From contig NQJD01000013.1 in NCBI GenBank assembly GCA_004284765.1, positions 26,415-58,414 of the forward strand: a stretch of 32,000 bases of DNA. The letters are read 5' to 3'. Below are positions 1 to 32,000 of the stretch, piece after piece (position 1 is the stretch's first letter; every line of letters begins with the position of its first letter). The DNA is from Candidatus Electronema aureum. GTDB taxonomy: Bacteria; Desulfobacterota; Desulfobulbia; Desulfobulbales; Desulfobulbaceae. Under the pieces are notes generated by a model. That model saw nothing but the letters and a program-made list of their open reading frames with translations, had not been told where the DNA came from and ran no database searches. A program made the position numbers and the translations under genes.

Positions 1-190
1 TTTGATCAGGACGAGTGATGTCAATCACTACATAACCGGTAAAGCTTCTGTTTAAATTGTCTCTGGTGCTGAAATAAATTTTGAATAATCTATCTTCCAC
101 ATTTTCAGCAACAGGAACGGCAGCATGTGACCTCATCCACTCAATATTACCTGACGGACAAAAAACATGGCCAAGTTTTTTCCATTTCAT
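1..190 (-). CDS. Partial CDS (first 63 codons; continues beyond the left window edge), hypothetical protein in a polysaccharide-type cluster
   Basis: Absent from the ORF track because there is no stop in the window. Manual minus-strand translation from the ATG at 188-190 gives MKWKKLGHVFCPSGNIEWMRSHAAVPVAENVEDRLFKIYFSTRDNLNRSFTGYVVIDITRPDQ, open to position 1. It starts 7 nt downstream of the acetyltransferase stop on the same strand. The N-terminus recalls beta-propeller glycosidase-like proteins of polysaccharide loci; this is from memory and unverified. Confidence 0.45.
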   Translation of the reverse strand, partial: MKWKKLGHVFCPSGNIEWMRSHAAVPVAENVEDRLFKIYFSTRDNLNRSFTGYVVIDITRPDQ

Positions 191-197
191 GGTATGT

Positions 198-863
198 TTA
201 TATTTTTCTCAATCTCGTACTCGGTACTTTTGAACGTTCAGTTGCTGTACTAATATATACACCTTCTGGTTCTGTATCAGCCAAGAGGAGCGCGTTAGCC
301 CCAATGACGCATCTATCTCCTACTTTGATGTGATCACGTAATGTTGCATTTACACCAATAAAACATTGTTCGCCAATTTCAACACCTCCAGAAATAACCA
401 CATGAGATGATATAAAATTATGATCCTTTATTACCGAGTGATGACCAATATGATTTCCGCTCCAGATAGTCACGTTGTTGCCGATAGTGACAAAAGGCTG
501 AATAGTATTGTCTTCTAATATAAAACAATTTTCTCCGATCATCCCCTGATTAAGAACTGTGGCTTTAGGGCTAATAAAATTAGCAAATTGATATCCTAAC
601 AATTTTGCTTTGATATATTTTTCTTTCCTTACAGCATTAAGTTTTGAATAACTTAATGCCACAAAAAAAGCGTGATCTGTCGGAGGATAGAACCTCAATA
701 CATCTTCAAACGCAACAACAGGAAGATCGCAAAATTTGTGTTCTTTTATATATTCTGCATCAACTACAAAAGCTACAGTTTGGCATTCTGAATCAGTGCT
801 GAAATAAAAATGAGCAATCTGGGCAATGTCTCCTGTGCCAAAAATAACAAGTTTTTTTTTCAT
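198..863 (-). CDS. Hexapeptide-repeat sugar acyltransferase (NeuD/PglD-like)
   Basis: ORF track 198..947(-). I trimmed the start to the ATG at 863 (MKKKLVIFGTGDIAQIAHFYF, a Rossmann-like N-domain) because it overlaps the upstream stop as ATGA (860-863). The C-terminal half shows left-handed beta-helix hexapeptide repeats (IGNNVTIWSGNHIGHHSVI, ISGGVEIGEQCFIGVNATL, VGDRCVIGANALL). Confidence 0.8.
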   Translation of the reverse strand: MKKKLVIFGTGDIAQIAHFYFSTDSECQTVAFVVDAEYIKEHKFCDLPVVAFEDVLRFYPPTDHAFFVALSYSKLNAVRKEKYIKAKLLGYQFANFISPKATVLNQGMIGENCFILEDNTIQPFVTIGNNVTIWSGNHIGHHSVIKDHNFISSHVVISGGVEIGEQCFIGVNATLRDHIKVGDRCVIGANALLLADTEPEGVYISTATERSKVPSTRLRKI

Positions 864-1495
864 AGTATTTTTTTCACAATAATTGTAAATTCGTAAAGAC
901 CGTAATCGTGTAACAAGGATACATTTTTTGAGTATAATCTCTTGCAACGATCAAACAGTACACAAGGATCAGCGTAATAAAGATAATCACGTTTTTTATC
1001 AGTATCAGAATATGATGTTAAGCAATTAAAGGCGAATCCAACGCGACTCGTTCGATGCAGGTCGTCTAAAACAGAATGAATGTAGTCGCTCCATTCAGCA
1101 TTCGTCTTTTCAAGACGGACATTAAAAATACCACTTGCCATTCCATAATCGGCATTTTGGTCAGGATGAGACGAGATAACAAACCTTACTTGCGATCCGC
1201 GCTGACAATGCCGCGTTGCGGCTTGAATCATCTCACGAGATACATCAATTCCAATATATAAAAATTCCTGATATCTACTTAGGAGGAAATGGTAAAATGC
1301 CCCATAGCCGCAACCAAGGTCATTCAAAGAAAAATTTGAATCTGTAACAATAAGTTTACAAAGTTGTTCAAAGCGGATCGTTTGACTTTCGTGTCCATTC
1401 CAATCGACACCTTGAGGCGTCTGTCCATGCTGCGCAAGTTTTTCTGCGTAATAAGCAGCAACATCATTAAGAAGATCAACTTTCTTTTCTTGCAT
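860..1495 (-). CDS. Class I SAM-dependent methyltransferase
   Basis: ORF track 860..1564(-), start trimmed to the ATG at 1495 ([16 protein letters not shown]). Motif I is LNDLGCGYGAF, followed by IGIDVS. Its stop overlaps the next start (ATGA), and its own start overlaps the upstream GT2 stop by 20 nt. Confidence 0.75.
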   Translation of the reverse strand: MQEKKVDLLNDVAAYYAEKLAQHGQTPQGVDWNGHESQTIRFEQLCKLIVTDSNFSLNDLGCGYGAFYHFLLSRYQEFLYIGIDVSREMIQAATRHCQRGSQVRFVISSHPDQNADYGMASGIFNVRLEKTNAEWSDYIHSVLDDLHRTSRVGFAFNCLTSYSDTDKKRDYLYYADPCVLFDRCKRLYSKNVSLLHDYGLYEFTIIVKKIL

Positions 1496-2405
1496 AAATT
1501 TCTCGCACGATGGTATAAGGCCGCTGCTTCGTTTCCGAAAAAATTTTTGAAAGGTAAATACCAATCACGCCAACAAAGGAAATTATCATGCCACCAAGCA
1601 ACCATATTGAAGCCATGATCGATGTCCATCCGCTCAACGGTTTAGCAAGAAATGCCAAATGCACAAGCAACCAAGTAATATAGCTTACAGCAAGAAAAGA
1701 AATAATAATTCCAATGTAAAAAATGATAATCAATGGAGCATTACTGAATGAAGTTACTGAGTTGACCAATAAAGCCATTTTTCTACGTAAAGTATATGTT
1801 GTTGCACTCTCACTGTACTTTTTTATAAAATGAGGTTGTTGATTAAAACCAGTGATTTGCCAGAGGCCTGCTATTAAAATTTCTCTTTCTTTATGGAGTA
1901 ATAAAGAATCAACGTAACGTCGTGTCATTAATCGTGCTGTAACGGCATTTTCAGGCAAAGAGAGTCCTGTTAGGATGTTAAATAAACTATAGAATAAACT
2001 TCCGCTCCAACGCTCAAACCATCCCCCTTTGCGCTGTTCTTGAACCCCATAAATCACATCGCAGCAATCTCTTTGCATCTGCATGGAAAAGCTGATTAGA
2101 TATTCTGGCTCTTCTTCAAGATCACTGTCGATTAAAAAAATTTGTTCCCCTTTAGCATAGGAAAGTCCTGTCATCATCGCTTTGTGATGGCCAAAATTAC
2201 GAGAAAGATCAACGAGAATAACGTGATGATCACGCACGGTAAGTTCTATGGCCAGCTCAAGACTCTTATCAGGCGAGCCGTCATTGACGAAAATAATTTC
2301 ATATTCTTCGTCAACGATCTGGCGGGCCACTGCACTTGCCCGTTCATGGAATTCTTGAATATACGGGGCAGATTGATAGAGAGTTGTGACAATAGAAAGC
2401 TTCAT
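1476..2405 (-). CDS. Family 2 glycosyltransferase with C-terminal membrane helices (ArnC/GtrB-like polyprenyl-phosphate glycosyltransferase architecture)
   Basis: ORF track 1476..2447(-), start trimmed to the ATG at 2405 ([16 protein letters not shown]), which overlaps the WbqC stop as ATGA (2402-2405). GT-A signatures are FVNDGSPD and DSDLEEEP (DXD). There are two C-terminal hydrophobic helices ([25 protein letters not shown]; [26 protein letters not shown]). Confidence 0.8.
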
Positions 2406-3097
2406 GGAAGAATATGTTTCATATAATGACATGCTTCTTTGCCACAATTAAACAAAAGATCAAGAATCGTTACGCCATGCTTGAAATTTCCCCAAAGTTG
2501 TGTATATTCAGGGTAGCCTGCATAATCAAACCATGTCAATTTGATGTTCATATCACGGAACACCTGTTCTTCGATATAATTTTTAGCAGCTGGGCCTGAA
2601 ATATATTCAGTGCCGCCTGCCTGCACACAAAGATCAGCTAACCGTTCAGTTTTACTGTTGATCAAATTGTAATCACTTGAATGAGTGATAGCAGTTTTGA
2701 TCCCCAAGTAATGACAAATAGCTTTAATAAATTTTCGATTAAGTTCGGATAGACCACTATATGACTCGCCAAGATACAGCGGCTCAAGCCATTCAGCAAT
2801 TTCGCTAAAATGTTCTGCCCGACGATAGTTCATCATTAATTTTTTCCAATGATCTACAGCCCAGTCAGTTCCATCAATTTCAGTTTCATTTATTTTCTGA
2901 TAAAATTTACCTTTTACTATAACTGGAACTGTCATCCATTGGACACCTTGTGGTGTTTTAATTTGATTTCTATTTCGCCAGTCTCTTCGGGTAAACTGCA
3001 TGTCGTCATAAAGAATAAATTCATCAACAGCGGCAATTATATCAAAGTAGCCCTTCCAAGGAATATAATTTGATTGAATAATAGCTATTTTTTTCAT
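2402..3097 (-). CDS. WbqC-like family protein (unknown function, typical of O-antigen loci)
   Basis: ORF track 2402..3118(-), start trimmed to the ATG at 3097 ([48 protein letters not shown]). I recognise the [13 protein letters not shown] and RRDWRNRN motifs as the WbqC family signature (recollection). Confidence 0.7.
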
Positions 3098-3252
3098 ATA
3101 TTTTTTGTTGCAACGCATCGTATATGATACCGATACTGTTTGTGATAAAGTAGCTCACGTCGCGAATATTCCTCTTCAGTCCTTCTTGCGCTGTCAGCGA
3201 CAGAATTGAGGGGTAAAATTACCATGTTTCCTTCTTTGCTCCCAGTAAATAA

Positions 3253-4065
3253 ATGAACCTTGCTATAAAAAACGCCTTAGTGCTGGGTGCGAGCCGAGGC
3301 ATTGGCCGGGCAATTGCCCGCAGATTGACCGCTGAAGGAGCGCAACTGATCTTGCCTTGGTTTGATTGGCCTGAATCCGTGCAGGAAATGGAAGAGGAAT
3401 TCAGCGGACACCTTACCTTGCAGGCTGATCTGCGTGATGCGGAGAGCGTGCAGGCAATGAGTCGGCGTATCGCGAACGAATACGGTACGCTCCATGTCCT
3501 GATCAACAACATTGAGCGTGGCGGTATGCCGGTGGTTCATGGCAGCTATCGCCGCCCAGTCAATCGCGAGCAGTGGCAGCTGGAACTCGACACTACGCTA
3601 CACGCCAAGTGGTTGGTTTTTGATGCCTGCCTGCCCTTGCTGCGGCAGGCCAAGCAGGCGGCAGTGGTCAATATCTCCTCAGTGGCAGCGATCACCGGAC
3701 GTTCTGGCCCAGCTGGTCTACTCTTCAGCGACGGCTATACTGCCGCAAATCGAGGTATCAGTTCGTTCACCGAAACGTGGGCGCGGATAGCTGCGCCAAG
3801 CATTCGGGTCAACGAGCTGATGCTCGGCTTGATCGACAGCCGCCACGGGCCAAGCACTAAGGGATGGTCTTTATTAAAGGAAGCGGAACGAGAGGCACTG
3901 CTGCGGCACACTCTGCTGGGGCGCACTGGTAGCCCAGAAGAGGTAGCGGAAGCCGCGCTTTTTCTGCTGAGGGCAGATTATATGACCGGCGCGACGCTTC
4001 GGTTAGATGGCGGCTTTGTCTTGGGTGGGGAAAAGGTGCCAGAGATGCCGGACGGGGTAATCTGA
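3253..4065 (+). CDS. Short-chain dehydrogenase/reductase family protein, atypical active site
   Basis: ORF 3253..4065(+). Dinucleotide motif LVLGASRGIGRAIARRL and Ser region NISSVAA are present. The expected catalytic YxxxK reads YTAAN (no Lys), and NNAG reads NNIERGG. Confidence 0.75.
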   Translation: MNLAIKNALVLGASRGIGRAIARRLTAEGAQLILPWFDWPESVQEMEEEFSGHLTLQADLRDAESVQAMSRRIANEYGTLHVLINNIERGGMPVVHGSYRRPVNREQWQLELDTTLHAKWLVFDACLPLLRQAKQAAVVNISSVAAITGRSGPAGLLFSDGYTAANRGISSFTETWARIAAPSIRVNELMLGLIDSRHGPSTKGWSLLKEAEREALLRHTLLGRTGSPEEVAEAALFLLRADYMTGATLRLDGGFVLGGEKVPEMPDGVI

Positions 4066-4068
4066 GGC

Positions 4069-5511
4069 TCAGACAAAGTCGATGCTCACTGGGCAGTGGT
4101 CGGAGCCGTGGATATCATCGTGAATTTCGGCGGCCCGGACTCGGTTTCGGCTGCGTTCGTCCACGACGAAATAATCGATCCGCCAGCCCACATTGCGCTG
4201 CCGAGCAGCGGTGCGGTAGCTCCACCAGCTGTAGCGTTCCGGCTCGGCATGAAAGAGGCGGAAGGTATCGAGATAGCCTGCTTGGACTAACTCATCCATC
4301 CAAGCTCGCTCCTCAGGAGAGAAGCCGGGACTCTGCACATTTGCTTTGGGATTGGCAAGATCGATTTCCTTGTGCGCTACATTCAAATCGCCGCACAGCA
4401 GCACTGACTTTTCCACTGCCAACTGGTTCAAATGATCCAGCATCGCTCGGTTGAATGCCTGCTTAAAGGCCAAGCGTTTCAGGCCGTCTTGGGTATTAGG
4501 AAAATAGGCGGCGACTAAGTAAAAATCAGCAAATTCAAGGGTCAGCACCCGGCCTTCGCAGTCGAATTCTTCATGTCCCAAGCCGTAACGCACCCGCAAC
4601 GGTTCTTTGCGGCTGAATACCGCCACTCCAGAGTAACCCTTTTTCTTAGCCGGATGCCACCAGACCTGATAGCCGGGGATGCTCCGGGCGGCTTCGGGCA
4701 ATTGCTCTGGCAGGGCTTTGATCTCCTGCAAAGCAATGATGTCGGCGTTCAGCTTACTCATGCTATCAAGAAAGCCTTTGTCCATCACCGCCCGCAACCC
4801 GTTGACATTCCAAGATACCAAGCGCAGGACTGGGCATGGAAACTGCTCCTTGCCTGCCGTCTTGCGCGGCTGTACACCGAGCTGCGGACAATAGGCAGCA
4901 ATCACGCAGCGGTTGCAGTGCGGAGCGCGAGGTTTACAAGTGCCTTGGCCGAACGCCACCAGCAAAGAGTTAATGCGGAGCCAGTGCTGCTGCGGCAGTT
5001 TGGCCCGCAGAGCGGTCTCGGTCTCTGCGGGACTGCGGGTCTGCACATAGCCCCAGATGTTCATGATCCGATGTACGTGGGTGTCAACGCAGATAGCAGG
5101 CTTGCTGAACGCCACCGCCATGACTAAGTTGGCGGTTTTACGACCTACGCCCGGTAGCCGGAGCAGTTCCTCGATGGTCTCTGGCACCTGCCCAGCAAAG
5201 TCACGGCGGAGAACTTCAGGCAATGCGGCAAGGTAGCGGGCTTTACTGCGAAAGAAGCCCACGGGATAGATCAGCTTTTCCAATTCCGCAACTGAAAGTC
5301 GGGCAAGAGCCTCAGCGTTTTCTGCCTGAGCAAAGAGCCGCCGAGCTGCCCCCGCCGTGACTTCGTCTTTAGTGCGAGCGGAAAGAATGGTTGCGGTCAA
5401 GACTTTGAAGGGGTCGTTCGTCTGGGCGGCAATCAAGTCAACCACCGGCACTTGGTATCCAGCAATCTCCTTGTTTAGCAGGGCAACAACAGTATCGATG
5501 GGAAAAGTCAT
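4069..5511 (-). CDS. Fusion protein: endonuclease III (Nth, HhH-GPD + 4Fe-4S loop) N-terminal half and exodeoxyribonuclease III (Xth/ExoIII AP endonuclease) C-terminal half
   Basis: Single 480-aa ORF. In aa 1-208: the HhH motif LPGVGRKTANLVM with the catalytic Lys, VDTHVHR with the Asp, and the FeS loop CKPRAPHCNRCVIAAYC (C-x6-C-x2-C-x5-C). In aa 228-480: LVSWNVNGLRA, IALQEIK, GDLNVAH, WRIDYFVVD and GSDHCPVSIDF, a complete ExoIII catalytic set. Confidence 0.85.
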   Translation of the reverse strand: MTFPIDTVVALLNKEIAGYQVPVVDLIAAQTNDPFKVLTATILSARTKDEVTAGAARRLFAQAENAEALARLSVAELEKLIYPVGFFRSKARYLAALPEVLRRDFAGQVPETIEELLRLPGVGRKTANLVMAVAFSKPAICVDTHVHRIMNIWGYVQTRSPAETETALRAKLPQQHWLRINSLLVAFGQGTCKPRAPHCNRCVIAAYCPQLGVQPRKTAGKEQFPCPVLRLVSWNVNGLRAVMDKGFLDSMSKLNADIIALQEIKALPEQLPEAARSIPGYQVWWHPAKKKGYSGVAVFSRKEPLRVRYGLGHEEFDCEGRVLTLEFADFYLVAAYFPNTQDGLKRLAFKQAFNRAMLDHLNQLAVEKSVLLCGDLNVAHKEIDLANPKANVQSPGFSPEERAWMDELVQAGYLDTFRLFHAEPERYSWWSYRTAARQRNVGWRIDYFVVDERSRNRVRAAEIHDDIHGSDHCPVSIDFV

Positions 5512-5531
5512 GGTTCGCGCTTATCAAACAC

Positions 5532-8015
5532 TCAAATGGAAACCGCTTTAGATCGTCTCCGCAAGAGTCGTAATGCGTACTGACTGCAAAGAATCAGTCC
5601 GAAACCAGCAATCACCAAGAAAAACAACTCAGATAAACCGATATGAAGTGCTATCCAGGCGACACCGATCACCGGTAAAAGTAGCATTCTCACGGCAAAG
5701 CGCAAGGTATTATGCTGACTGATGACATCAGCAATCGATGGAGAATGCTGATAATAAAAATTGATTAAAGAACGGCTGACTGCGTTACCGGACATGAATT
5801 GATCTCGGAAATCGCGAAGTATCTGTACCGCAGGATCGAAGACCGAACCAAAAGCGGCGGTTGCGATAAAGCAAGAATCAGCTGTTCTGAAGCTCACTTG
5901 GTTGCCATAATAGGTTGTGCCGCCGCTGACTGCATAGGCGCGTGCATAAAAGAAGGTGCCGGGCTTCAGATTTTTCAGCTTACTGCTGAATGCGCCACTG
6001 CCGCTGCCTGCGCTCGTGTTTCCTTCTTCGAGAAATTTGGTTTCGCTGGTAGTAGCTGTTGCATCAGCTGTGGTACTATCTGCGGCGATGGCTGTACCTA
6101 CGAAGAAATTGCCGACATTCTTCAGTGCATTGTTTACCATTTTCTCATAATCTACAAATAGCTGATAAGAATACGTAGGATCGGTTGCGGTGATAGTTAC
6201 GGCAAAAGAAATAATACCATCTGTTGTGTTCACCGCTCCGCTGGCCGTATTCTTGCAGCGAACGTAGTATTTTTTTTCTCCATCTTGCAAGTTGGTGACA
6301 AGCTGTGAATGTTCCTTTGCTCCCGTCGTGGCGAATGTGCTTGCCATTTGATCGTAATCCTTGTTCGGCGTGATATTATCATACTTACAGGTCGCGTTCA
6401 CATCCGTTGACAGGCTCAAGGTCGCATAGGCCGTGCTGATATCGCCGTTGCTGGGGGACAGATTTGACATCACCGGAGCATTATTGCTTGTGTTACTGTT
6501 TGATGAAGATGATGACGAGCTGCTTGCTGAAGATGTCAGCACGGGATTAGGCATCGTACCAAAGACAAGGCCCCGTTGGGTGACATTGCTCAGGCCGTTA
6601 AGCACCTCAGCCGGAATAATAACCGTGGTTCTGGTCAATTCATACGGCGTACCAGTTAGGATATACTGATTGCCTGTATTCACATCACTCAACGTATTGA
6701 TACCTAATACATTATTGGCAGTCGTGCTGCTGTTTGCTGCTATTGCCGTCGTGTATTTGCTCACTGCTGCTGCACTGGAACCCGCAGCTGCCTTGCTCTC
6801 GCCCACTGCCACTACGCTATTCTCAGAAACTGCGGCCAGCGCGGTTGAAGTGTCTTTGCCGCCGCTGAAACCAGTGGTCACGACAGCGGAAGTAGTAAAT
6901 TGCGCGGAGTTTTCCTGCGCCGCACCCGTATCTTTGCTGTAGGTGATGAGAAGAAACTCGCGCTGCTGATCAACGGTTTTGAACCCAGCAGCTACAATTG
7001 TTTCATCGATAACAACAACATCATACAGCACATCATCTTGAGTTCCGACAGCAGTGGCTAATACGCCTAAGTCGCTGTCCGGGCGGCCTTCAGCAGTGAA
7101 GCGGAACAGAGCCGCGTCGCGTTTGTTTTCCTTGCCGACTGAACCAGCCACCAAGATACCGCCATCCTTGTTGACAAACATGCCATAGCCTTCGCTGAAC
7201 ACGCTACTGTCCGGGGGGATGGCAATGCCGTTGTCGCCGAATTCTTTATCTAATTGCCCAGCGGCATCAAAGCCCAGCACCATCAGGCCGCGCCGCTGTC
7301 CGTCGCTGTAGGAGCCGGACACAAGAATGCGCCCGCTCTCGGTCAGGGCCACGCTTTCCGCTTGGGCATCCACACCCACCACGCTGAGAGAGAAGCCTTC
7401 TTTGGCAAAAGATAGGTCGGGTGTGCCGTTAGCCAAATACCGCCCCAGCACCACCACCCTGCCGTTTACCCCTTGGGCGACACCGGCGATGACAATGCTG
7501 CCGTCTTCTTGCACAATCATGTCGGTGATTTCGTCATGACTGCTACCCACTGCTGTGACCGCTATGCCTTCCGCGCCGAAACTGTGGTCTAAGGTGCCGT
7601 CGCTGTTGTAGCGCACTAAAGCGAAATCGCGGTTTTTGTTGCTGCTGTAGCCTCCAGCAAGGATTTTGCCGTCCGGTTGAAGGGCAAGAGTCAAGGCTTC
7701 ATCATCAAAGGAGCCAACAGCAGTGGTGACAGTGCCGTCAGAGTTGAACGCAGGATCAATGGAGCCGTCCGGCAAAAGGCGAAAAAGCATGAAATCCTTG
7801 TCCGCTGTTGTGCTGGATGATGAACCCGCAGCAACAATCTTGCCGTCTGGCTGGACAATGACCGCGTTGGCACGGCTTCCGTACACGCCCAGTTCCACTG
7901 CTACCCGGCCATTAAGGCCGAAATTGACATCAAGAGCGGCGGCGGATGCCTCGGAATAAAAGGCGGCGAGCAGGGCAGTACCAAGGGCAAGCAAACGGAT
8001 GGGATGGATATTCAT
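5532..8015 (-). CDS. Secreted delta-60-repeat (beta-propeller-like) surface protein with Ser-rich linker and C-terminal CFIATAAFGS membrane-anchor domain
   Basis: ORF track 5532..8024(-, TTG). The ATG at 8015 gives MNIHPIRLLALGTALLAAFYSEASAAA, a signal peptide. About six repeats of roughly 55 aa match the pattern DGKI(V/L)xxG....DFxLxRYxxDGxLDxxFG. A poly-Ser/Asn tract follows (SSASSSSSSSSNSNTSNN). The last 113 aa begin CFIATAAFGSVFDPAVQILRDFRDQF and end with two hydrophobic helices and RRRSK. Confidence 0.8.
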   Translation of the reverse strand: MNIHPIRLLALGTALLAAFYSEASAAALDVNFGLNGRVAVELGVYGSRANAVIVQPDGKIVAAGSSSSTTADKDFMLFRLLPDGSIDPAFNSDGTVTTAVGSFDDEALTLALQPDGKILAGGYSSNKNRDFALVRYNSDGTLDHSFGAEGIAVTAVGSSHDEITDMIVQEDGSIVIAGVAQGVNGRVVVLGRYLANGTPDLSFAKEGFSLSVVGVDAQAESVALTESGRILVSGSYSDGQRRGLMVLGFDAAGQLDKEFGDNGIAIPPDSSVFSEGYGMFVNKDGGILVAGSVGKENKRDAALFRFTAEGRPDSDLGVLATAVGTQDDVLYDVVVIDETIVAAGFKTVDQQREFLLITYSKDTGAAQENSAQFTTSAVVTTGFSGGKDTSTALAAVSENSVVAVGESKAAAGSSAAAVSKYTTAIAANSSTTANNVLGINTLSDVNTGNQYILTGTPYELTRTTVIIPAEVLNGLSNVTQRGLVFGTMPNPVLTSSASSSSSSSSNSNTSNNAPVMSNLSPSNGDISTAYATLSLSTDVNATCKYDNITPNKDYDQMASTFATTGAKEHSQLVTNLQDGEKKYYVRCKNTASGAVNTTDGIISFAVTITATDPTYSYQLFVDYEKMVNNALKNVGNFFVGTAIAADSTTADATATTSETKFLEEGNTSAGSGSGAFSSKLKNLKPGTFFYARAYAVSGGTTYYGNQVSFRTADSCFIATAAFGSVFDPAVQILRDFRDQFMSGNAVSRSLINFYYQHSPSIADVISQHNTLRFAVRMLLLPVIGVAWIALHIGLSELFFLVIAGFGLILCSQYALRLLRRRSKAVSI

Positions 8016-8109
8016 AATCAGCAAATCCTGAAGGTGAAGAACGGAGGAAATTTTGTCATCTTACCATAGCTGATTCAGCAGAAAATGACAAGTCCTTGTT
8101 GCGGCAGCT

Positions 8110-9135
8110 TTATTTGCCAAAACTACAAACTGGGTACTGGCAGAATTTACAATTTCGGCAAAGGCCACCGTGGCCCATTGCAGCGAAGTCTTCCCGACTG
8201 AGGCGTTCTCCTGCCAGAATGCGTGGCAGTACCAAATCAAAGACGGTAATTTTATGAAACATGCCGCAGGCAGGCAAACCGACCACCGACACCGTGCCGA
8301 TTCTGCCGACCAAAAACATAGCACCAGGCAGCACGGGGGTGCCGTAAACGATGTCCTTAGCCCCAGCCTCGCGAATACCGGCGCGGGTGACATCATCAGG
8401 ATCGACCGACATGCCGCCGGAGGTGATGACTAACTCCGCACCGACAGCGATACATTGGCTGATTTGCTCGGCAATTAAACCAGCATCATCTGGCGCGAAA
8501 CCCACCCGCACCACCTCTGAGCCGAGGACCGTGAGTTTGCCGCGCAGCACGGCCTCGAATTTATCTTCAATTCTGCCGTGAAAAACCTCGCTGCCAGTGA
8601 TGACTATCCCGGCCTTGACCATAGGCAAGGACAGCACTCGGACGATCTTTTCACCTGCGTTAGCAATTTCGACTGCCTGCGCAATTAAGCTTCGGTCGCC
8701 AACCAAGGGAATCAAGCGAACAGCTGCTACTTGCTCGCCTTTTTTCACCGGCGTATTGTCATGCAAGGTGGAACACATCACTTCGCCGAGCAAATTGAAG
8801 CGGAACGAAGCTTCTTTATCAATTTTTAGCAGGCCATCATGGGCAGCAAGAATGCTCACCTTGCCTTCATGTACGTCATCAGAGTATTCCACGCCGCTGC
8901 CCGCCAAAGCCGCAGCCATCAATAGTGCTGCTTCGTTTTCATGAATTTCCTCAGCTGCAAGCTCAAGGACGTAAATATGCTCCTTTCCTAAGCTGCGCAG
9001 GCGGTCAATATCTTCCTGGCGGACAATATGTCCTTTTTTAAAAGCTCGTCCTTTGAATTTGTCTTGAACAATTTCAGTGATGTCATGAGGCAGAACCATG
9101 CCCACGGCTTGATCAACAGGGATACACTTTTTCAT
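8110..9135 (-). CDS. Molybdopterin-binding (MoCF-biosynthesis domain) protein, MoeA-related but shorter
   Basis: ORF 8110..9135(-). MoaB/MogA-type domain motifs are GIVITGSEVF, ELVITSGGMSVDPDDVTRAGI and PGAMFLVG. The tail is Cys-rich (CRNCKFCQYPVC). At 341 aa it is shorter than canonical MoeA (about 400 aa). Confidence 0.65.
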   Translation of the reverse strand: MKKCIPVDQAVGMVLPHDITEIVQDKFKGRAFKKGHIVRQEDIDRLRSLGKEHIYVLELAAEEIHENEAALLMAAALAGSGVEYSDDVHEGKVSILAAHDGLLKIDKEASFRFNLLGEVMCSTLHDNTPVKKGEQVAAVRLIPLVGDRSLIAQAVEIANAGEKIVRVLSLPMVKAGIVITGSEVFHGRIEDKFEAVLRGKLTVLGSEVVRVGFAPDDAGLIAEQISQCIAVGAELVITSGGMSVDPDDVTRAGIREAGAKDIVYGTPVLPGAMFLVGRIGTVSVVGLPACGMFHKITVFDLVLPRILAGERLSREDFAAMGHGGLCRNCKFCQYPVCSFGK

Positions 9136-9277
9136 TTTTTCCGGTTCCGGTGGTTGTTTTGCTGGCAGCGGGCCGCGTTTCTGGTACTATAGCCGGTTGC
9201 GGCCCGGCTTGCAGGACAATTTTTCCGCAGGCAGTTTTTCATTTTTTCCTTTGGCAAAATTTAACTCAGAAAAGACC

Positions 9278-9454
9278 ATGATCAGCCAGAAACTCCTCGA
9301 AATTATTGCCTGTCCCAAGTGCAAGGGACAGGTACAGCTCTCTGAAACCCAAGACGGCCTCATCTGCACCGTCTGTCAGCTTGTTTATGAAATTCGAGAT
9401 GATATCCCGATTATGCTGATTGATGAGGCCAAGCCACTGATACAAGCAGCATGA
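9278..9454 (+). CDS. Trm112/YcaR (UPF0434) family small zinc-ribbon protein
   Basis: ORF track 9197..9454(+), trimmed to the ATG at 9278: MISQKLLEIIACPKCKGQVQLSETQDGLICTVCQLVYEIRDDIPIMLIDEA. It has the CPxC...C-x2-C pairs and the family-typical IPIML ending. Confidence 0.8.
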   Translation: MISQKLLEIIACPKCKGQVQLSETQDGLICTVCQLVYEIRDDIPIMLIDEAKPLIQAA

Positions 9455-9461
9455 AAAAATC

Positions 9462-9575
9462 AGAAGTTACGTAGGCTTAAAATATAACGAATTGATTTTA
9501 TTCATGAGTTTCTTTTTATGAAAAAGATAACCTGCTTGAATTATTCATTTTGTAATATTGAACTGCGTAACTCCT
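9462..9575. repeat. 114-bp MITE-like element, copy A (degenerate left TIR, intact right TIR)
   Basis: The right end tgaactgcgtaactcct (9559-9575) matches the right TIR of the 27698-27811 copy at 16 of 17 positions. The left end agaagttacgtagg resembles aggagttacgcagt. Shared internal blocks are ttgatttt(a/g)ttca, tttatg and tgtaata. The two copies have the same length. This one starts 8 nt after the trm112-like stop. Confidence 0.6.
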
Positions 9576-9608
9576 ATTAATTTTTCGCAAGTCCCATGTT
9601 TGAAAATT

Positions 9609-9617
9609 TGATATAAT
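9609..9617 (+). promoter_or_regulatory. Candidate extended -10 promoter element (TGaTATAAT) upstream of the Cys-rich OMP gene
   Basis: tgatataat lies at 9609-9617 in the AT-rich 330-nt intergenic region. No well-spaced -35 was found. It would imply a 5' UTR of about 160 nt. This rests on sequence pattern only. Confidence 0.25.
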
Positions 9618-9784
9618 CAATCGGGGTTTGTTATGAATCGGTTTTCTTTTTTGCCTTGCCAGACTGCTGAAGAAATTATATTCTAATGAAGAAAAGCTGT
9701 TCTCTTATTGTGCTTGTTTTTTCGTAAATACTCGAAATAGATGAGGCATGAGAGAAAAAATTAACAGAAAAGGAGAGTTGGAAC

Positions 9785-10909
9785 ATGAAAGTGAAGATGC
9801 TGCTGCAAACTGCTGCGCTACTGCTTCTATCAGCAGGGCTTGCCCAAGCCGGAGGTACTAAGTTCGGCAAAAAACATTTGACTTGCGATGATTGTTCAGC
9901 AGAGTGCCTGAAAAATCCCTATGCTAAAGGCTGCCCGGATATCTGCAAGTCACCTGATTGTCAGGCATCTTGCAATGACTGCCCGGCAGAATGTAAGCAG
10001 CATCCGGGCGCGAAGGGTTGTCCTGAGATATGTACAGATATCAAATGTCAGTCCTGTGAAGATTGCACCCCTGAATGCAAAAAGAATCCTACAGACACAA
10101 GCTGCCCAGATATCTGCAAGGACATGAAATGCTACACGTGCGATGACTGCTCGGTAGAATGTGTCATTGATCCTACTGGTAAAGATTGTTCTCCAGTCTG
10201 CGCTGATCTCGGTTGCAATGTCTGTGATAAATTTCCCAAAGATTGTCCGGCCTCATGCAAGGACAACCCGAACGACCCTGATAAATGTCGCGCTGAATGC
10301 AAGGATGTTCCTGAAAAATGCTTGCTACCAAAGGGAACCTGCGATGATTGTTCTCCGGCATGTAAAGATGGCACTGAAAAAGATCCAGAGGCCTGTAAAT
10401 CTTGTCCGCAGGAATGTCTGCCGGAGTTACCACCGGTTGTTGAGACTGAACGGCCTTTCAAGTTTGTTGGTGATCTCGGCTACTTCAAGCAGACTGATCC
10501 GGCAGATTACATCTTTGGACGGTTCGGCGTAGAATATAGTCCCTTTGCTACAGGCAGCGAATTTGAAAACATCTCTTTCTTGGGCATGATTGGTGCTGCC
10601 GCACAAGTGAACGGTACAGATGGTGACGATGCGCTATTGCTGGATGTTTTTGCCAACTACAACTGGAAGGCAGGCGATGTTGACGGCTGGGTCGGTCTCG
10701 GTGTGGGTGGCTGGATCACCTCCGGCGATGTGGAAGATGATTCAGGAGACACTGACATAGATGTTATGGCCAACATCGGTGCCCGCGTCTATGGCGATCC
10801 AAAAGATTTCAATGTATCTTTCTTCTTAGAGGTACGCAGTGCGGTTGATGAGTTTGACGGTTTGGCCGAATATGGTCGTTTCGGTGCAGGTGTTCGCTGC
10901 AAGTTCTAA
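9785..10909 (+). CDS. Secreted cysteine-rich tandem-repeat protein with C-terminal outer-membrane beta-barrel-like domain
   Basis: RBS aaggagag lies about 7 nt upstream of the ATG at 9785. The Sec-type signal peptide is MKVKMLLQTAALLLLSAGLAQA, with no twin-Arg. Aa 34-211 contain 36 Cys in 178 aa. Aa ~225-374 show alternating hydrophobic/Gly-rich strands ending ...RFGAGVRCKF, with the terminal Phe typical of OMP C-termini. Confidence 0.75.
   Translation: MKVKMLLQTAALLLLSAGLAQAGGTKFGKKHLTCDDCSAECLKNPYAKGCPDICKSPDCQASCNDCPAECKQHPGAKGCPEICTDIKCQSCEDCTPECKKNPTDTSCPDICKDMKCYTCDDCSVECVIDPTGKDCSPVCADLGCNVCDKFPKDCPASCKDNPNDPDKCRAECKDVPEKCLLPKGTCDDCSPACKDGTEKDPEACKSCPQECLPELPPVVETERPFKFVGDLGYFKQTDPADYIFGRFGVEYSPFATGSEFENISFLGMIGAAAQVNGTDGDDALLLDVFANYNWKAGDVDGWVGLGVGGWITSGDVEDDSGDTDIDVMANIGARVYGDPKDFNVSFFLEVRSAVDEFDGLAEYGRFGAGVRCKF
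9884..10417 (+). repeat. Coding tandem repeat: four 28-29-aa six-Cys modules plus two degenerate six-Cys modules
   Basis: The modules are CDDCSAECLKNPYAKGCPDICKSPDCQAS, CNDCPAECKQHPGAKGCPEICTDIKCQS, CEDCTPECKKNPTDTSCPDICKDMKCYT and CDDCSVECVIDPTGKDCSPVCADLGCNV. Spacing is C-x2-C-x3-C-x8-C-x3-C-x4-C. Nucleotide units have diverged while Cys positions are kept. Confidence 0.85.
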
Positions 10910-10919
10910 GGTATAAACA

Positions 10920-10954
10920 GGGTCTGCCGGTCGGCAGACCCTTCTGATTTTTTT
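10920..10954 (+). terminator. Rho-independent terminator after the Cys-rich OMP gene
   Basis: The GC-rich hairpin gggtctgc-cggtcg-gcagaccc is followed by ttctgattttttt and starts 11 nt after the stop. Confidence 0.8.
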
Positions 10955-10996
10955 CCCATTTTTTTCTATATCATCATATTGTGTGTTGCCTTTTTC

Positions 10997-11024
10997 TTGC
11001 AAAAAGAAAAAGTAAGCTATAAAT
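10997..11024 (+). promoter_or_regulatory. Candidate sigma70-type promoter for the GT2-dapF unit
   Basis: ttgcaa (10997-11002), a 15-16 nt spacer, then tataaat (11018-11024), about 90 nt upstream of the ATG at 11112. Pattern match only. Confidence 0.3.
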
Positions 11025-11111
11025 TATGCAATTAAAGTTGTAATGAGATGACTTTTAAAAAATAAGCAGGCAGGAATCAACCTGTTTTCACGCTGAATAG
11101 AGACGTTTGAT

Positions 11112-11828
11112 ATGGATTTATTAGGAAAAAAGTATATTAAAGTTTCAATCATCATCCCCGCCTATAACGAGGAAAAAACCTTAAAAACGGTAATTGATGC
11201 CGTGCAGTCAGTTAACCTGCCGTTGATCAAGGAGATTGTTGTCGTGGATGATTGTTCTACTGACAGCACCCGGCAGGTTATGGAACAACTGCGCGACGAC
11301 AACATAGTCAAGATTTTTCATGAAAAAAATCAAGGCAAAGGAGCCGCATTGCGTTCCGGTATTGCCAAAGCGACAGGTGATATTGTTCTGATTCAAGATG
11401 CAGATTTGGAATACGATCCGGCAGAATATCCCAAACTGCTCCAGCCGATTCTGGACGGCAAGGCTGACGTGGTTTATGGTTCGCGTTTTGTCGGCTCTGA
11501 AGCACACAGGGTATTGTATTTCTGGCACATGATGGGAAATCGGCTTTTGACTTTGCTCTCCAACATGTGTACTAATCTGAACTTGACCGACATGGAAACC
11601 TGCTACAAGGTCTTTCGCAAGGAGATTATTCAGAACATTAAGATTAGAGAAGATCGCTTCGGTTTTGAGCCAGAAATTACGGCAAAAGTTGCCAGAACTG
11701 GATGCCGAATTTACGAAATTGGCATTTCTTATAGCGGACGTACCTATGCCGAAGGTAAAAAGATCGGCATAAAAGACGGCTTCCGCGCTCTGTACTGTAT
11801 TATCAAATATCGTTTCCTTGCGGAATAA
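11112..11828 (+). CDS. Family 2 glycosyltransferase, soluble DPM1/polyprenol-phosphate hexose synthase-like
   Basis: ORF 11112..11828(+). Motifs are [25 protein letters not shown] and [10 protein letters not shown] (DXD). It is 238 aa with no hydrophobic helix. Confidence 0.8.
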
Positions 11829-11848
11829 ACACCAGTTGCAGTTATTTC

Positions 11849-12703
11849 ATGAACATTCCTGAATTTCCCATCCCCTTTGTCAAAATGAGTGGCACCGGCA
11901 ATGATTTTATCCTCATTGACCACCGCCAGCCGCTGATCGAGCCTGAATCCATGTCCGCCTTTGCCGCTGCTGTCTGCCGCCGCAAGTTTTCGGTCGGCGC
12001 GGACGGGTTGATTCTGATTGAAAATTCTGAGCAGGCTGATTTCCGCTGGCGTTTTTTCAACGCCGATGGCTCGGTTGCGGAAATGTGCGGCAACGGAGCG
12101 CGCTGCGCGGCCCGCTTCGCCTTCATGCAGGGCATTGCTCCGGCGAAAATGCGCTTTGAAACTTTAGCTGGGATCATCGAGGCGGAGGTTTCTGGTGACG
12201 AAGTAGCAGTGAAGATGACCGAGCCTCGTGATCTGCGCCTGCATCAGACCATCAGTGTTAACAACGCGCCGCTCATCATGCACAGCCTCAACACCGGTGT
12301 GCCTCATGCGGTGGTCTTTGTTGACAATATCGAAGAAACCGACGTGTGTGGCCTTGGCAGGGCGATCCGTTATCACGAAGCCTTTCAACCTGCTGGCACC
12401 AATGTCAATTTTGTCCAGAAGCGCGGCGAGGCCTTCAAGGTACGCACCTACGAACGCGGCGTGGAGGATGAAACCCTCGCCTGCGGCACCGGCTCCGCTG
12501 CCAGCGCGATCATCGCCGCCTTGTTGGGCCAAGCTGCCTCGCCCGTCGAAATTATCACCTCTGGCAACGACCGGTTGATGATTTTGTTCGACCTGAGCAA
12601 GGTTAAGGCTGGCGGAACAGGGCCGATTGTTTATAATGTTTTCCTCAAAGGCCCGGCCCGGATTATTTACGAGGGAGAACTGCGCAACGAGGCATTGCTT
12701 TAA
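11849..12703 (+). CDS. dapF: Diaminopimelate epimerase
   Basis: ORF 11849..12703(+). It has FVKMSGTGNDFILID and both catalytic Cys motifs (MCGNGARC and LACGTGS). Length is 284 aa. Confidence 0.9.
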   Translation: MNIPEFPIPFVKMSGTGNDFILIDHRQPLIEPESMSAFAAAVCRRKFSVGADGLILIENSEQADFRWRFFNADGSVAEMCGNGARCAARFAFMQGIAPAKMRFETLAGIIEAEVSGDEVAVKMTEPRDLRLHQTISVNNAPLIMHSLNTGVPHAVVFVDNIEETDVCGLGRAIRYHEAFQPAGTNVNFVQKRGEAFKVRTYERGVEDETLACGTGSAASAIIAALLGQAASPVEIITSGNDRLMILFDLSKVKAGGTGPIVYNVFLKGPARIIYEGELRNEALL

Positions 12704-12787
12704 TTCAGCAAAAATGAACAGATATTTTTTTCTGTAGTAAAATAGACATATGATCAATATAATATTGATGCTCAGTCAAATGATATT

Positions 12788-14086
12788 ATGAATATAACAA
12801 AAAGAGATTTTTTCGTCTCAATTATTCTGTTAATTATTTCCGCTTTTTTTTTCTGTTATGTAAACTTGAGCATTAAGTCATTCGATGAATGGCATTCTTT
12901 GAAATATGCAACACCAGACAGTAAAACATATCTTGATGTTGGCAGATGGATTTTAGGTGAAAATACATTTGATAATGCAGAAAGCAGCGTTGCGATAAGA
13001 CCTTTTTTTTATCCTCTCGTTATTGTAATTTTAGATTCAATACATCCTTTAGCTGTAGCAATATTTCAATTTACTTTATGGCAGATTCAAATTTTGATGA
13101 TTTATTTTTTTTGTATTAAAGTAAGCAGATTATTTATTTTGTCAATTTTAGTCTCGGTGTTAAGTATTGGCATCCTTTCTCCTATAGGGATATCTTTACA
13201 TGCTCTCACGGAAACGTTATCATCATTTTTCATTACTTTTTCCATATTCATATTTATCTTTTTTTTGGAAAAAAATTCATACAGATATATTTATGCATAT
13301 TTATTATCGTTATCTTTTTGTTCCGCAACCAGACCATCTTATATATATGTATATATTTTTTCAATAATGATACTTTTCTTTTTTTTAATAAAAAAAAGGA
13401 AGTTTTTTTATATATGCATACTTGCAACAACATTTCTTCCGATATCATTACAATATTATGTAATGAAGAAACATTTTGATAGCTACAAATTATCTTTTAT
13501 TGATTCCTTTGCTATAAATGATTATTTTTTATCAGGACTTGAGCTGTATAAAAGAAAAGTTGAATTTGATGCTAATAGAAATTTATACATACGAATGGTT
13601 CGCGATGCGAGACGTGAATATATGGCAGAAATGATTAAGGAAAAAGGGTATGGAGAAACATCAAAAAAAGTAAAAAGTGATCTTCTTGCCAGTTTAGTTA
13701 ATTACCCTAATGAAAGTCTTCGTCAATTTAAAGACTTAATTATTGAAAATTCAATGCAGCCATCATCATTTATTACGGCTAATAAAAATTTATACATTGC
13801 TACTTTTGCTCAAAGCAAACTTCTTTTGACAATAAATATAATTTCTGCTTTATTTTTTTCTGTGATTATTTTTAATAAAAAATATTTTGCTGAAGAAATT
13901 TATGAAAAAAATATCGTATTCAGCTTGTTGATATTTTTCTGCATATATTTTACATATATTTCTACAGGGCTTACCTTCTGGCAAGGAGACAGATTTATTA
14001 TTCCTATATACTATGCAAGTATCATGTTGTTTGTGCATCAAACAAGAATGTTTTTTGCATTTATCAGAAATACAAATAAGAAATAA
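12788..14086 (+). CDS. Polytopic integral membrane protein, possibly a GT-C-type (PMT_2/ArnT-like) glycosyltransferase
   Basis: ORF 12788..14086(+), 432 aa and extremely AT-rich. It has about 10 or more hydrophobic segments. The first loop, YATPDSKTYLDVGRWILGEN, weakly recalls the acidic first-loop motif of GT-C enzymes. The functional call is tentative. Confidence 0.6.
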   Translation: MNITKRDFFVSIILLIISAFFFCYVNLSIKSFDEWHSLKYATPDSKTYLDVGRWILGENTFDNAESSVAIRPFFYPLVIVILDSIHPLAVAIFQFTLWQIQILMIYFFCIKVSRLFILSILVSVLSIGILSPIGISLHALTETLSSFFITFSIFIFIFFLEKNSYRYIYAYLLSLSFCSATRPSYIYVYIFSIMILFFFLIKKRKFFYICILATTFLPISLQYYVMKKHFDSYKLSFIDSFAINDYFLSGLELYKRKVEFDANRNLYIRMVRDARREYMAEMIKEKGYGETSKKVKSDLLASLVNYPNESLRQFKDLIIENSMQPSSFITANKNLYIATFAQSKLLLTINIISALFFSVIIFNKKYFAEEIYEKNIVFSLLIFFCIYFTYISTGLTFWQGDRFIIPIYYASIMLFVHQTRMFFAFIRNTNKK

Positions 14087-14093
14087 TATTAAA

Positions 14094-14669
14094 ATGAAAG
14101 AGCCGATCTTTGAACCTGTTTTAAGGAAAATACGTATAGGAAAAGTTATTGATGAAATCAAAAATATTCCAAGATGCAATCTTCTCGATATTGGATGCGG
14201 TTTTAACTATAGTTTTTTGTCTGCGGTGGAACAATATATCGAGCATGGGACAGGTATTGATTTTAAAGTCAATGAAATTTATTCTGAAAAAATATCAACC
14301 ATCAAGATGGTGTTAGATGAAACCTTAAACTTCAATGACTGTTCATTTGATGCTGTAACAATGCTTGCTGTTCTTGAGCATATAGACAAGCCGATACATA
14401 TATTTTCTGAAATATATCGAGTTTTAAAGCCAGGTGGAAAATTAATACTTACGGTTCCTGGAAAAAAAGCAAAGCCGTTGTTGGAATTTCTTGCTTTCAA
14501 GATAGGAATTGTTAGTAGAGCTGAAATAGAAGACCATAAAAAATATTATGATTTAGAAGAGATCAGCCAGCTCGTATTAAATATCAATGAATTTGAAATA
14601 ATAAAGCATGAGCATTTCCAGTTTGGAATGAATAATTTTTGTGTTATAAAAAAATCTATGATTAGCTGA
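14094..14669 (+). CDS. Class I SAM-dependent methyltransferase
   Basis: ORF track 14013..14669(+), trimmed to the ATG at 14094 (MKEPIFEPVLRKI), 8 nt after the upstream stop. Motif I is LLDIGCGFNY; other motifs are AVTMLAVLEHI and LKPGGKLILTVP. Confidence 0.75.
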   Translation: MKEPIFEPVLRKIRIGKVIDEIKNIPRCNLLDIGCGFNYSFLSAVEQYIEHGTGIDFKVNEIYSEKISTIKMVLDETLNFNDCSFDAVTMLAVLEHIDKPIHIFSEIYRVLKPGGKLILTVPGKKAKPLLEFLAFKIGIVSRAEIEDHKKYYDLEEISQLVLNINEFEIIKHEHFQFGMNNFCVIKKSMIS

Positions 14670-14675
14670 TTTTTC

Positions 14676-14954
14676 TATCAAAGAAACTGACGTGCTCGGC
14701 TTTGGCCGAGTGATCCGCTGTCGCGAAGCCTTTCAGCCTGCAAACACTAACGTCAACTTTGTGCGGACGTGCAGCTTGGCCAAGCTACTTCGCCCGTTGA
14801 AATTATCACCTCCGGCAACGACCGCCTGACGATTTTATTCAACCTGCCGGAGCATAAGGCTGGCGGAACTGCGCCAATTGTTTATAATGTTTTCCTCAAA
14901 GGGCCTGCTCATGCGGTCTATCAGGGCGAGCTGACCGCCGAGGCATTGCTTTAA
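14676..14954 (+). pseudogene. Decayed second copy of the dapF 3' end (internal deletion plus frameshift, catalytic Cys region lost)
   Basis: 14681-14765 translates ETDVLGFGRVIRCREAFQPANTNVNFV, compared with dapF ETDVCGLGRAIRYHEAFQPAGTNVNFV (nt 12334 onward). About 36 codons including LACGTGS are missing. The frame then shifts to ORF 14769..14954: LGQATSPVEIITSGNDRLTILFNLPEHKAGGTAPIVYNVFLKGPAHAVYQGELTAEALL, compared with the dapF C-terminus LGQAASPVEIITSGNDRLMILFDLSKVKAGGTGPIVYNVFLKGPARIIYEGELRNEALL. Confidence 0.85.
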
Positions 14955-14970
14955 ATCCAAGGAGAATGAG

Positions 14971-15861
14971 ATGACAGCAGCACAACGAATTCAGGGCGCG
15001 ATCACCGCGATTGTCACCCCGATGCGCGACGGCAGAGTTGACGAGGAAAGCCTCGTCAATCTGATCAATTTTCAGATCGACAACGGCATTCATGGCCTCG
15101 TGCCCTGCGGCACCACCGGCGAATCAGCCACCCTCAGCTTTGCCGAGCACAAGCGGGTGATCGAGCTGACCGTGAAGACCGTGGCAGGCCGGGTGCCGGT
15201 CATTGCCGGAACCGGGGCCAACAACACTCTTGAGGCCATCGAGTTGACCGAGTCGGCCAAGGACAGCGGCGCGGACGCAGTACTCTCTGTGGTGCCCTAT
15301 TACAATAAGCCGAGCCAGGAAGGGCTGTACCGGCATTTCAAGGCCATCACCGAAACGGTGGATATTCCGGTGGTGCTCTACAACGTGCCAGGCCGCACCG
15401 TCACCAATATGGCTCCGGCCACGGTCGCACGGCTGGCCGAGCTGCCCAATGTCATCGGCATTAAGGAGGCCTGCGGCTGCCTGAACCAGATTTCCGAGAT
15501 CATCCGCATCTGCCCGAAGGACTTCATTGTGCTTTCTGGCGATGACTTCACTTCCATGCCCACCGTGCTGATTGGCGGCAATGGCGTGATCTCAGTGACC
15601 TCGAACGTAGCTCCTAAAGCGATGGCCGAGCTGATGGAAGCGGCCCTGCGCGGCGATTTGGCCAAGGCCAAGGAGATTCATTACAAATTCTTCCCGCTCA
15701 TGGGCACGATGTTCTGCTATCCCAGCCCAGCTCCGGCGAAAAAGGCCGTGCATCTGATTGGCAAGATTGCCTCGCCGGAAGTGCGCCTGCCGATGACCGA
15801 GATGGACGAGCCGTCGCTGAACAAGCTGACTGCTGAGATGAAGAAGGTGGGATTGATTTGA
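14971..15861 (+). CDS. dapA: 4-hydroxy-tetrahydrodipicolinate synthase
   Basis: ORF 14971..15861(+). RBS aaggagaa precedes the ATG. Motifs are VPCGTTGES, YYNKP, LYNVPGRT and the Schiff-base Lys context NVIGIKEA. Confidence 0.9.
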   Translation: MTAAQRIQGAITAIVTPMRDGRVDEESLVNLINFQIDNGIHGLVPCGTTGESATLSFAEHKRVIELTVKTVAGRVPVIAGTGANNTLEAIELTESAKDSGADAVLSVVPYYNKPSQEGLYRHFKAITETVDIPVVLYNVPGRTVTNMAPATVARLAELPNVIGIKEACGCLNQISEIIRICPKDFIVLSGDDFTSMPTVLIGGNGVISVTSNVAPKAMAELMEAALRGDLAKAKEIHYKFFPLMGTMFCYPSPAPAKKAVHLIGKIASPEVRLPMTEMDEPSLNKLTAEMKKVGLI

Positions 15862-15867
15862 TTTAAG

Positions 15868-15896
15868 CAGGGGCGGTTGATGAACAACTGCCTCTG
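15868..15896 (+). terminator. GC-rich stem-loop directly after dapA (possible terminator or insertion boundary)
   Basis: caggggcggttg-atgaa-caactgcctctg forms a 12-bp stem with two G-U pairs. It is not followed by a clear T-run. The sequence turns AT-rich immediately after it. Confidence 0.3.
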
Positions 15897-15917
15897 TTGC
15901 TAATATATTGCTGAAAT

Positions 15918-16856
15918 ATGAAGAAAAGACCGAGAATTATTCAGAAAACAAAAAGCCTTTTGCAGAAAGAAATATCATCGATATGTCCTTTCTGTGATAA
16001 TGAGGATGTCGATCATTTTCATTTTCATCATATTGATGAAAATCCAGAAAACAACGACATGCTTAACCTCTTGATGCTATGCCCTATTTGTCACTCAAAA
16101 ATTACAAAGGGCGATATAACGAGAGAAGATGTTGAACGGAAAAAGCGAGACATATCAACTAATCAAAAGGACGTTCTTTTGTTTTTTCAAGAAATAGCTC
16201 CGCTTGTATTTGACTTGATTATTTTTGGAGAACAGGAGAAGGATCGTAGCATAAATCCTTGGGTCAGCAGGCTGGAATCAAGATACAGCGAGATATCTAA
16301 CGAATTAAGAAGATTAGCTATTAAAGATGTTTCTATTCAGAAAGGATGGACTGTCTTGTTAGATGAATTGGCAAAGTCTATTGATAATTTTGTTAATAGG
16401 GAAGTTTGTCTGTATCGCGGCTTAACAGAAGACATTAAAGATGCCGTGGAAAAAGCTAAACACCTCAAGGTATCGATAATTGATCCTTTTTTCGCTTCAC
16501 AAAGGGCACCTTTAACACTTAAAAAAGATTTTGCGATGCAACTCAGGATGTTAAAAAGCCTGAATGATAGAGCGGAAATGATGCTCAACGAAGGAAAAAT
16601 TGAGGAGTTACAGGGGAAAGTCTCAGAAATAGGTCACGATTTATTGATATTGAGCATGTACAATACAGAGGATTTCCCGAAAGCTATAAAAGGAAAATTA
16701 TATAGCATTTCAAGAGAAATCCATTTAATGGAAACAAAGAGAAATAATCATTCTTTCGATAGACAGGAGTCATTCAGAAATCGACTCAATGAACTTAGCG
16801 GACAATTAAACGCGCTGGCAGTAGAACTGCCGAATGTAACGTATGCAGCAAACTGA
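15918..16856 (+). CDS. HNH endonuclease domain protein with a roughly 240-aa uncharacterised helical C-terminal region
   Basis: ORF 15918..16856(+). N-terminal HNH: CPFCDNEDVDHFHFHHIDENPENNDMLNLLMLCPICHSKI (C-x2-C ... HH ... N ... C-x2-CH). I recognise no motif in the remainder, which is Lys/Glu/Leu-rich. The gene is AT-rich relative to dapA and dapB. Confidence 0.7.
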   Translation: MKKRPRIIQKTKSLLQKEISSICPFCDNEDVDHFHFHHIDENPENNDMLNLLMLCPICHSKITKGDITREDVERKKRDISTNQKDVLLFFQEIAPLVFDLIIFGEQEKDRSINPWVSRLESRYSEISNELRRLAIKDVSIQKGWTVLLDELAKSIDNFVNREVCLYRGLTEDIKDAVEKAKHLKVSIIDPFFASQRAPLTLKKDFAMQLRMLKSLNDRAEMMLNEGKIEELQGKVSEIGHDLLILSMYNTEDFPKAIKGKLYSISREIHLMETKRNNHSFDRQESFRNRLNELSGQLNALAVELPNVTYAAN

Positions 16857-16871
16857 TTGATCAAAACTGAC

Positions 16872-16903
16872 ATCATAAGCATCTTTGATCATAAGCATCT
16901 TTG
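16872..16903. repeat. Perfect 16-bp tandem direct repeat (atcataagcatctttg x2)
   Basis: Read directly: 16872-16887 and 16888-16903 are identical. It lies 16 nt after the HNH gene stop, at the right edge of the AT-rich insert. Confidence 0.9.
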
Positions 16904-16970
16904 CAGACGTGACCATTGACCTCAAGAATGTCTTTGAGAAAGACTCATTAACAACCCAAGAGAGCCAATT

Positions 16971-17783
16971 ATGACCAAAGTAATTGTAGCCGGAGCAGCC
17001 GGTCGGATGGGCCGCCGCATCTGCGACATGGTGCGGCAGCATCGCGACCTAACCTTGAGCGCGGCCTTTGAACACGCGGACAGCCCTTTTATCGGCAAGG
17101 ATGTCGGTGAAGTGGCGGGCTTCGGCGCGACCGGCGTGAAAATATCTGCGGGCTTGGAATCAGTGATTGATCAAGGCGAGGTGATTATTGATTTCACCTT
17201 CCACAAGGCCACGATGGAATTCATCAAAGTTGCGGCCAAGCATGGCCGGGCAATGGTGATTGGCACCACCGGCCTGACTGCGGAGAATATCGCAGTGCTG
17301 CGCGAGACCGCCGCAGGCCATTTCCCCTGCGTTCAGTCGCCCAACATGGCCGTGGGCGTGAACGTGCTGTTCAAGCTGGTGGAGAAAACCGCTGCCGTGC
17401 TGGGCAATGCTTATGATGTGGAGATTGTCGAGGCGCACCACCGAATGAAGAAGGATGCGCCGTCCGGCACCGCGCTCCGGCTGGGCGAAATGGCCGCTGC
17501 TGGCTTGGGCCGCAATCTGGCGGAAGTGGGCGTGTATGAGCGGCACGGCATGATCGGCGAGCGCACGGACAAGGAGATCGGCATCCAGACCATCCGGGCC
17601 GGGGATATTGTCGGCGAGCATACCGTCTATTTCGCTGGTGCGGGCGAGCGGATCGAGATCACTCATCGCGCCCACAGCCGCGACAACTTCGCACGCGGCG
17701 CGGCCTTGGCTGCGGCGTGGGTTGCGGACAAGCCCAAGGGATTGTACACCATGTTTGACGTGCTTGATCTGGGCAATTTCTAA
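16971..17783 (+). CDS. dapB: 4-hydroxy-tetrahydrodipicolinate reductase
   Basis: ORF 16971..17783(+). Motifs are KVIVAGAAGRMGRRI (the NAD(P) site) and the signature EAHHRMKKDAPSGTA. Confidence 0.9.
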   Translation: MTKVIVAGAAGRMGRRICDMVRQHRDLTLSAAFEHADSPFIGKDVGEVAGFGATGVKISAGLESVIDQGEVIIDFTFHKATMEFIKVAAKHGRAMVIGTTGLTAENIAVLRETAAGHFPCVQSPNMAVGVNVLFKLVEKTAAVLGNAYDVEIVEAHHRMKKDAPSGTALRLGEMAAAGLGRNLAEVGVYERHGMIGERTDKEIGIQTIRAGDIVGEHTVYFAGAGERIEITHRAHSRDNFARGAALAAAWVADKPKGLYTMFDVLDLGNF

Positions 17784-17812
17784 AAAATAGCCTTCCTGCC
17801 TCATTGTTCTCC

Positions 17813-17838
17813 GCCGTGGCAAATTTGTTTGCCACGGC
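17813..17838 (+). terminator. Stem-loop after dapB (weak terminator candidate)
   Basis: gccgtggcaaa-tttg-tttgccacggc forms an 11-bp stem. The downstream sequence atcgtgttt has only a short T tract. Confidence 0.35.
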
Positions 17839-17898
17839 ATCGTGTTTACCCATCAAATACTTTTCAAAACCCGCTGATTCATAATTCGCAATAAGCCC

Positions 17899-19431
17899 AT
17901 GCTTTCTAAAACACTCAGCGGCGCGGTGATCGGCGTGGACGGCTTACTCGTCCGAGTGGAGGTGGATTTGGCCCTCGGCTTGCCGCTCTTCTCCACGGTT
18001 GGGTTGGCGGAAGGCGCGGTACGCGAGGCCAAAGACCGGGTGCGGGCAGCTGTTAAGAATTCCGGTTACGAGTTTCCGCCGCGCCGGATCACGGTCAATC
18101 TCGCTCCAGCAGCAGTGAAAAAAGAAGGCTCCGGCTACGACCTGCCTATCGCCCTTGGCATCCTCGCGGCCTCCGGTGCGCTCCCCTGCCCAGATTTAGC
18201 CGAAACCGCCATTGTCGGTGAGCTGTCCTTGGACGGCGTGGTGCGTCCGGTGCGTGGAGTTTTACCGATGGTGCTGGAGGCAAAGACTAACGGCATCCGT
18301 CGCTTTCTCGTTCCGGCGGAGAATGCCCGCGAAGCAGCAGTAGTGCAAGGCATCGAGATCATCGCGGTGCAAACACTGCGGCAGGCGGCGCAGTATCTGC
18401 TCAACGAGATAGAAATCCAACCCTCTTTCACCGATGTTGATGCCCTTTTTAGCAGGCACAGCGAATATTCGGTCGATTTTGCCGAGGTGCGCGGGCAAGA
18501 GCATGTCAAGCGGGCCTTTGAGGTAGCGGCGGCAGGTGGCCACAACTTGCTGCTCTGCGGGGTGCCGGGCACAGGCAAAACCATGATGGCCCGGCGGCTA
18601 CCAACTATCCTACCTGACCTCTGTCTTGCCGAGGCCCTTGAAACTACCAAGATTTATTCTACTGGCGGCCTGCTCTCTGATACCCAGCCGCTGATGGTCA
18701 CGCGACCTTTTCGCTCGCCGCATCACACCATTTCTGATGCCGGATTGATCGGTGGCGGTCAAATTCCTCGCCCCGGCGAGGTCTCGCTGGCGCACAACGG
18801 GGTGTTGTTTCTTGACGAGTTGCCTGAATTTCGCAAGCATGTTCTCGAAGTCATGCGCCAGCCGCTGGAAGATGGGGTTGTGACCATCGCCCGCGCCGCA
18901 GCCAGCCTCCGTTTTCCGGCGGATTTCATGTTGGTCGCAGCCATGAACCCCTGTCCCTGCGGTTTTCTCGGCGACAAGGTGAAGCAGTGCCGCTGTGCGC
19001 CCATCCAAGTGCAGCGATACCGCAGCCAGCTCTCTGGTCCTTTGCTCGACCGCATCGACATGCACGTGGAAGTACCGCCGGTGCCAGTACGGGAGATCAG
19101 CTCTCGCTCGGTGGGTGAATCATCGCAGACGATACGCGAGCGGGTCAACCGGGCGCGACGTACCCAGCAAGCTCGCTTTGCCGCTGAACGTGGGGTGAAC
19201 TGCAACGCTCGTATGTCGCCTCGTCAGCTTGAAGCCTTCTGCCCGTTGGACGAGGCGGGCCGCAAGTTGCTCAACAATGCCATCGAGCGGCTGGGGCTGT
19301 CAGCCCGTGCTTATCACCGAATTATAAAAATCGCCCGCACTATTGCTGATTTGTCGGAATCAGAACAGATTATTTCTGCACACGTTGCCGAAGCAGTGCA
19401 GTACCGGCGGCAGCAGTATGAGGTGCGATGA
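17899..19431 (+). CDS. YifB/ComM family Mg-chelatase-like AAA+ ATPase
   Basis: ORF 17899..19431(+), 510 aa. It has an N-terminal Lon-protease-like domain (GLPLFSTVGLAEGAVREAKDRV), Walker A GVPGTGKT, Walker B VLFLDELPEF, and a C-terminal HTH-like tail (ARAYHRIIKIARTIADL). Confidence 0.85.
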   Translation: MLSKTLSGAVIGVDGLLVRVEVDLALGLPLFSTVGLAEGAVREAKDRVRAAVKNSGYEFPPRRITVNLAPAAVKKEGSGYDLPIALGILAASGALPCPDLAETAIVGELSLDGVVRPVRGVLPMVLEAKTNGIRRFLVPAENAREAAVVQGIEIIAVQTLRQAAQYLLNEIEIQPSFTDVDALFSRHSEYSVDFAEVRGQEHVKRAFEVAAAGGHNLLLCGVPGTGKTMMARRLPTILPDLCLAEALETTKIYSTGGLLSDTQPLMVTRPFRSPHHTISDAGLIGGGQIPRPGEVSLAHNGVLFLDELPEFRKHVLEVMRQPLEDGVVTIARAAASLRFPADFMLVAAMNPCPCGFLGDKVKQCRCAPIQVQRYRSQLSGPLLDRIDMHVEVPPVPVREISSRSVGESSQTIRERVNRARRTQQARFAAERGVNCNARMSPRQLEAFCPLDEAGRKLLNNAIERLGLSARAYHRIIKIARTIADLSESEQIISAHVAEAVQYRRQQYEVR

Positions 19432-19458
19432 GAAAGTTGTTTAGAATATTCAAAAAAT

Positions 19459-20526
19459 ATGTCTATCTTTCAGCAGGCTTTCGCCTTTTTTTTGCCCGAC
19501 GATGAAATAGCCGAGTTTGCTCCGCTGGGCAGCGGTAGAGTCAACGACACGTGGCTTGTTGCCACCAAAGCAGGCAAAAAATACGTCCTTCAGCGGCTCA
19601 ATCCAGCGGTTTTTCTTAAACCTGCCGTGGTGCAGAGCAATCTCTGCCGGGTTACCGAACATTTGCAGGCAAACCTATCCGTTGAGAGCGGTTTTTCTGT
19701 CTTCGAGGTACGTCATAGTCCGACAGGGGCAAGCGCGTGGACGGATAGCAGCGGAGCGTGGTGGCGGTTGATTTCCTATCTTGACGGCGCGGCTATTGAT
19801 GCCCTTGCTGATGCTAATCAGGCCCAAGAAATCGGGGCCGCGCTTGGCCTCTTCCATCAGTTGCTTGCCAGTTTACCTTTGCCTCCGCTGGCTGATACTC
19901 TGCCCGGCTTCCACAATACTCCGCTGTATTTGGCTAACTACGAGGCCATTTTACCGACCGATTGCCTGCCAGAAGCCGCCGATTGTCGCGATTTCATCAA
20001 TGAGCGCAGGGCAGACATGCGTTTACTCGAAGATGCCCGGCAGATAGGGAAAATCACCGAACAGACCATTCACGGCGATCCCAAGGTGGGTAATTTTCTC
20101 TTTTCGTGGGACAAAAAACGGGTGATCAGCTTGGTCGATTTGGACACAGTCAAACCCGGCCTACTGCTCCACGATCTCGGTGACTGCCTCCGCTCCTGTT
20201 GCAATCCCTTGGGCGAGGAAGTGCAGAATTTGGACGAAGTGATCTTTGATCAAGAATTGTTCGCCGCTGTGCTGGCAGGTTATCTATTCCACGCTGCTGA
20301 TTTGCTCCAACCCGGCGACTGGCAGCTGCTCGTGGATAGTGTTCGTCTGATGAGCTTGGAGCTGGGTCTGCGCTTTTACAGCGATTATCTGGCGGGCAGT
20401 CGCTATTTTAAAGCCGATCACCCGCACCAGAACCTTTTTCGTGCGAGAGTACAGTTTGCGCTGGTGCGCTCAATTGAAAATCAATATAGTGAGCTGACGG
20501 TAATTGTGAAAAACTTCAGGGCGTAA
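19459..20526 (+). CDS. APH-fold phosphotransferase (NahK / small-molecule kinase-like)
   Basis: ORF 19459..20526(+). Motifs are PLGSGRVNDTWLV, YVLQRLNPAVF, the catalytic loop HGDPKVGNFLF (HxDxxxxN) and VDLDTV. Confidence 0.7.
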   Translation: MSIFQQAFAFFLPDDEIAEFAPLGSGRVNDTWLVATKAGKKYVLQRLNPAVFLKPAVVQSNLCRVTEHLQANLSVESGFSVFEVRHSPTGASAWTDSSGAWWRLISYLDGAAIDALADANQAQEIGAALGLFHQLLASLPLPPLADTLPGFHNTPLYLANYEAILPTDCLPEAADCRDFINERRADMRLLEDARQIGKITEQTIHGDPKVGNFLFSWDKKRVISLVDLDTVKPGLLLHDLGDCLRSCCNPLGEEVQNLDEVIFDQELFAAVLAGYLFHAADLLQPGDWQLLVDSVRLMSLELGLRFYSDYLAGSRYFKADHPHQNLFRARVQFALVRSIENQYSELTVIVKNFRA

Positions 20527-20568
20527 TAGCGAGTGAAGCAAATCTCGAAAAAAGAACAGGAGAACACC

Positions 20569-20964
20569 ATGAAAAAGATGCTGCTGCTCTGCGGTTGTTT
20601 GGCTGTATTGACGATTTCCTGTGCCAAAGACAAGCCTGCGGAGCCAACTCCGCCGAAACTGATTGAATTAAAGTACAATGCCGCCGTTGAAGAGGGGGGA
20701 ATTCGCATCCAGTTTGCCGCTGTCACCAGCGACTCGCGCTGTCCGACCGGGACGCAGTGTTCATGGGCAGGCAATGCGGAAATTGTGCTGGAACTGACCG
20801 GCGACGGCAACCAAGCGGCGATACTGAATACCAACTCGCAGTATCAGCAAAGCTACCGGTACAACGAGTACAATATCACGCTGAAGGAGCTAAAGCCGCA
20901 CCCTGAAGCAGGACAACAGATTGATGTGAATTCGTATGTCGCGGTGCTGACGATAGAGAAGTGA
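20569..20964 (+). CDS. Lipoprotein of unknown function
   Basis: ORF track 20533..20964(+), trimmed to the ATG at 20569, which is preceded by aggaga. The sequence MKKMLLLCGCLAVLTISCAKD carries the lipobox LTISC. A conserved-looking DSRCPTGTQCSWAG segment is present. Confidence 0.7.
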   Translation: MKKMLLLCGCLAVLTISCAKDKPAEPTPPKLIELKYNAAVEEGGIRIQFAAVTSDSRCPTGTQCSWAGNAEIVLELTGDGNQAAILNTNSQYQQSYRYNEYNITLKELKPHPEAGQQIDVNSYVAVLTIEK

Positions 20965-20970
20965 ATTGAA

Positions 20971-21009
20971 AAGAGAGCAAAAGCATGATGGCTTTTGCTC
21001 TCTTTTTTT
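20971..21009 (+). terminator. Strong Rho-independent terminator
   Basis: aagagagcaaaagc-atgatg-gcttttgctctctt forms a perfect 14-bp stem whose right arm runs directly into a T tract (tctctttttttt), 7 nt after the lipoprotein stop. Confidence 0.9.
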
Positions 21010-21110
21010 ATAAAAATGGCTCTCTACTATTCTTACAACTCCTGAAATTCGTATAGAATTTGCTGGACGACACCTATATATAGCTGAAGCAGCATAAAGT
21101 GAACTTGAAT

Positions 21111-21181
21111 GTCATTCCGAGCGGAGCGAGGAATCTCCTCTTCGTCCTTGGCGTGAGATTTCTCGCTCCGCTCGAAATGAC
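21111..21181. repeat. 71-bp palindromic (REP/hairpin-like) element
   Basis: Left arm gtcattccgagcggagcgaggaatctc (21111-21137). Right arm gagatttctcgctccgctcgaaatgac (21155-21181). The arms are complementary at 25 of 27 positions, with a 17-nt spacer. I recall the GTCATTCCGAGCG.AGCGAGGAATC motif as a dispersed palindromic repeat in diverse bacteria. Confidence 0.7.
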
Positions 21182-21241
21182 AGATACGACGGTTAAAATT
21201 ATGTTGCTCTGGCTATAAATAGAGAGATAGAGTTGATTAGT

Positions 21242-22657
21242 ATGGATAATATCAAAAATCTCAAGTCAACATCTGACGGATGGCGTGGGGTTACAGCAGA
21301 TACATTTACCTATAACGAGGTAGGATTAATAGCTTCGGCTATTGCGAAGTATATCCAAGAAAAAGGGTATGCCAAAAAAATCATTATCTCCTATGACACG
21401 AGATTTCTTGGTGAAAAATTTGCACAAAAAGCGGCTCAAGTATTTAAAGTAAATGGGATTATACCATTAGTCATAAGTTACCCTATACCAACTCCATTGT
21501 TATCATTCAGAGTAAATCAACTGGGGTATCCATGCGGCATTTCCATCACAGCATCGCATAATCCATATAATCATAATGGAATTAAATTGCGCATGAATTA
21601 TGGCGGTGCTCCAACGCCTCAAATTATCAAAGAAGTTGAGTCGTTTCTGCCTTTTTCAAGTCCTGAAATCCGCACTGCCGGTGCTATCAATTTCGACAAT
21701 CCTCTAAAAGATTATGTTGAGTACATGAGATCATTAGTAGATATGGAATCTATTCATTCCAGTCAAGCTAAGATTCTTATTGATCCGATGTATGGCACTA
21801 CAGCAGGATTGCTAAAAAAAATTCTTGGAACAACATCGGTTGTTGTTGATGAAATTCATACGCATCATGATCCGTATTTCGGAGGTGTAAATCCTGAACC
21901 CCAACGTAAAACGACGTTAGAGTTGCAACAATCAGTATCTATTGGACTTTACGATTTAGGCATAGCTCATGATGGCGATGGCGACAGATTAACAGCCTGC
22001 CTGCCTGATATTGGTTATTTATCTCCGCATGATATTTCTGCGGTTCTTTTGTGGTATCTGGTCAGAAAAAGAAAATTGACTGGAAAGGTAATTGGCAGCC
22101 TTACTCTCAGCAGGAGACTGTCCAGATTGGCAGAATATTTTGGACTGGAATATGTGGAGATTCCCATAGGGTTCCACTATGCAACAGCTTTAATGCTGCA
22201 AGGAGGTGTCTTAATCGCTGCTGAGGAAAATGGCGGCATCGGGTTTGGATTTTATCTGCCGGAAAGGGATGCGACATTGGCGGCATTGATGCTCATTGAG
22301 GCTGAAGTCAAAGTCGCTGGTGGCATAGCTTCTATTTTAGAAGAAATTGGGAAAATATCGGGCAAATCTGGTTTTTATCGCATGAATATCGATCTTAATT
22401 CTAACCGAACAGAATGCTTGAAAGAACTGCGCAGCAATATCCCAAAGGAATTAACCGGGATAAAAGTCTGCAAAATTAATGATGCCGATGGGTTAAAAAT
22501 ATTTTTGACAAACGGAGATTGGGTGTGTATTCGTGTAGCTGGAACAGAAGATTTGCTCAGGATTTATGCTGAGGCGGGGGACAATGCTCTTGCCGAGCAA
22601 TTGGCCAACGAAGCTGCATGGTTGGTCAAGAAAATAGATGGCAAATTAGCGAGGTAG
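21242..22657 (+). CDS. Phosphohexomutase (phosphoglucomutase/phosphomannomutase family)
   Basis: ORF track 21233..22657(+, TTG); the ATG at 21242 is preferred. Motifs are SDGWRGV, the phosphoserine loop ISITASHNPYNHNGIKL, the Mg loop IAHDGDGDRL, the sugar loop AAEENGG and the phosphate loop RVAGTEDLLRIYAEA. Confidence 0.85.
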   Translation: MDNIKNLKSTSDGWRGVTADTFTYNEVGLIASAIAKYIQEKGYAKKIIISYDTRFLGEKFAQKAAQVFKVNGIIPLVISYPIPTPLLSFRVNQLGYPCGISITASHNPYNHNGIKLRMNYGGAPTPQIIKEVESFLPFSSPEIRTAGAINFDNPLKDYVEYMRSLVDMESIHSSQAKILIDPMYGTTAGLLKKILGTTSVVVDEIHTHHDPYFGGVNPEPQRKTTLELQQSVSIGLYDLGIAHDGDGDRLTACLPDIGYLSPHDISAVLLWYLVRKRKLTGKVIGSLTLSRRLSRLAEYFGLEYVEIPIGFHYATALMLQGGVLIAAEENGGIGFGFYLPERDATLAALMLIEAEVKVAGGIASILEEIGKISGKSGFYRMNIDLNSNRTECLKELRSNIPKELTGIKVCKINDADGLKIFLTNGDWVCIRVAGTEDLLRIYAEAGDNALAEQLANEAAWLVKKIDGKLAR

Positions 22658-22662
22658 CAGCC

Positions 22663-23796
22663 ATGTGGGAACTACAGACACCTAAAGTCATTGTCAATGG
22701 AAGGGGTTCTATTCAAAACATCAATTCGATGATGTCAAGATTTGAGATAACCCGCCCGTTAGTTGTTATTGACCGAGAGGTAAAGTTAACTGAATTTGGA
22801 GATGTTTTTTCAAGGTTGATGAATGAATATCCTTGTTTGCTCTTCTCTGAATTTTCTACAAACCCAACTACCTCTCAGATTAATTGTTGCCTTCATAATT
22901 ATGATCTGTCATTGTGTGACGGAGTTATTTCCATTGGCGGAGGCAGTGCTATAGATTTAGCCAAAGCCGTTAATTTGGTTATTTCTCATGGCGGCACAAT
23001 CGAAGACTATCTGAACGGAAAGACAATCAATGGCAAATTAAAACCTTGTATTGCCGTACCAACCACTTGCGGAGCAGGTGCGGAAAGCAGTCCCTATGCA
23101 GTTATAACAGACACTGCGTTCCTCAAGAAAAGAGGAATAAGCAGTCCGTATTTGGTACCTGATGCGGTGCTGTTAGATGCCGACTCGTTAAACTCTTTGA
23201 GCAGGCTTATGATTGCCGCTACTGGGATTGATAGTTTAACTCATGTCCTTGAATCTCATATCTCTAAAAAGGCTACACCTCTAACCCGCATCAGCAGCAG
23301 GGGGTTGCTGCTGTCATTTGGCCTGTTTCTTGAACAAGCTATTTTTAAAAAGAATGAAGCCGCCTTGGAAAACCTGCATGATATAGCGTTTACAGCGAGG
23401 CTGCTGTATCCCAGAACAGGATTATCTGTTGCTCATGCATTATCCCATCCAGTGGGAGCGCATACAAATTTGCATCATGGCATGGCTGTGGCGTTATTTT
23501 TAATAACTTCACTTCGTTTTAATAAGTCGTATTGTGCAGAGGCATTCGATGAAGCAGAAGAAGTTTTAGGTTTAAAAAGAAGAAAACTCAGCTTGTTGGA
23601 TTGGATTGCCAGAATCATCAATGAATCAGGAATAACCTCATATCTGGTTCAGCATATAAGCAAAAGTAAACTTCCATTAGAAATTATTGCTGAAGATTCA
23701 TTGCGCAGCAGCAACATAGCCTCAAACCCAAGACCAGTTGACAAATACGACATGTTGAATATCATAACCGAATCGCTGGAACAGTTGCAACGATAA
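22663..23796 (+). CDS. Iron-containing alcohol dehydrogenase / DHQS-superfamily oxidoreductase
   Basis: ORF track 22618..23796(+), trimmed to the ATG at 22663, 6 nt after the upstream stop. Motifs are GGGSAIDLAKAV and the metal ligands GIDSLTHVLESH and HALSHPVGAHTNLHHGMAVA. Confidence 0.75.
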   Translation: MWELQTPKVIVNGRGSIQNINSMMSRFEITRPLVVIDREVKLTEFGDVFSRLMNEYPCLLFSEFSTNPTTSQINCCLHNYDLSLCDGVISIGGGSAIDLAKAVNLVISHGGTIEDYLNGKTINGKLKPCIAVPTTCGAGAESSPYAVITDTAFLKKRGISSPYLVPDAVLLDADSLNSLSRLMIAATGIDSLTHVLESHISKKATPLTRISSRGLLLSFGLFLEQAIFKKNEAALENLHDIAFTARLLYPRTGLSVAHALSHPVGAHTNLHHGMAVALFLITSLRFNKSYCAEAFDEAEEVLGLKRRKLSLLDWIARIINESGITSYLVQHISKSKLPLEIIAEDSLRSSNIASNPRPVDKYDMLNIITESLEQLQR

Positions 23797-23798
23797 CG

Positions 23799-24635
23799 AT
23801 GGAGATAGAGCTGCTTGGAAAAATTCGAGATTGTTTTAAAGCGATAACTCAAGAGGTGGATAGCTATCTATCTTCTCAGAATTTGTTCGATATTCAATGT
23901 GAATATAAGGAAAATATATGCGGCTGTTTGGAGGAAGTCACAAAAATTGACAAGGGAATTGAAAGGGTATGCAAGCGCATTCTAAGCTCTCAATTTCCTG
24001 ATTTTTATATCATAGCTGAAGAGAGTGACCATGAAAAAAGAAATGGTTATGAACTTAATTCTTTTTTTGCAATAGATCCTGTTGATGGAACGTTAGAGCT
24101 GCTTAATGGCGGAACTGACTGGTCAGTTTCGCTGGCAGCCATTGCCGATAGGAAAACACAAGTTGCTATGCTGTATTTTCCTCGGAAATCAATCCTCCTT
24201 TCAGCAATACGAGGACAAGGGGTTGTGTTGAATGGTGTCAAAGTTGTATCTGAAAAAAATAATAGAAGAAATTATAAGATTGGTGTGAGTCCAAGGCAAA
24301 TTACACATTCAGCATTAAAAGAATCTTTAACGACTAGCTTCTATCAGTATGTAGAAATTCCTCATTTCACGCCAAAAATACTAGCCCTTGTTTCGGGTGA
24401 AATAGATGTCGCAGCTTATCTACCCCAAAAAAACAAAGGTGTGAGATTATGGGATTATGCTGCTGCCAGTCTCGTGCTTCACGAGTTCGGCGGAAAGTTG
24501 GAATCCTTAACTGAGGGATCATTGGATTTTGGTGGTCATGTCCTTATGCATAAGGGAGGTTGGATTGCTGCTAATGACAAATTTGACCATGCTTCGCTCG
24601 TAAACTCTCTTTTATCAGTAAATTTAGACGAATAG
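23799..24635 (+). CDS. Inositol monophosphatase-fold phosphatase (IMPase/CysQ/FBPase superfamily)
   Basis: ORF 23799..24635(+), starting 2 nt after the upstream stop. Motifs are IIAEESD, AIDPVDGTLELLNG (DPxDGT) and WDYAAASLVLHEFGG. Confidence 0.8.
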   Translation: MEIELLGKIRDCFKAITQEVDSYLSSQNLFDIQCEYKENICGCLEEVTKIDKGIERVCKRILSSQFPDFYIIAEESDHEKRNGYELNSFFAIDPVDGTLELLNGGTDWSVSLAAIADRKTQVAMLYFPRKSILLSAIRGQGVVLNGVKVVSEKNNRRNYKIGVSPRQITHSALKESLTTSFYQYVEIPHFTPKILALVSGEIDVAAYLPQKNKGVRLWDYAAASLVLHEFGGKLESLTEGSLDFGGHVLMHKGGWIAANDKFDHASLVNSLLSVNLDE

Positions 24636-24643
24636 GTAATGAA

Positions 24644-26893
24644 ATGAGCAAGAAAACAATTTTGGTCACGGGTGATGTTTGCATCGACTGGAATATTTTA
24701 ACAAATCGGTCTTCTGATCGCAATAATTTTTGGAAATCAGAGGGTGAATGGGCTTCATCAAAACCAGAAGGAGGTGCAGCGTTCCTATTGGGAAAAATAA
24801 TCGAAGAAACATGTGAAGGTGTCGCTGACACTCTCTGCAGGAAATTTAAAGAAACATATCTGAAATCCAATGAACTTGACCACCTTTATACTATTTGGAA
24901 CGAATATGACGTTGACAAAAGCAAAAATGATTCTAACAAGAAGAAAGCTATGAGGATTCAGCAGTATCTTGGTCACAAGCCACGGCGTTCCAACTATCCA
25001 TTTTCTATGGATTTAGAAGATTTGAAAAATGAATCTGATGGTAAAAATATAGAAATTATAATTATTGATGACAAGCGGTTTGGGTTTAGAGGTTCTGAAA
25101 AAGATGAAAAAAAATATATAGATCAAGACAGATATTGGCCAGACTTCTCAAATTCTCAACTAATCATTTTAAGGATGGCTCGGGATTTATGCAAGGGAGA
25201 ATTATGGCAGAATCTTATTACCACACCTGAATACAGCAATAAGTTAATCACGGTGTTCACAGCAACGGATTTACGACATGCAGAGGTGAGAGTCAGCAGA
25301 GAACTTTCGTGGGAGCAAACGATTTCAGATGTTATGAAAGCTCTTACTTCAAAGGAGTTAGAGAGTACTCGTAACTGTAAATATGTCTTAGTGTCTTTTG
25401 ATGCGGCAGGAGTATTAATTTGGTGTCCCAAAAAGTCTACATTGGATGTAGTTTATACTCCTAATTTGATGGAAGGGCAAGCTCAGTTAACTATTGAAGG
25501 TCATATCAATGGGCATACATATTGTCTTATCAGCGCACTTGCCTACTACATAGCAGAGGCAGATAATCCTGATTATGAAAATTTAACGACAATATTGAAT
25601 AACTCAGCATTCATAGGGATTCACACTATGAACGAATTGTATTCAAAAGGCTTTTTTATGGTAAGAAAAAATAATAATGAGAATCCGCTATATTTGTCAA
25701 TTGACTCTCCAGTTAATGTGGTGAAGGATGCTGTTATTACCGCATTCAAGGCATTGAAAGAATCTTCGACAACAGATAAAGATAAGAAGGATGAAGCTGT
25801 TAAGGCATGGGAGAAAAGTTACTCAGCTCTTGCTAAAATTAACGAACTGTCAATAGATAAAGTTTTATCGAAAGATTTCAGTATATTAGACCATCTCTTG
25901 GTAAAAGTAAATGTAAAGGATATTCTTGAGAAAGGAATTGATGAAGCCATGAAGGGTGTTCCTGTTTGTAAGTTCAACAACTTGATTGTTATTGATAGGG
26001 AAGAAATAGAAAGTTTACATAGTATACGTAACATAATACTTGAATATGATCAAAAACGAAAAAACAATTTCAGTATTCAACCGCTCTCCTTAGCCGTCTT
26101 CGGCCCTCCTGGCTCAGGAAAATCATTTGCCGTGAAACAGCTTGCAGAATATCTTACAAAATCTCATACGTTAAAGACCGAACATGAAAAAATAGAGTTT
26201 AATCTATCGCAATTTTCAGATCCAAAAGAAATCATAGAAGCATTTCATCAAGTCCGGGATGCGGTTTTGAGCGGAAAACTCCCCTTCGTATTTTGGGATG
26301 AATTTGACTCTGAATTTGAAGGCAAAAAATTAGGCTGGCTCAAATATTTTCTTGCACCAATGCAGGATGGTACATTCCAAGATGGGCAAATTACGCACCC
26401 TATTGGTTCATGTATTTTCGTTTTTGCCGGAGGCACCTACCATACCTTTTCTGATTTTGTAAACCCATCAAAAAAAGAAGATGGCGACAAAAACAGCAAA
26501 GAGCTACCAGAAAATGATGATAAAAGCAGCAAGAAGCCAGACTTCATGAGCAGACTCAAGGGGCACTTAACCATTAAGGGGATCAATAAAGATATCCGGG
26601 GAAATCATTATAAAATCCGTCGAGCAATTTTGCTTAGAGGGCTTCTGGAAAAGCACGCAAAAACTATCTGGACTAAGAATTTTAAGCAACCTAATATCCA
26701 TCATAGTGTTATCAATGCGTTTATGGATATTGATGAATATAAGAATGGTGCACGGTCCATGGAAGCGATAATCGTCATGAGCCGTTTATCCGGCGAGATG
26801 GAGTTCACAGCCTCTGCTCTTCCACCGAACAGCCAGTTAGATATTCATGTAGACGGCGAGAAGTTTATCAAACTTGCCTATGGCAGCATGTAA
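24644..26893 (+). CDS. 749-aa fusion: ribokinase/HldE-like N-terminal region lacking the GAGD motif, plus a C-terminal AAA+ ATPase
   Basis: ORF 24644..26893(+). The N-terminus is ILVTGDVCIDWNIL...PEGGAAFLLGKII (PfkB-like start). The expected GAGD position reads INGHTYCLISALAYYI. AAA+ core: Walker A LAVFGPPGSGKSFAV (about 26102-26125), Walker B FVFWDEFDS and CIFVFAGGT, then a Lys/Asp-rich insert and a helical lid (PDFMSRLKG, GARSMEAII). Confidence 0.65.
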   Translation: MSKKTILVTGDVCIDWNILTNRSSDRNNFWKSEGEWASSKPEGGAAFLLGKIIEETCEGVADTLCRKFKETYLKSNELDHLYTIWNEYDVDKSKNDSNKKKAMRIQQYLGHKPRRSNYPFSMDLEDLKNESDGKNIEIIIIDDKRFGFRGSEKDEKKYIDQDRYWPDFSNSQLIILRMARDLCKGELWQNLITTPEYSNKLITVFTATDLRHAEVRVSRELSWEQTISDVMKALTSKELESTRNCKYVLVSFDAAGVLIWCPKKSTLDVVYTPNLMEGQAQLTIEGHINGHTYCLISALAYYIAEADNPDYENLTTILNNSAFIGIHTMNELYSKGFFMVRKNNNENPLYLSIDSPVNVVKDAVITAFKALKESSTTDKDKKDEAVKAWEKSYSALAKINELSIDKVLSKDFSILDHLLVKVNVKDILEKGIDEAMKGVPVCKFNNLIVIDREEIESLHSIRNIILEYDQKRKNNFSIQPLSLAVFGPPGSGKSFAVKQLAEYLTKSHTLKTEHEKIEFNLSQFSDPKEIIEAFHQVRDAVLSGKLPFVFWDEFDSEFEGKKLGWLKYFLAPMQDGTFQDGQITHPIGSCIFVFAGGTYHTFSDFVNPSKKEDGDKNSKELPENDDKSSKKPDFMSRLKGHLTIKGINKDIRGNHYKIRRAILLRGLLEKHAKTIWTKNFKQPNIHHSVINAFMDIDEYKNGARSMEAIIVMSRLSGEMEFTASALPPNSQLDIHVDGEKFIKLAYGSM

Positions 26894-26964
26894 CTAATGA
26901 AGACAAGTCAACGTTGCTAAATACATCCAGTAAAATCAGCTCAACAGATGGTCATAAAAGAATA

Positions 26965-27696
26965 ATGCCGCTCACGGCAATTATTCTGGCTGGAGGCAAA
27001 CAAACTCGACTGCGAGACATAGGTCTTTCCTGTCCAAAAGCCTTAGCAGAGTTATCAGGAACGCCTCTGCTCAACTATCAGATTCGGCAGCTTCAACAAG
27101 TTGCAACGTCCATTATTATTGCCGGAGGACGGTTGTCAGATATTTTTTACAGGATATATGCAACTTCTTCTCCTGTTAAAATCTCGCCAGACCCAGTAAT
27201 TGGAACAGGAGTGGCATTATTGGAGGCTGCGAAAATAATTACTGATGATCATCTCATCATCTGCAATGCGGATACGGTCAACGATCTTCCATTGCAGGAT
27301 ATTGTTGATCATTATTTTCTTCACTACGCTTCTTTGTGCATGATCGTCCTGACAAGGCGTGAAGGCGTGCAAAATTCAGGTGCATTTGCTGTAGATGCAA
27401 GCAACCGGGTAATCCGATCCTATGAAGATAGAAACCTTGGATCTCCGCCACACCCTGAAGCTGTATGGCATGGAGCAAGCACCGGTGTGATAATGATGCC
27501 ACGCAGATTGCTGCGCAATGTTCACCCGTTTCAATCGCATTCACTGGAGCAAGATATACTGCCTGAACTTATCTGGCGTGGCAAAGTGTATGCGTTTGAT
27601 AATGGCACTAGTTTTTCATTAGATATCGGAACACCAGAACGGTTCGGCCAGTTTGCTAAAATCAAAAAGGACGTATTGGAATTATTCCAATACTGA
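26965..27696 (+). CDS. Sugar-phosphate nucleotidyltransferase (NTP_transferase family)
   Basis: ORF track 26914..27696(+, TTG). The ATG at 26965 gives MPLTAIILAGGKQTRLRDIGLSCPKALAELSGTPLLNYQI, a G-x-G-x-R-L type NTP loop with PKAL. The start choice is uncertain. Confidence 0.75.
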   Translation: MPLTAIILAGGKQTRLRDIGLSCPKALAELSGTPLLNYQIRQLQQVATSIIIAGGRLSDIFYRIYATSSPVKISPDPVIGTGVALLEAAKIITDDHLIICNADTVNDLPLQDIVDHYFLHYASLCMIVLTRREGVQNSGAFAVDASNRVIRSYEDRNLGSPPHPEAVWHGASTGVIMMPRRLLRNVHPFQSHSLEQDILPELIWRGKVYAFDNGTSFSLDIGTPERFGQFAKIKKDVLELFQY

Positions 27697-27697
27697 T

Positions 27698-27811
27698 AGG
27701 AGTTACGCAGTTGAATTTGCAACTCGTTGATTTTGTTCAACTGGCGGTTTATGCAACCAAAATTCAACTCACTGTAATAATTGAATTTCAGATTTCAACT
27801 GCGTAACTCCT
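27698..27811. repeat. 114-bp MITE-like element, copy B, with perfect 17-bp terminal inverted repeats
   Basis: aggagttacgcagttga (27698-27714) and tcaactgcgtaactcct (27795-27811) are exact reverse complements. The AT-rich core carries reiterated ttcaact/ttgaat submotifs. It starts 2 nt after the nucleotidyltransferase stop and is homologous to 9462-9575. Confidence 0.75.
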
Positions 27812-27930
27812 AACTGAATATACTAATTAATGTCTGTAGTTGTCAGTGCAGAACTTCTTTTTTAAAAATTGTTTGGTGCTGGGAAAAATACCGTAAAGTT
27901 TGTCGGCTGGCAACGGAACCTATCTGGACA

Positions 27931-27967
27931 TAAAAAAGCCCGCAAACCTTTTTCAGGCTGCGGGCTT
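27931..27967 (-). terminator. Rho-independent terminator of ssrA
   Basis: The minus strand reads aagcccgca-gcctgaaaaaggtt-tgcgggctt followed by tttttat, 24 nt downstream of the tmRNA CCA end. Confidence 0.75.
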
Positions 27968-27990
27968 ATGAACTTCTTTCAACTTAATTC

Positions 27991-28347
27991 TGGTGGAGGT
28001 GCCGGGAGTTGAACCCGGGTCCGAAAATACTCCCCTCTCGTCTCTACATGCTTAGTTCCAAGTTAAATCCCGCCTTCAGCTCTCACTTGGAACAGAGGAT
28101 TGCTGAAAGCCGACCTGCTTGATCTCGCCAAGGGGCCGCAGATACTCCCGATGACTATCCCGAAGAGTCGACGCTTTGCTCCAGCTTTACGGGCGCGGGC
28201 TGGGAAAGCGGCACAGCAGACTAAGCTGCTAATGCGTAGTTATAATCGTCTGCGATTATATTTAAGTTCCGCCGTTTTTACGAGCTGACAGAAGGCTCGG
28301 CATGCAACGATGAGCTTGTATATCCCCGTCGAATCCGTTTCACCCCC
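27991..28347 (-). ncRNA. ssrA: tmRNA (SsrA), 357 nt
   Basis: Minus-strand 5' end: GGGGGTGAAACGGATTCGACGGGG. The 3' end is GGGTTCAACTCCCGGCACCTCCACCA (T-arm plus acceptor). The acceptor has the G3-U70 Ala identity pair. The tag ORF GCA GAC GAT TAT AAC TAC GCA TTA GCA GCT TAG (28221-28253) encodes ADDYNYALAA. It lies directly downstream of smpB. Confidence 0.95.
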
Positions 28348-28348
28348 A

Positions 28349-28798
28349 TTATTCTTTATGCCGCAGCATCCGCTGCATTTCACGGGTTGCCTGTTGTTCT
28401 TTCAGCGTTTCCCGCTTGTCGTAAAGTTTCTTACCACGGGCAAGGCCCAATTCCACTTTTGCCTTACCGTTGTCTATAAAATATATCTTGAGCGGAATAA
28501 GCGCAACCCCTTTCTCATTCATTTTGCCGATCAGCTTGCGAATTTCTTGCCGATGCAGGAGCAATTTTCGCACCCGCAGGGGATCGGCGGCTGAATGAGT
28601 ACAAAAATTATACGGCGAAATATGCATATTATAAAGATAAATTTCGCCATTTTTGACAGCTGCATATCCGTCCTTGAGATTGGCTCGCCCAGCCCGCAGC
28701 GACTTTACCTCTGGCCCGTTAAGGATCATTCCCGCCTCCATTGTTTTATCAATATGATAATCATGGAAGGCTTTCTTATTATTGCAGACTATTTTCAT
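28349..28798 (-). CDS. smpB: SsrA-binding protein SmpB
   Basis: ORF 28349..28798(-). Sequence [15 protein letters not shown]...[18 protein letters not shown]...LLLHRQEI...GKKLYDKRE. Its stop is 1 nt from the tmRNA 5' end. Confidence 0.9.
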
Positions 28799-28804
28799 GG
28801 CAAT

Positions 28805-29497
28805 TCATGCGGTTATCTTGCATAAAGACAGCAAGCCATCGTGTTCAATTTGGGCAGCAACGACAAAATCAAAGATATTGATCCTTAGACACAAATAAAA
28901 ATCTGAACTCGGACTCCAAGGCTGTTTAGGATCGAAAAAACGCTGCGAACAAGGCAATGCTCTTAAAGAGCACTCAATCGACTGCTCATCAAAATTGGCA
29001 TCCAAGAGCAGGCTTTCTAAATAATCGGCGCAGAGATTGTCTTCATCCGACGGGGTTTCTGCCTTCCAACCCATTCTTACTAACGTTACAGTGTCAGGAG
29101 ATTTACTTTTTATATAACGAGCCGTGGCTTTGGCATTAACAAAAGCTCCAGTTACTACCTCCACTGCCTTGCTTGCGTTGACGACACCTTGTGTACCCGC
29201 GTGGGTTGTATGAATAACATTTTTTGAACGTAAGTCAATCAATTTCAACTCGCTGGGCGAATTGCCAAAATCAAAACCATCGAGCTTTTTCCCGTCTCTT
29301 TCGCCGATCAAGACAGGATTCTCAACCTGTTTCTTCAGAGCTAAAGCTTCTTGGATATCATCGACAGGAATTACTCTGTTAGCGTTGTTGTGCAAGCAGT
29401 AACAAACTGTTGAGAAAGCGCGAAACACATCAATGATGACAACAATGCCTTCCGCTTCCTTGGCACCCGCGACGAAATCGTTTTTAACAATTTTCAT
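28805..29497 (-). CDS. comB: 2-phosphosulfolactate phosphatase family protein (ComB-like)
   Basis: ORF 28805..29497(-). Family motifs are VVIIDVFRAFST and LIGERDGKKLDGFDFGNSPSE. Its stop is 6 nt upstream of the smpB start on the same strand. Confidence 0.75.
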   Translation of the reverse strand: MKIVKNDFVAGAKEAEGIVVIIDVFRAFSTVCYCLHNNANRVIPVDDIQEALALKKQVENPVLIGERDGKKLDGFDFGNSPSELKLIDLRSKNVIHTTHAGTQGVVNASKAVEVVTGAFVNAKATARYIKSKSPDTVTLVRMGWKAETPSDEDNLCADYLESLLLDANFDEQSIECSLRALPCSQRFFDPKQPWSPSSDFYLCLRINIFDFVVAAQIEHDGLLSLCKITA

Positions 29498-29530
29498 GCG
29501 TTATCGCTTTGACACCTTGGGCTTGTTCAT

Positions 29531-29589
29531 GAAAAAACAAAGCTCCTGCAAGCAGGTCAGCCAAAAAAACAGCTGCTCTTGCAGGAGCT
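29531..29589 (-). terminator. Rho-independent terminator after the coiled-coil OMP gene
   Basis: A perfect 12-bp inverted repeat, agctcctgcaag (29541-29552) and cttgcaggagct (29578-29589). On the minus strand it is followed by ttgtttttt. The loop is large (25 nt) and contains its own internal T-run. Confidence 0.6.
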
Positions 29590-29614
29590 GGGCAAAAAAC
29601 ATGCGATGCGTGCG

Positions 29615-30496
29615 TCAGAAAGAATATCTCAACGCGGCATTGAAGGAGCTGTTCTTCACATCGTTGAACATCATGTGATCATCATTGCCCAGTTCAATGG
29701 CTGAAGTCCGCATGTATTCGTAACCTACATCGACAGCCATATTGGCAGCAATGTCGTAAGCAACGCCAGCTCCGACCTTGTAAGCGAAACCAGTGTCGCT
29801 GTCTTCATCGTCGTTTTCAAAGGTCACTTCAGCCTTACCTGCGCCCATACCTGCCATGCCGTACACCGACAATGCGTTGCAATTATTACCAAAAATACCG
29901 AAAGCAGGCACTGGCACATGATAGAAACCGTTCAGCATCATGGTCTTAATTGCTATATCTGACAGTCCCTTAGTGGAAAAATCTGATGTCTGTGCAGCCA
30001 ATTCGCCTTCAGCACGGAAATTGCCAAATCTTCGTCCACCAGCCAGCCCGATACCGTAGCCAGTATCAGTCTCACCCGTGAAACCATACTCCGCTTTATC
30101 AACATCCATAGAGCCGCTCCAGATCATCCGAGCAACACCCTTGACGTACCAAGGATTGTACTCATCGGTTTTGCGGGTCTTGAGGGCATTGATTTCGTTG
30201 TCATGCTGATCAAGACGAGCAGAGTTCGCCATAATCTGCTCATCCTGTCGTCCTTGGCCTGACTCTAACGCATTGATTTGCTGATCTTGCCGCCCTTGAT
30301 CAGCTTGAAGCGCGTTGATCTGCTCGTCTTGACGGGCTTGGCTTGAGTTCAATCCGTCAATCTGATCCTGACAATCGCCAGAACAACCTTCTTCTGCTGG
30401 ACCTTTCGGCGGTGCATACTTGGAACCGGCGATGCTATAGCCCGCAGCTGCAAAAAGCAGGACGGAGGCTACTGCCGCGCTCATTATTTTTTTCAT
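29615..30496 (-). CDS. Outer-membrane beta-barrel protein (OmpA-N/porin-like barrel) with N-terminal Gln/Asp-rich coiled-coil repeats
   Basis: ORF track 29615..30661(-), trimmed to the ATG at 30496, which is preceded by ggggaga. The signal peptide is MKKIMSAAVASVLLFAAAGYSIAGS. Repeats are QARQDEQINAL / QADQGRQDQQINAL / ESGQGRQDEQIMAN / SARLDQHDNEINAL. The C-terminal barrel has Gly/aromatic strands and ends AALRYSF. Confidence 0.8.
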   Translation of the reverse strand: MKKIMSAAVASVLLFAAAGYSIAGSKYAPPKGPAEEGCSGDCQDQIDGLNSSQARQDEQINALQADQGRQDQQINALESGQGRQDEQIMANSARLDQHDNEINALKTRKTDEYNPWYVKGVARMIWSGSMDVDKAEYGFTGETDTGYGIGLAGGRRFGNFRAEGELAAQTSDFSTKGLSDIAIKTMMLNGFYHVPVPAFGIFGNNCNALSVYGMAGMGAGKAEVTFENDDEDSDTGFAYKVGAGVAYDIAANMAVDVGYEYMRTSAIELGNDDHMMFNDVKNSSFNAALRYSF

Positions 30497-30892
30497 GTTC
30501 TCCCCTTTTATTCTGATTGTTCTGTCGTTGCCGAACCGCTTCAGCATAGAGTCTCTTCTCATTAATGATAATGGCAAGATGGATGAAAAGCAAGAGGAAT
30601 CGATACGGTCTAATTTTTTGCACCGCGCTGATTCCTTTTTGATTATACTGATAATTTGCAAACAAGAACAGAAGCAGATACGGCTTTTTTTACTTTATTT
30701 TCAGGTAAGGAAACAATTTTTAATACCGCTGCGGTCATTGCCTTTATCGGAGGCGATGAATATCATCAATACTGAACAAAGTCAGTACAATGCTGGCCGA
30801 CAGAGAGCAGATATTTTTCCGAGGAATTCTTGCTGAGATCAGATAAACGAAACAACAGGGAAAAAACTATCCTGTAATTCTCTGAAAGTACT

Positions 30893-30969
30893 TGGTGGGC
30901 GAGGCGGGATTCGAACCCGCGACCTTTGGCTTCGGAGGCCAACACTCTATCCATCTGAGCTACCCGCCC
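30893..30969 (-). tRNA. tRNA-Arg (anticodon CCG), CCA encoded
   Basis: The minus strand reads GGGCGGGTAGCTCAGATGGATAGAGTGTTGGCCTCCGAAGCCAAAGGTCGCGGGTTCGAATCCCGCCTCGCCCACCA. A cloverleaf folds by hand: 7-bp acceptor with one G-U pair, anticodon stem TTGGC/GCCAA, loop CTCCGAA giving anticodon CCG, and T-loop TTCGAAT. Confidence 0.9.
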
Positions 30970-31129
30970 TAAAGGTGAGGTGATGCTTTTGACAGCTTCT
31001 GTAGCATCTCAGCTGACAATATAGTATTATTTATGGGAAGCTGTAAATAAAAAACTGTGCCGAATATCAATTCTACACCCGCACGTTTTCGGCAGACCTG
31101 CCTGTTTTGCCTTTTCGGAACCGTATATT

Positions 31130-31831
31130 GTGAAAGAAAAAATACTCGAACTCGCTTTAATTGTCCTGTTGTTACTACTCGCCAGCATTGCCCTTTGGTT
31201 GACCGATGCGGACCGTTTGGCAATTGCCTCGTGGGTGCCACGCGACCTATCGGTTGCTGCTGTACTGCCCGCCTCAAGCTGGGCTTGGCCTGCTGGCAAC
31301 GTTTTTCCGTGGAATATTCTGTATCGTTGGGCAGCTGTTCCCGCAACGCTTATTTCTATTTTTGCGCTGGCCGTGCTTTTGCTCGGCTTTTTTACCCATC
31401 GATACGCTGCATGGCGTAGATCAGCAGTGTTCATTCTTCTGTTCATCGCCCTTGGCCCTGGTCTGATCGTCAATGTCCTACTGAAGGAGCATTTTGGACG
31501 GGCGCGACCGAGGGAAATTGTTGAATTCGGCGGGAGCCATCAATTCACCCAATTTTGGCAGCCGGGCGATGCTGGTGAGAACAGCTCCTTTCCGAGCGGC
31601 CATGCGGCGATTGCCTTTTGTGTAATGGCCCCTTGGTTTGCGCTGCGAGAGAAGCATCGGGTCGCTGCCGTAGGCTTTCTCATACTGGGCACAATCTTTG
31701 GCTCTTTGGTCGGAATAGCCCGTATTCTTCAAGGAGGACATTTTGTTAGCGATATTTTATGGGCAGGTGGACTGATATACCTCATAGGCGGAGCATTAGC
31801 CCTGCTTATGAGAATAAGCTGCGTAAAGTAA
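31130..31831 (+). CDS. PAP2-family membrane phosphatase (PgpB/LpxE-like)
   Basis: ORF 31130..31831(+, GTG start). It has several TM helices and the three PAP2 motifs: KEHFGRARP (KxxxxxxRP), SFPSGHA (PSGH) and ARILQGGHFVSD (SRxxxxxHxxxD-like). Confidence 0.85.
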   Translation: MKEKILELALIVLLLLLASIALWLTDADRLAIASWVPRDLSVAAVLPASSWAWPAGNVFPWNILYRWAAVPATLISIFALAVLLLGFFTHRYAAWRRSAVFILLFIALGPGLIVNVLLKEHFGRARPREIVEFGGSHQFTQFWQPGDAGENSSFPSGHAAIAFCVMAPWFALREKHRVAAVGFLILGTIFGSLVGIARILQGGHFVSDILWAGGLIYLIGGALALLMRISCVK

Positions 31832-31873
31832 TTATGCTCTGCTCAGTATCACCGCAAATGATTCCGAGAAGCC

Positions 31874-32000
31874 GGTAATAGAGATCTGTGAGTGATCAAT
31901 GAAATAAAATACAATCGTTGTAGTGATTAATAAATCTCCAAACAGATGCAGTTAAGTTTTCAATGCTTCTCGAAAACGACAATGTCTTCCTGACTAATGC
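31874..32000 (-). mobile_element. End of an IS1-family insertion sequence (truncated by the window edge)
   Basis: The plus strand from 31874 reads ggtaatagagatctgtgagtgatca. It starts with GGTAAT, like the E. coli IS1 terminal repeat (GGTAATGACTCC...), and lies 22 nt outside the transposase stop, similar to IS1 geometry. The comparison is from memory of the IS1 sequence. Confidence 0.5.
31896..32000 (-). CDS. IS1-family transposase (InsB-like), C-terminal 34 codons only
   Basis: Manual minus-strand translation to the window edge: ...ALVRKTLSFSRSIENLTASVWRFINHYNDCILFH*. Compare the E. coli IS1 InsB C-terminus [29 protein letters not shown] (recollection). The stop is at 31896-31898. Confidence 0.55.
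   Translation of the reverse strand, partial: ALVRKTLSFSRSIENLTASVWRFINHYNDCILFH

Follow-up and report, generated by a model that had tools for sequence, protein, structure and literature searches.

The window analysed here is a stretch of 32,000 nucleotides from Candidatus Electronema aureum GS. One open reading frame on its forward strand encodes a protein of 374 amino acids (aa), identical to the hypothetical protein CDV28_11333 (CAK8722701.1, TAA75005.1, A0A521G1W0) of this strain. A first, sequence-only reading of the DNA had guessed, conditionally, at a Desulfobulbales-type host, and the exact protein match agrees with this, Ca. Electronema aureum GS being a cable bacterium of the Desulfobulbaceae. 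The features of the locus, in window positions and with their basis in brackets, are the following.

9462..9579, no strand assigned: MITE-like element, left terminal repeat degenerate (inverted repeat; alignment to a second copy)
9656..9684, forward strand: sigma-70-like promoter element, TTGCCAGA (promoter scan and conservation in orthologs)
9770..9777, forward strand: Shine-Dalgarno sequence, AAGGAGAG, last base 7 nt before the ATG (sequence reading)
9785..10909, forward strand: coding sequence of the 374-aa protein (open reading frame and translation; identity to the deposited protein)
9785..9850, forward strand: Sec (SPase I) signal peptide, aa 1-22 (sequence inspection; conserved in orthologs)
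9884..10216, forward strand: four strict six-Cys modules, aa 34-59, 63-88, 91-116 and 119-144
10223..10321, forward strand: fifth six-Cys module, aa 147-179, looser spacing, twin Cx3C retained
10340..10417, forward strand: sixth six-Cys module, aa 186-211, looser and dispensable
10418..10456, forward strand: Pro-rich linker, aa 212-224, LPELPPVVETERP (sequence; low pLDDT)
10457..10906, forward strand: predicted 8-stranded outer-membrane beta-barrel, aa 225-374 (AF2 strands, Foldseek, strand-face alternation)
10919..10952, forward strand: intrinsic terminator (10-bp stem with 7 GC pairs, then a T run)

The leader of 330 nt is AT-rich (30% GC vs. 45.6% in the whole window) and contains, as had been noticed from the sequence, a MITE-like element (approximately 118 nt), which is located distally, in a part of the leader that is not conserved. 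A second copy of this element lies at 27696-27812, and its 17-nt terminal inverted repeats are intact (TAGGAGTTACGCAGTTG and CAACTGCGTAACTCCTA). The promoter-like element (approximately 12 nt, TTATAT[AT], approximately 130 nt 5' of the ATG) was kept in 17 of the 18 ortholog upstream regions compared in Electronema and Electrothrix, and was also present 5' of the tandem type-B paralogs described below. The AGGAG/GGAG core of the Shine-Dalgarno sequence was kept in all 18 ortholog leaders. No sigma-54 promoter was found. Operators of the NikR type (GTGTTAC-N13-GTAACAC and GTATGA-N16-TCATAC) were found upstream of none of the orthologs, the sole match in this search being a weak half-site near nikM. 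The gene is monocistronic, since a strong intrinsic terminator comes after its stop codon. An Rfam match to Phe_leader over the terminator was sub-threshold and on the opposite strand, and it was taken as chance.

Export signal, cysteine modules and barrel

The N-terminus (MKVKMLLQTAALLLLSAGLAQA, followed by GG) showed on inspection a lysine-containing n-region, a hydrophobic core and a putative cleavage site after AQA. Neither a twin arginine nor a lipobox was seen in the signal peptide, and the Sec-type signal without twin arginine that had been proposed was borne out by this inspection and by its conservation in orthologs. A bacterial lipoprotein was considered and rejected (the signal ends in AQA before GG, and the first cysteine is only at residue 34).

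The protein has 37 cysteines, of which 36 lie within aa 34-211 (178 aa, 20% Cys); the remaining one, C372, is in the last barrel strand. Cysteine mapping confirmed what the sequence-only reading had described: 36 cysteines in 178 aa forming six six-Cys modules, four of them in tandem with strictly conserved spacing and two looser ones behind them (aa 147-179 and 186-211). The spacing C-x2-C-x3-C-x8-C-x3-C-x4-C is exact in modules 1-4, which repeat with a period of 28-29 aa; only 0.5% of shuffled Cys-rich segments contained at least one strict module. Modules 1-5 share a twin Cx3C (C-x3-C, 8-9 residues, C-x3-C), and module 6 has the pattern C-x3-C, 10 residues, then C-x2-C-x3-C. The spacings across the array are 2, 3, 8, 3, 4 and 2-3 residues. 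The modules have diverged from each other (42-58% amino acid, 51-62% nucleotide and 19-54% third-position identity) with every cysteine kept, which was also a claim of the earlier reading. The acidic residues flanking the cysteines are conserved (CDDC, E-C, CP[DE]IC). The array contains neither CC nor CxC and only two histidines, neither of them conserved. The CxxCH motif is absent from the protein, and a c-type cytochrome was rejected, as it had been before.

The AF2 model had a mean pLDDT of 83 over the whole protein and of approximately 80-90 in the cysteine array, where DSSP assigned short helices at or around the Cx3C motifs (e.g. 39-43 and 52-55). The modules are thereby predicted to carry two Cx3C motifs on adjacent helices, an arrangement with two short helices and a loop that recalls the twin Cx3C/Cx9C hairpins (Cox17, small Tims, plant alpha-hairpinins, the HHH peptide 5kx1). 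In such hairpins paired disulfides staple the helices, and some can bind metal once reduced. Unlike them, the window protein has six cysteines per module in a tandem array of six modules, and it is bacterial, predicted to be periplasmic and anchored in the outer membrane; the likeness is one of pattern alone, with no homology detected. Small tandem six-Cys modules with conserved acidic residues also occur in LDL-receptor class A and EGF-like domains, but these are eukaryotic and non-helical and their cysteines are spaced differently.

The proposed Pro-rich hinge (LPELPPVVE) is present and leads into the C-terminal domain of approximately 150 aa with terminal Phe, which had been taken for an outer-membrane beta-barrel and indeed models as one. 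Its eight strands (225-373) mostly exceed a pLDDT of 90, and the best barrel matches in Foldseek were OmpA (1bxw), NspA (1p4t), OprF-N (4rlc), OmpX, OmpW and PagL (E 5e-5 to 8e-4, target-normalised TM-score 0.47-0.64). The strand faces alternate between lipid-facing and polar (mean hydropathy e.g. +2.9 vs. -1.0). The C-terminus, GAGVRCKF, resembles a beta-signal (G-x-x-V-x-C-x-F), and orthologs mostly end in F-x-F/Y (G[LI]RFQ[FY]). The predicted domain thus combines a closed barrel with alternating strands, a beta-signal and, by inspection, a Sec signal, as expected of an OmpA-like 8-stranded barrel. It has in common with OmpA, OmpX, NspA and OprF-N the eight-stranded antiparallel barrel, the alternating lipid-facing residues, the polar charged lumen and the C-terminal aromatic beta-signal. 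The domain order is reversed with respect to OmpA: the Cys-rich domain, predicted to be periplasmic, is N-terminal, whereas the periplasmic domain of OmpA is the C-terminal, peptidoglycan-binding OmpA_C. Neither OMP_b-brl (PF13505) nor OmpA_membrane (PF01389) matched the protein, which belongs to no Pfam family at E ≤ 10, and a distant relative (P0044) reached only E 0.11 in the same test. Even-stranded barrels of the OmpA/OmpX type have both their N- and C-terminus in the periplasm; by this topology, the N-terminal Cys rod probably faces the periplasm.

Distribution in cable bacteria and gene neighbourhood

The cysteine array is restricted to cable bacteria. Of the first-pass homologs, the 47 with an organism name were all from Electronema or Electrothrix. 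An exhaustive search of 1.84e9 representative proteins with the full-length profile gave just 85 hits; matches to the Cys-rich region were almost wholly confined to cable-bacterial clusters, and among the relatives found by profile search at least ten cysteines were confined to the cable-bacterial branch. A search with the profile of the Cys domain (84 candidates scored) returned three cable-bacterial fragments, and all loci that aligned over the Cys-rich N-terminus in a genome scan were from cable-bacterial genomes or a Desulfobulbaceae MAG. This lineage restriction is a correlation with the cable lifestyle only.

The 30 cysteines of modules 1-5 were invariant or nearly so in 24 full-length Electronema and Electrothrix orthologs (six of six in module 5), while module 6 was missing or reduced in approximately one third of them. 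Orthologs gain or lose modules as whole units, and the cysteine count was even in all 25 type-A sequences (the window protein and the 24 orthologs). The coding sequence is under strong purifying selection (pN 0.09-0.23 vs. pS 0.61-0.94, pS being saturated).

The cysteine module is a domain without detectable relative in Pfam, NCBIfam or the PDB. The protein gave no match in Pfam (E ≤ 10) or NCBIfam, Foldseek with the Cys-domain model found nothing in the PDB at E ≤ 10, and PDB sequence searches with the Cys domain and the module profile gave no significant match, the best non-significant profile matches being the designed peptide 5kx1 (E 0.029) and the EGF-A module of LDLR (E 0.3). The earlier statement that no characterised family contains this module therefore stands for these databases. 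In the cable-bacteria papers searched by accession and locus tag, main texts and supplements (including those of PMC11976967 and PMC13047784) alike, no mention of the protein was found.

The barrel family is also very small (approximately 85 clusters at 50% identity among the 1.84e9 representatives). Two kinds of paralogs have a C-terminal barrel homologous to that of the window protein (40-58% identity), preceded by an N-terminal globular domain that the window protein lacks. In type B this domain (approximately 150 aa) is followed by Cys repeats and the barrel; type B adjoins type A in tandem in Electronema PJ, TJ and S01.Bin068. In type C it is followed by a linker or an Ig-like region and then the barrel, with 0-11 cysteines and no Cys array; this type is also found outside cable bacteria, e.g. 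in a Myxococcota MAG.

In nine of nine Electrothrix species, fd and nikMLKQ directly follow the gene. The linkage holds in YB6, despite a different other flank, and in E. gigas, though only nikLK remain there. It is absent from all nine Electronema loci, this window among them, and the nik locus of Electronema V4 contains no gene of this type. The possible link to envelope metal handling that the sequence-only reading had put forward as speculation is supported by the Electrothrix neighbourhoods and not by those of Electronema, and the nikMLKQ linkage is suggestive of a nickel role rather than decisive; given the Electronema loci, that of V4 included, it may be synteny inherited within one genus. 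A conserved partner upstream was rejected, since the 204-aa gene of Electrothrix and the 212-aa gene of Electronema (an SdhC/FrdC-type cytochrome b) are unrelated. A recurrent nickel or sulfur context for the whole barrel family was rejected as well, the neighbourhoods not being conserved: of the relatives that lack the Cys array and occur in varied contexts, one neighbours hypE-hycI-hypA-hypB, another neighbours psrABC, and no nickel or sulfur genes were seen near the others.

Possible roles at the periplasmic fibre layer

We tentatively propose that the protein is an outer-membrane-anchored, periplasm-facing stalk with a ladder of cysteines, which holds the Ni/S fibre layer to the membrane or serves as its scaffold. 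The OmpA-like barrel would anchor it in the outer membrane, and the N-terminal rod of approximately 180 residues would hang into the periplasm. Each module of the rod would be a short helix-loop-helix with the twin Cx3C and two outer cysteines. Because the rod is almost without hydrophobic core, the module fold would have to depend on pairing between cysteines (three rungs in each module) or on equivalent thiolate bridging. The resulting stalk, acidic, chemically robust and rich in thiols or disulfides, would link the outer membrane to the Ni/S-rich periplasmic fibre layer immediately beneath its ridges or scaffold this layer, with the cysteines as covalent (S-S) or coordinative (S-Ni) attachment points. 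Of the possible roles, we consider a structural one the most likely. We lean slightly towards a defined Cys-paired fold over a metal-thiolate array because of the twin Cx3C on predicted helices, the lack of CC and CxC, the pLDDT of approximately 80-90, the even cysteine counts and the gain and loss of whole modules; the cysteines may nonetheless bind metal or be in a redox-switchable state. What we infer in this proposal is the placement of the rod in the periplasm, the state of its thiols, how strongly the gene is expressed and any contact between protein and fibres. It has been suggested that the fibre sheath withstands SDS and EDTA because of numerous disulfide bridges (PMC8238962).

The alternative of a metal-thiolate array, with reduced cysteines in a sulfidic periplasm binding nickel (or Cu, Zn, Fe) as metallothioneins do, is in our judgement somewhat unlikely. 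The protein would then be a nickel store or chaperone tethered to the outer membrane and would hand the metal on to NikK/NikMLKQ or deliver it for the assembly of fibres. The cysteine content, the conserved acidic residues, the nikMLKQ neighbour in Electrothrix and the one Cys-free relative beside hypE-hycI-hypA-hypB speak for it, and so does the unusual periplasmic nickel demand of cable bacteria, for which NikA is the sole periplasmic Ni-binding candidate found (PMC11247825, PMC11976967). Against it stand the loss of the nik linkage in Electronema, the absence of a NikR box, the even cysteine counts, the scarce and unconserved histidines and the regular helices of the AF2 model. Regular, confidently predicted helices are atypical of apo-metallothioneins, although this is a soft argument. 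Like metallothioneins (the bacterial SmtA/BmtA type and the eukaryotic ones), the array is dense in cysteines and poor in aromatic and hydrophobic residues, and it could conceivably form metal-thiolate clusters. The window protein differs from metallothioneins in that it has predicted regular helices and is exported and membrane-anchored, with an array that is far longer and strictly modular. By motif, the metallothionein class was rejected (20% Cys vs. approximately 30% expected, no CC or CxC). The metallothionein-like idea of the first reading is partly supported.

An envelope spacer with disulfide-knotted modules, chemically unconnected to nickel and conduction, is unlikely. A rigid periplasmic strut would suit the shared outer membrane and the ridges of the filament, where it would set the spacing or stiffen the envelope. 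The helical-hairpin pattern, the even numbers of cysteines and the way in which modules come and go as units are consistent with this, as are the best PDB profile matches, both disulfide-constrained mini-proteins, albeit non-significant. The same holds for the relatives of the barrel family that bear other, Cys-free N-terminal domains and for another gene of the window (29615-30661), which likewise joins an N-terminal extension to a small C-terminal barrel. However, a generic spacer leaves unexplained why the Cys array occurs in cable bacteria only, why the nikMLKQ neighbourhood lasts in Electrothrix and why the acidic residues next to the cysteines are so strongly conserved.

A redox relay, in which Fe-S-like clusters or exchangeable thiol/disulfide pairs carry electrons from the outer membrane or surface to the fibres, appears very improbable. 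The spacing C-x2-C-x2-C-x3-C across the junctions 2-3, 3-4 and 4-5, with a period of 28 aa, is similar to one half of a 2[4Fe-4S] ferredoxin and is invariant in orthologs, and EDTA-sensitive redox centres have been described at the cell surface of E. aureum GS (bioRxiv 10.1101/2025.10.08.681138). Yet the fourth cysteine is not followed by Pro, the surroundings of the motif are polar or acidic rather than hydrophobic or Gly-rich, and no Fer4-type Pfam match was obtained even at E ≤ 10, so the ferredoxin and polyferredoxin classes were rejected. Moreover, Sec export and BAM insertion exclude a cofactor loaded in the cytoplasm, and we know of no periplasmic Fe-S assembly system. That the Cys-rich domain is a passenger or adhesin exposed at the cell surface is hardly credible: the order of N-terminal domain and C-terminal barrel is superficially autotransporter-like, but the barrel has eight strands instead of the 12-16 of a type V translocator, which led us to reject an autotransporter, its best matches are OmpA, OmpX and NspA, its even strand number places the N-terminus in the periplasm by OmpA/OmpX topology, and an 8-stranded barrel is too narrow for the passage of a polypeptide.

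In cable bacteria, electrons travel over centimetres along Ni/S fibres in the periplasm, and neither the genes that build these fibres nor their protein component have been identified so far. The protein scaffold of the Ni-bis(dithiolene) fibre is likewise not identified, and comparative genomics of Ni-binding proteins gave no fibre candidate (PMC11976967); the latest structural models propose that the Ni oligomers are end-capped by cysteine or bound to a protein scaffold through disulfides (PMC13534509, PMC13573619). The stalk proposed here has a bolder version, which we regard as distinctly unlikely, in which the window protein and the type-B paralogs make up a hitherto missing partner of the conductive fibres and cap or nucleate the Ni-bis(dithiolene) nanoribbons. 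The protein's 30-36 cysteines in the periplasm would furnish the proposed end-caps or disulfide links, and nanoribbons nucleated by cysteines would be fastened covalently under the ridges of the outer membrane. The candidate is cable-only and strongly conserved, has an outer-membrane anchor and 30-36 cysteines that are probably periplasmic, and has nik genes as neighbours in Electrothrix; its source strain, E. aureum GS, is a model strain. Should the link to the fibres prove wrong, the cysteine module would still lack any recognisable counterpart in Pfam, NCBIfam and the PDB. If the protein is a partner of the fibres, it would offer the first genetic handle on fibre assembly.

Architecture and predicted fold of the cysteine-rich protein

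The Cys-rich ORF CDV28_11333 (9785-10909, plus strand) encodes 374 aa with 37 cysteines. Thirty-six of them lie within aa 34-211, and the 37th (C372) is in the final beta-strand. Reading the ORF confirmed the six-Cys modules claimed by the sequence-only reading, four strict and two looser.

Cysteine modules of the protein (aa positions)
Strict modules 1-4, aa 34-59, 63-88, 91-116 and 119-144: exact C-x2-C-x3-C-x8-C-x3-C-x4-C
Looser six-Cys modules 5 and 6, aa 147-179 and 186-211: follow the strict four

Modules 1-5 have a twin Cx3C (C2-x3-C3, 8-9 residues, C4-x3-C5) and an outer pair (C1 and C6), while module 6 keeps the first Cx3C, followed by 10 residues and C-x2-C-x3-C. Shuffling the Cys-rich segment produced at least one strict module in just 0.5% of shuffles. 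Pairwise identity among the four strict modules was 42-58% (amino acids) and 51-62% (nucleotides), with third codon positions near random (19-54%) and all cysteines retained; the DNA of the modules has diverged around the cysteines, as had been proposed. The other features read from the sequence were also found: by inspection, the N-terminus (MKVKMLLQTAALLLLSAGLAQA/GG) looks like a Sec/SPase-I type signal without twin arginine or lipobox, the Pro-rich hinge is LPELPPVVE, and there is no CxxCH motif in the protein. The Cys array is acidic (37 D+E vs. 25 K+R) and contains two histidines, neither of them conserved. Hydrophobic residues are very scarce, so that folding must rely on the cysteines.

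No Pfam or NCBIfam model reached E ≤ 10 against the protein. AlphaFold2 (48-sequence alignment) gave a mean pLDDT of 83 over the whole protein and predicted eight strands within residues 225-373, mostly with pLDDT >90. The best Foldseek/PDB matches of this region were the OmpA transmembrane domain, NspA, OprF-N, OmpX, OmpW and PagL (E 5e-5 to 8e-4). Hydrophobic and polar faces alternate along the strands, and the terminal residue, Phe, closes a G-x-x-hydrophobic-x-hydrophobic-x-aromatic pattern. The outer-membrane barrel suggested earlier thus holds in the model: structurally, the C-terminal domain is predicted to be an OmpA-like 8-stranded barrel, sharing strand number and fold with that type but not a Pfam/NCBIfam signature. 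Both chain ends of OmpA-like 8-stranded barrels are periplasmic, so the N-terminal Cys array would face the periplasm. A second envelope protein of comparable layout, unrelated in sequence, is encoded at 29615-30661 (minus strand); its N-terminal extension, which includes a coiled-coil-like stretch, precedes a C-terminal OMP_b-brl barrel (Pfam E 1e-17).

The Cys array was modelled with pLDDT of about 80-90 in the full-length protein, with short helices at or around the Cx3C motifs, and a domain-only model (pLDDT 76) agreed. A twin Cx3C with an outer pair is the arrangement seen in helical hairpins stapled by disulfides. Neither Foldseek with the domain model (E ≤ 10) nor a sequence search of the domain matched anything in the PDB. 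The 28-residue module profile gave only non-significant PDB matches, to 5kx1 (a designed disulfide-constrained helical peptide, E 0.029) and LDLR EGF-A (E 0.3). Nothing detectably related to the module is present in Pfam, NCBIfam or the PDB, in line with the suspicion that no characterised family contains it. The number of cysteines in the N-terminal domain was even in all 25 type-A sequences (this protein and 24 full-length orthologs), 34- and 44-Cys variants among them; a single apparent odd count came from a mis-called start codon. Modules were gained or lost as entire units in the type-A alignment. The Cx3C pattern, the even counts and this unitary gain and loss lean weakly towards Cys pairing within modules; all are also compatible with metal binding or a redox-switchable state.

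Conservation, expression signals and distribution

The exact protein is on record (CAK8722701.1, TAA75005.1, UniRef100_A0A521G1W0), which places the window in the freshwater cable bacterium Ca. Electronema aureum GS or in a genome that does not differ from it at this gene. In the genome scan, the closest species representative was Ca. Electronema nielsenii F5 (97% identity), with GT2 and dapF downstream as in the window. Numerous genomes and metagenomes of Electronema and Electrothrix contained homologs. The 30 cysteines of modules 1-5 were invariant or nearly so in the alignment of 24 full-length orthologs, the sole exception being one ortholog that lacks exactly one module, in register. Module 6 was missing or reduced in approximately one third of the orthologs. 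Non-synonymous divergence was 0.09-0.23 in ortholog comparisons and synonymous sites were saturated (pS 0.61-0.94); dN/dS was about 0.05-0.13, where computable, for the Cys array and the barrel alike.

Of 18 orthologs spanning the two genera, 17 have a promoter-like element (TTGCCAGA, about 12 nt, TTATATA) about 130 nt 5' of the ATG, with a strong Shine-Dalgarno sequence (AAGGAGAG) after it. A 10-bp GC-rich terminator 3' of the stop codon indicates that the gene is monocistronic. No sigma-54 promoter was found upstream. Judged from its sequence, the gene is functional. A sub-threshold Phe_leader Rfam match at 10913-11032 (minus strand; 29 bits vs. a gathering score of 55, E 0.027) overlaps the terminator hairpin and is probably due to chance. 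The distal leader is not conserved among orthologs. The MITE-like element noticed there proved to be a repeat family with two copies in the window, the second with clear termini.

Copies of the MITE-like element
9462-9579, about 118 nt: leader copy, degenerate left end, 5' of the conserved promoter
27696-27812, about 117 nt: second copy, 17-nt terminal inverted repeats TAGGAGTTACGCAGTTG / CAACTGCGTAACTCCTA

A search of 1.84 billion representative proteins with the full-length profile, run without a word index, yielded just 85 hits at E ≤ 1e-3. Nearly all matched through the barrel only, and the Cys region was essentially restricted to cable-bacterial clusters. Among 127 family proteins (P0001-P0127), the cable-bacterial branch alone had 10 or more cysteines, the remainder having 0-11.

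Architectures of the barrel family
Type A: Cys array, then barrel (the protein of the window)
Type B: unannotated N-terminal domain of about 150 aa, Cys repeats, barrel
Type C: type-B-like N-terminal domain, linker or Ig-like region, barrel; no Cys array

Type C was found beyond cable bacteria too (e.g. in a Myxococcota MAG). As the array is cable-bacterial and type C is more widespread, the array looks to have arisen in cable bacteria, on outer-membrane anchors of a small family that already existed. In Electronema PJ, S01.Bin068 and TJ (loci L011, about 4472-5777, L012 and L013), a type-B paralog lies directly upstream of type A, in tandem, and bears the same promoter-like element.

Genomic context and nickel genes

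The neighbours of the Cys-rich gene in the window are housekeeping genes.

Neighbours of the Cys-rich gene and other features of the window
Upstream neighbours: MoCF_biosynth-domain protein, opposite strand; small Trm112-like gene
Downstream neighbours: GT2, dapF, methyltransferase, dapA, dapB
5532-8024, minus strand: 830-aa protein with DUF5122 beta-propeller repeats
8110-9135, minus strand: the divergent MoCF_biosynth protein (molybdopterin-binding, MoeA/MogA-like), 341 aa, Cys-rich C-terminus CRNCKFCQYPVCSFGK
12788-14086, plus strand: 432-aa ORF, no Pfam or NCBIfam match
14674-14951, plus strand: two stretches of C-terminal DapF (71-78% identity to the intact dapF, 11849-12703), just upstream of dapA; they appear to be a duplication remnant
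15918-16856, plus strand: 312-aa ORF weakly matching an HNH endonuclease, inserted between dapA (14971-15861) and dapB (16971-17783)

The MoCF_biosynth protein may be of interest given that the fibre cofactor is a dithiolene; this neighbourhood was absent at every ortholog locus with a checkable upstream flank.

In Electrothrix, nikM-nikL-nikK-nikQ and a small antisense ferredoxin gene lie about 1 kb downstream of the ortholog at every locus with enough flank (aestuarii, GW3-4, YB6, laxa, MFD10219, S24.Bin023, aarhusensis, gigas and marina; loci L002, L004, L005/L019, L014, L015, L017, L018, L021 and L027). The linkage is kept in YB6 although the other flank differs, and in E. gigas, where nikM and nikQ are relocated, nikLK alone is still linked. 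Hiralal et al. (PMC11247825) drew a matching nik locus with a "hyp." gene that was not analysed; the "hyp." of their Fig. 2C is probably the Cys-rich ortholog. The linkage was found at none of nine Electronema loci, the nik locus of Electronema V4 has no Cys-rich gene, and the non-cable relative Desulfosediminicola carries the same nik operon without it. No NikR-like operator was found upstream of the Cys-rich gene. Type-B and type-C contexts vary (one beside hypE-hycI-hypA-hypB, one beside psrABC), with no nickel or sulfur genes seen at the remaining loci checked. For the envelope metal link raised by the sequence-only reading, the nik neighbourhood speaks in Electrothrix only. The nickel association is suggestive and not established, because it is absent in Electronema, there is no NikR-like operator and the contexts of relatives vary. 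P0043, a Cys-free protein of the same barrel family, has its gene about 500 nt 3' of hypE-hycI-hypA-hypB, which serve nickel insertion into [NiFe]-hydrogenase, in one metagenome and one MAG (L028, 3735-4694; L029, 3513-4472), a neighbourhood not seen for other family members.

Possible role at the fibre layer

Recent structural work (2025-2026) describes the conductor as nanoribbons of Ni-bis(dithiolene) oligomers and considers that disulfides may join their end groups to cysteines in a protein scaffold yet to be identified (PMC13534509, bioRxiv 10.1101/2025.10.10.681601, PMC13573619). Abundant protein disulfide bridges were suggested for the SDS/EDTA resistance and high sulfur of the fibre sheath (Boschker et al. 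2021, PMC8238962). Digel et al. 2025 (PMC11976967) looked for periplasmic Ni proteins encoded by GS and RB, and no fibre candidate emerged from that genome screen. The Cys-rich protein was unreported in the literature searched for its accessions and locus tag, which contained no paper linking cable bacteria with a cysteine-rich protein.

The identification of a conserved, cable-bacteria-restricted outer-membrane protein, in which a six-module cysteine-ladder domain precedes an OmpA-like barrel, is firmly supported. The cysteine-ladder domain belongs to a type not described before and the barrel to a known kind; their joining, which would put a periplasmic domain on an outer-membrane anchor, is a new combination in the literature searched. 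As the best mechanistic reading, which we hold tentatively, the array would be a rigid, acidic, thiol/disulfide-rich stalk under the outer membrane that would tether or scaffold the Ni/S fibre layer. A nickel store or chaperone built on reduced metal-thiolate sites, the idea of the first reading, would suit the Electrothrix nik linkage but not the nine Electronema loci, and is rather unlikely. A purely structural, disulfide-knotted spacer would agree with Cys pairing within modules, towards which the evidence leans weakly; we consider it unlikely. A redox relay is very improbable. Surface display of the Cys domain is barely conceivable, since an 8-stranded barrel is too narrow for an autotransporter, which was rejected on this ground.

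That the Cys-rich protein is itself a protein partner of the conductive fibres is quite doubtful; if true, it would be much more important than the anchor variant. As a protein of the model strain, it offers a concrete and readily testable candidate for a question on the fibres that has stood for a long time.

Follow-up and report, generated by a model that had tools for sequence, protein, structure and literature searches.

A five-gene operon of Candidatus Electronema aureum, best read as a rare enzyme-linked branch of a conflict-associated ATPase family

Main

In CDP-alditol, CDP-inositol and phosphonate routes a dehydrogenase works together with a cytidylyltransferase (TarJ/TarI, IPCT and FomC/Fom1/Fom3), and the B12-radical-SAM enzymes Fom3 and PhpK act on nucleotide-linked substrates. 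Conflict systems centred on nucleotides, in which SLOG domains act as sensors and SLATT domains as effectors, were reportedly described by Burroughs et al. in 2015. NTP-dependent STAND/TPR conflict systems are known from multicellular prokaryotes (PMC7159879), and RyR domains bind or cleave cADPR signals made by TIR domains; the published RyR studies concern phage anti-defence proteins, not a host ATPase of the PfkB-like–AAA+–RyR type (PMC13232231; doi 10.64898/2026.06.04.730250).

Here we analyse a 32,000-nucleotide stretch of the Candidatus Electronema aureum genome (hereafter the window), in which five tightly packed plus-strand genes (21242–27696) encode, from 5′ to 3′, a phosphohexomutase, an Fe-type alcohol dehydrogenase (Fe-ADH), an IMPase-family phosphatase, a 749-aa protein and a sugar-1-phosphate nucleotidyltransferase. 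Our best reading is that this operon belongs to an enzyme-linked branch, itself rare, within a large, uncharacterised and conflict-associated ATPase family.

The operon and its boundaries

The block and its surroundings comprise the following features:

20969–21006, plus strand: terminator-like hairpin (16-bp perfect stem and T-run) that ends the upstream lipoprotein gene and forms the left boundary
21110–21182, strand not applicable: 73-bp palindrome within the operon’s 5′ leader (28-nt arms, 93% complementary)
21242–22657, plus strand: alpha-D-phosphohexomutase, 471 aa (upstream alternative TTG start at 21233), with intact TASHNP, DGDGDR, EENGG and RxAGTE loops
22663–23796, plus strand: group III iron-type alcohol dehydrogenase, 377 aa, in which the NAD(P) motif GGGS and the Asp/His motifs of the metal site are conserved
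23799–24635, plus strand: IMPase-superfamily phosphatase, 278 aa, with conserved EE, DPVDGT and WDYAA motifs
24644–26893, plus strand: two-module 749-aa protein of a large uncharacterised ATPase family, from a branch without the RyR domain
24644–25678, plus strand: its residues 1–345, ribokinase/PfkB-fold domain that keeps the N-terminal Asp pair and GG motif
25994–26893, plus strand: its residues ~451–749, AAA+ module with Walker A/B and a GAR sensor-2-like motif
26965–27696, plus strand: sugar-1-phosphate nucleotidyltransferase, 243 aa (TTG at 26914 as an alternative start), NTP_transferase fold
27690–27819, strand not applicable: inverted-repeat (MITE-like) element that forms the right boundary (26-nt arms at 27690–27715 and 27794–27819)
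27991–28347, minus strand: tmRNA (ssrA), a neighbour rather than a component, with its 3′ end pointing toward the block

An ORF check of the window recovered all five plus-strand frames where the original prediction had placed them, with the same intergenic gaps (5, 2 and 8 nt, then 20–71 nt), and each motif that it quoted (TASHNP, DGDGDR, GGGSAIDLAK, DPVDGT, WDYAAA and ILAGGKQTRL) is found in the window proteins. In the deposited annotation the 471-aa mutase begins at 21242, the Fe-ADH gene has its start at 22663, and the 243-aa nucleotidyltransferase begins at 26965. As had been claimed, composition falls below that of the flanks: GC3 is 0.31–0.39 in the five operon genes, against 0.58–0.76 in the upstream genes (dapA, dapB, comM-like, APH-like and lipoprotein) and 0.42–0.50 in those downstream. 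The source genome contains many low-GC inserts between core genes. We read the block as one horizontally mobile operon.

The strong terminator claimed for the left side (20971–21009) corresponds to the perfect stem at 20969–21006 with its T-run, and the ssrA 3′ end does face the right side of the block. Both repeats exist in other dimensions than first given, the left palindrome measuring 73 rather than 71 bp and the right element spanning about 130 rather than 114 bp. The left palindrome is absent from the orthologous clusters with which it was compared and is probably a REP/MITE-type element; the end motif of the right element recurs at 9558–9574. Position and atypical composition fit an ssrA island, but no ssrA-derived att-like repeat longer than 10 nt was found for the block and no integrase lies in or beside it, the nearest being several kilobases away across ssrA.

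Four enzymes with intact catalytic motifs

Pfam agrees with the predicted domain calls of the four enzymes (PGM/PMM four times, Fe-ADH with ADH_Fe_C, Inositol_P and NTP_transferase), and their core catalytic residues are invariant across orthologous clusters. The mutase carries all four PGM/PMM domains above cut-off, with motifs invariant in five orthologues and 1tuo as its best PDB relative (203 bits); it reaches no NCBIfam equivalog (GlmM, PGM or PMM/PGM), scoring best against archaeal GlmM (235 bits, cut-off 439). The same holds for the Fe-ADH (Fe-ADH 130.9 bits and ADH_Fe_C 78.1 bits in Pfam; ErcA 194 against a cut-off of 550) and for the phosphatase, which matches Inositol_P at 94 bits with invariant metal-binding motifs and stays below every NCBIfam cut-off (SuhB 62, CysQ 62 and HisN 57 bits). 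Among its relatives in that comparison are two nucleotide phosphatases, CysQ and NADP phosphatase.

The nucleotidyltransferase scores above the Pfam NTP_transferase cut-off, and its AF2 model (pLDDT 87) aligns with the 50 listed PDB matches at TM 0.62–0.83 (the larger of two normalisations), all of them sugar-1-phosphate or inositol-1-phosphate nucleotidyltransferases (GMPPB, VTC1, MurU, HddC, RmlA and IPCT). Because the fold lies nearest to GDP-mannose pyrophosphorylase, HddC and MurU, the likeness to NDP-heptose logic drawn in the original prediction is apt. The loop reads GGKQTRL, with Q in place of the second G, and LDIGTPER is conserved. Only 16 homologues are detectable; the nearest nine follow the operon cluster, and the nearest outgroups are NTase-HAD-IIIA fusions.

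A predicted ribokinase fold joined to an AAA+ module

Structural modelling of the 749-aa protein (AF2, pLDDT 87) shows with confidence a ribokinase-fold domain followed by an intact Clp/Hsp100-like AAA+ module. For residues ~1–345, Foldseek returns human ribokinase, HldA and the M. jannaschii nucleoside kinase at E ~1e-8 and TM ~0.5 (target-normalised), and for the C-terminal part ClpA/ClpC/Skd3/Hsp104. In the AAA+ module, Walker A (GPPGSGKS, residues 487–494, 26102–26125), Walker B (VFWDEFD, residues 549–555, 26288–26308), G702, R704 and S705 are invariant; the sole Pfam match of the protein is a marginal AAA hit (22.8 bits, cut-off 21.2).

The N-terminal domain has no Pfam or NCBIfam match, the PfkB profile PF00294 included, and its family profile retrieves no PfkB chain among PDB sequences. 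An hhalign comparison with Escherichia coli RbsK was likewise null. A homologue search confirmed the RbsK sequence as a ribokinase; it yielded near-identical ribokinases only and hence no diverse PfkB profile. Since these sequence-level searches were null, the fold search is the one source of the ribokinase link. In a manual register against E. coli ribokinase, made without superposition, the position of the GAGD catalytic Asp is occupied by G290-H291 in the window protein and by G-Y in the family, so that the catalytic Asp of the kinase has apparently given way to another residue, and the NXXE residues appear to be absent as well. The degenerate kinase-like domain fused to AAA+ that had been proposed agrees with the Foldseek folds and with this apparently non-canonical active site. 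The RyR domain (PF02026) has no match in any of the five window proteins.

Recurrence of the operon and its variants

The same five genes occur in the same order in four other lineages, each with different flanks, and start and stop codons overlap at the junctions of the orthologous clusters. Identity of the ATPase to the window copy is 79% in L006, 61% in L001 and L002, 51% in L003–L005 and 41% in L007, so the unit recurs down to 41% identity between unrelated flanks and the adjacency is not accidental. Reduced clusters consist of FeADH–IMPase–ATPase–NTase (L012) or PhyH–ATPase–NTase (L013); because these keep only the ATPase and nucleotidyltransferase in common, that pair, rather than all five genes, forms the constant core, and within the enzyme-linked branch the ATPase has the nucleotidyltransferase as its constant partner. 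A neighbour-joining tree places the enzyme-linked ATPases in one monophyletic group.

No flippase, polymerase or transporter belongs to the operon, in keeping with the original prediction; its further claim that a glycosyltransferase is missing needs amendment, as a GT4 enzyme resembling BshA, MshA and sucrose-phosphate synthase stands after the nucleotidyltransferase gene in the closest relatives (L006 and L179) and is absent from most operon copies. In L179, with flanks 97–98% identical in nucleotides to those of L006, the ATPase gene is swapped for a 239-aa ORF and a B12-radical-SAM enzyme, which shows that the operon enzymes do not strictly need the ATPase.

A large RyR-type family in conflict-type neighbourhoods

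The wider ATPase family comprises 1,905 clusters at 50% identity (E ≤ 1e-30), with hundreds of members 30–36% identical over 99% of the window query, and occurs in Chloroflexota, Acidobacteriota, Planctomycetota and Bacillota as well as in methanogens and cable bacteria. The typical member has a PfkB-like domain, an AAA+ module and a C-terminal RyR domain (sometimes encoded by the next gene instead), and existing annotation says only ‘RyR domain-containing protein’. Joint travel of the 749-aa protein with the enzymes, raised as a question by the original prediction, is seen in the enzyme-linked branch; of the 80 best loci in species-representative genomes, 79 are RyR-fused and lack all four enzymes in the surrounding 10 kb. 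All matches listed in a metagenome scan (at least 600) were RyR-type, and no enzyme-clade locus was added. The family is host-encoded; a phage origin was rejected, with no family match in 50,697 phage records and a single IMG/VR contig, which is RyR-type.

Immediately downstream of RyR-type ATPases lies a TIR-domain gene in 10 of 55 loci, and a single family of ~190 aa, sometimes fused to SLATT 2TM effector domains, accounts for 46 of 124 downstream genes; additional partners are standalone RyR proteins, RelA_SpoT+TPR+SLOG and TrkA_N. Among the upstream genes are some that encode nSTAND1/NACHT (6/51) or TIR (3/51) proteins. By guilt by association, these immediate neighbours suggest a defence link of the wider family. 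Near the enzyme-linked operons we found an ABC-3C system immediately upstream (L007), a Gp49/HTH toxin–antitoxin pair with integrase, RadC and ArdC (L003), a PIN toxin–antitoxin pair (L006) and a relaxase fragment (L180). The defence or mobile-island setting that had been suspected thus gains support from the neighbourhoods of both the ATPase family and the orthologous clusters.

Proposed function and rival explanations

We propose, with a probability of roughly 0.4, that the operon produces a nucleotide-linked sugar and that a conflict-type AAA+ motor reads this product through its pseudokinase domain. The mutase would supply a sugar-1-phosphate from which the nucleotidyltransferase would form an NDP-sugar-type molecule, and the Fe-ADH and IMPase-type phosphatase may tailor or recycle the sugar/alditol-phosphate moiety. 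The apparently degenerate kinase domain may still offer a sugar pocket and a nucleotide/phosphate pocket, so that its ligand could be the operon’s own nucleotide-linked small molecule, binding of which would gate the AAA+ motor. The enzyme pathway would then replace both the TIR-derived ADP-ribose signals and the RyR domain of the relatives, and the motor would use ATP to remodel a target protein, most likely with a conflict-related output (that is, defence or an abortive response). Product identity and the sensing role of the AAA+ protein are what we infer here; the operon contains no infection sensor or obvious toxic effector. It seems unlikely, at present, that the scenario extends to its fullest form, a bacterial immune-type pathway with a dedicated sugar-nucleotide messenger, an NDP-sugar or NDP-alditol assembled de novo by the four enzymes, read by a ribokinase-derived pseudokinase and executed by a Clp-like AAA+ effector, that arose from TIR/ADPR–RyR relatives by a signal swap; this would be the first of its kind.

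A plain glycan or solute pathway is a serious rival, possible if somewhat doubtful, in which an undescribed biosynthetic operon supplies an NDP-activated sugar or alditol to a glycoside, compatible solute or envelope glycan, with the 749-aa protein acting as pathway kinase or AAA+ activase/chaperone and no conflict role. A pathway kinase accords poorly with an N-terminal domain that has no sequence-level PfkB signal and apparently lacks the GAGD Asp and NXXE, while the combination of kinase fold, phosphatase and nucleotidyltransferase does mirror NDP-heptose synthesis (HldA and HddC matches; NTase-HAD-IIIA outgroups), and each of the four enzymes is of a standard sugar-phosphate or nucleotide-sugar kind and has kept its active site intact. 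The BshA/MshA/sucrose-phosphate synthase-like GT4 that follows in L006 and L179 suggests that the NDP-sugar is consumed in glycosylation, which counts against the signalling reading; yet most copies have no such gene, and a flippase, polymerase or transporter is missing. A radical-SAM tailoring enzyme can fill the ATPase slot, an exchange of the kind typically seen where glycan or natural-product loci diversify. The failure of every enzyme to reach an NCBIfam equivalog speaks against this rival, as do the ~1,900 clusters that share the same two modules and, in the contexts read, have TIR, SLATT, STAND or RyR partners and no window-type enzymes.

It is rather improbable that the enzymes are instead the effector arm, so that, once the AAA+ protein is triggered, the mutase and nucleotidyltransferase, together with the phosphatase and ADH, would run a futile sugar-nucleotide cycle that exhausts the NTP or sugar-phosphate supply and halts the infected cell, much as in nucleotide-depleting defences. 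Such a role would suit the conflict-type context of the ATPase family, an operon without another effector, and enzymes of which one uses NTP and another has CysQ and NADP phosphatase among its relatives, but four separate enzymes make an elaborate route to pool depletion, regulatory coupling between ATPase and enzymes has left no sign, and the GT4 neighbour and radical-SAM swap fit product formation better. That unrelated genes came to lie side by side by accident in an AT-rich region, for which the genome’s many low-GC inserts might speak, has a negligible chance, being refuted by the recurrence of the order and of tight or overlapping junctions in independent contigs and by a nucleotidyltransferase with so few homologues, the closest of which track the cluster.

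If the proposed reading, a sugar-nucleotide product sensed by the pseudokinase, is true, a family of ~1,900 clusters gains a functional frame (that is, a pseudokinase-gated AAA+ motor in nucleotide-signalling conflict systems), which is timely for its RyR-type members given that RyR domains have just been shown to bind TIR-made cADPR signals. The signalling chemistry of conflict systems would be replaceable by a sugar-nucleotide route, widening the repertoire of immune small molecules, and the compact five-gene operon would be amenable to in vitro reconstitution. Even under the metabolic rival, the operon would define an unassigned NDP-sugar pathway with an unprecedented kinase-fold–AAA+ component.

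Comparison with known systems

No described pathway or defence system matches either the enzyme-linked or the RyR-type version. In PADLOC-DB 2.0 the window ATPase obtains only P-loop-level matches (mad8 and PDC-S01, E > 1e-3), the four enzymes obtain none, and the RyR-type relatives and their neighbours match no specific system, so known defence systems were rejected; known pathways were rejected on the missed NCBIfam equivalog cut-offs, and the original prediction’s failure to assign the set is borne out by both comparisons. Text searches of the literature found no account of the ATPase family or the five-gene operon, and the conflict-system papers PMC7159879 and PMC8195603 mention neither a PfkB-like–AAA+–RyR protein nor a sugar-nucleotide operon. 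The APH-like upstream gene (19459–20526), which lies beside an operon with a MurU-like nucleotidyltransferase, prompted a comparison with AmgK/MurU; that pairing was dismissed, as a terminator lies between and the APH gene is absent from the orthologous clusters.

The NDP-heptose pathway (GmhA, HldA/HddA kinase, GmhB phosphatase and HldC/HddC) has the same mix of kinase-fold protein, phosphatase and nucleotidyltransferase, with the PfkB-type HldA as a fold match of the window N-terminal domain and HddC among the closest structures and profiles of the nucleotidyltransferase. Unlike that route, the operon has no SIS protein corresponding to the GmhA isomerase, an IMPase-type rather than HAD-type phosphatase (no HAD protein is encoded), an apparently non-canonical kinase-fold domain fused to AAA+ rather than a canonical kinase, and an additional phosphohexomutase and Fe-ADH; all NDP-heptose equivalog cut-offs are widely missed (HddC 44 bits, cut-off 300). 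The TarJ/TarI, IPCT and FomC/Fom1/Fom3 routes likewise bring together a reductase and a nucleotidyltransferase, IPCT is among the fold matches, and the B12-radical-SAM enzyme of L179 recalls Fom3 or PhpK, but PEP mutase, MIPS and DIPPS are all missing from the window operon and its dehydrogenase is a generic group III ADH, so that the likeness is at family level only.

The 749-aa protein shares fold, Walker A/B and a GAR-type sensor-2 with Clp/Hsp100 unfoldases (ClpA/B/C D2, Skd3 and Lon), and differs from them in its single AAA+ module, its N-terminal PfkB fold and the lack of a protease partner or known adaptor domain. Thoeris and other TIR–ADPR systems, including the RyR readers of cADPR (RyDEP and RyR Tad), are approached through the parent ATPase family, whose members bear RyR domains and often lie beside TIR genes; the operon has no TIR, RyR or known Thoeris effector, TIR occurring only beside the RyR-type relatives. 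Both would share the principle that a dedicated domain reads a small molecule derived from a nucleotide, with the operon’s putative signal made from NTP and a sugar-phosphate, whereas that of Thoeris derives from NAD+. Finally, the SLATT, SLOG, RelA/SpoT, nSTAND, TIR and TPR components of the SLOG/SLATT and STAND/TPR conflict systems are also found around the RyR-type relatives, and the STAND/TPR systems come from multicellular prokaryotes, as does the window, the host of which is likewise a multicellular filament.

A conserved five-gene operon

An ORF check and the deposited gene calls (chromosome OW818638.1) bore out the original prediction that the block comprises five same-strand ORFs, which the gene calls place as follows.

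21242-22657, + strand, phosphohexomutase
22663-23796, + strand, Fe-ADH
23799-24635, + strand, IMPase-family phosphatase
24644-26893, + strand, 749-aa ATPase
26965-27696, + strand, sugar-1-phosphate nucleotidyltransferase (NTase)

The intergenic gaps are 5, 2, 8 and 71 nt, the last being 20 nt with a TTG start at 26914. Pfam recognizes four PGM/PMM domains in the mutase, Fe-ADH and ADH_Fe_C in the second protein, Inositol_P in the phosphatase and NTP_transferase in the NTase, and gives only a marginal AAA match in the 749-aa protein. All six catalytic motifs first quoted for these enzymes were found in the window proteins, their core residues being invariant across orthologues, and the lower G+C ascribed to the block is evident in its GC3 (0.31-0.39, versus 0.58-0.76 in upstream and 0.42-0.50 in downstream genes).

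The same five genes recur in the same order on independent contigs, with gaps of 0-10 nt or overlapping stop and start codons, and their flanks differ in each lineage.

Contigs carrying relatives of the operon, with ATPase identity
L006: five-gene order; 79%; flanked by a GT4 gene and a PIN toxin-antitoxin pair
L001/L002: five-gene order; 61%; purL flank (L001)
L003-L005 (Lake Pavin Deltaproteobacteria MAG): five-gene order; 51%; in L003, a Gp49/HTH toxin-antitoxin pair, then integrase, RadC and ArdC
L007: five-gene order; 41%; ABC-3C conflict system directly upstream
L012: reduced form, FeADH-IMPase-ATPase-NTase; 38%
L013: reduced form, PhyH-ATPase-NTase, beside a Uma2 nuclease gene; 36%

Such conserved order on contigs with unlike flanks speaks against an accidental adjacency, and we conclude that the five genes form a conserved and mobile operon. 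The proposal of a co-conserved five-gene unit thus stands for the L001-L007 lineages and not for L012 and L013, which keep only part of it; given these reduced forms, the constant core is the ATPase lacking a RyR domain together with the NTase. A neighbour-joining tree without support values groups the six ATPases that accompany three or four window-type enzymes in one clade (the enzyme clade) and places the PhyH/NTase form in its sister group. The ABC-3C system of L007 (297-3185) consists of SMEK_N-CTD10, MC6 and DUF2326, the last of which matches PADLOC PDC-M68B and LmuB.

Block edges and genomic surroundings

The terminator, palindrome, inverted-repeat element and ssrA 3' end that were said to bound the block were confirmed in the window sequence.

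20969-21006, perfect 16-bp hairpin with T-run, left edge
21110-21182, near-perfect 73-bp palindrome (28-nt arms, 93% complementary), operon 5' leader
27690-27819, inverted-repeat element of about 130 bp, right edge
27991-28347, - strand, tmRNA (ssrA), its 3' end a boundary feature

The palindrome occurs only once in the window and is not shared by the orthologous clusters; it may be a REP-like element, an operator or an RNA structure. The 17-nt terminal motif of the right-edge element, GGAGTTACGCAGTTGAA, occurs once more in the window at 9558-9574 with one mismatch, which suggests that the element belongs to a dispersed MITE-like repeat family in the host genome. Position and composition of the window copy fit an ssrA-island origin; no integrase adjoins the block and the window sequence contains no att repeat. 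Elsewhere in the region, the core genes dapF (11849-12703), dapA (14971-15861) and dapB (16971-17783), with GC3 of about 0.75, are split by very AT-rich inserts, one at 12788-14669 (a 432-aa ORF without a Pfam match and a class I methyltransferase, GC 0.26-0.30) and one at 15918-16856 (a 312-aa ORF with a weak HNH match, GC 0.37), and the five-gene block is therefore one of several low-GC inserts in this stretch. Glycan-type genes (two GT2, a WbqC-like protein and methyltransferases) lie 10-20 kb from the block, at 198-3118 and 11112-11828. An AmgK/MurU-like pairing of the weakly MurU-like NTase with an APH-fold kinase gene two genes upstream (19459-20526) was rejected, as the terminator lies between them and the APH gene is missing from all orthologous clusters.

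A predicted pseudokinase fused to a Clp-like module

The AlphaFold2 model of the 749-aa protein, built with 40 homologues as input, is confident (pLDDT 87, pTM 0.87) and agrees with the kinase-like domain and AAA+ ATPase proposed from sequence: in Foldseek searches against the PDB, residues from about 1 to 345 resemble ribokinase-family kinases (human ribokinase, heptokinase HldA and an archaeal nucleoside kinase; E about 1e-8), and the C-terminal part resembles ClpA, ClpC, ClpB, Hsp104, Skd3 and Lon. Three motifs do not vary across the ATPase family: Walker A (GPPGSGKS, 487-494), Walker B (VFWDEFD, 549-555) and a GAR-type sensor-2. Neither Pfam, nor the family profile searched against PDB sequences, nor hhalign against E. 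coli RbsK linked the N-terminal domain to PfkB kinases by sequence, and the kinship indicated by the model is visible only in structure. An active-site register was assigned manually, guided by the modelled secondary structure and by invariant columns. In it the domain still has the N-terminal Asp pair and the GG motif, the catalytic Asp position of GAGD holds His in the window protein (Tyr in most of the family) and the Glu position of NXXE holds an invariant Arg. On the basis of these replacements and retentions, the domain is probably a pseudokinase that keeps a sugar pocket and a nucleotide/phosphate pocket.

The parent ATPase family and its neighbours

An exhaustive HMMER scan (E<=1e-30) yielded 1,905 clusters at 50% identity, with about three enzyme-clade members among the family representatives listed. 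Species-representative genomes encode at least 508 relatives among the 600 pattern-matched stretches examined, and the family does not always travel with the enzymes, a question raised by the original prediction: only one of the best 80 loci, that of the Lake Pavin MAG, lies within 10 kb of one or more of the four, and the other loci encode proteins about 870 aa long that carry a RyR domain at the C-terminus (that is, RyR-type). The family has no match in 50,697 phage records and occurs on one IMG/VR contig and three plasmids, annotated only as 'RyR domain-containing protein'.

TIR domains occur in the immediate neighbours of RyR-type ATPases (10/55 downstream and 3/51 upstream genes), as does nSTAND1/NACHT in 6 of the 51 genes immediately upstream; standalone RyR proteins, RelA_SpoT+TPR+SLOG and TrkA_N are further neighbours. 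The commonest gene directly downstream (46/124) belongs to one family of about 190 aa without a Pfam match, whose domain is fused in longer proteins to SLATT/DUF4231 two-TM effector domains (examples among RyR-type loci are L018:7061-7651, L028:12605-13186, L020:4157-6391 and L027:12584-14314). This domain looks like the usual partner of the RyR-type ATPases, and the two may define an undescribed two-gene system. The mobile or defence-island setting that had been asked about finds support both in the enzyme clade (ABC-3C, toxin-antitoxin and integrase flanks) and among RyR-type members (TIR, SLATT and STAND neighbours). Such neighbour domains were reportedly described by Burroughs et al. in 2015 as hallmark parts of nucleotide-signalling conflict systems. 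A published account presents these domains in the same light (PMC7159879). Phage RyR domains have been shown either to bind 2'/3' cADPR, which TIR domains produce, or to hydrolyse it (two 2026 preprints, PMC13232231; doi 10.64898/2026.06.04.730250). On a Methylobacterium plasmid (NZ_CP107533.1; L183, 1-8691), the gene for a very large SIR2-family protein, another NAD-linked conflict-type neighbour, is separated from a RyR-type member by about 1.4 kb, an interval that contains a transposase and an HTH gene.

Predicted chemistry and its possible uses

The mutase is nearest to a Thermus 'phosphomannomutase' structure and archaeal GlmM-type profiles, below all equivalog cut-offs; the ADH is generic group III, with best but sub-threshold matches to ErcA, 4-hydroxybutyrate dehydrogenase and FucO; and the phosphatase is equidistant from the SuhB, CysQ and HisN profiles. 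For the NTase, the modelled structure (pLDDT 87) aligns with those of GDP-mannose pyrophosphorylases, MurU, HddC and RmlA (TM about 0.70-0.83, larger of two normalisations), and in sequence the NTase is highly isolated, with only 16 homologues found, nine at clade level, followed by NTase-HAD-IIIA fusions at about 25% identity. Given these four families, the predicted chemistry is sugar-6-phosphate to sugar-1-phosphate to NDP-sugar, plus redox and dephosphorylation steps.

Although no glycosyltransferase was seen attached to the window operon, a GT4 gene follows the NTase in two relatives, L006 and L179; with 25.5 bits it narrowly misses the cut-off of 26 for the 'GT4-conflict' profile, and among NCBIfam models it is most similar to BshA and MshA. 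These contigs share 97-98% nucleotide identity on both flanks of the ATPase gene, which alone is swapped: the segment with the 754-aa ATPase gene (L006:3656-5974) has as its counterpart a 3.45-kb cassette (L179:3057-6508) of two small ORFs, a 239-aa ORF and a 559-aa B12-binding radical-SAM enzyme resembling BchE, HpnR and PhpK, all below cut-off. In L179 the IMPase gene is frameshifted. On a 1.8-kb contig (L180:3-1812) the gene order departs from that of the window: a fragment of a conjugative relaxase (TraA/MobF-like) comes first, then an NTase with 40% identity, then the start of a mutase; no ATPase was detected on this contig. Hence the enzymes can be present as a set where the ATPase is missing, and in some lineages glycosylation may consume their product. 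The swap, the GT4 and L180 are evidence against a purely signalling reading, and the GT4 and radical-SAM swap favour a glycan or solute precursor pathway with the ATPase as kinase or activase, the main rival, which we consider somewhat unlikely.

A model of the operon

The best-supported model, to which we assign a probability of about 0.4, is that the operon derives from a conflict-system ATPase family, an operon-encoded nucleotide-sugar route having taken the place of RyR/TIR-type ADPR signalling. The pseudokinase domain of the 749-aa protein would read the nucleotide-sugar product, and this reading would gate the AAA+ motor. That the sugar nucleotide acts as an immune messenger is improbable on present data, and a role of the enzymes as a metabolite-depletion effector is more improbable still.

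PADLOC models match neither the window operon nor its RyR-type relatives, and a literature search found no description of the ATPase family. An already characterised pathway, the outcome that would have counted against the original prediction, was looked for, and the operon fits none of the pathways or defence systems described so far. Taken singly, the enzymes are ordinary members of their families; it is their combination, the RyR-less pseudokinase-AAA+ protein and its parent family that are undescribed.

Follow-up and report, generated by a model that had tools for sequence, protein, structure and literature searches.

A predicted ribokinase-like domain fused to an AAA+ ATPase in a sugar-nucleotide operon of Candidatus Electronema aureum: a possible ligand-gated switch from an undescribed protein family

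The window analysed here is a stretch of 32,000 nucleotides from Candidatus Electronema aureum, and all coordinates are positions within it. Within the window, GC content falls from 0.51-0.60 to 0.39-0.42 at an insert whose left edge is marked by a perfect hairpin of 16 nt with a T-run behind it (20969-21006, + strand), the terminator of the upstream host gene at 20533-20964. An inverted repeat with 28-nt arms that are 93% complementary (21110-21182) occupies the leader of an operon. The insert is closed by another inverted repeat element, with 26-nt arms (27690-27819), one arm of which is found again at 9558-9576. Beyond it lies the ssrA tmRNA gene (27991-28347, − strand; tag ADDYNYALAA), with its 3′ end toward the insert. 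The 3′ end of ssrA is a classic integration site for genomic islands. A direct repeat of the ssrA 3′ end bounding the insert was not found in the window. Elsewhere, the window also carries envelope-type genes, a GT2 gene among them.

All genes of the insert are on the + strand. The first encodes a phosphohexomutase of the PGM/PMM superfamily (21233-22657), closest to archaeal GlmM though below cut-off, with the catalytic motifs TASHNP, DGDGDR, EENGG and RVAGTE. It is followed by a Group III iron-containing alcohol dehydrogenase (Fe-ADH; 22618-23796), which has GGGSAID and the Asp/His metal ligands and whose true start probably lies downstream of 22618. Next comes a sugar-phosphate phosphatase of the IMPase/FBPase family (23799-24635; motifs EE, DPVDGT and WDYAA). 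After the gene studied here, called X, the operon ends with a sugar-phosphate nucleotidyltransferase (NTase) resembling GMPP, HddC and MurU (26965-27696), which scored below all equivalog cut-offs. Its reading frame opens at TTG 26914, and translation probably begins at M18 (26965), ahead of AGGKQTRL. The catalytic motifs of the four enzymes are intact, and all appear to be active. The initial annotation had placed X in a nucleotide-sugar-like operon, and the order PGM/PMM, Fe-ADH, IMPase, X, NTP_transferase bears this out.

X is the open reading frame at 24644-26893, which starts with ATG and encodes 749 residues. The reading frame and all the peptides quoted from it earlier are present in the translation as described: ILVTGDVCIDWNIL (residues 6-19), PEGGAAFLLGKII (41-53), KYVLVSFDAAGVLIW (246-260), INGHTYCLISALAYYI (288-303), GPPGSGKS (487-494), FVFWDEFDS (548-556) and CIFVFAGGT (590-598). 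An AlphaFold2 model was obtained with a pLDDT of 88.5 and a pTM of 0.88. Using this model, Foldseek and a family alignment, a ribokinase-like domain without kinase catalytic motifs was delimited at residues 1-356 (24644-25711). A variable, mainly helical linker follows (residues 357-445; 25712-25978), with lower pLDDT and clade-specific insertions. The α/β core of an AAA+ module covers residues 446-650 (25979-26593), as supported by Pfam, the family alignment, the model and an alignment with Hsp104. It contains an insertion rich in Lys, Asp and Ser (residues ~607-629; 26462-26530), which is predicted to be disordered and shows the lowest pLDDT of the model. The protein ends with a helical lid (residues 651-749; 26594-26890) carrying a sensor-2-like G702-A-R704-S705. 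This architecture had not been recognised at first reading, and indeed none of the Pfam, NCBIfam and PADLOC models describes it, nor does any paper in the literature searched.

The N-terminal half had been proposed to resemble PfkB-family sugar kinases. The structural comparison agrees with this proposal: residues 1 to ~356 of the model best match human ribokinase and HldA. The top Foldseek match in the PDB was human RBKS (5c3y; E 1.5e-8, probability 1.00), with a target-normalised TM score of 0.55-0.60. Burkholderia cenocepacia HldA (4e8w) and the Methanocaldococcus jannaschii nucleoside kinase (2c4e) were also retrieved. Because ribokinases head the Foldseek-PDB list obtained with the AlphaFold2 model, the kinase resemblance of the predicted fold exceeds chance. 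At the sequence level, Pfam PfkB (PF00294) did not match X, and among 23 family members only one matched (E 0.11). No kinase was retrieved when a profile of the N-domain was searched against PDB sequences with hmmsearch, and hhalign of the N-domain against RbsK alone found nothing. Orthologues at 86-97% were all that a search starting from RbsK yielded, and these are of no use for a profile; seven E. coli PfkB paralogs were used instead. Profile-profile comparison of the X family with these paralogs gave a colinear but weak alignment (E 0.0011, probability 20.6%), in which IIIDD pairs with LMQLE, TAxDLR with PNETE and VSFDAAG with ITLGSRG. The residue mapping onto ribokinase used below rests on this hhalign alignment, at 20.6% probability, together with secondary-structure order, and not on superposition.

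In this mapping the substrate motifs are kept and the catalytic ones are lost. GDVxxD is retained with D15 invariant (RbsK D16), as is GG with G44 invariant (RbsK G41-G42), these equivalences being drawn from the order of the motifs and from comparing X with HldE and RbsK rather than from superposition. The N-termini read VVGDVMLD...PGGAAN in HldE and VTGDVCID...EGGAAF in X. The NXXE motif aligns with TAxDLR(H/R/K), so that a basic residue stands at the Glu position and R211 is invariant. X had been noted to lack the Asp of the GAGD motif, and the alignment extends this to the whole family, where no conserved acid is apparent in either candidate column: column 291 is Y, H, F, L, N, K, T or V, and column 285 is E, N, Q, R, P, K or D. 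The loss of NXXE and GAGD holds across 23-50 diverse members. The invariant residues of the N-domain are G10, D11, D15, G44, G110, F148, R149, L187, R211, S222, W223, E224, G256, E277, G286, G325, L332, G336 and P356.

Could X nevertheless be an active, highly divergent sugar or sugar-phosphate kinase that completes an HldE-like route from kinase to phosphatase to nucleotidyltransferase, with the AAA+ module as a regulatory add-on? The closely HldE-like N-terminus, the presence of HldA among the fold matches and the HddC-like character of the NTase would agree with such a role. In addition, a cysteine (C294) follows the degenerate GAGD motif in about three quarters of the members, and ThiD and ThiM are ribokinase-fold kinases that use Cys in place of Asp. 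However, neither a conserved acid nor a conserved Cys occupies the catalytic position in either register, a basic residue stands in for the Glu of NXXE, and Pfam PfkB does not match. Moreover, the same motif pattern is common to hundreds of RyR-linked relatives without a sugar pathway. We consider an active kinase improbable.

The C-terminal half was described from the start as a canonical AAA+ core. It is an intact module: Walker A (GPPGSGKS, 26102-26125) and Walker B (FVFWDEFD, 26285-26308) are invariant in 50 sequences, and Clp/Hsp100 NBD2-type ATPases match this half of the protein. PF00004 was detected at 22.8 bits as compared to a cut-off of 21.2, a weak match by Pfam, and weak matches to Torsin and bpMoxR were also observed. 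The core aligns with Hsp104 NBD2, and its FLAPMQDG is the counterpart of the Clp-D2 sequence LLQxxDDG. Invariant R637 aligns with the Arg of Hsp104 'FLNRI' and is a candidate Arg finger, while the family-invariant G702-A-R704 resembles sensor 2. With Skd3, ClpB, ClpA and Hsp104 NBD2 as the best structural and sequence matches, X might be thought a Clp/Hsp100-like unfoldase or disaggregase, its N-domain merely binding a substrate or an adaptor. Against this, the segment aligned with Hsp104 GAPPGYVG is deleted in X, which reads NLSQFSDPKEII, so that no aromatic pore loop is found. X also has a single AAA+ module, and neither a ClpP-binding loop nor an adjacent protease gene was identified. The unfoldase reading was rejected for want of the pore loop, and we regard it as highly improbable.

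X belongs to a large family that is undescribed in the models and literature searched. Its members, from at least 532 species in several phyla, form about 2,000 clusters at 50% identity; at E<=1e-3, 2,459 clusters were counted. Their present annotations go no further than 'RyR domain-containing' or 'AAA ATPase'. X is not an isolated case of a metabolic regulator. Of the 120 closest relatives, 88 (73%) have a RyR (R12) domain at the C-terminus, identified as RyR by a PDB profile match (E 1.9e-28). X itself shows no match to RyR (PF02026) and stops at residue 749, where these relatives continue into the RyR domain. RyR/R12 domains, including those of phage RyR proteins, are reported to bind or cleave 2′/3′cADPR, immune nucleotides of the cADPR type (2026 preprint, PMC13232231). 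A TIR or SLOG-like gene was directly adjacent (within 300 nt) at 38 of 80 non-redundant family loci, a raw count, uncorrected for background, over loci that are the best tblastn matches and not a random sample. Nine of ten sampled TIR calls were upheld by Pfam; the SLOG assignments derive from weak YAcAr, YpsA and DprA Pfam matches and from motifs. Genes for SLATT, 2TM-TrkA_N-RyR, DUF4062-NACHT-TPR, WD40 and STAND-NTPase proteins also recur as neighbours. Typical members lie in surroundings that resemble defence islands, and many X-RyR genes are isolated among unrelated genes. No phage homologue was found, BFVD giving generic AAA+ proteins only. No NCBIfam defence model matched X, and PADLOC-DB 2.0 gave no significant system match, the best being mad8 (E 0.0023), which aligns over the P-loop alone; the enzymes of the cassette gave no match to it. 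A literature search for a family combining ribokinase, AAA+ and RyR, which covered Aravind-lab papers on conflict systems, returned no match.

X itself falls in one monophyletic clade that lacks RyR. All members linked to an NTase group together in this one clade, and in every member of it a sugar-phosphate nucleotidyltransferase follows X, the only partner retained throughout; the sugar-nucleotide operon is a derived feature of one clade. Another cassette type, PhyH-X-NTase, was also found. TIR, SLOG, SLATT and RyR genes were absent from the insert of the window and from five other cassette loci. The NTase is not regularly followed by a gene for a small membrane effector; one match of the SLATT_4 type (E 0.008) is unconfirmed. 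In one close relative the NTase is followed by a GT4 glycosyltransferase resembling MshA/BshA, and a glycosyltransferase neighbouring a cassette gave a weak match to the Pfam GT4-conflict model. The cassettes are patchily distributed and lie in settings of a mobile and defence kind, where PIN and HigBA-like toxin-antitoxin genes, an integrase, ArdC and an ABC-3C-type system were found around them.

These observations bear on whether X is instead a housekeeping regulator or scaffold. According to that reading the operon would make an NDP-sugar or polyol for an envelope glycan, a small glycoside or a compatible solute, X would sense an intermediate through its dead kinase fold and spend ATP on adjusting the enzymes or bringing them together, and no conflict would be involved. 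A set of kinase, phosphatase, mutase and nucleotidyltransferase also fits ordinary NDP-sugar biosynthesis, for example that of ADP/GDP-heptose, and the four apparently active enzymes would provide a plausible route from phosphosugar to NDP-sugar. The MshA/BshA-like GT4 gene, the GT2 and envelope-type genes of the window and the lack of canonical immune domains at the cassette loci point the same way. However, across the entire family the characteristic neighbours are TIR, SLOG, SLATT and STAND genes and not sugar enzymes. The cassette is patchy, low in GC and adjacent to ssrA, and it is flanked by toxin-antitoxin and integrase genes and by a conflict system that is already known. Furthermore, the PhyH-X-NTase cassette swaps the enzymes yet keeps X and the NTase. 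A purely housekeeping role therefore seems to us rather unlikely.

The family's RyR domains, its TIR/SLOG-type neighbours and the restriction of the operon to one clade make a conflict-system switch no less likely than a housekeeping sensor of metabolites. We see an even chance that X is a ligand-gated AAA+ switch that comes from a conflict-system family not yet described and has been rewired to an NDP-sugar pathway, the defence part of this reading being carried over from relatives at 30-36% identity. As such a switch, X would be the NTPase core of widespread prokaryotic conflict systems, probably directed against phages or mobile elements. The dead kinase domain would serve as receptor for a ribose- or sugar-phosphate-type ligand; the invariant R149 and R211, together with the acids D11, D15, E224 and E277, would suit a phosphorylated polyol. 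Binding of the ligand may then gate an ATP-dependent assembly or conformational change of the AAA+ ring. In the clade of X, the NDP-sugar chemistry of the operon would provide the output or the input in place of the RyR/SLOG/SLATT/TIR module.

A more far-reaching version of the ligand-gated switch is that the insert is itself an immune module, in which sugar-nucleotide chemistry has replaced the TIR, SLOG and RyR parts. X would sense infection through its dead ribokinase fold, and its AAA+ switch would activate the enzymes or act as their scaffold. These would produce or break down a small molecule, an NDP-sugar or one resembling ADP-ribose, that serves as signal, toxin or decoy. By extension, the X-RyR family of ~2,000 clusters would be an unrecognised Thoeris-like system with a ribokinase-fold receptor core. 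We put this forward tentatively and think it unlikely.

If the switch reading holds, the degenerate ribokinase would be a new ligand-receptor fold in bacterial immunity, beside CARF, SAVED, SLOG and RyR. A large, cross-phylum and poorly annotated family would become linked to TIR/SLOG signalling, with one case in which a complete sugar-nucleotide pathway took the place of the signalling parts. There, the chemistry of the ligand would be directly approachable, since the enzymes presumed to produce it or use it up are encoded beside X. Bacterial RyR domains also gain a concrete set of genomic partners, as reports on phage RyR proteins and cADPR appear (PMC13232231). Should X be a metabolic regulator instead, it would be an unusual fusion of a pseudo-enzyme and an AAA+ module in control of an NDP-sugar route of cable bacteria that is as yet uncharacterised.

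As compared to PfkB/ribokinase kinases such as RbsK and HldE/HldA, X shares the predicted α/β fold with its β-sheet lid and, as far as motifs can tell, GD..D, GG, an acidic end of the central strand and the GxxG strand before the ATP site. In contrast, its family has neither NXXE nor GAGD, and X has no PF00294 match but has extra loops at residues 20-36, 90-100 and 150-165 as well as the AAA+ fusion. Kinase-like proteins of the PfkB type with another function are known in plants: FLN1 and FLN2 are part of the plastid PEP transcription complex and do not serve in sugar phosphorylation (PMC3409070). Their likeness to X is one of analogy, since they are eukaryotic plastid proteins without an AAA+ fusion and the homology is limited to the fold.

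With the Clp/Hsp100 NBD2 and torsin-like AAA+ proteins of the HCLR clade, X shares Walker A and B and the LLQxxDDG-like helix. The Arg of its xPEFxxR-like motif is a candidate Arg finger, and its GAR a candidate sensor 2. It differs from Clp/Hsp100 NBD2 by the missing pore loop, the single ring module, the K/D/S-rich insertion and a unique N-terminal domain. The X operon could follow the order of chemistry of the NDP-heptose pathway (GmhA, HldE/HddA kinase, GmhB phosphatase, HldC/HddC nucleotidyltransferase), since it combines a protein of kinase fold with a phosphatase and an NTase resembling HddC. However, it lacks the isomerase GmhA and the phosphatase GmhB, its own phosphatase is of the IMPase and not the HAD type, the kinase motifs of X are dead, and Fe-ADH and a phosphomutase are added. 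The NTase reached 44 bits with the HddC model as compared to a cut-off of 300, and all NCBIfam scores were far under the equivalog cut-offs. Membership of the heptose pathway was rejected because parts are missing.

Finally, the Thoeris systems, which signal by NAD-derived nucleotides with TIR producers and SLOG receptors, and the nucleotide-binding RyR/R12 domains (RyDEP, PMC13232231) can be compared with the family. None of the Thoeris types in the literature found uses a protein with a ribokinase fold and an AAA+ module, and the X locus of the window lacks TIR, SLOG, RyR and a PADLOC Thoeris match. The relatives of X, in contrast, carry RyR domains and adjoin TIR and SLOG(-SLATT) genes.

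The open reading frame of the 749-residue protein X was found exactly where the initial annotation had placed it (24644-26893, + strand, ATG start), and all the peptides quoted there were present. The source organism is the freshwater cable bacterium Candidatus Electronema aureum, where the annotation of X reads no more than 'ATPase family associated with various cellular activities (AAA)'. Residues 1-445 gave no matches in Pfam, NCBIfam or PADLOC, and only weak P-loop matches were obtained at residues 480-560. A PDB search with a profile of 23 N-domains retrieved no kinase; only one of these 23 domains matched Pfam PfkB, at E 0.11. Structure prediction from a 50-sequence alignment was confident (mean pLDDT 88.5, pTM 0.88). 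When the model was compared to the PDB with Foldseek, ribokinases ranked first, human RBKS (5c3y/5byc) matching with E 1.5e-8, probability 1.00 and target-normalised TM 0.53-0.60. Further matches were ribokinases of Arabidopsis, Giardia and Leishmania, Burkholderia HldA and an M. jannaschii nucleoside kinase. Therefore, the central guess of the initial annotation, a ribokinase/HldE-like fold for the N-terminal part, was right, and the predicted structure, as placed by Foldseek, argues against a non-ribokinase-like one.

The X family was aligned, profile against profile, with seven E. coli PfkB paralogs (RbsK, HldE-N, YeiI, PsuK, FruK, PfkB, KdgK). The match was weak (E 0.0011, probability 20.6%), yet colinear with the predicted secondary structure. 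IIIDD of the X family faces LMQLE of RbsK (E143), TAxDLR faces PNETE (NXXE) and VSFDAAG faces ITLGSRG. The Glu of NXXE aligns with a basic residue, beside the invariant R211. In the hhalign register, the catalytic Asp255 of RbsK falls in the variable column 285 of the family; in an alternative register, with the helix start at residue 291 set to the ribokinase helix start, it falls in column 291, occupied by Y, H, F, L, N, K, T or V. A conserved acid is present in neither column, which upholds the earlier remark that the catalytic Asp is missing, as a result of alignment rather than superposition. At the N-terminus, neither GDVxxD (D11, D15) nor GG (G44) varies, and both come close to the HldE motifs VVGDVMLD...PGGAAN; the other invariant charged residues of the domain are R149, R211, E224 and E277. 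From these motifs, we infer that the N-domain would have kept a sugar or polyol-phosphate pocket and lost the phosphoryl-transfer machinery. Ribokinase-fold kinases with a Cys base, ThiD and ThiM, exist, and because of them a small chance is left to an active kinase.

The AAA+ core recognised in the initial annotation stood up to analysis. Walker A (GPPGSGKS), Walker B (FVFWDEFD), FLAPMQDG, R637 in PDFxSRL and G702-A-R704 are invariant across 50 sequences. Using phmmer, residues 456-644 align to Hsp104 NBD2 with both Walker motifs, the LLQxxDDG helix and the 'FLNRI' Arg in register, whereas GAPPGYVG, the segment of Hsp104 that forms its pore loop, falls in a deletion. Structural neighbours of this part are Skd3, ClpB, ClpA and Hsp104 (Foldseek). 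Because the ATPase motifs are intact and in register but the pore loop is deleted, the module looks like a competent ATPase switch, not a threading unfoldase; that X is an unfoldase is most unlikely. We count as established how the protein is built, that its kinase motifs have been lost and that its ATPase motifs are intact but lack a pore loop.

A search of 5.8 billion proteins yielded 589 matches. A C-terminal RyR domain was found in 88 of the 120 best matches, its identity being confirmed by a PDB profile match to ryanodine-receptor repeats (E 1.9e-28). With only the N-domain as query, an exhaustive HMM search retrieved 2,459 clusters at the 50% identity level (E<=1e-3), and the domain was N-terminal in all 150 top matches. 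Scanning one genome per species gave at least 532 carrier species, including Chloroflexota, Acidobacteriota, Planctomycetota, Chlorobiaceae, Bacillota and Methanosarcina. Three members are plasmid-borne; none was found in the phage genomes searched.

Neighbouring genes were clustered across 91 loci. A ~190-residue protein with weak SLOG-family matches (YAcAr, YpsA, DprA) and the pattern GxTGHR...AEGADR...WDG..GGT lies directly 3' of X in 20 loci, and the same domain is fused to a SLATT membrane domain in 11. DUF4062-NACHT/nSTAND1-TPR proteins (18 loci), a 2TM-TrkA_N-RyR protein (11 loci), WD40 proteins and TIR-TPR proteins also recur. Among the 80 best-scoring non-redundant loci, as raw counts without a matched background, a SLOG-like gene lies within 300 nt of X in 26, a TIR gene in 16 and either in 38, rising to 45 within 8 kb. 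Of ten TIR calls that were sampled, Pfam TIR_2 confirmed nine. Both the family size and this TIR/SLOG/SLATT/RyR neighbourhood are firm, and taken together the data place the typical member in a setting of NAD/ADPR-type nucleotide signalling. Among the TIR genes beside X-RyR relatives (L051, L060, L041, L017), the C-terminal modules differ greatly (SBP_bac_5 solute-binding domain, PPC with choline-binding repeats, TPR, WD40), as one would expect of sensors that have diversified.

In its tightly packed five-gene operon X comes fourth, with a phosphohexomutase (21233-22657), an Fe-ADH (22618-23796) and an IMPase-family phosphatase (23799-24635) before it and a sugar-phosphate nucleotidyltransferase (NTase; probable start 26965, end 27696) after it. 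All four enzymes keep their catalytic motifs and score far under the NCBIfam equivalog cut-offs. The block has a GC content of 0.39-0.42, as compared to 0.51-0.60 upstream. It is preceded by a terminator hairpin (20969-21006), and 300 nt separate its end from the 3' terminus of the tmRNA gene (27991-28347, - strand), a classic location for islands. An inverted repeat in the operon leader (21110-21182; 28-nt arms, 93% complementary, 17-nt loop) may act as a regulatory hairpin or represent a repeat element. Between the NTase gene and ssrA, a 130-nt element (27690-27819) has 26-nt inverted arms, 88% complementary, one of which (TTCAACTGCGTAACTCCTA) also occurs at 9558-9576, at a distance of 18 kb. 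This element is possibly a MITE-like repeat, or one that marks an island boundary.

Over the whole window (1-32000), GC forms a strong mosaic, with values between 0.26 and 0.60 in 1-kb segments. Several low-GC blocks alternate with the housekeeping genes dapF, dapA, smpB, ssrA and yifB/Mg-chelatase-like, suggesting that small insertions have entered this part of the chromosome repeatedly. The 3' part of dapF (diaminopimelate epimerase, 11849-12703) is repeated ~2.3 kb downstream at 75-79% identity, the copies (12328-12706 and 14676-14957) bracketing a very AT-rich insert (12788-14669, GC 0.26) just before dapA. This segment encodes a class I methyltransferase and a 432-residue protein without a Pfam match, and resembles a small insertion by which the target was duplicated. 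At 4069-5511 (- strand), a base-excision glycosylase domain (HhH-GPD) and an Exo_endo_phos domain (Xth-like AP endonuclease) are fused in one 480-residue ORF. A 16-nt unit (ATCATAAGCATCTTTG x2) stands in perfect intergenic tandem at 16872-16903, before 16971. A 374-residue ORF without a Pfam match (9785-10909, + strand) holds three copies of the 17-nt motif ACxTGCGATGAxTGxTC, spaced by 255 and 201 nt, suggesting an internally repeated, Cys-containing protein.

The five-gene order is conserved in relatives of 79, 61, 51 and 41% identity. The genes that flank it are unrelated: a PIN gene together with a GT4 that weakly matches GT4-conflict; an integrase, RadC, ArdC and a HigBA-like pair; purL; an ABC-3C-type system. 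A relative of 38% identity has Fe-ADH, IMPase, X and NTase, the upstream sequence at hand containing no called mutase gene, and two of 36-37% identity have PhyH dioxygenase, X and NTase. Since all these variants keep X and NTase, these two form the constant pair and the other enzymes vary. In a neighbour-joining tree all these NTase-linked proteins form one clade, which is both monophyletic and mobile. No TIR, SLOG or RyR was found in its loci. In one PhyH-X-NTase locus (L102), a 103-residue gene after the NTase (6029-6340), for which two hydrophobic helices are predicted and whose SLATT_4 match is below threshold (E 0.008), may encode a small membrane effector; no counterpart was seen in the other such locus, L009.

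We propose that the ribokinase fold would be a receptor, its ligand being a phosphorylated sugar or of ribose type, and would gate the AAA+ switch. In the NTase-linked clade, NDP-sugar chemistry would be the output or the input to which this switch is coupled. We give this reading as a whole about an even chance. The reading of this locus as a defence system is carried over from distant relatives. The main rival is that X would have no part in conflict and would regulate an NDP-sugar pathway serving a glycan or solute. This would fit the operon enzyme set and the MshA/BshA-like GT4 of one relative; we consider it possible, if clearly less probable than the main reading.

The architecture was not recognised in the initial annotation, and likewise no model or paper for it, or for an X-RyR/TIR/SLOG system, was found in the libraries searched. 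That the system represents a new sugar-nucleotide-based immune chemistry seems doubtful. The operon resembles the heptose pathway in its kinase fold, phosphatase and HddC-like NTase, a suggestive likeness; its membership in that pathway was tested and rejected. The general logic, a sensor domain joined to an NTPase switch and variable effectors, is already known.
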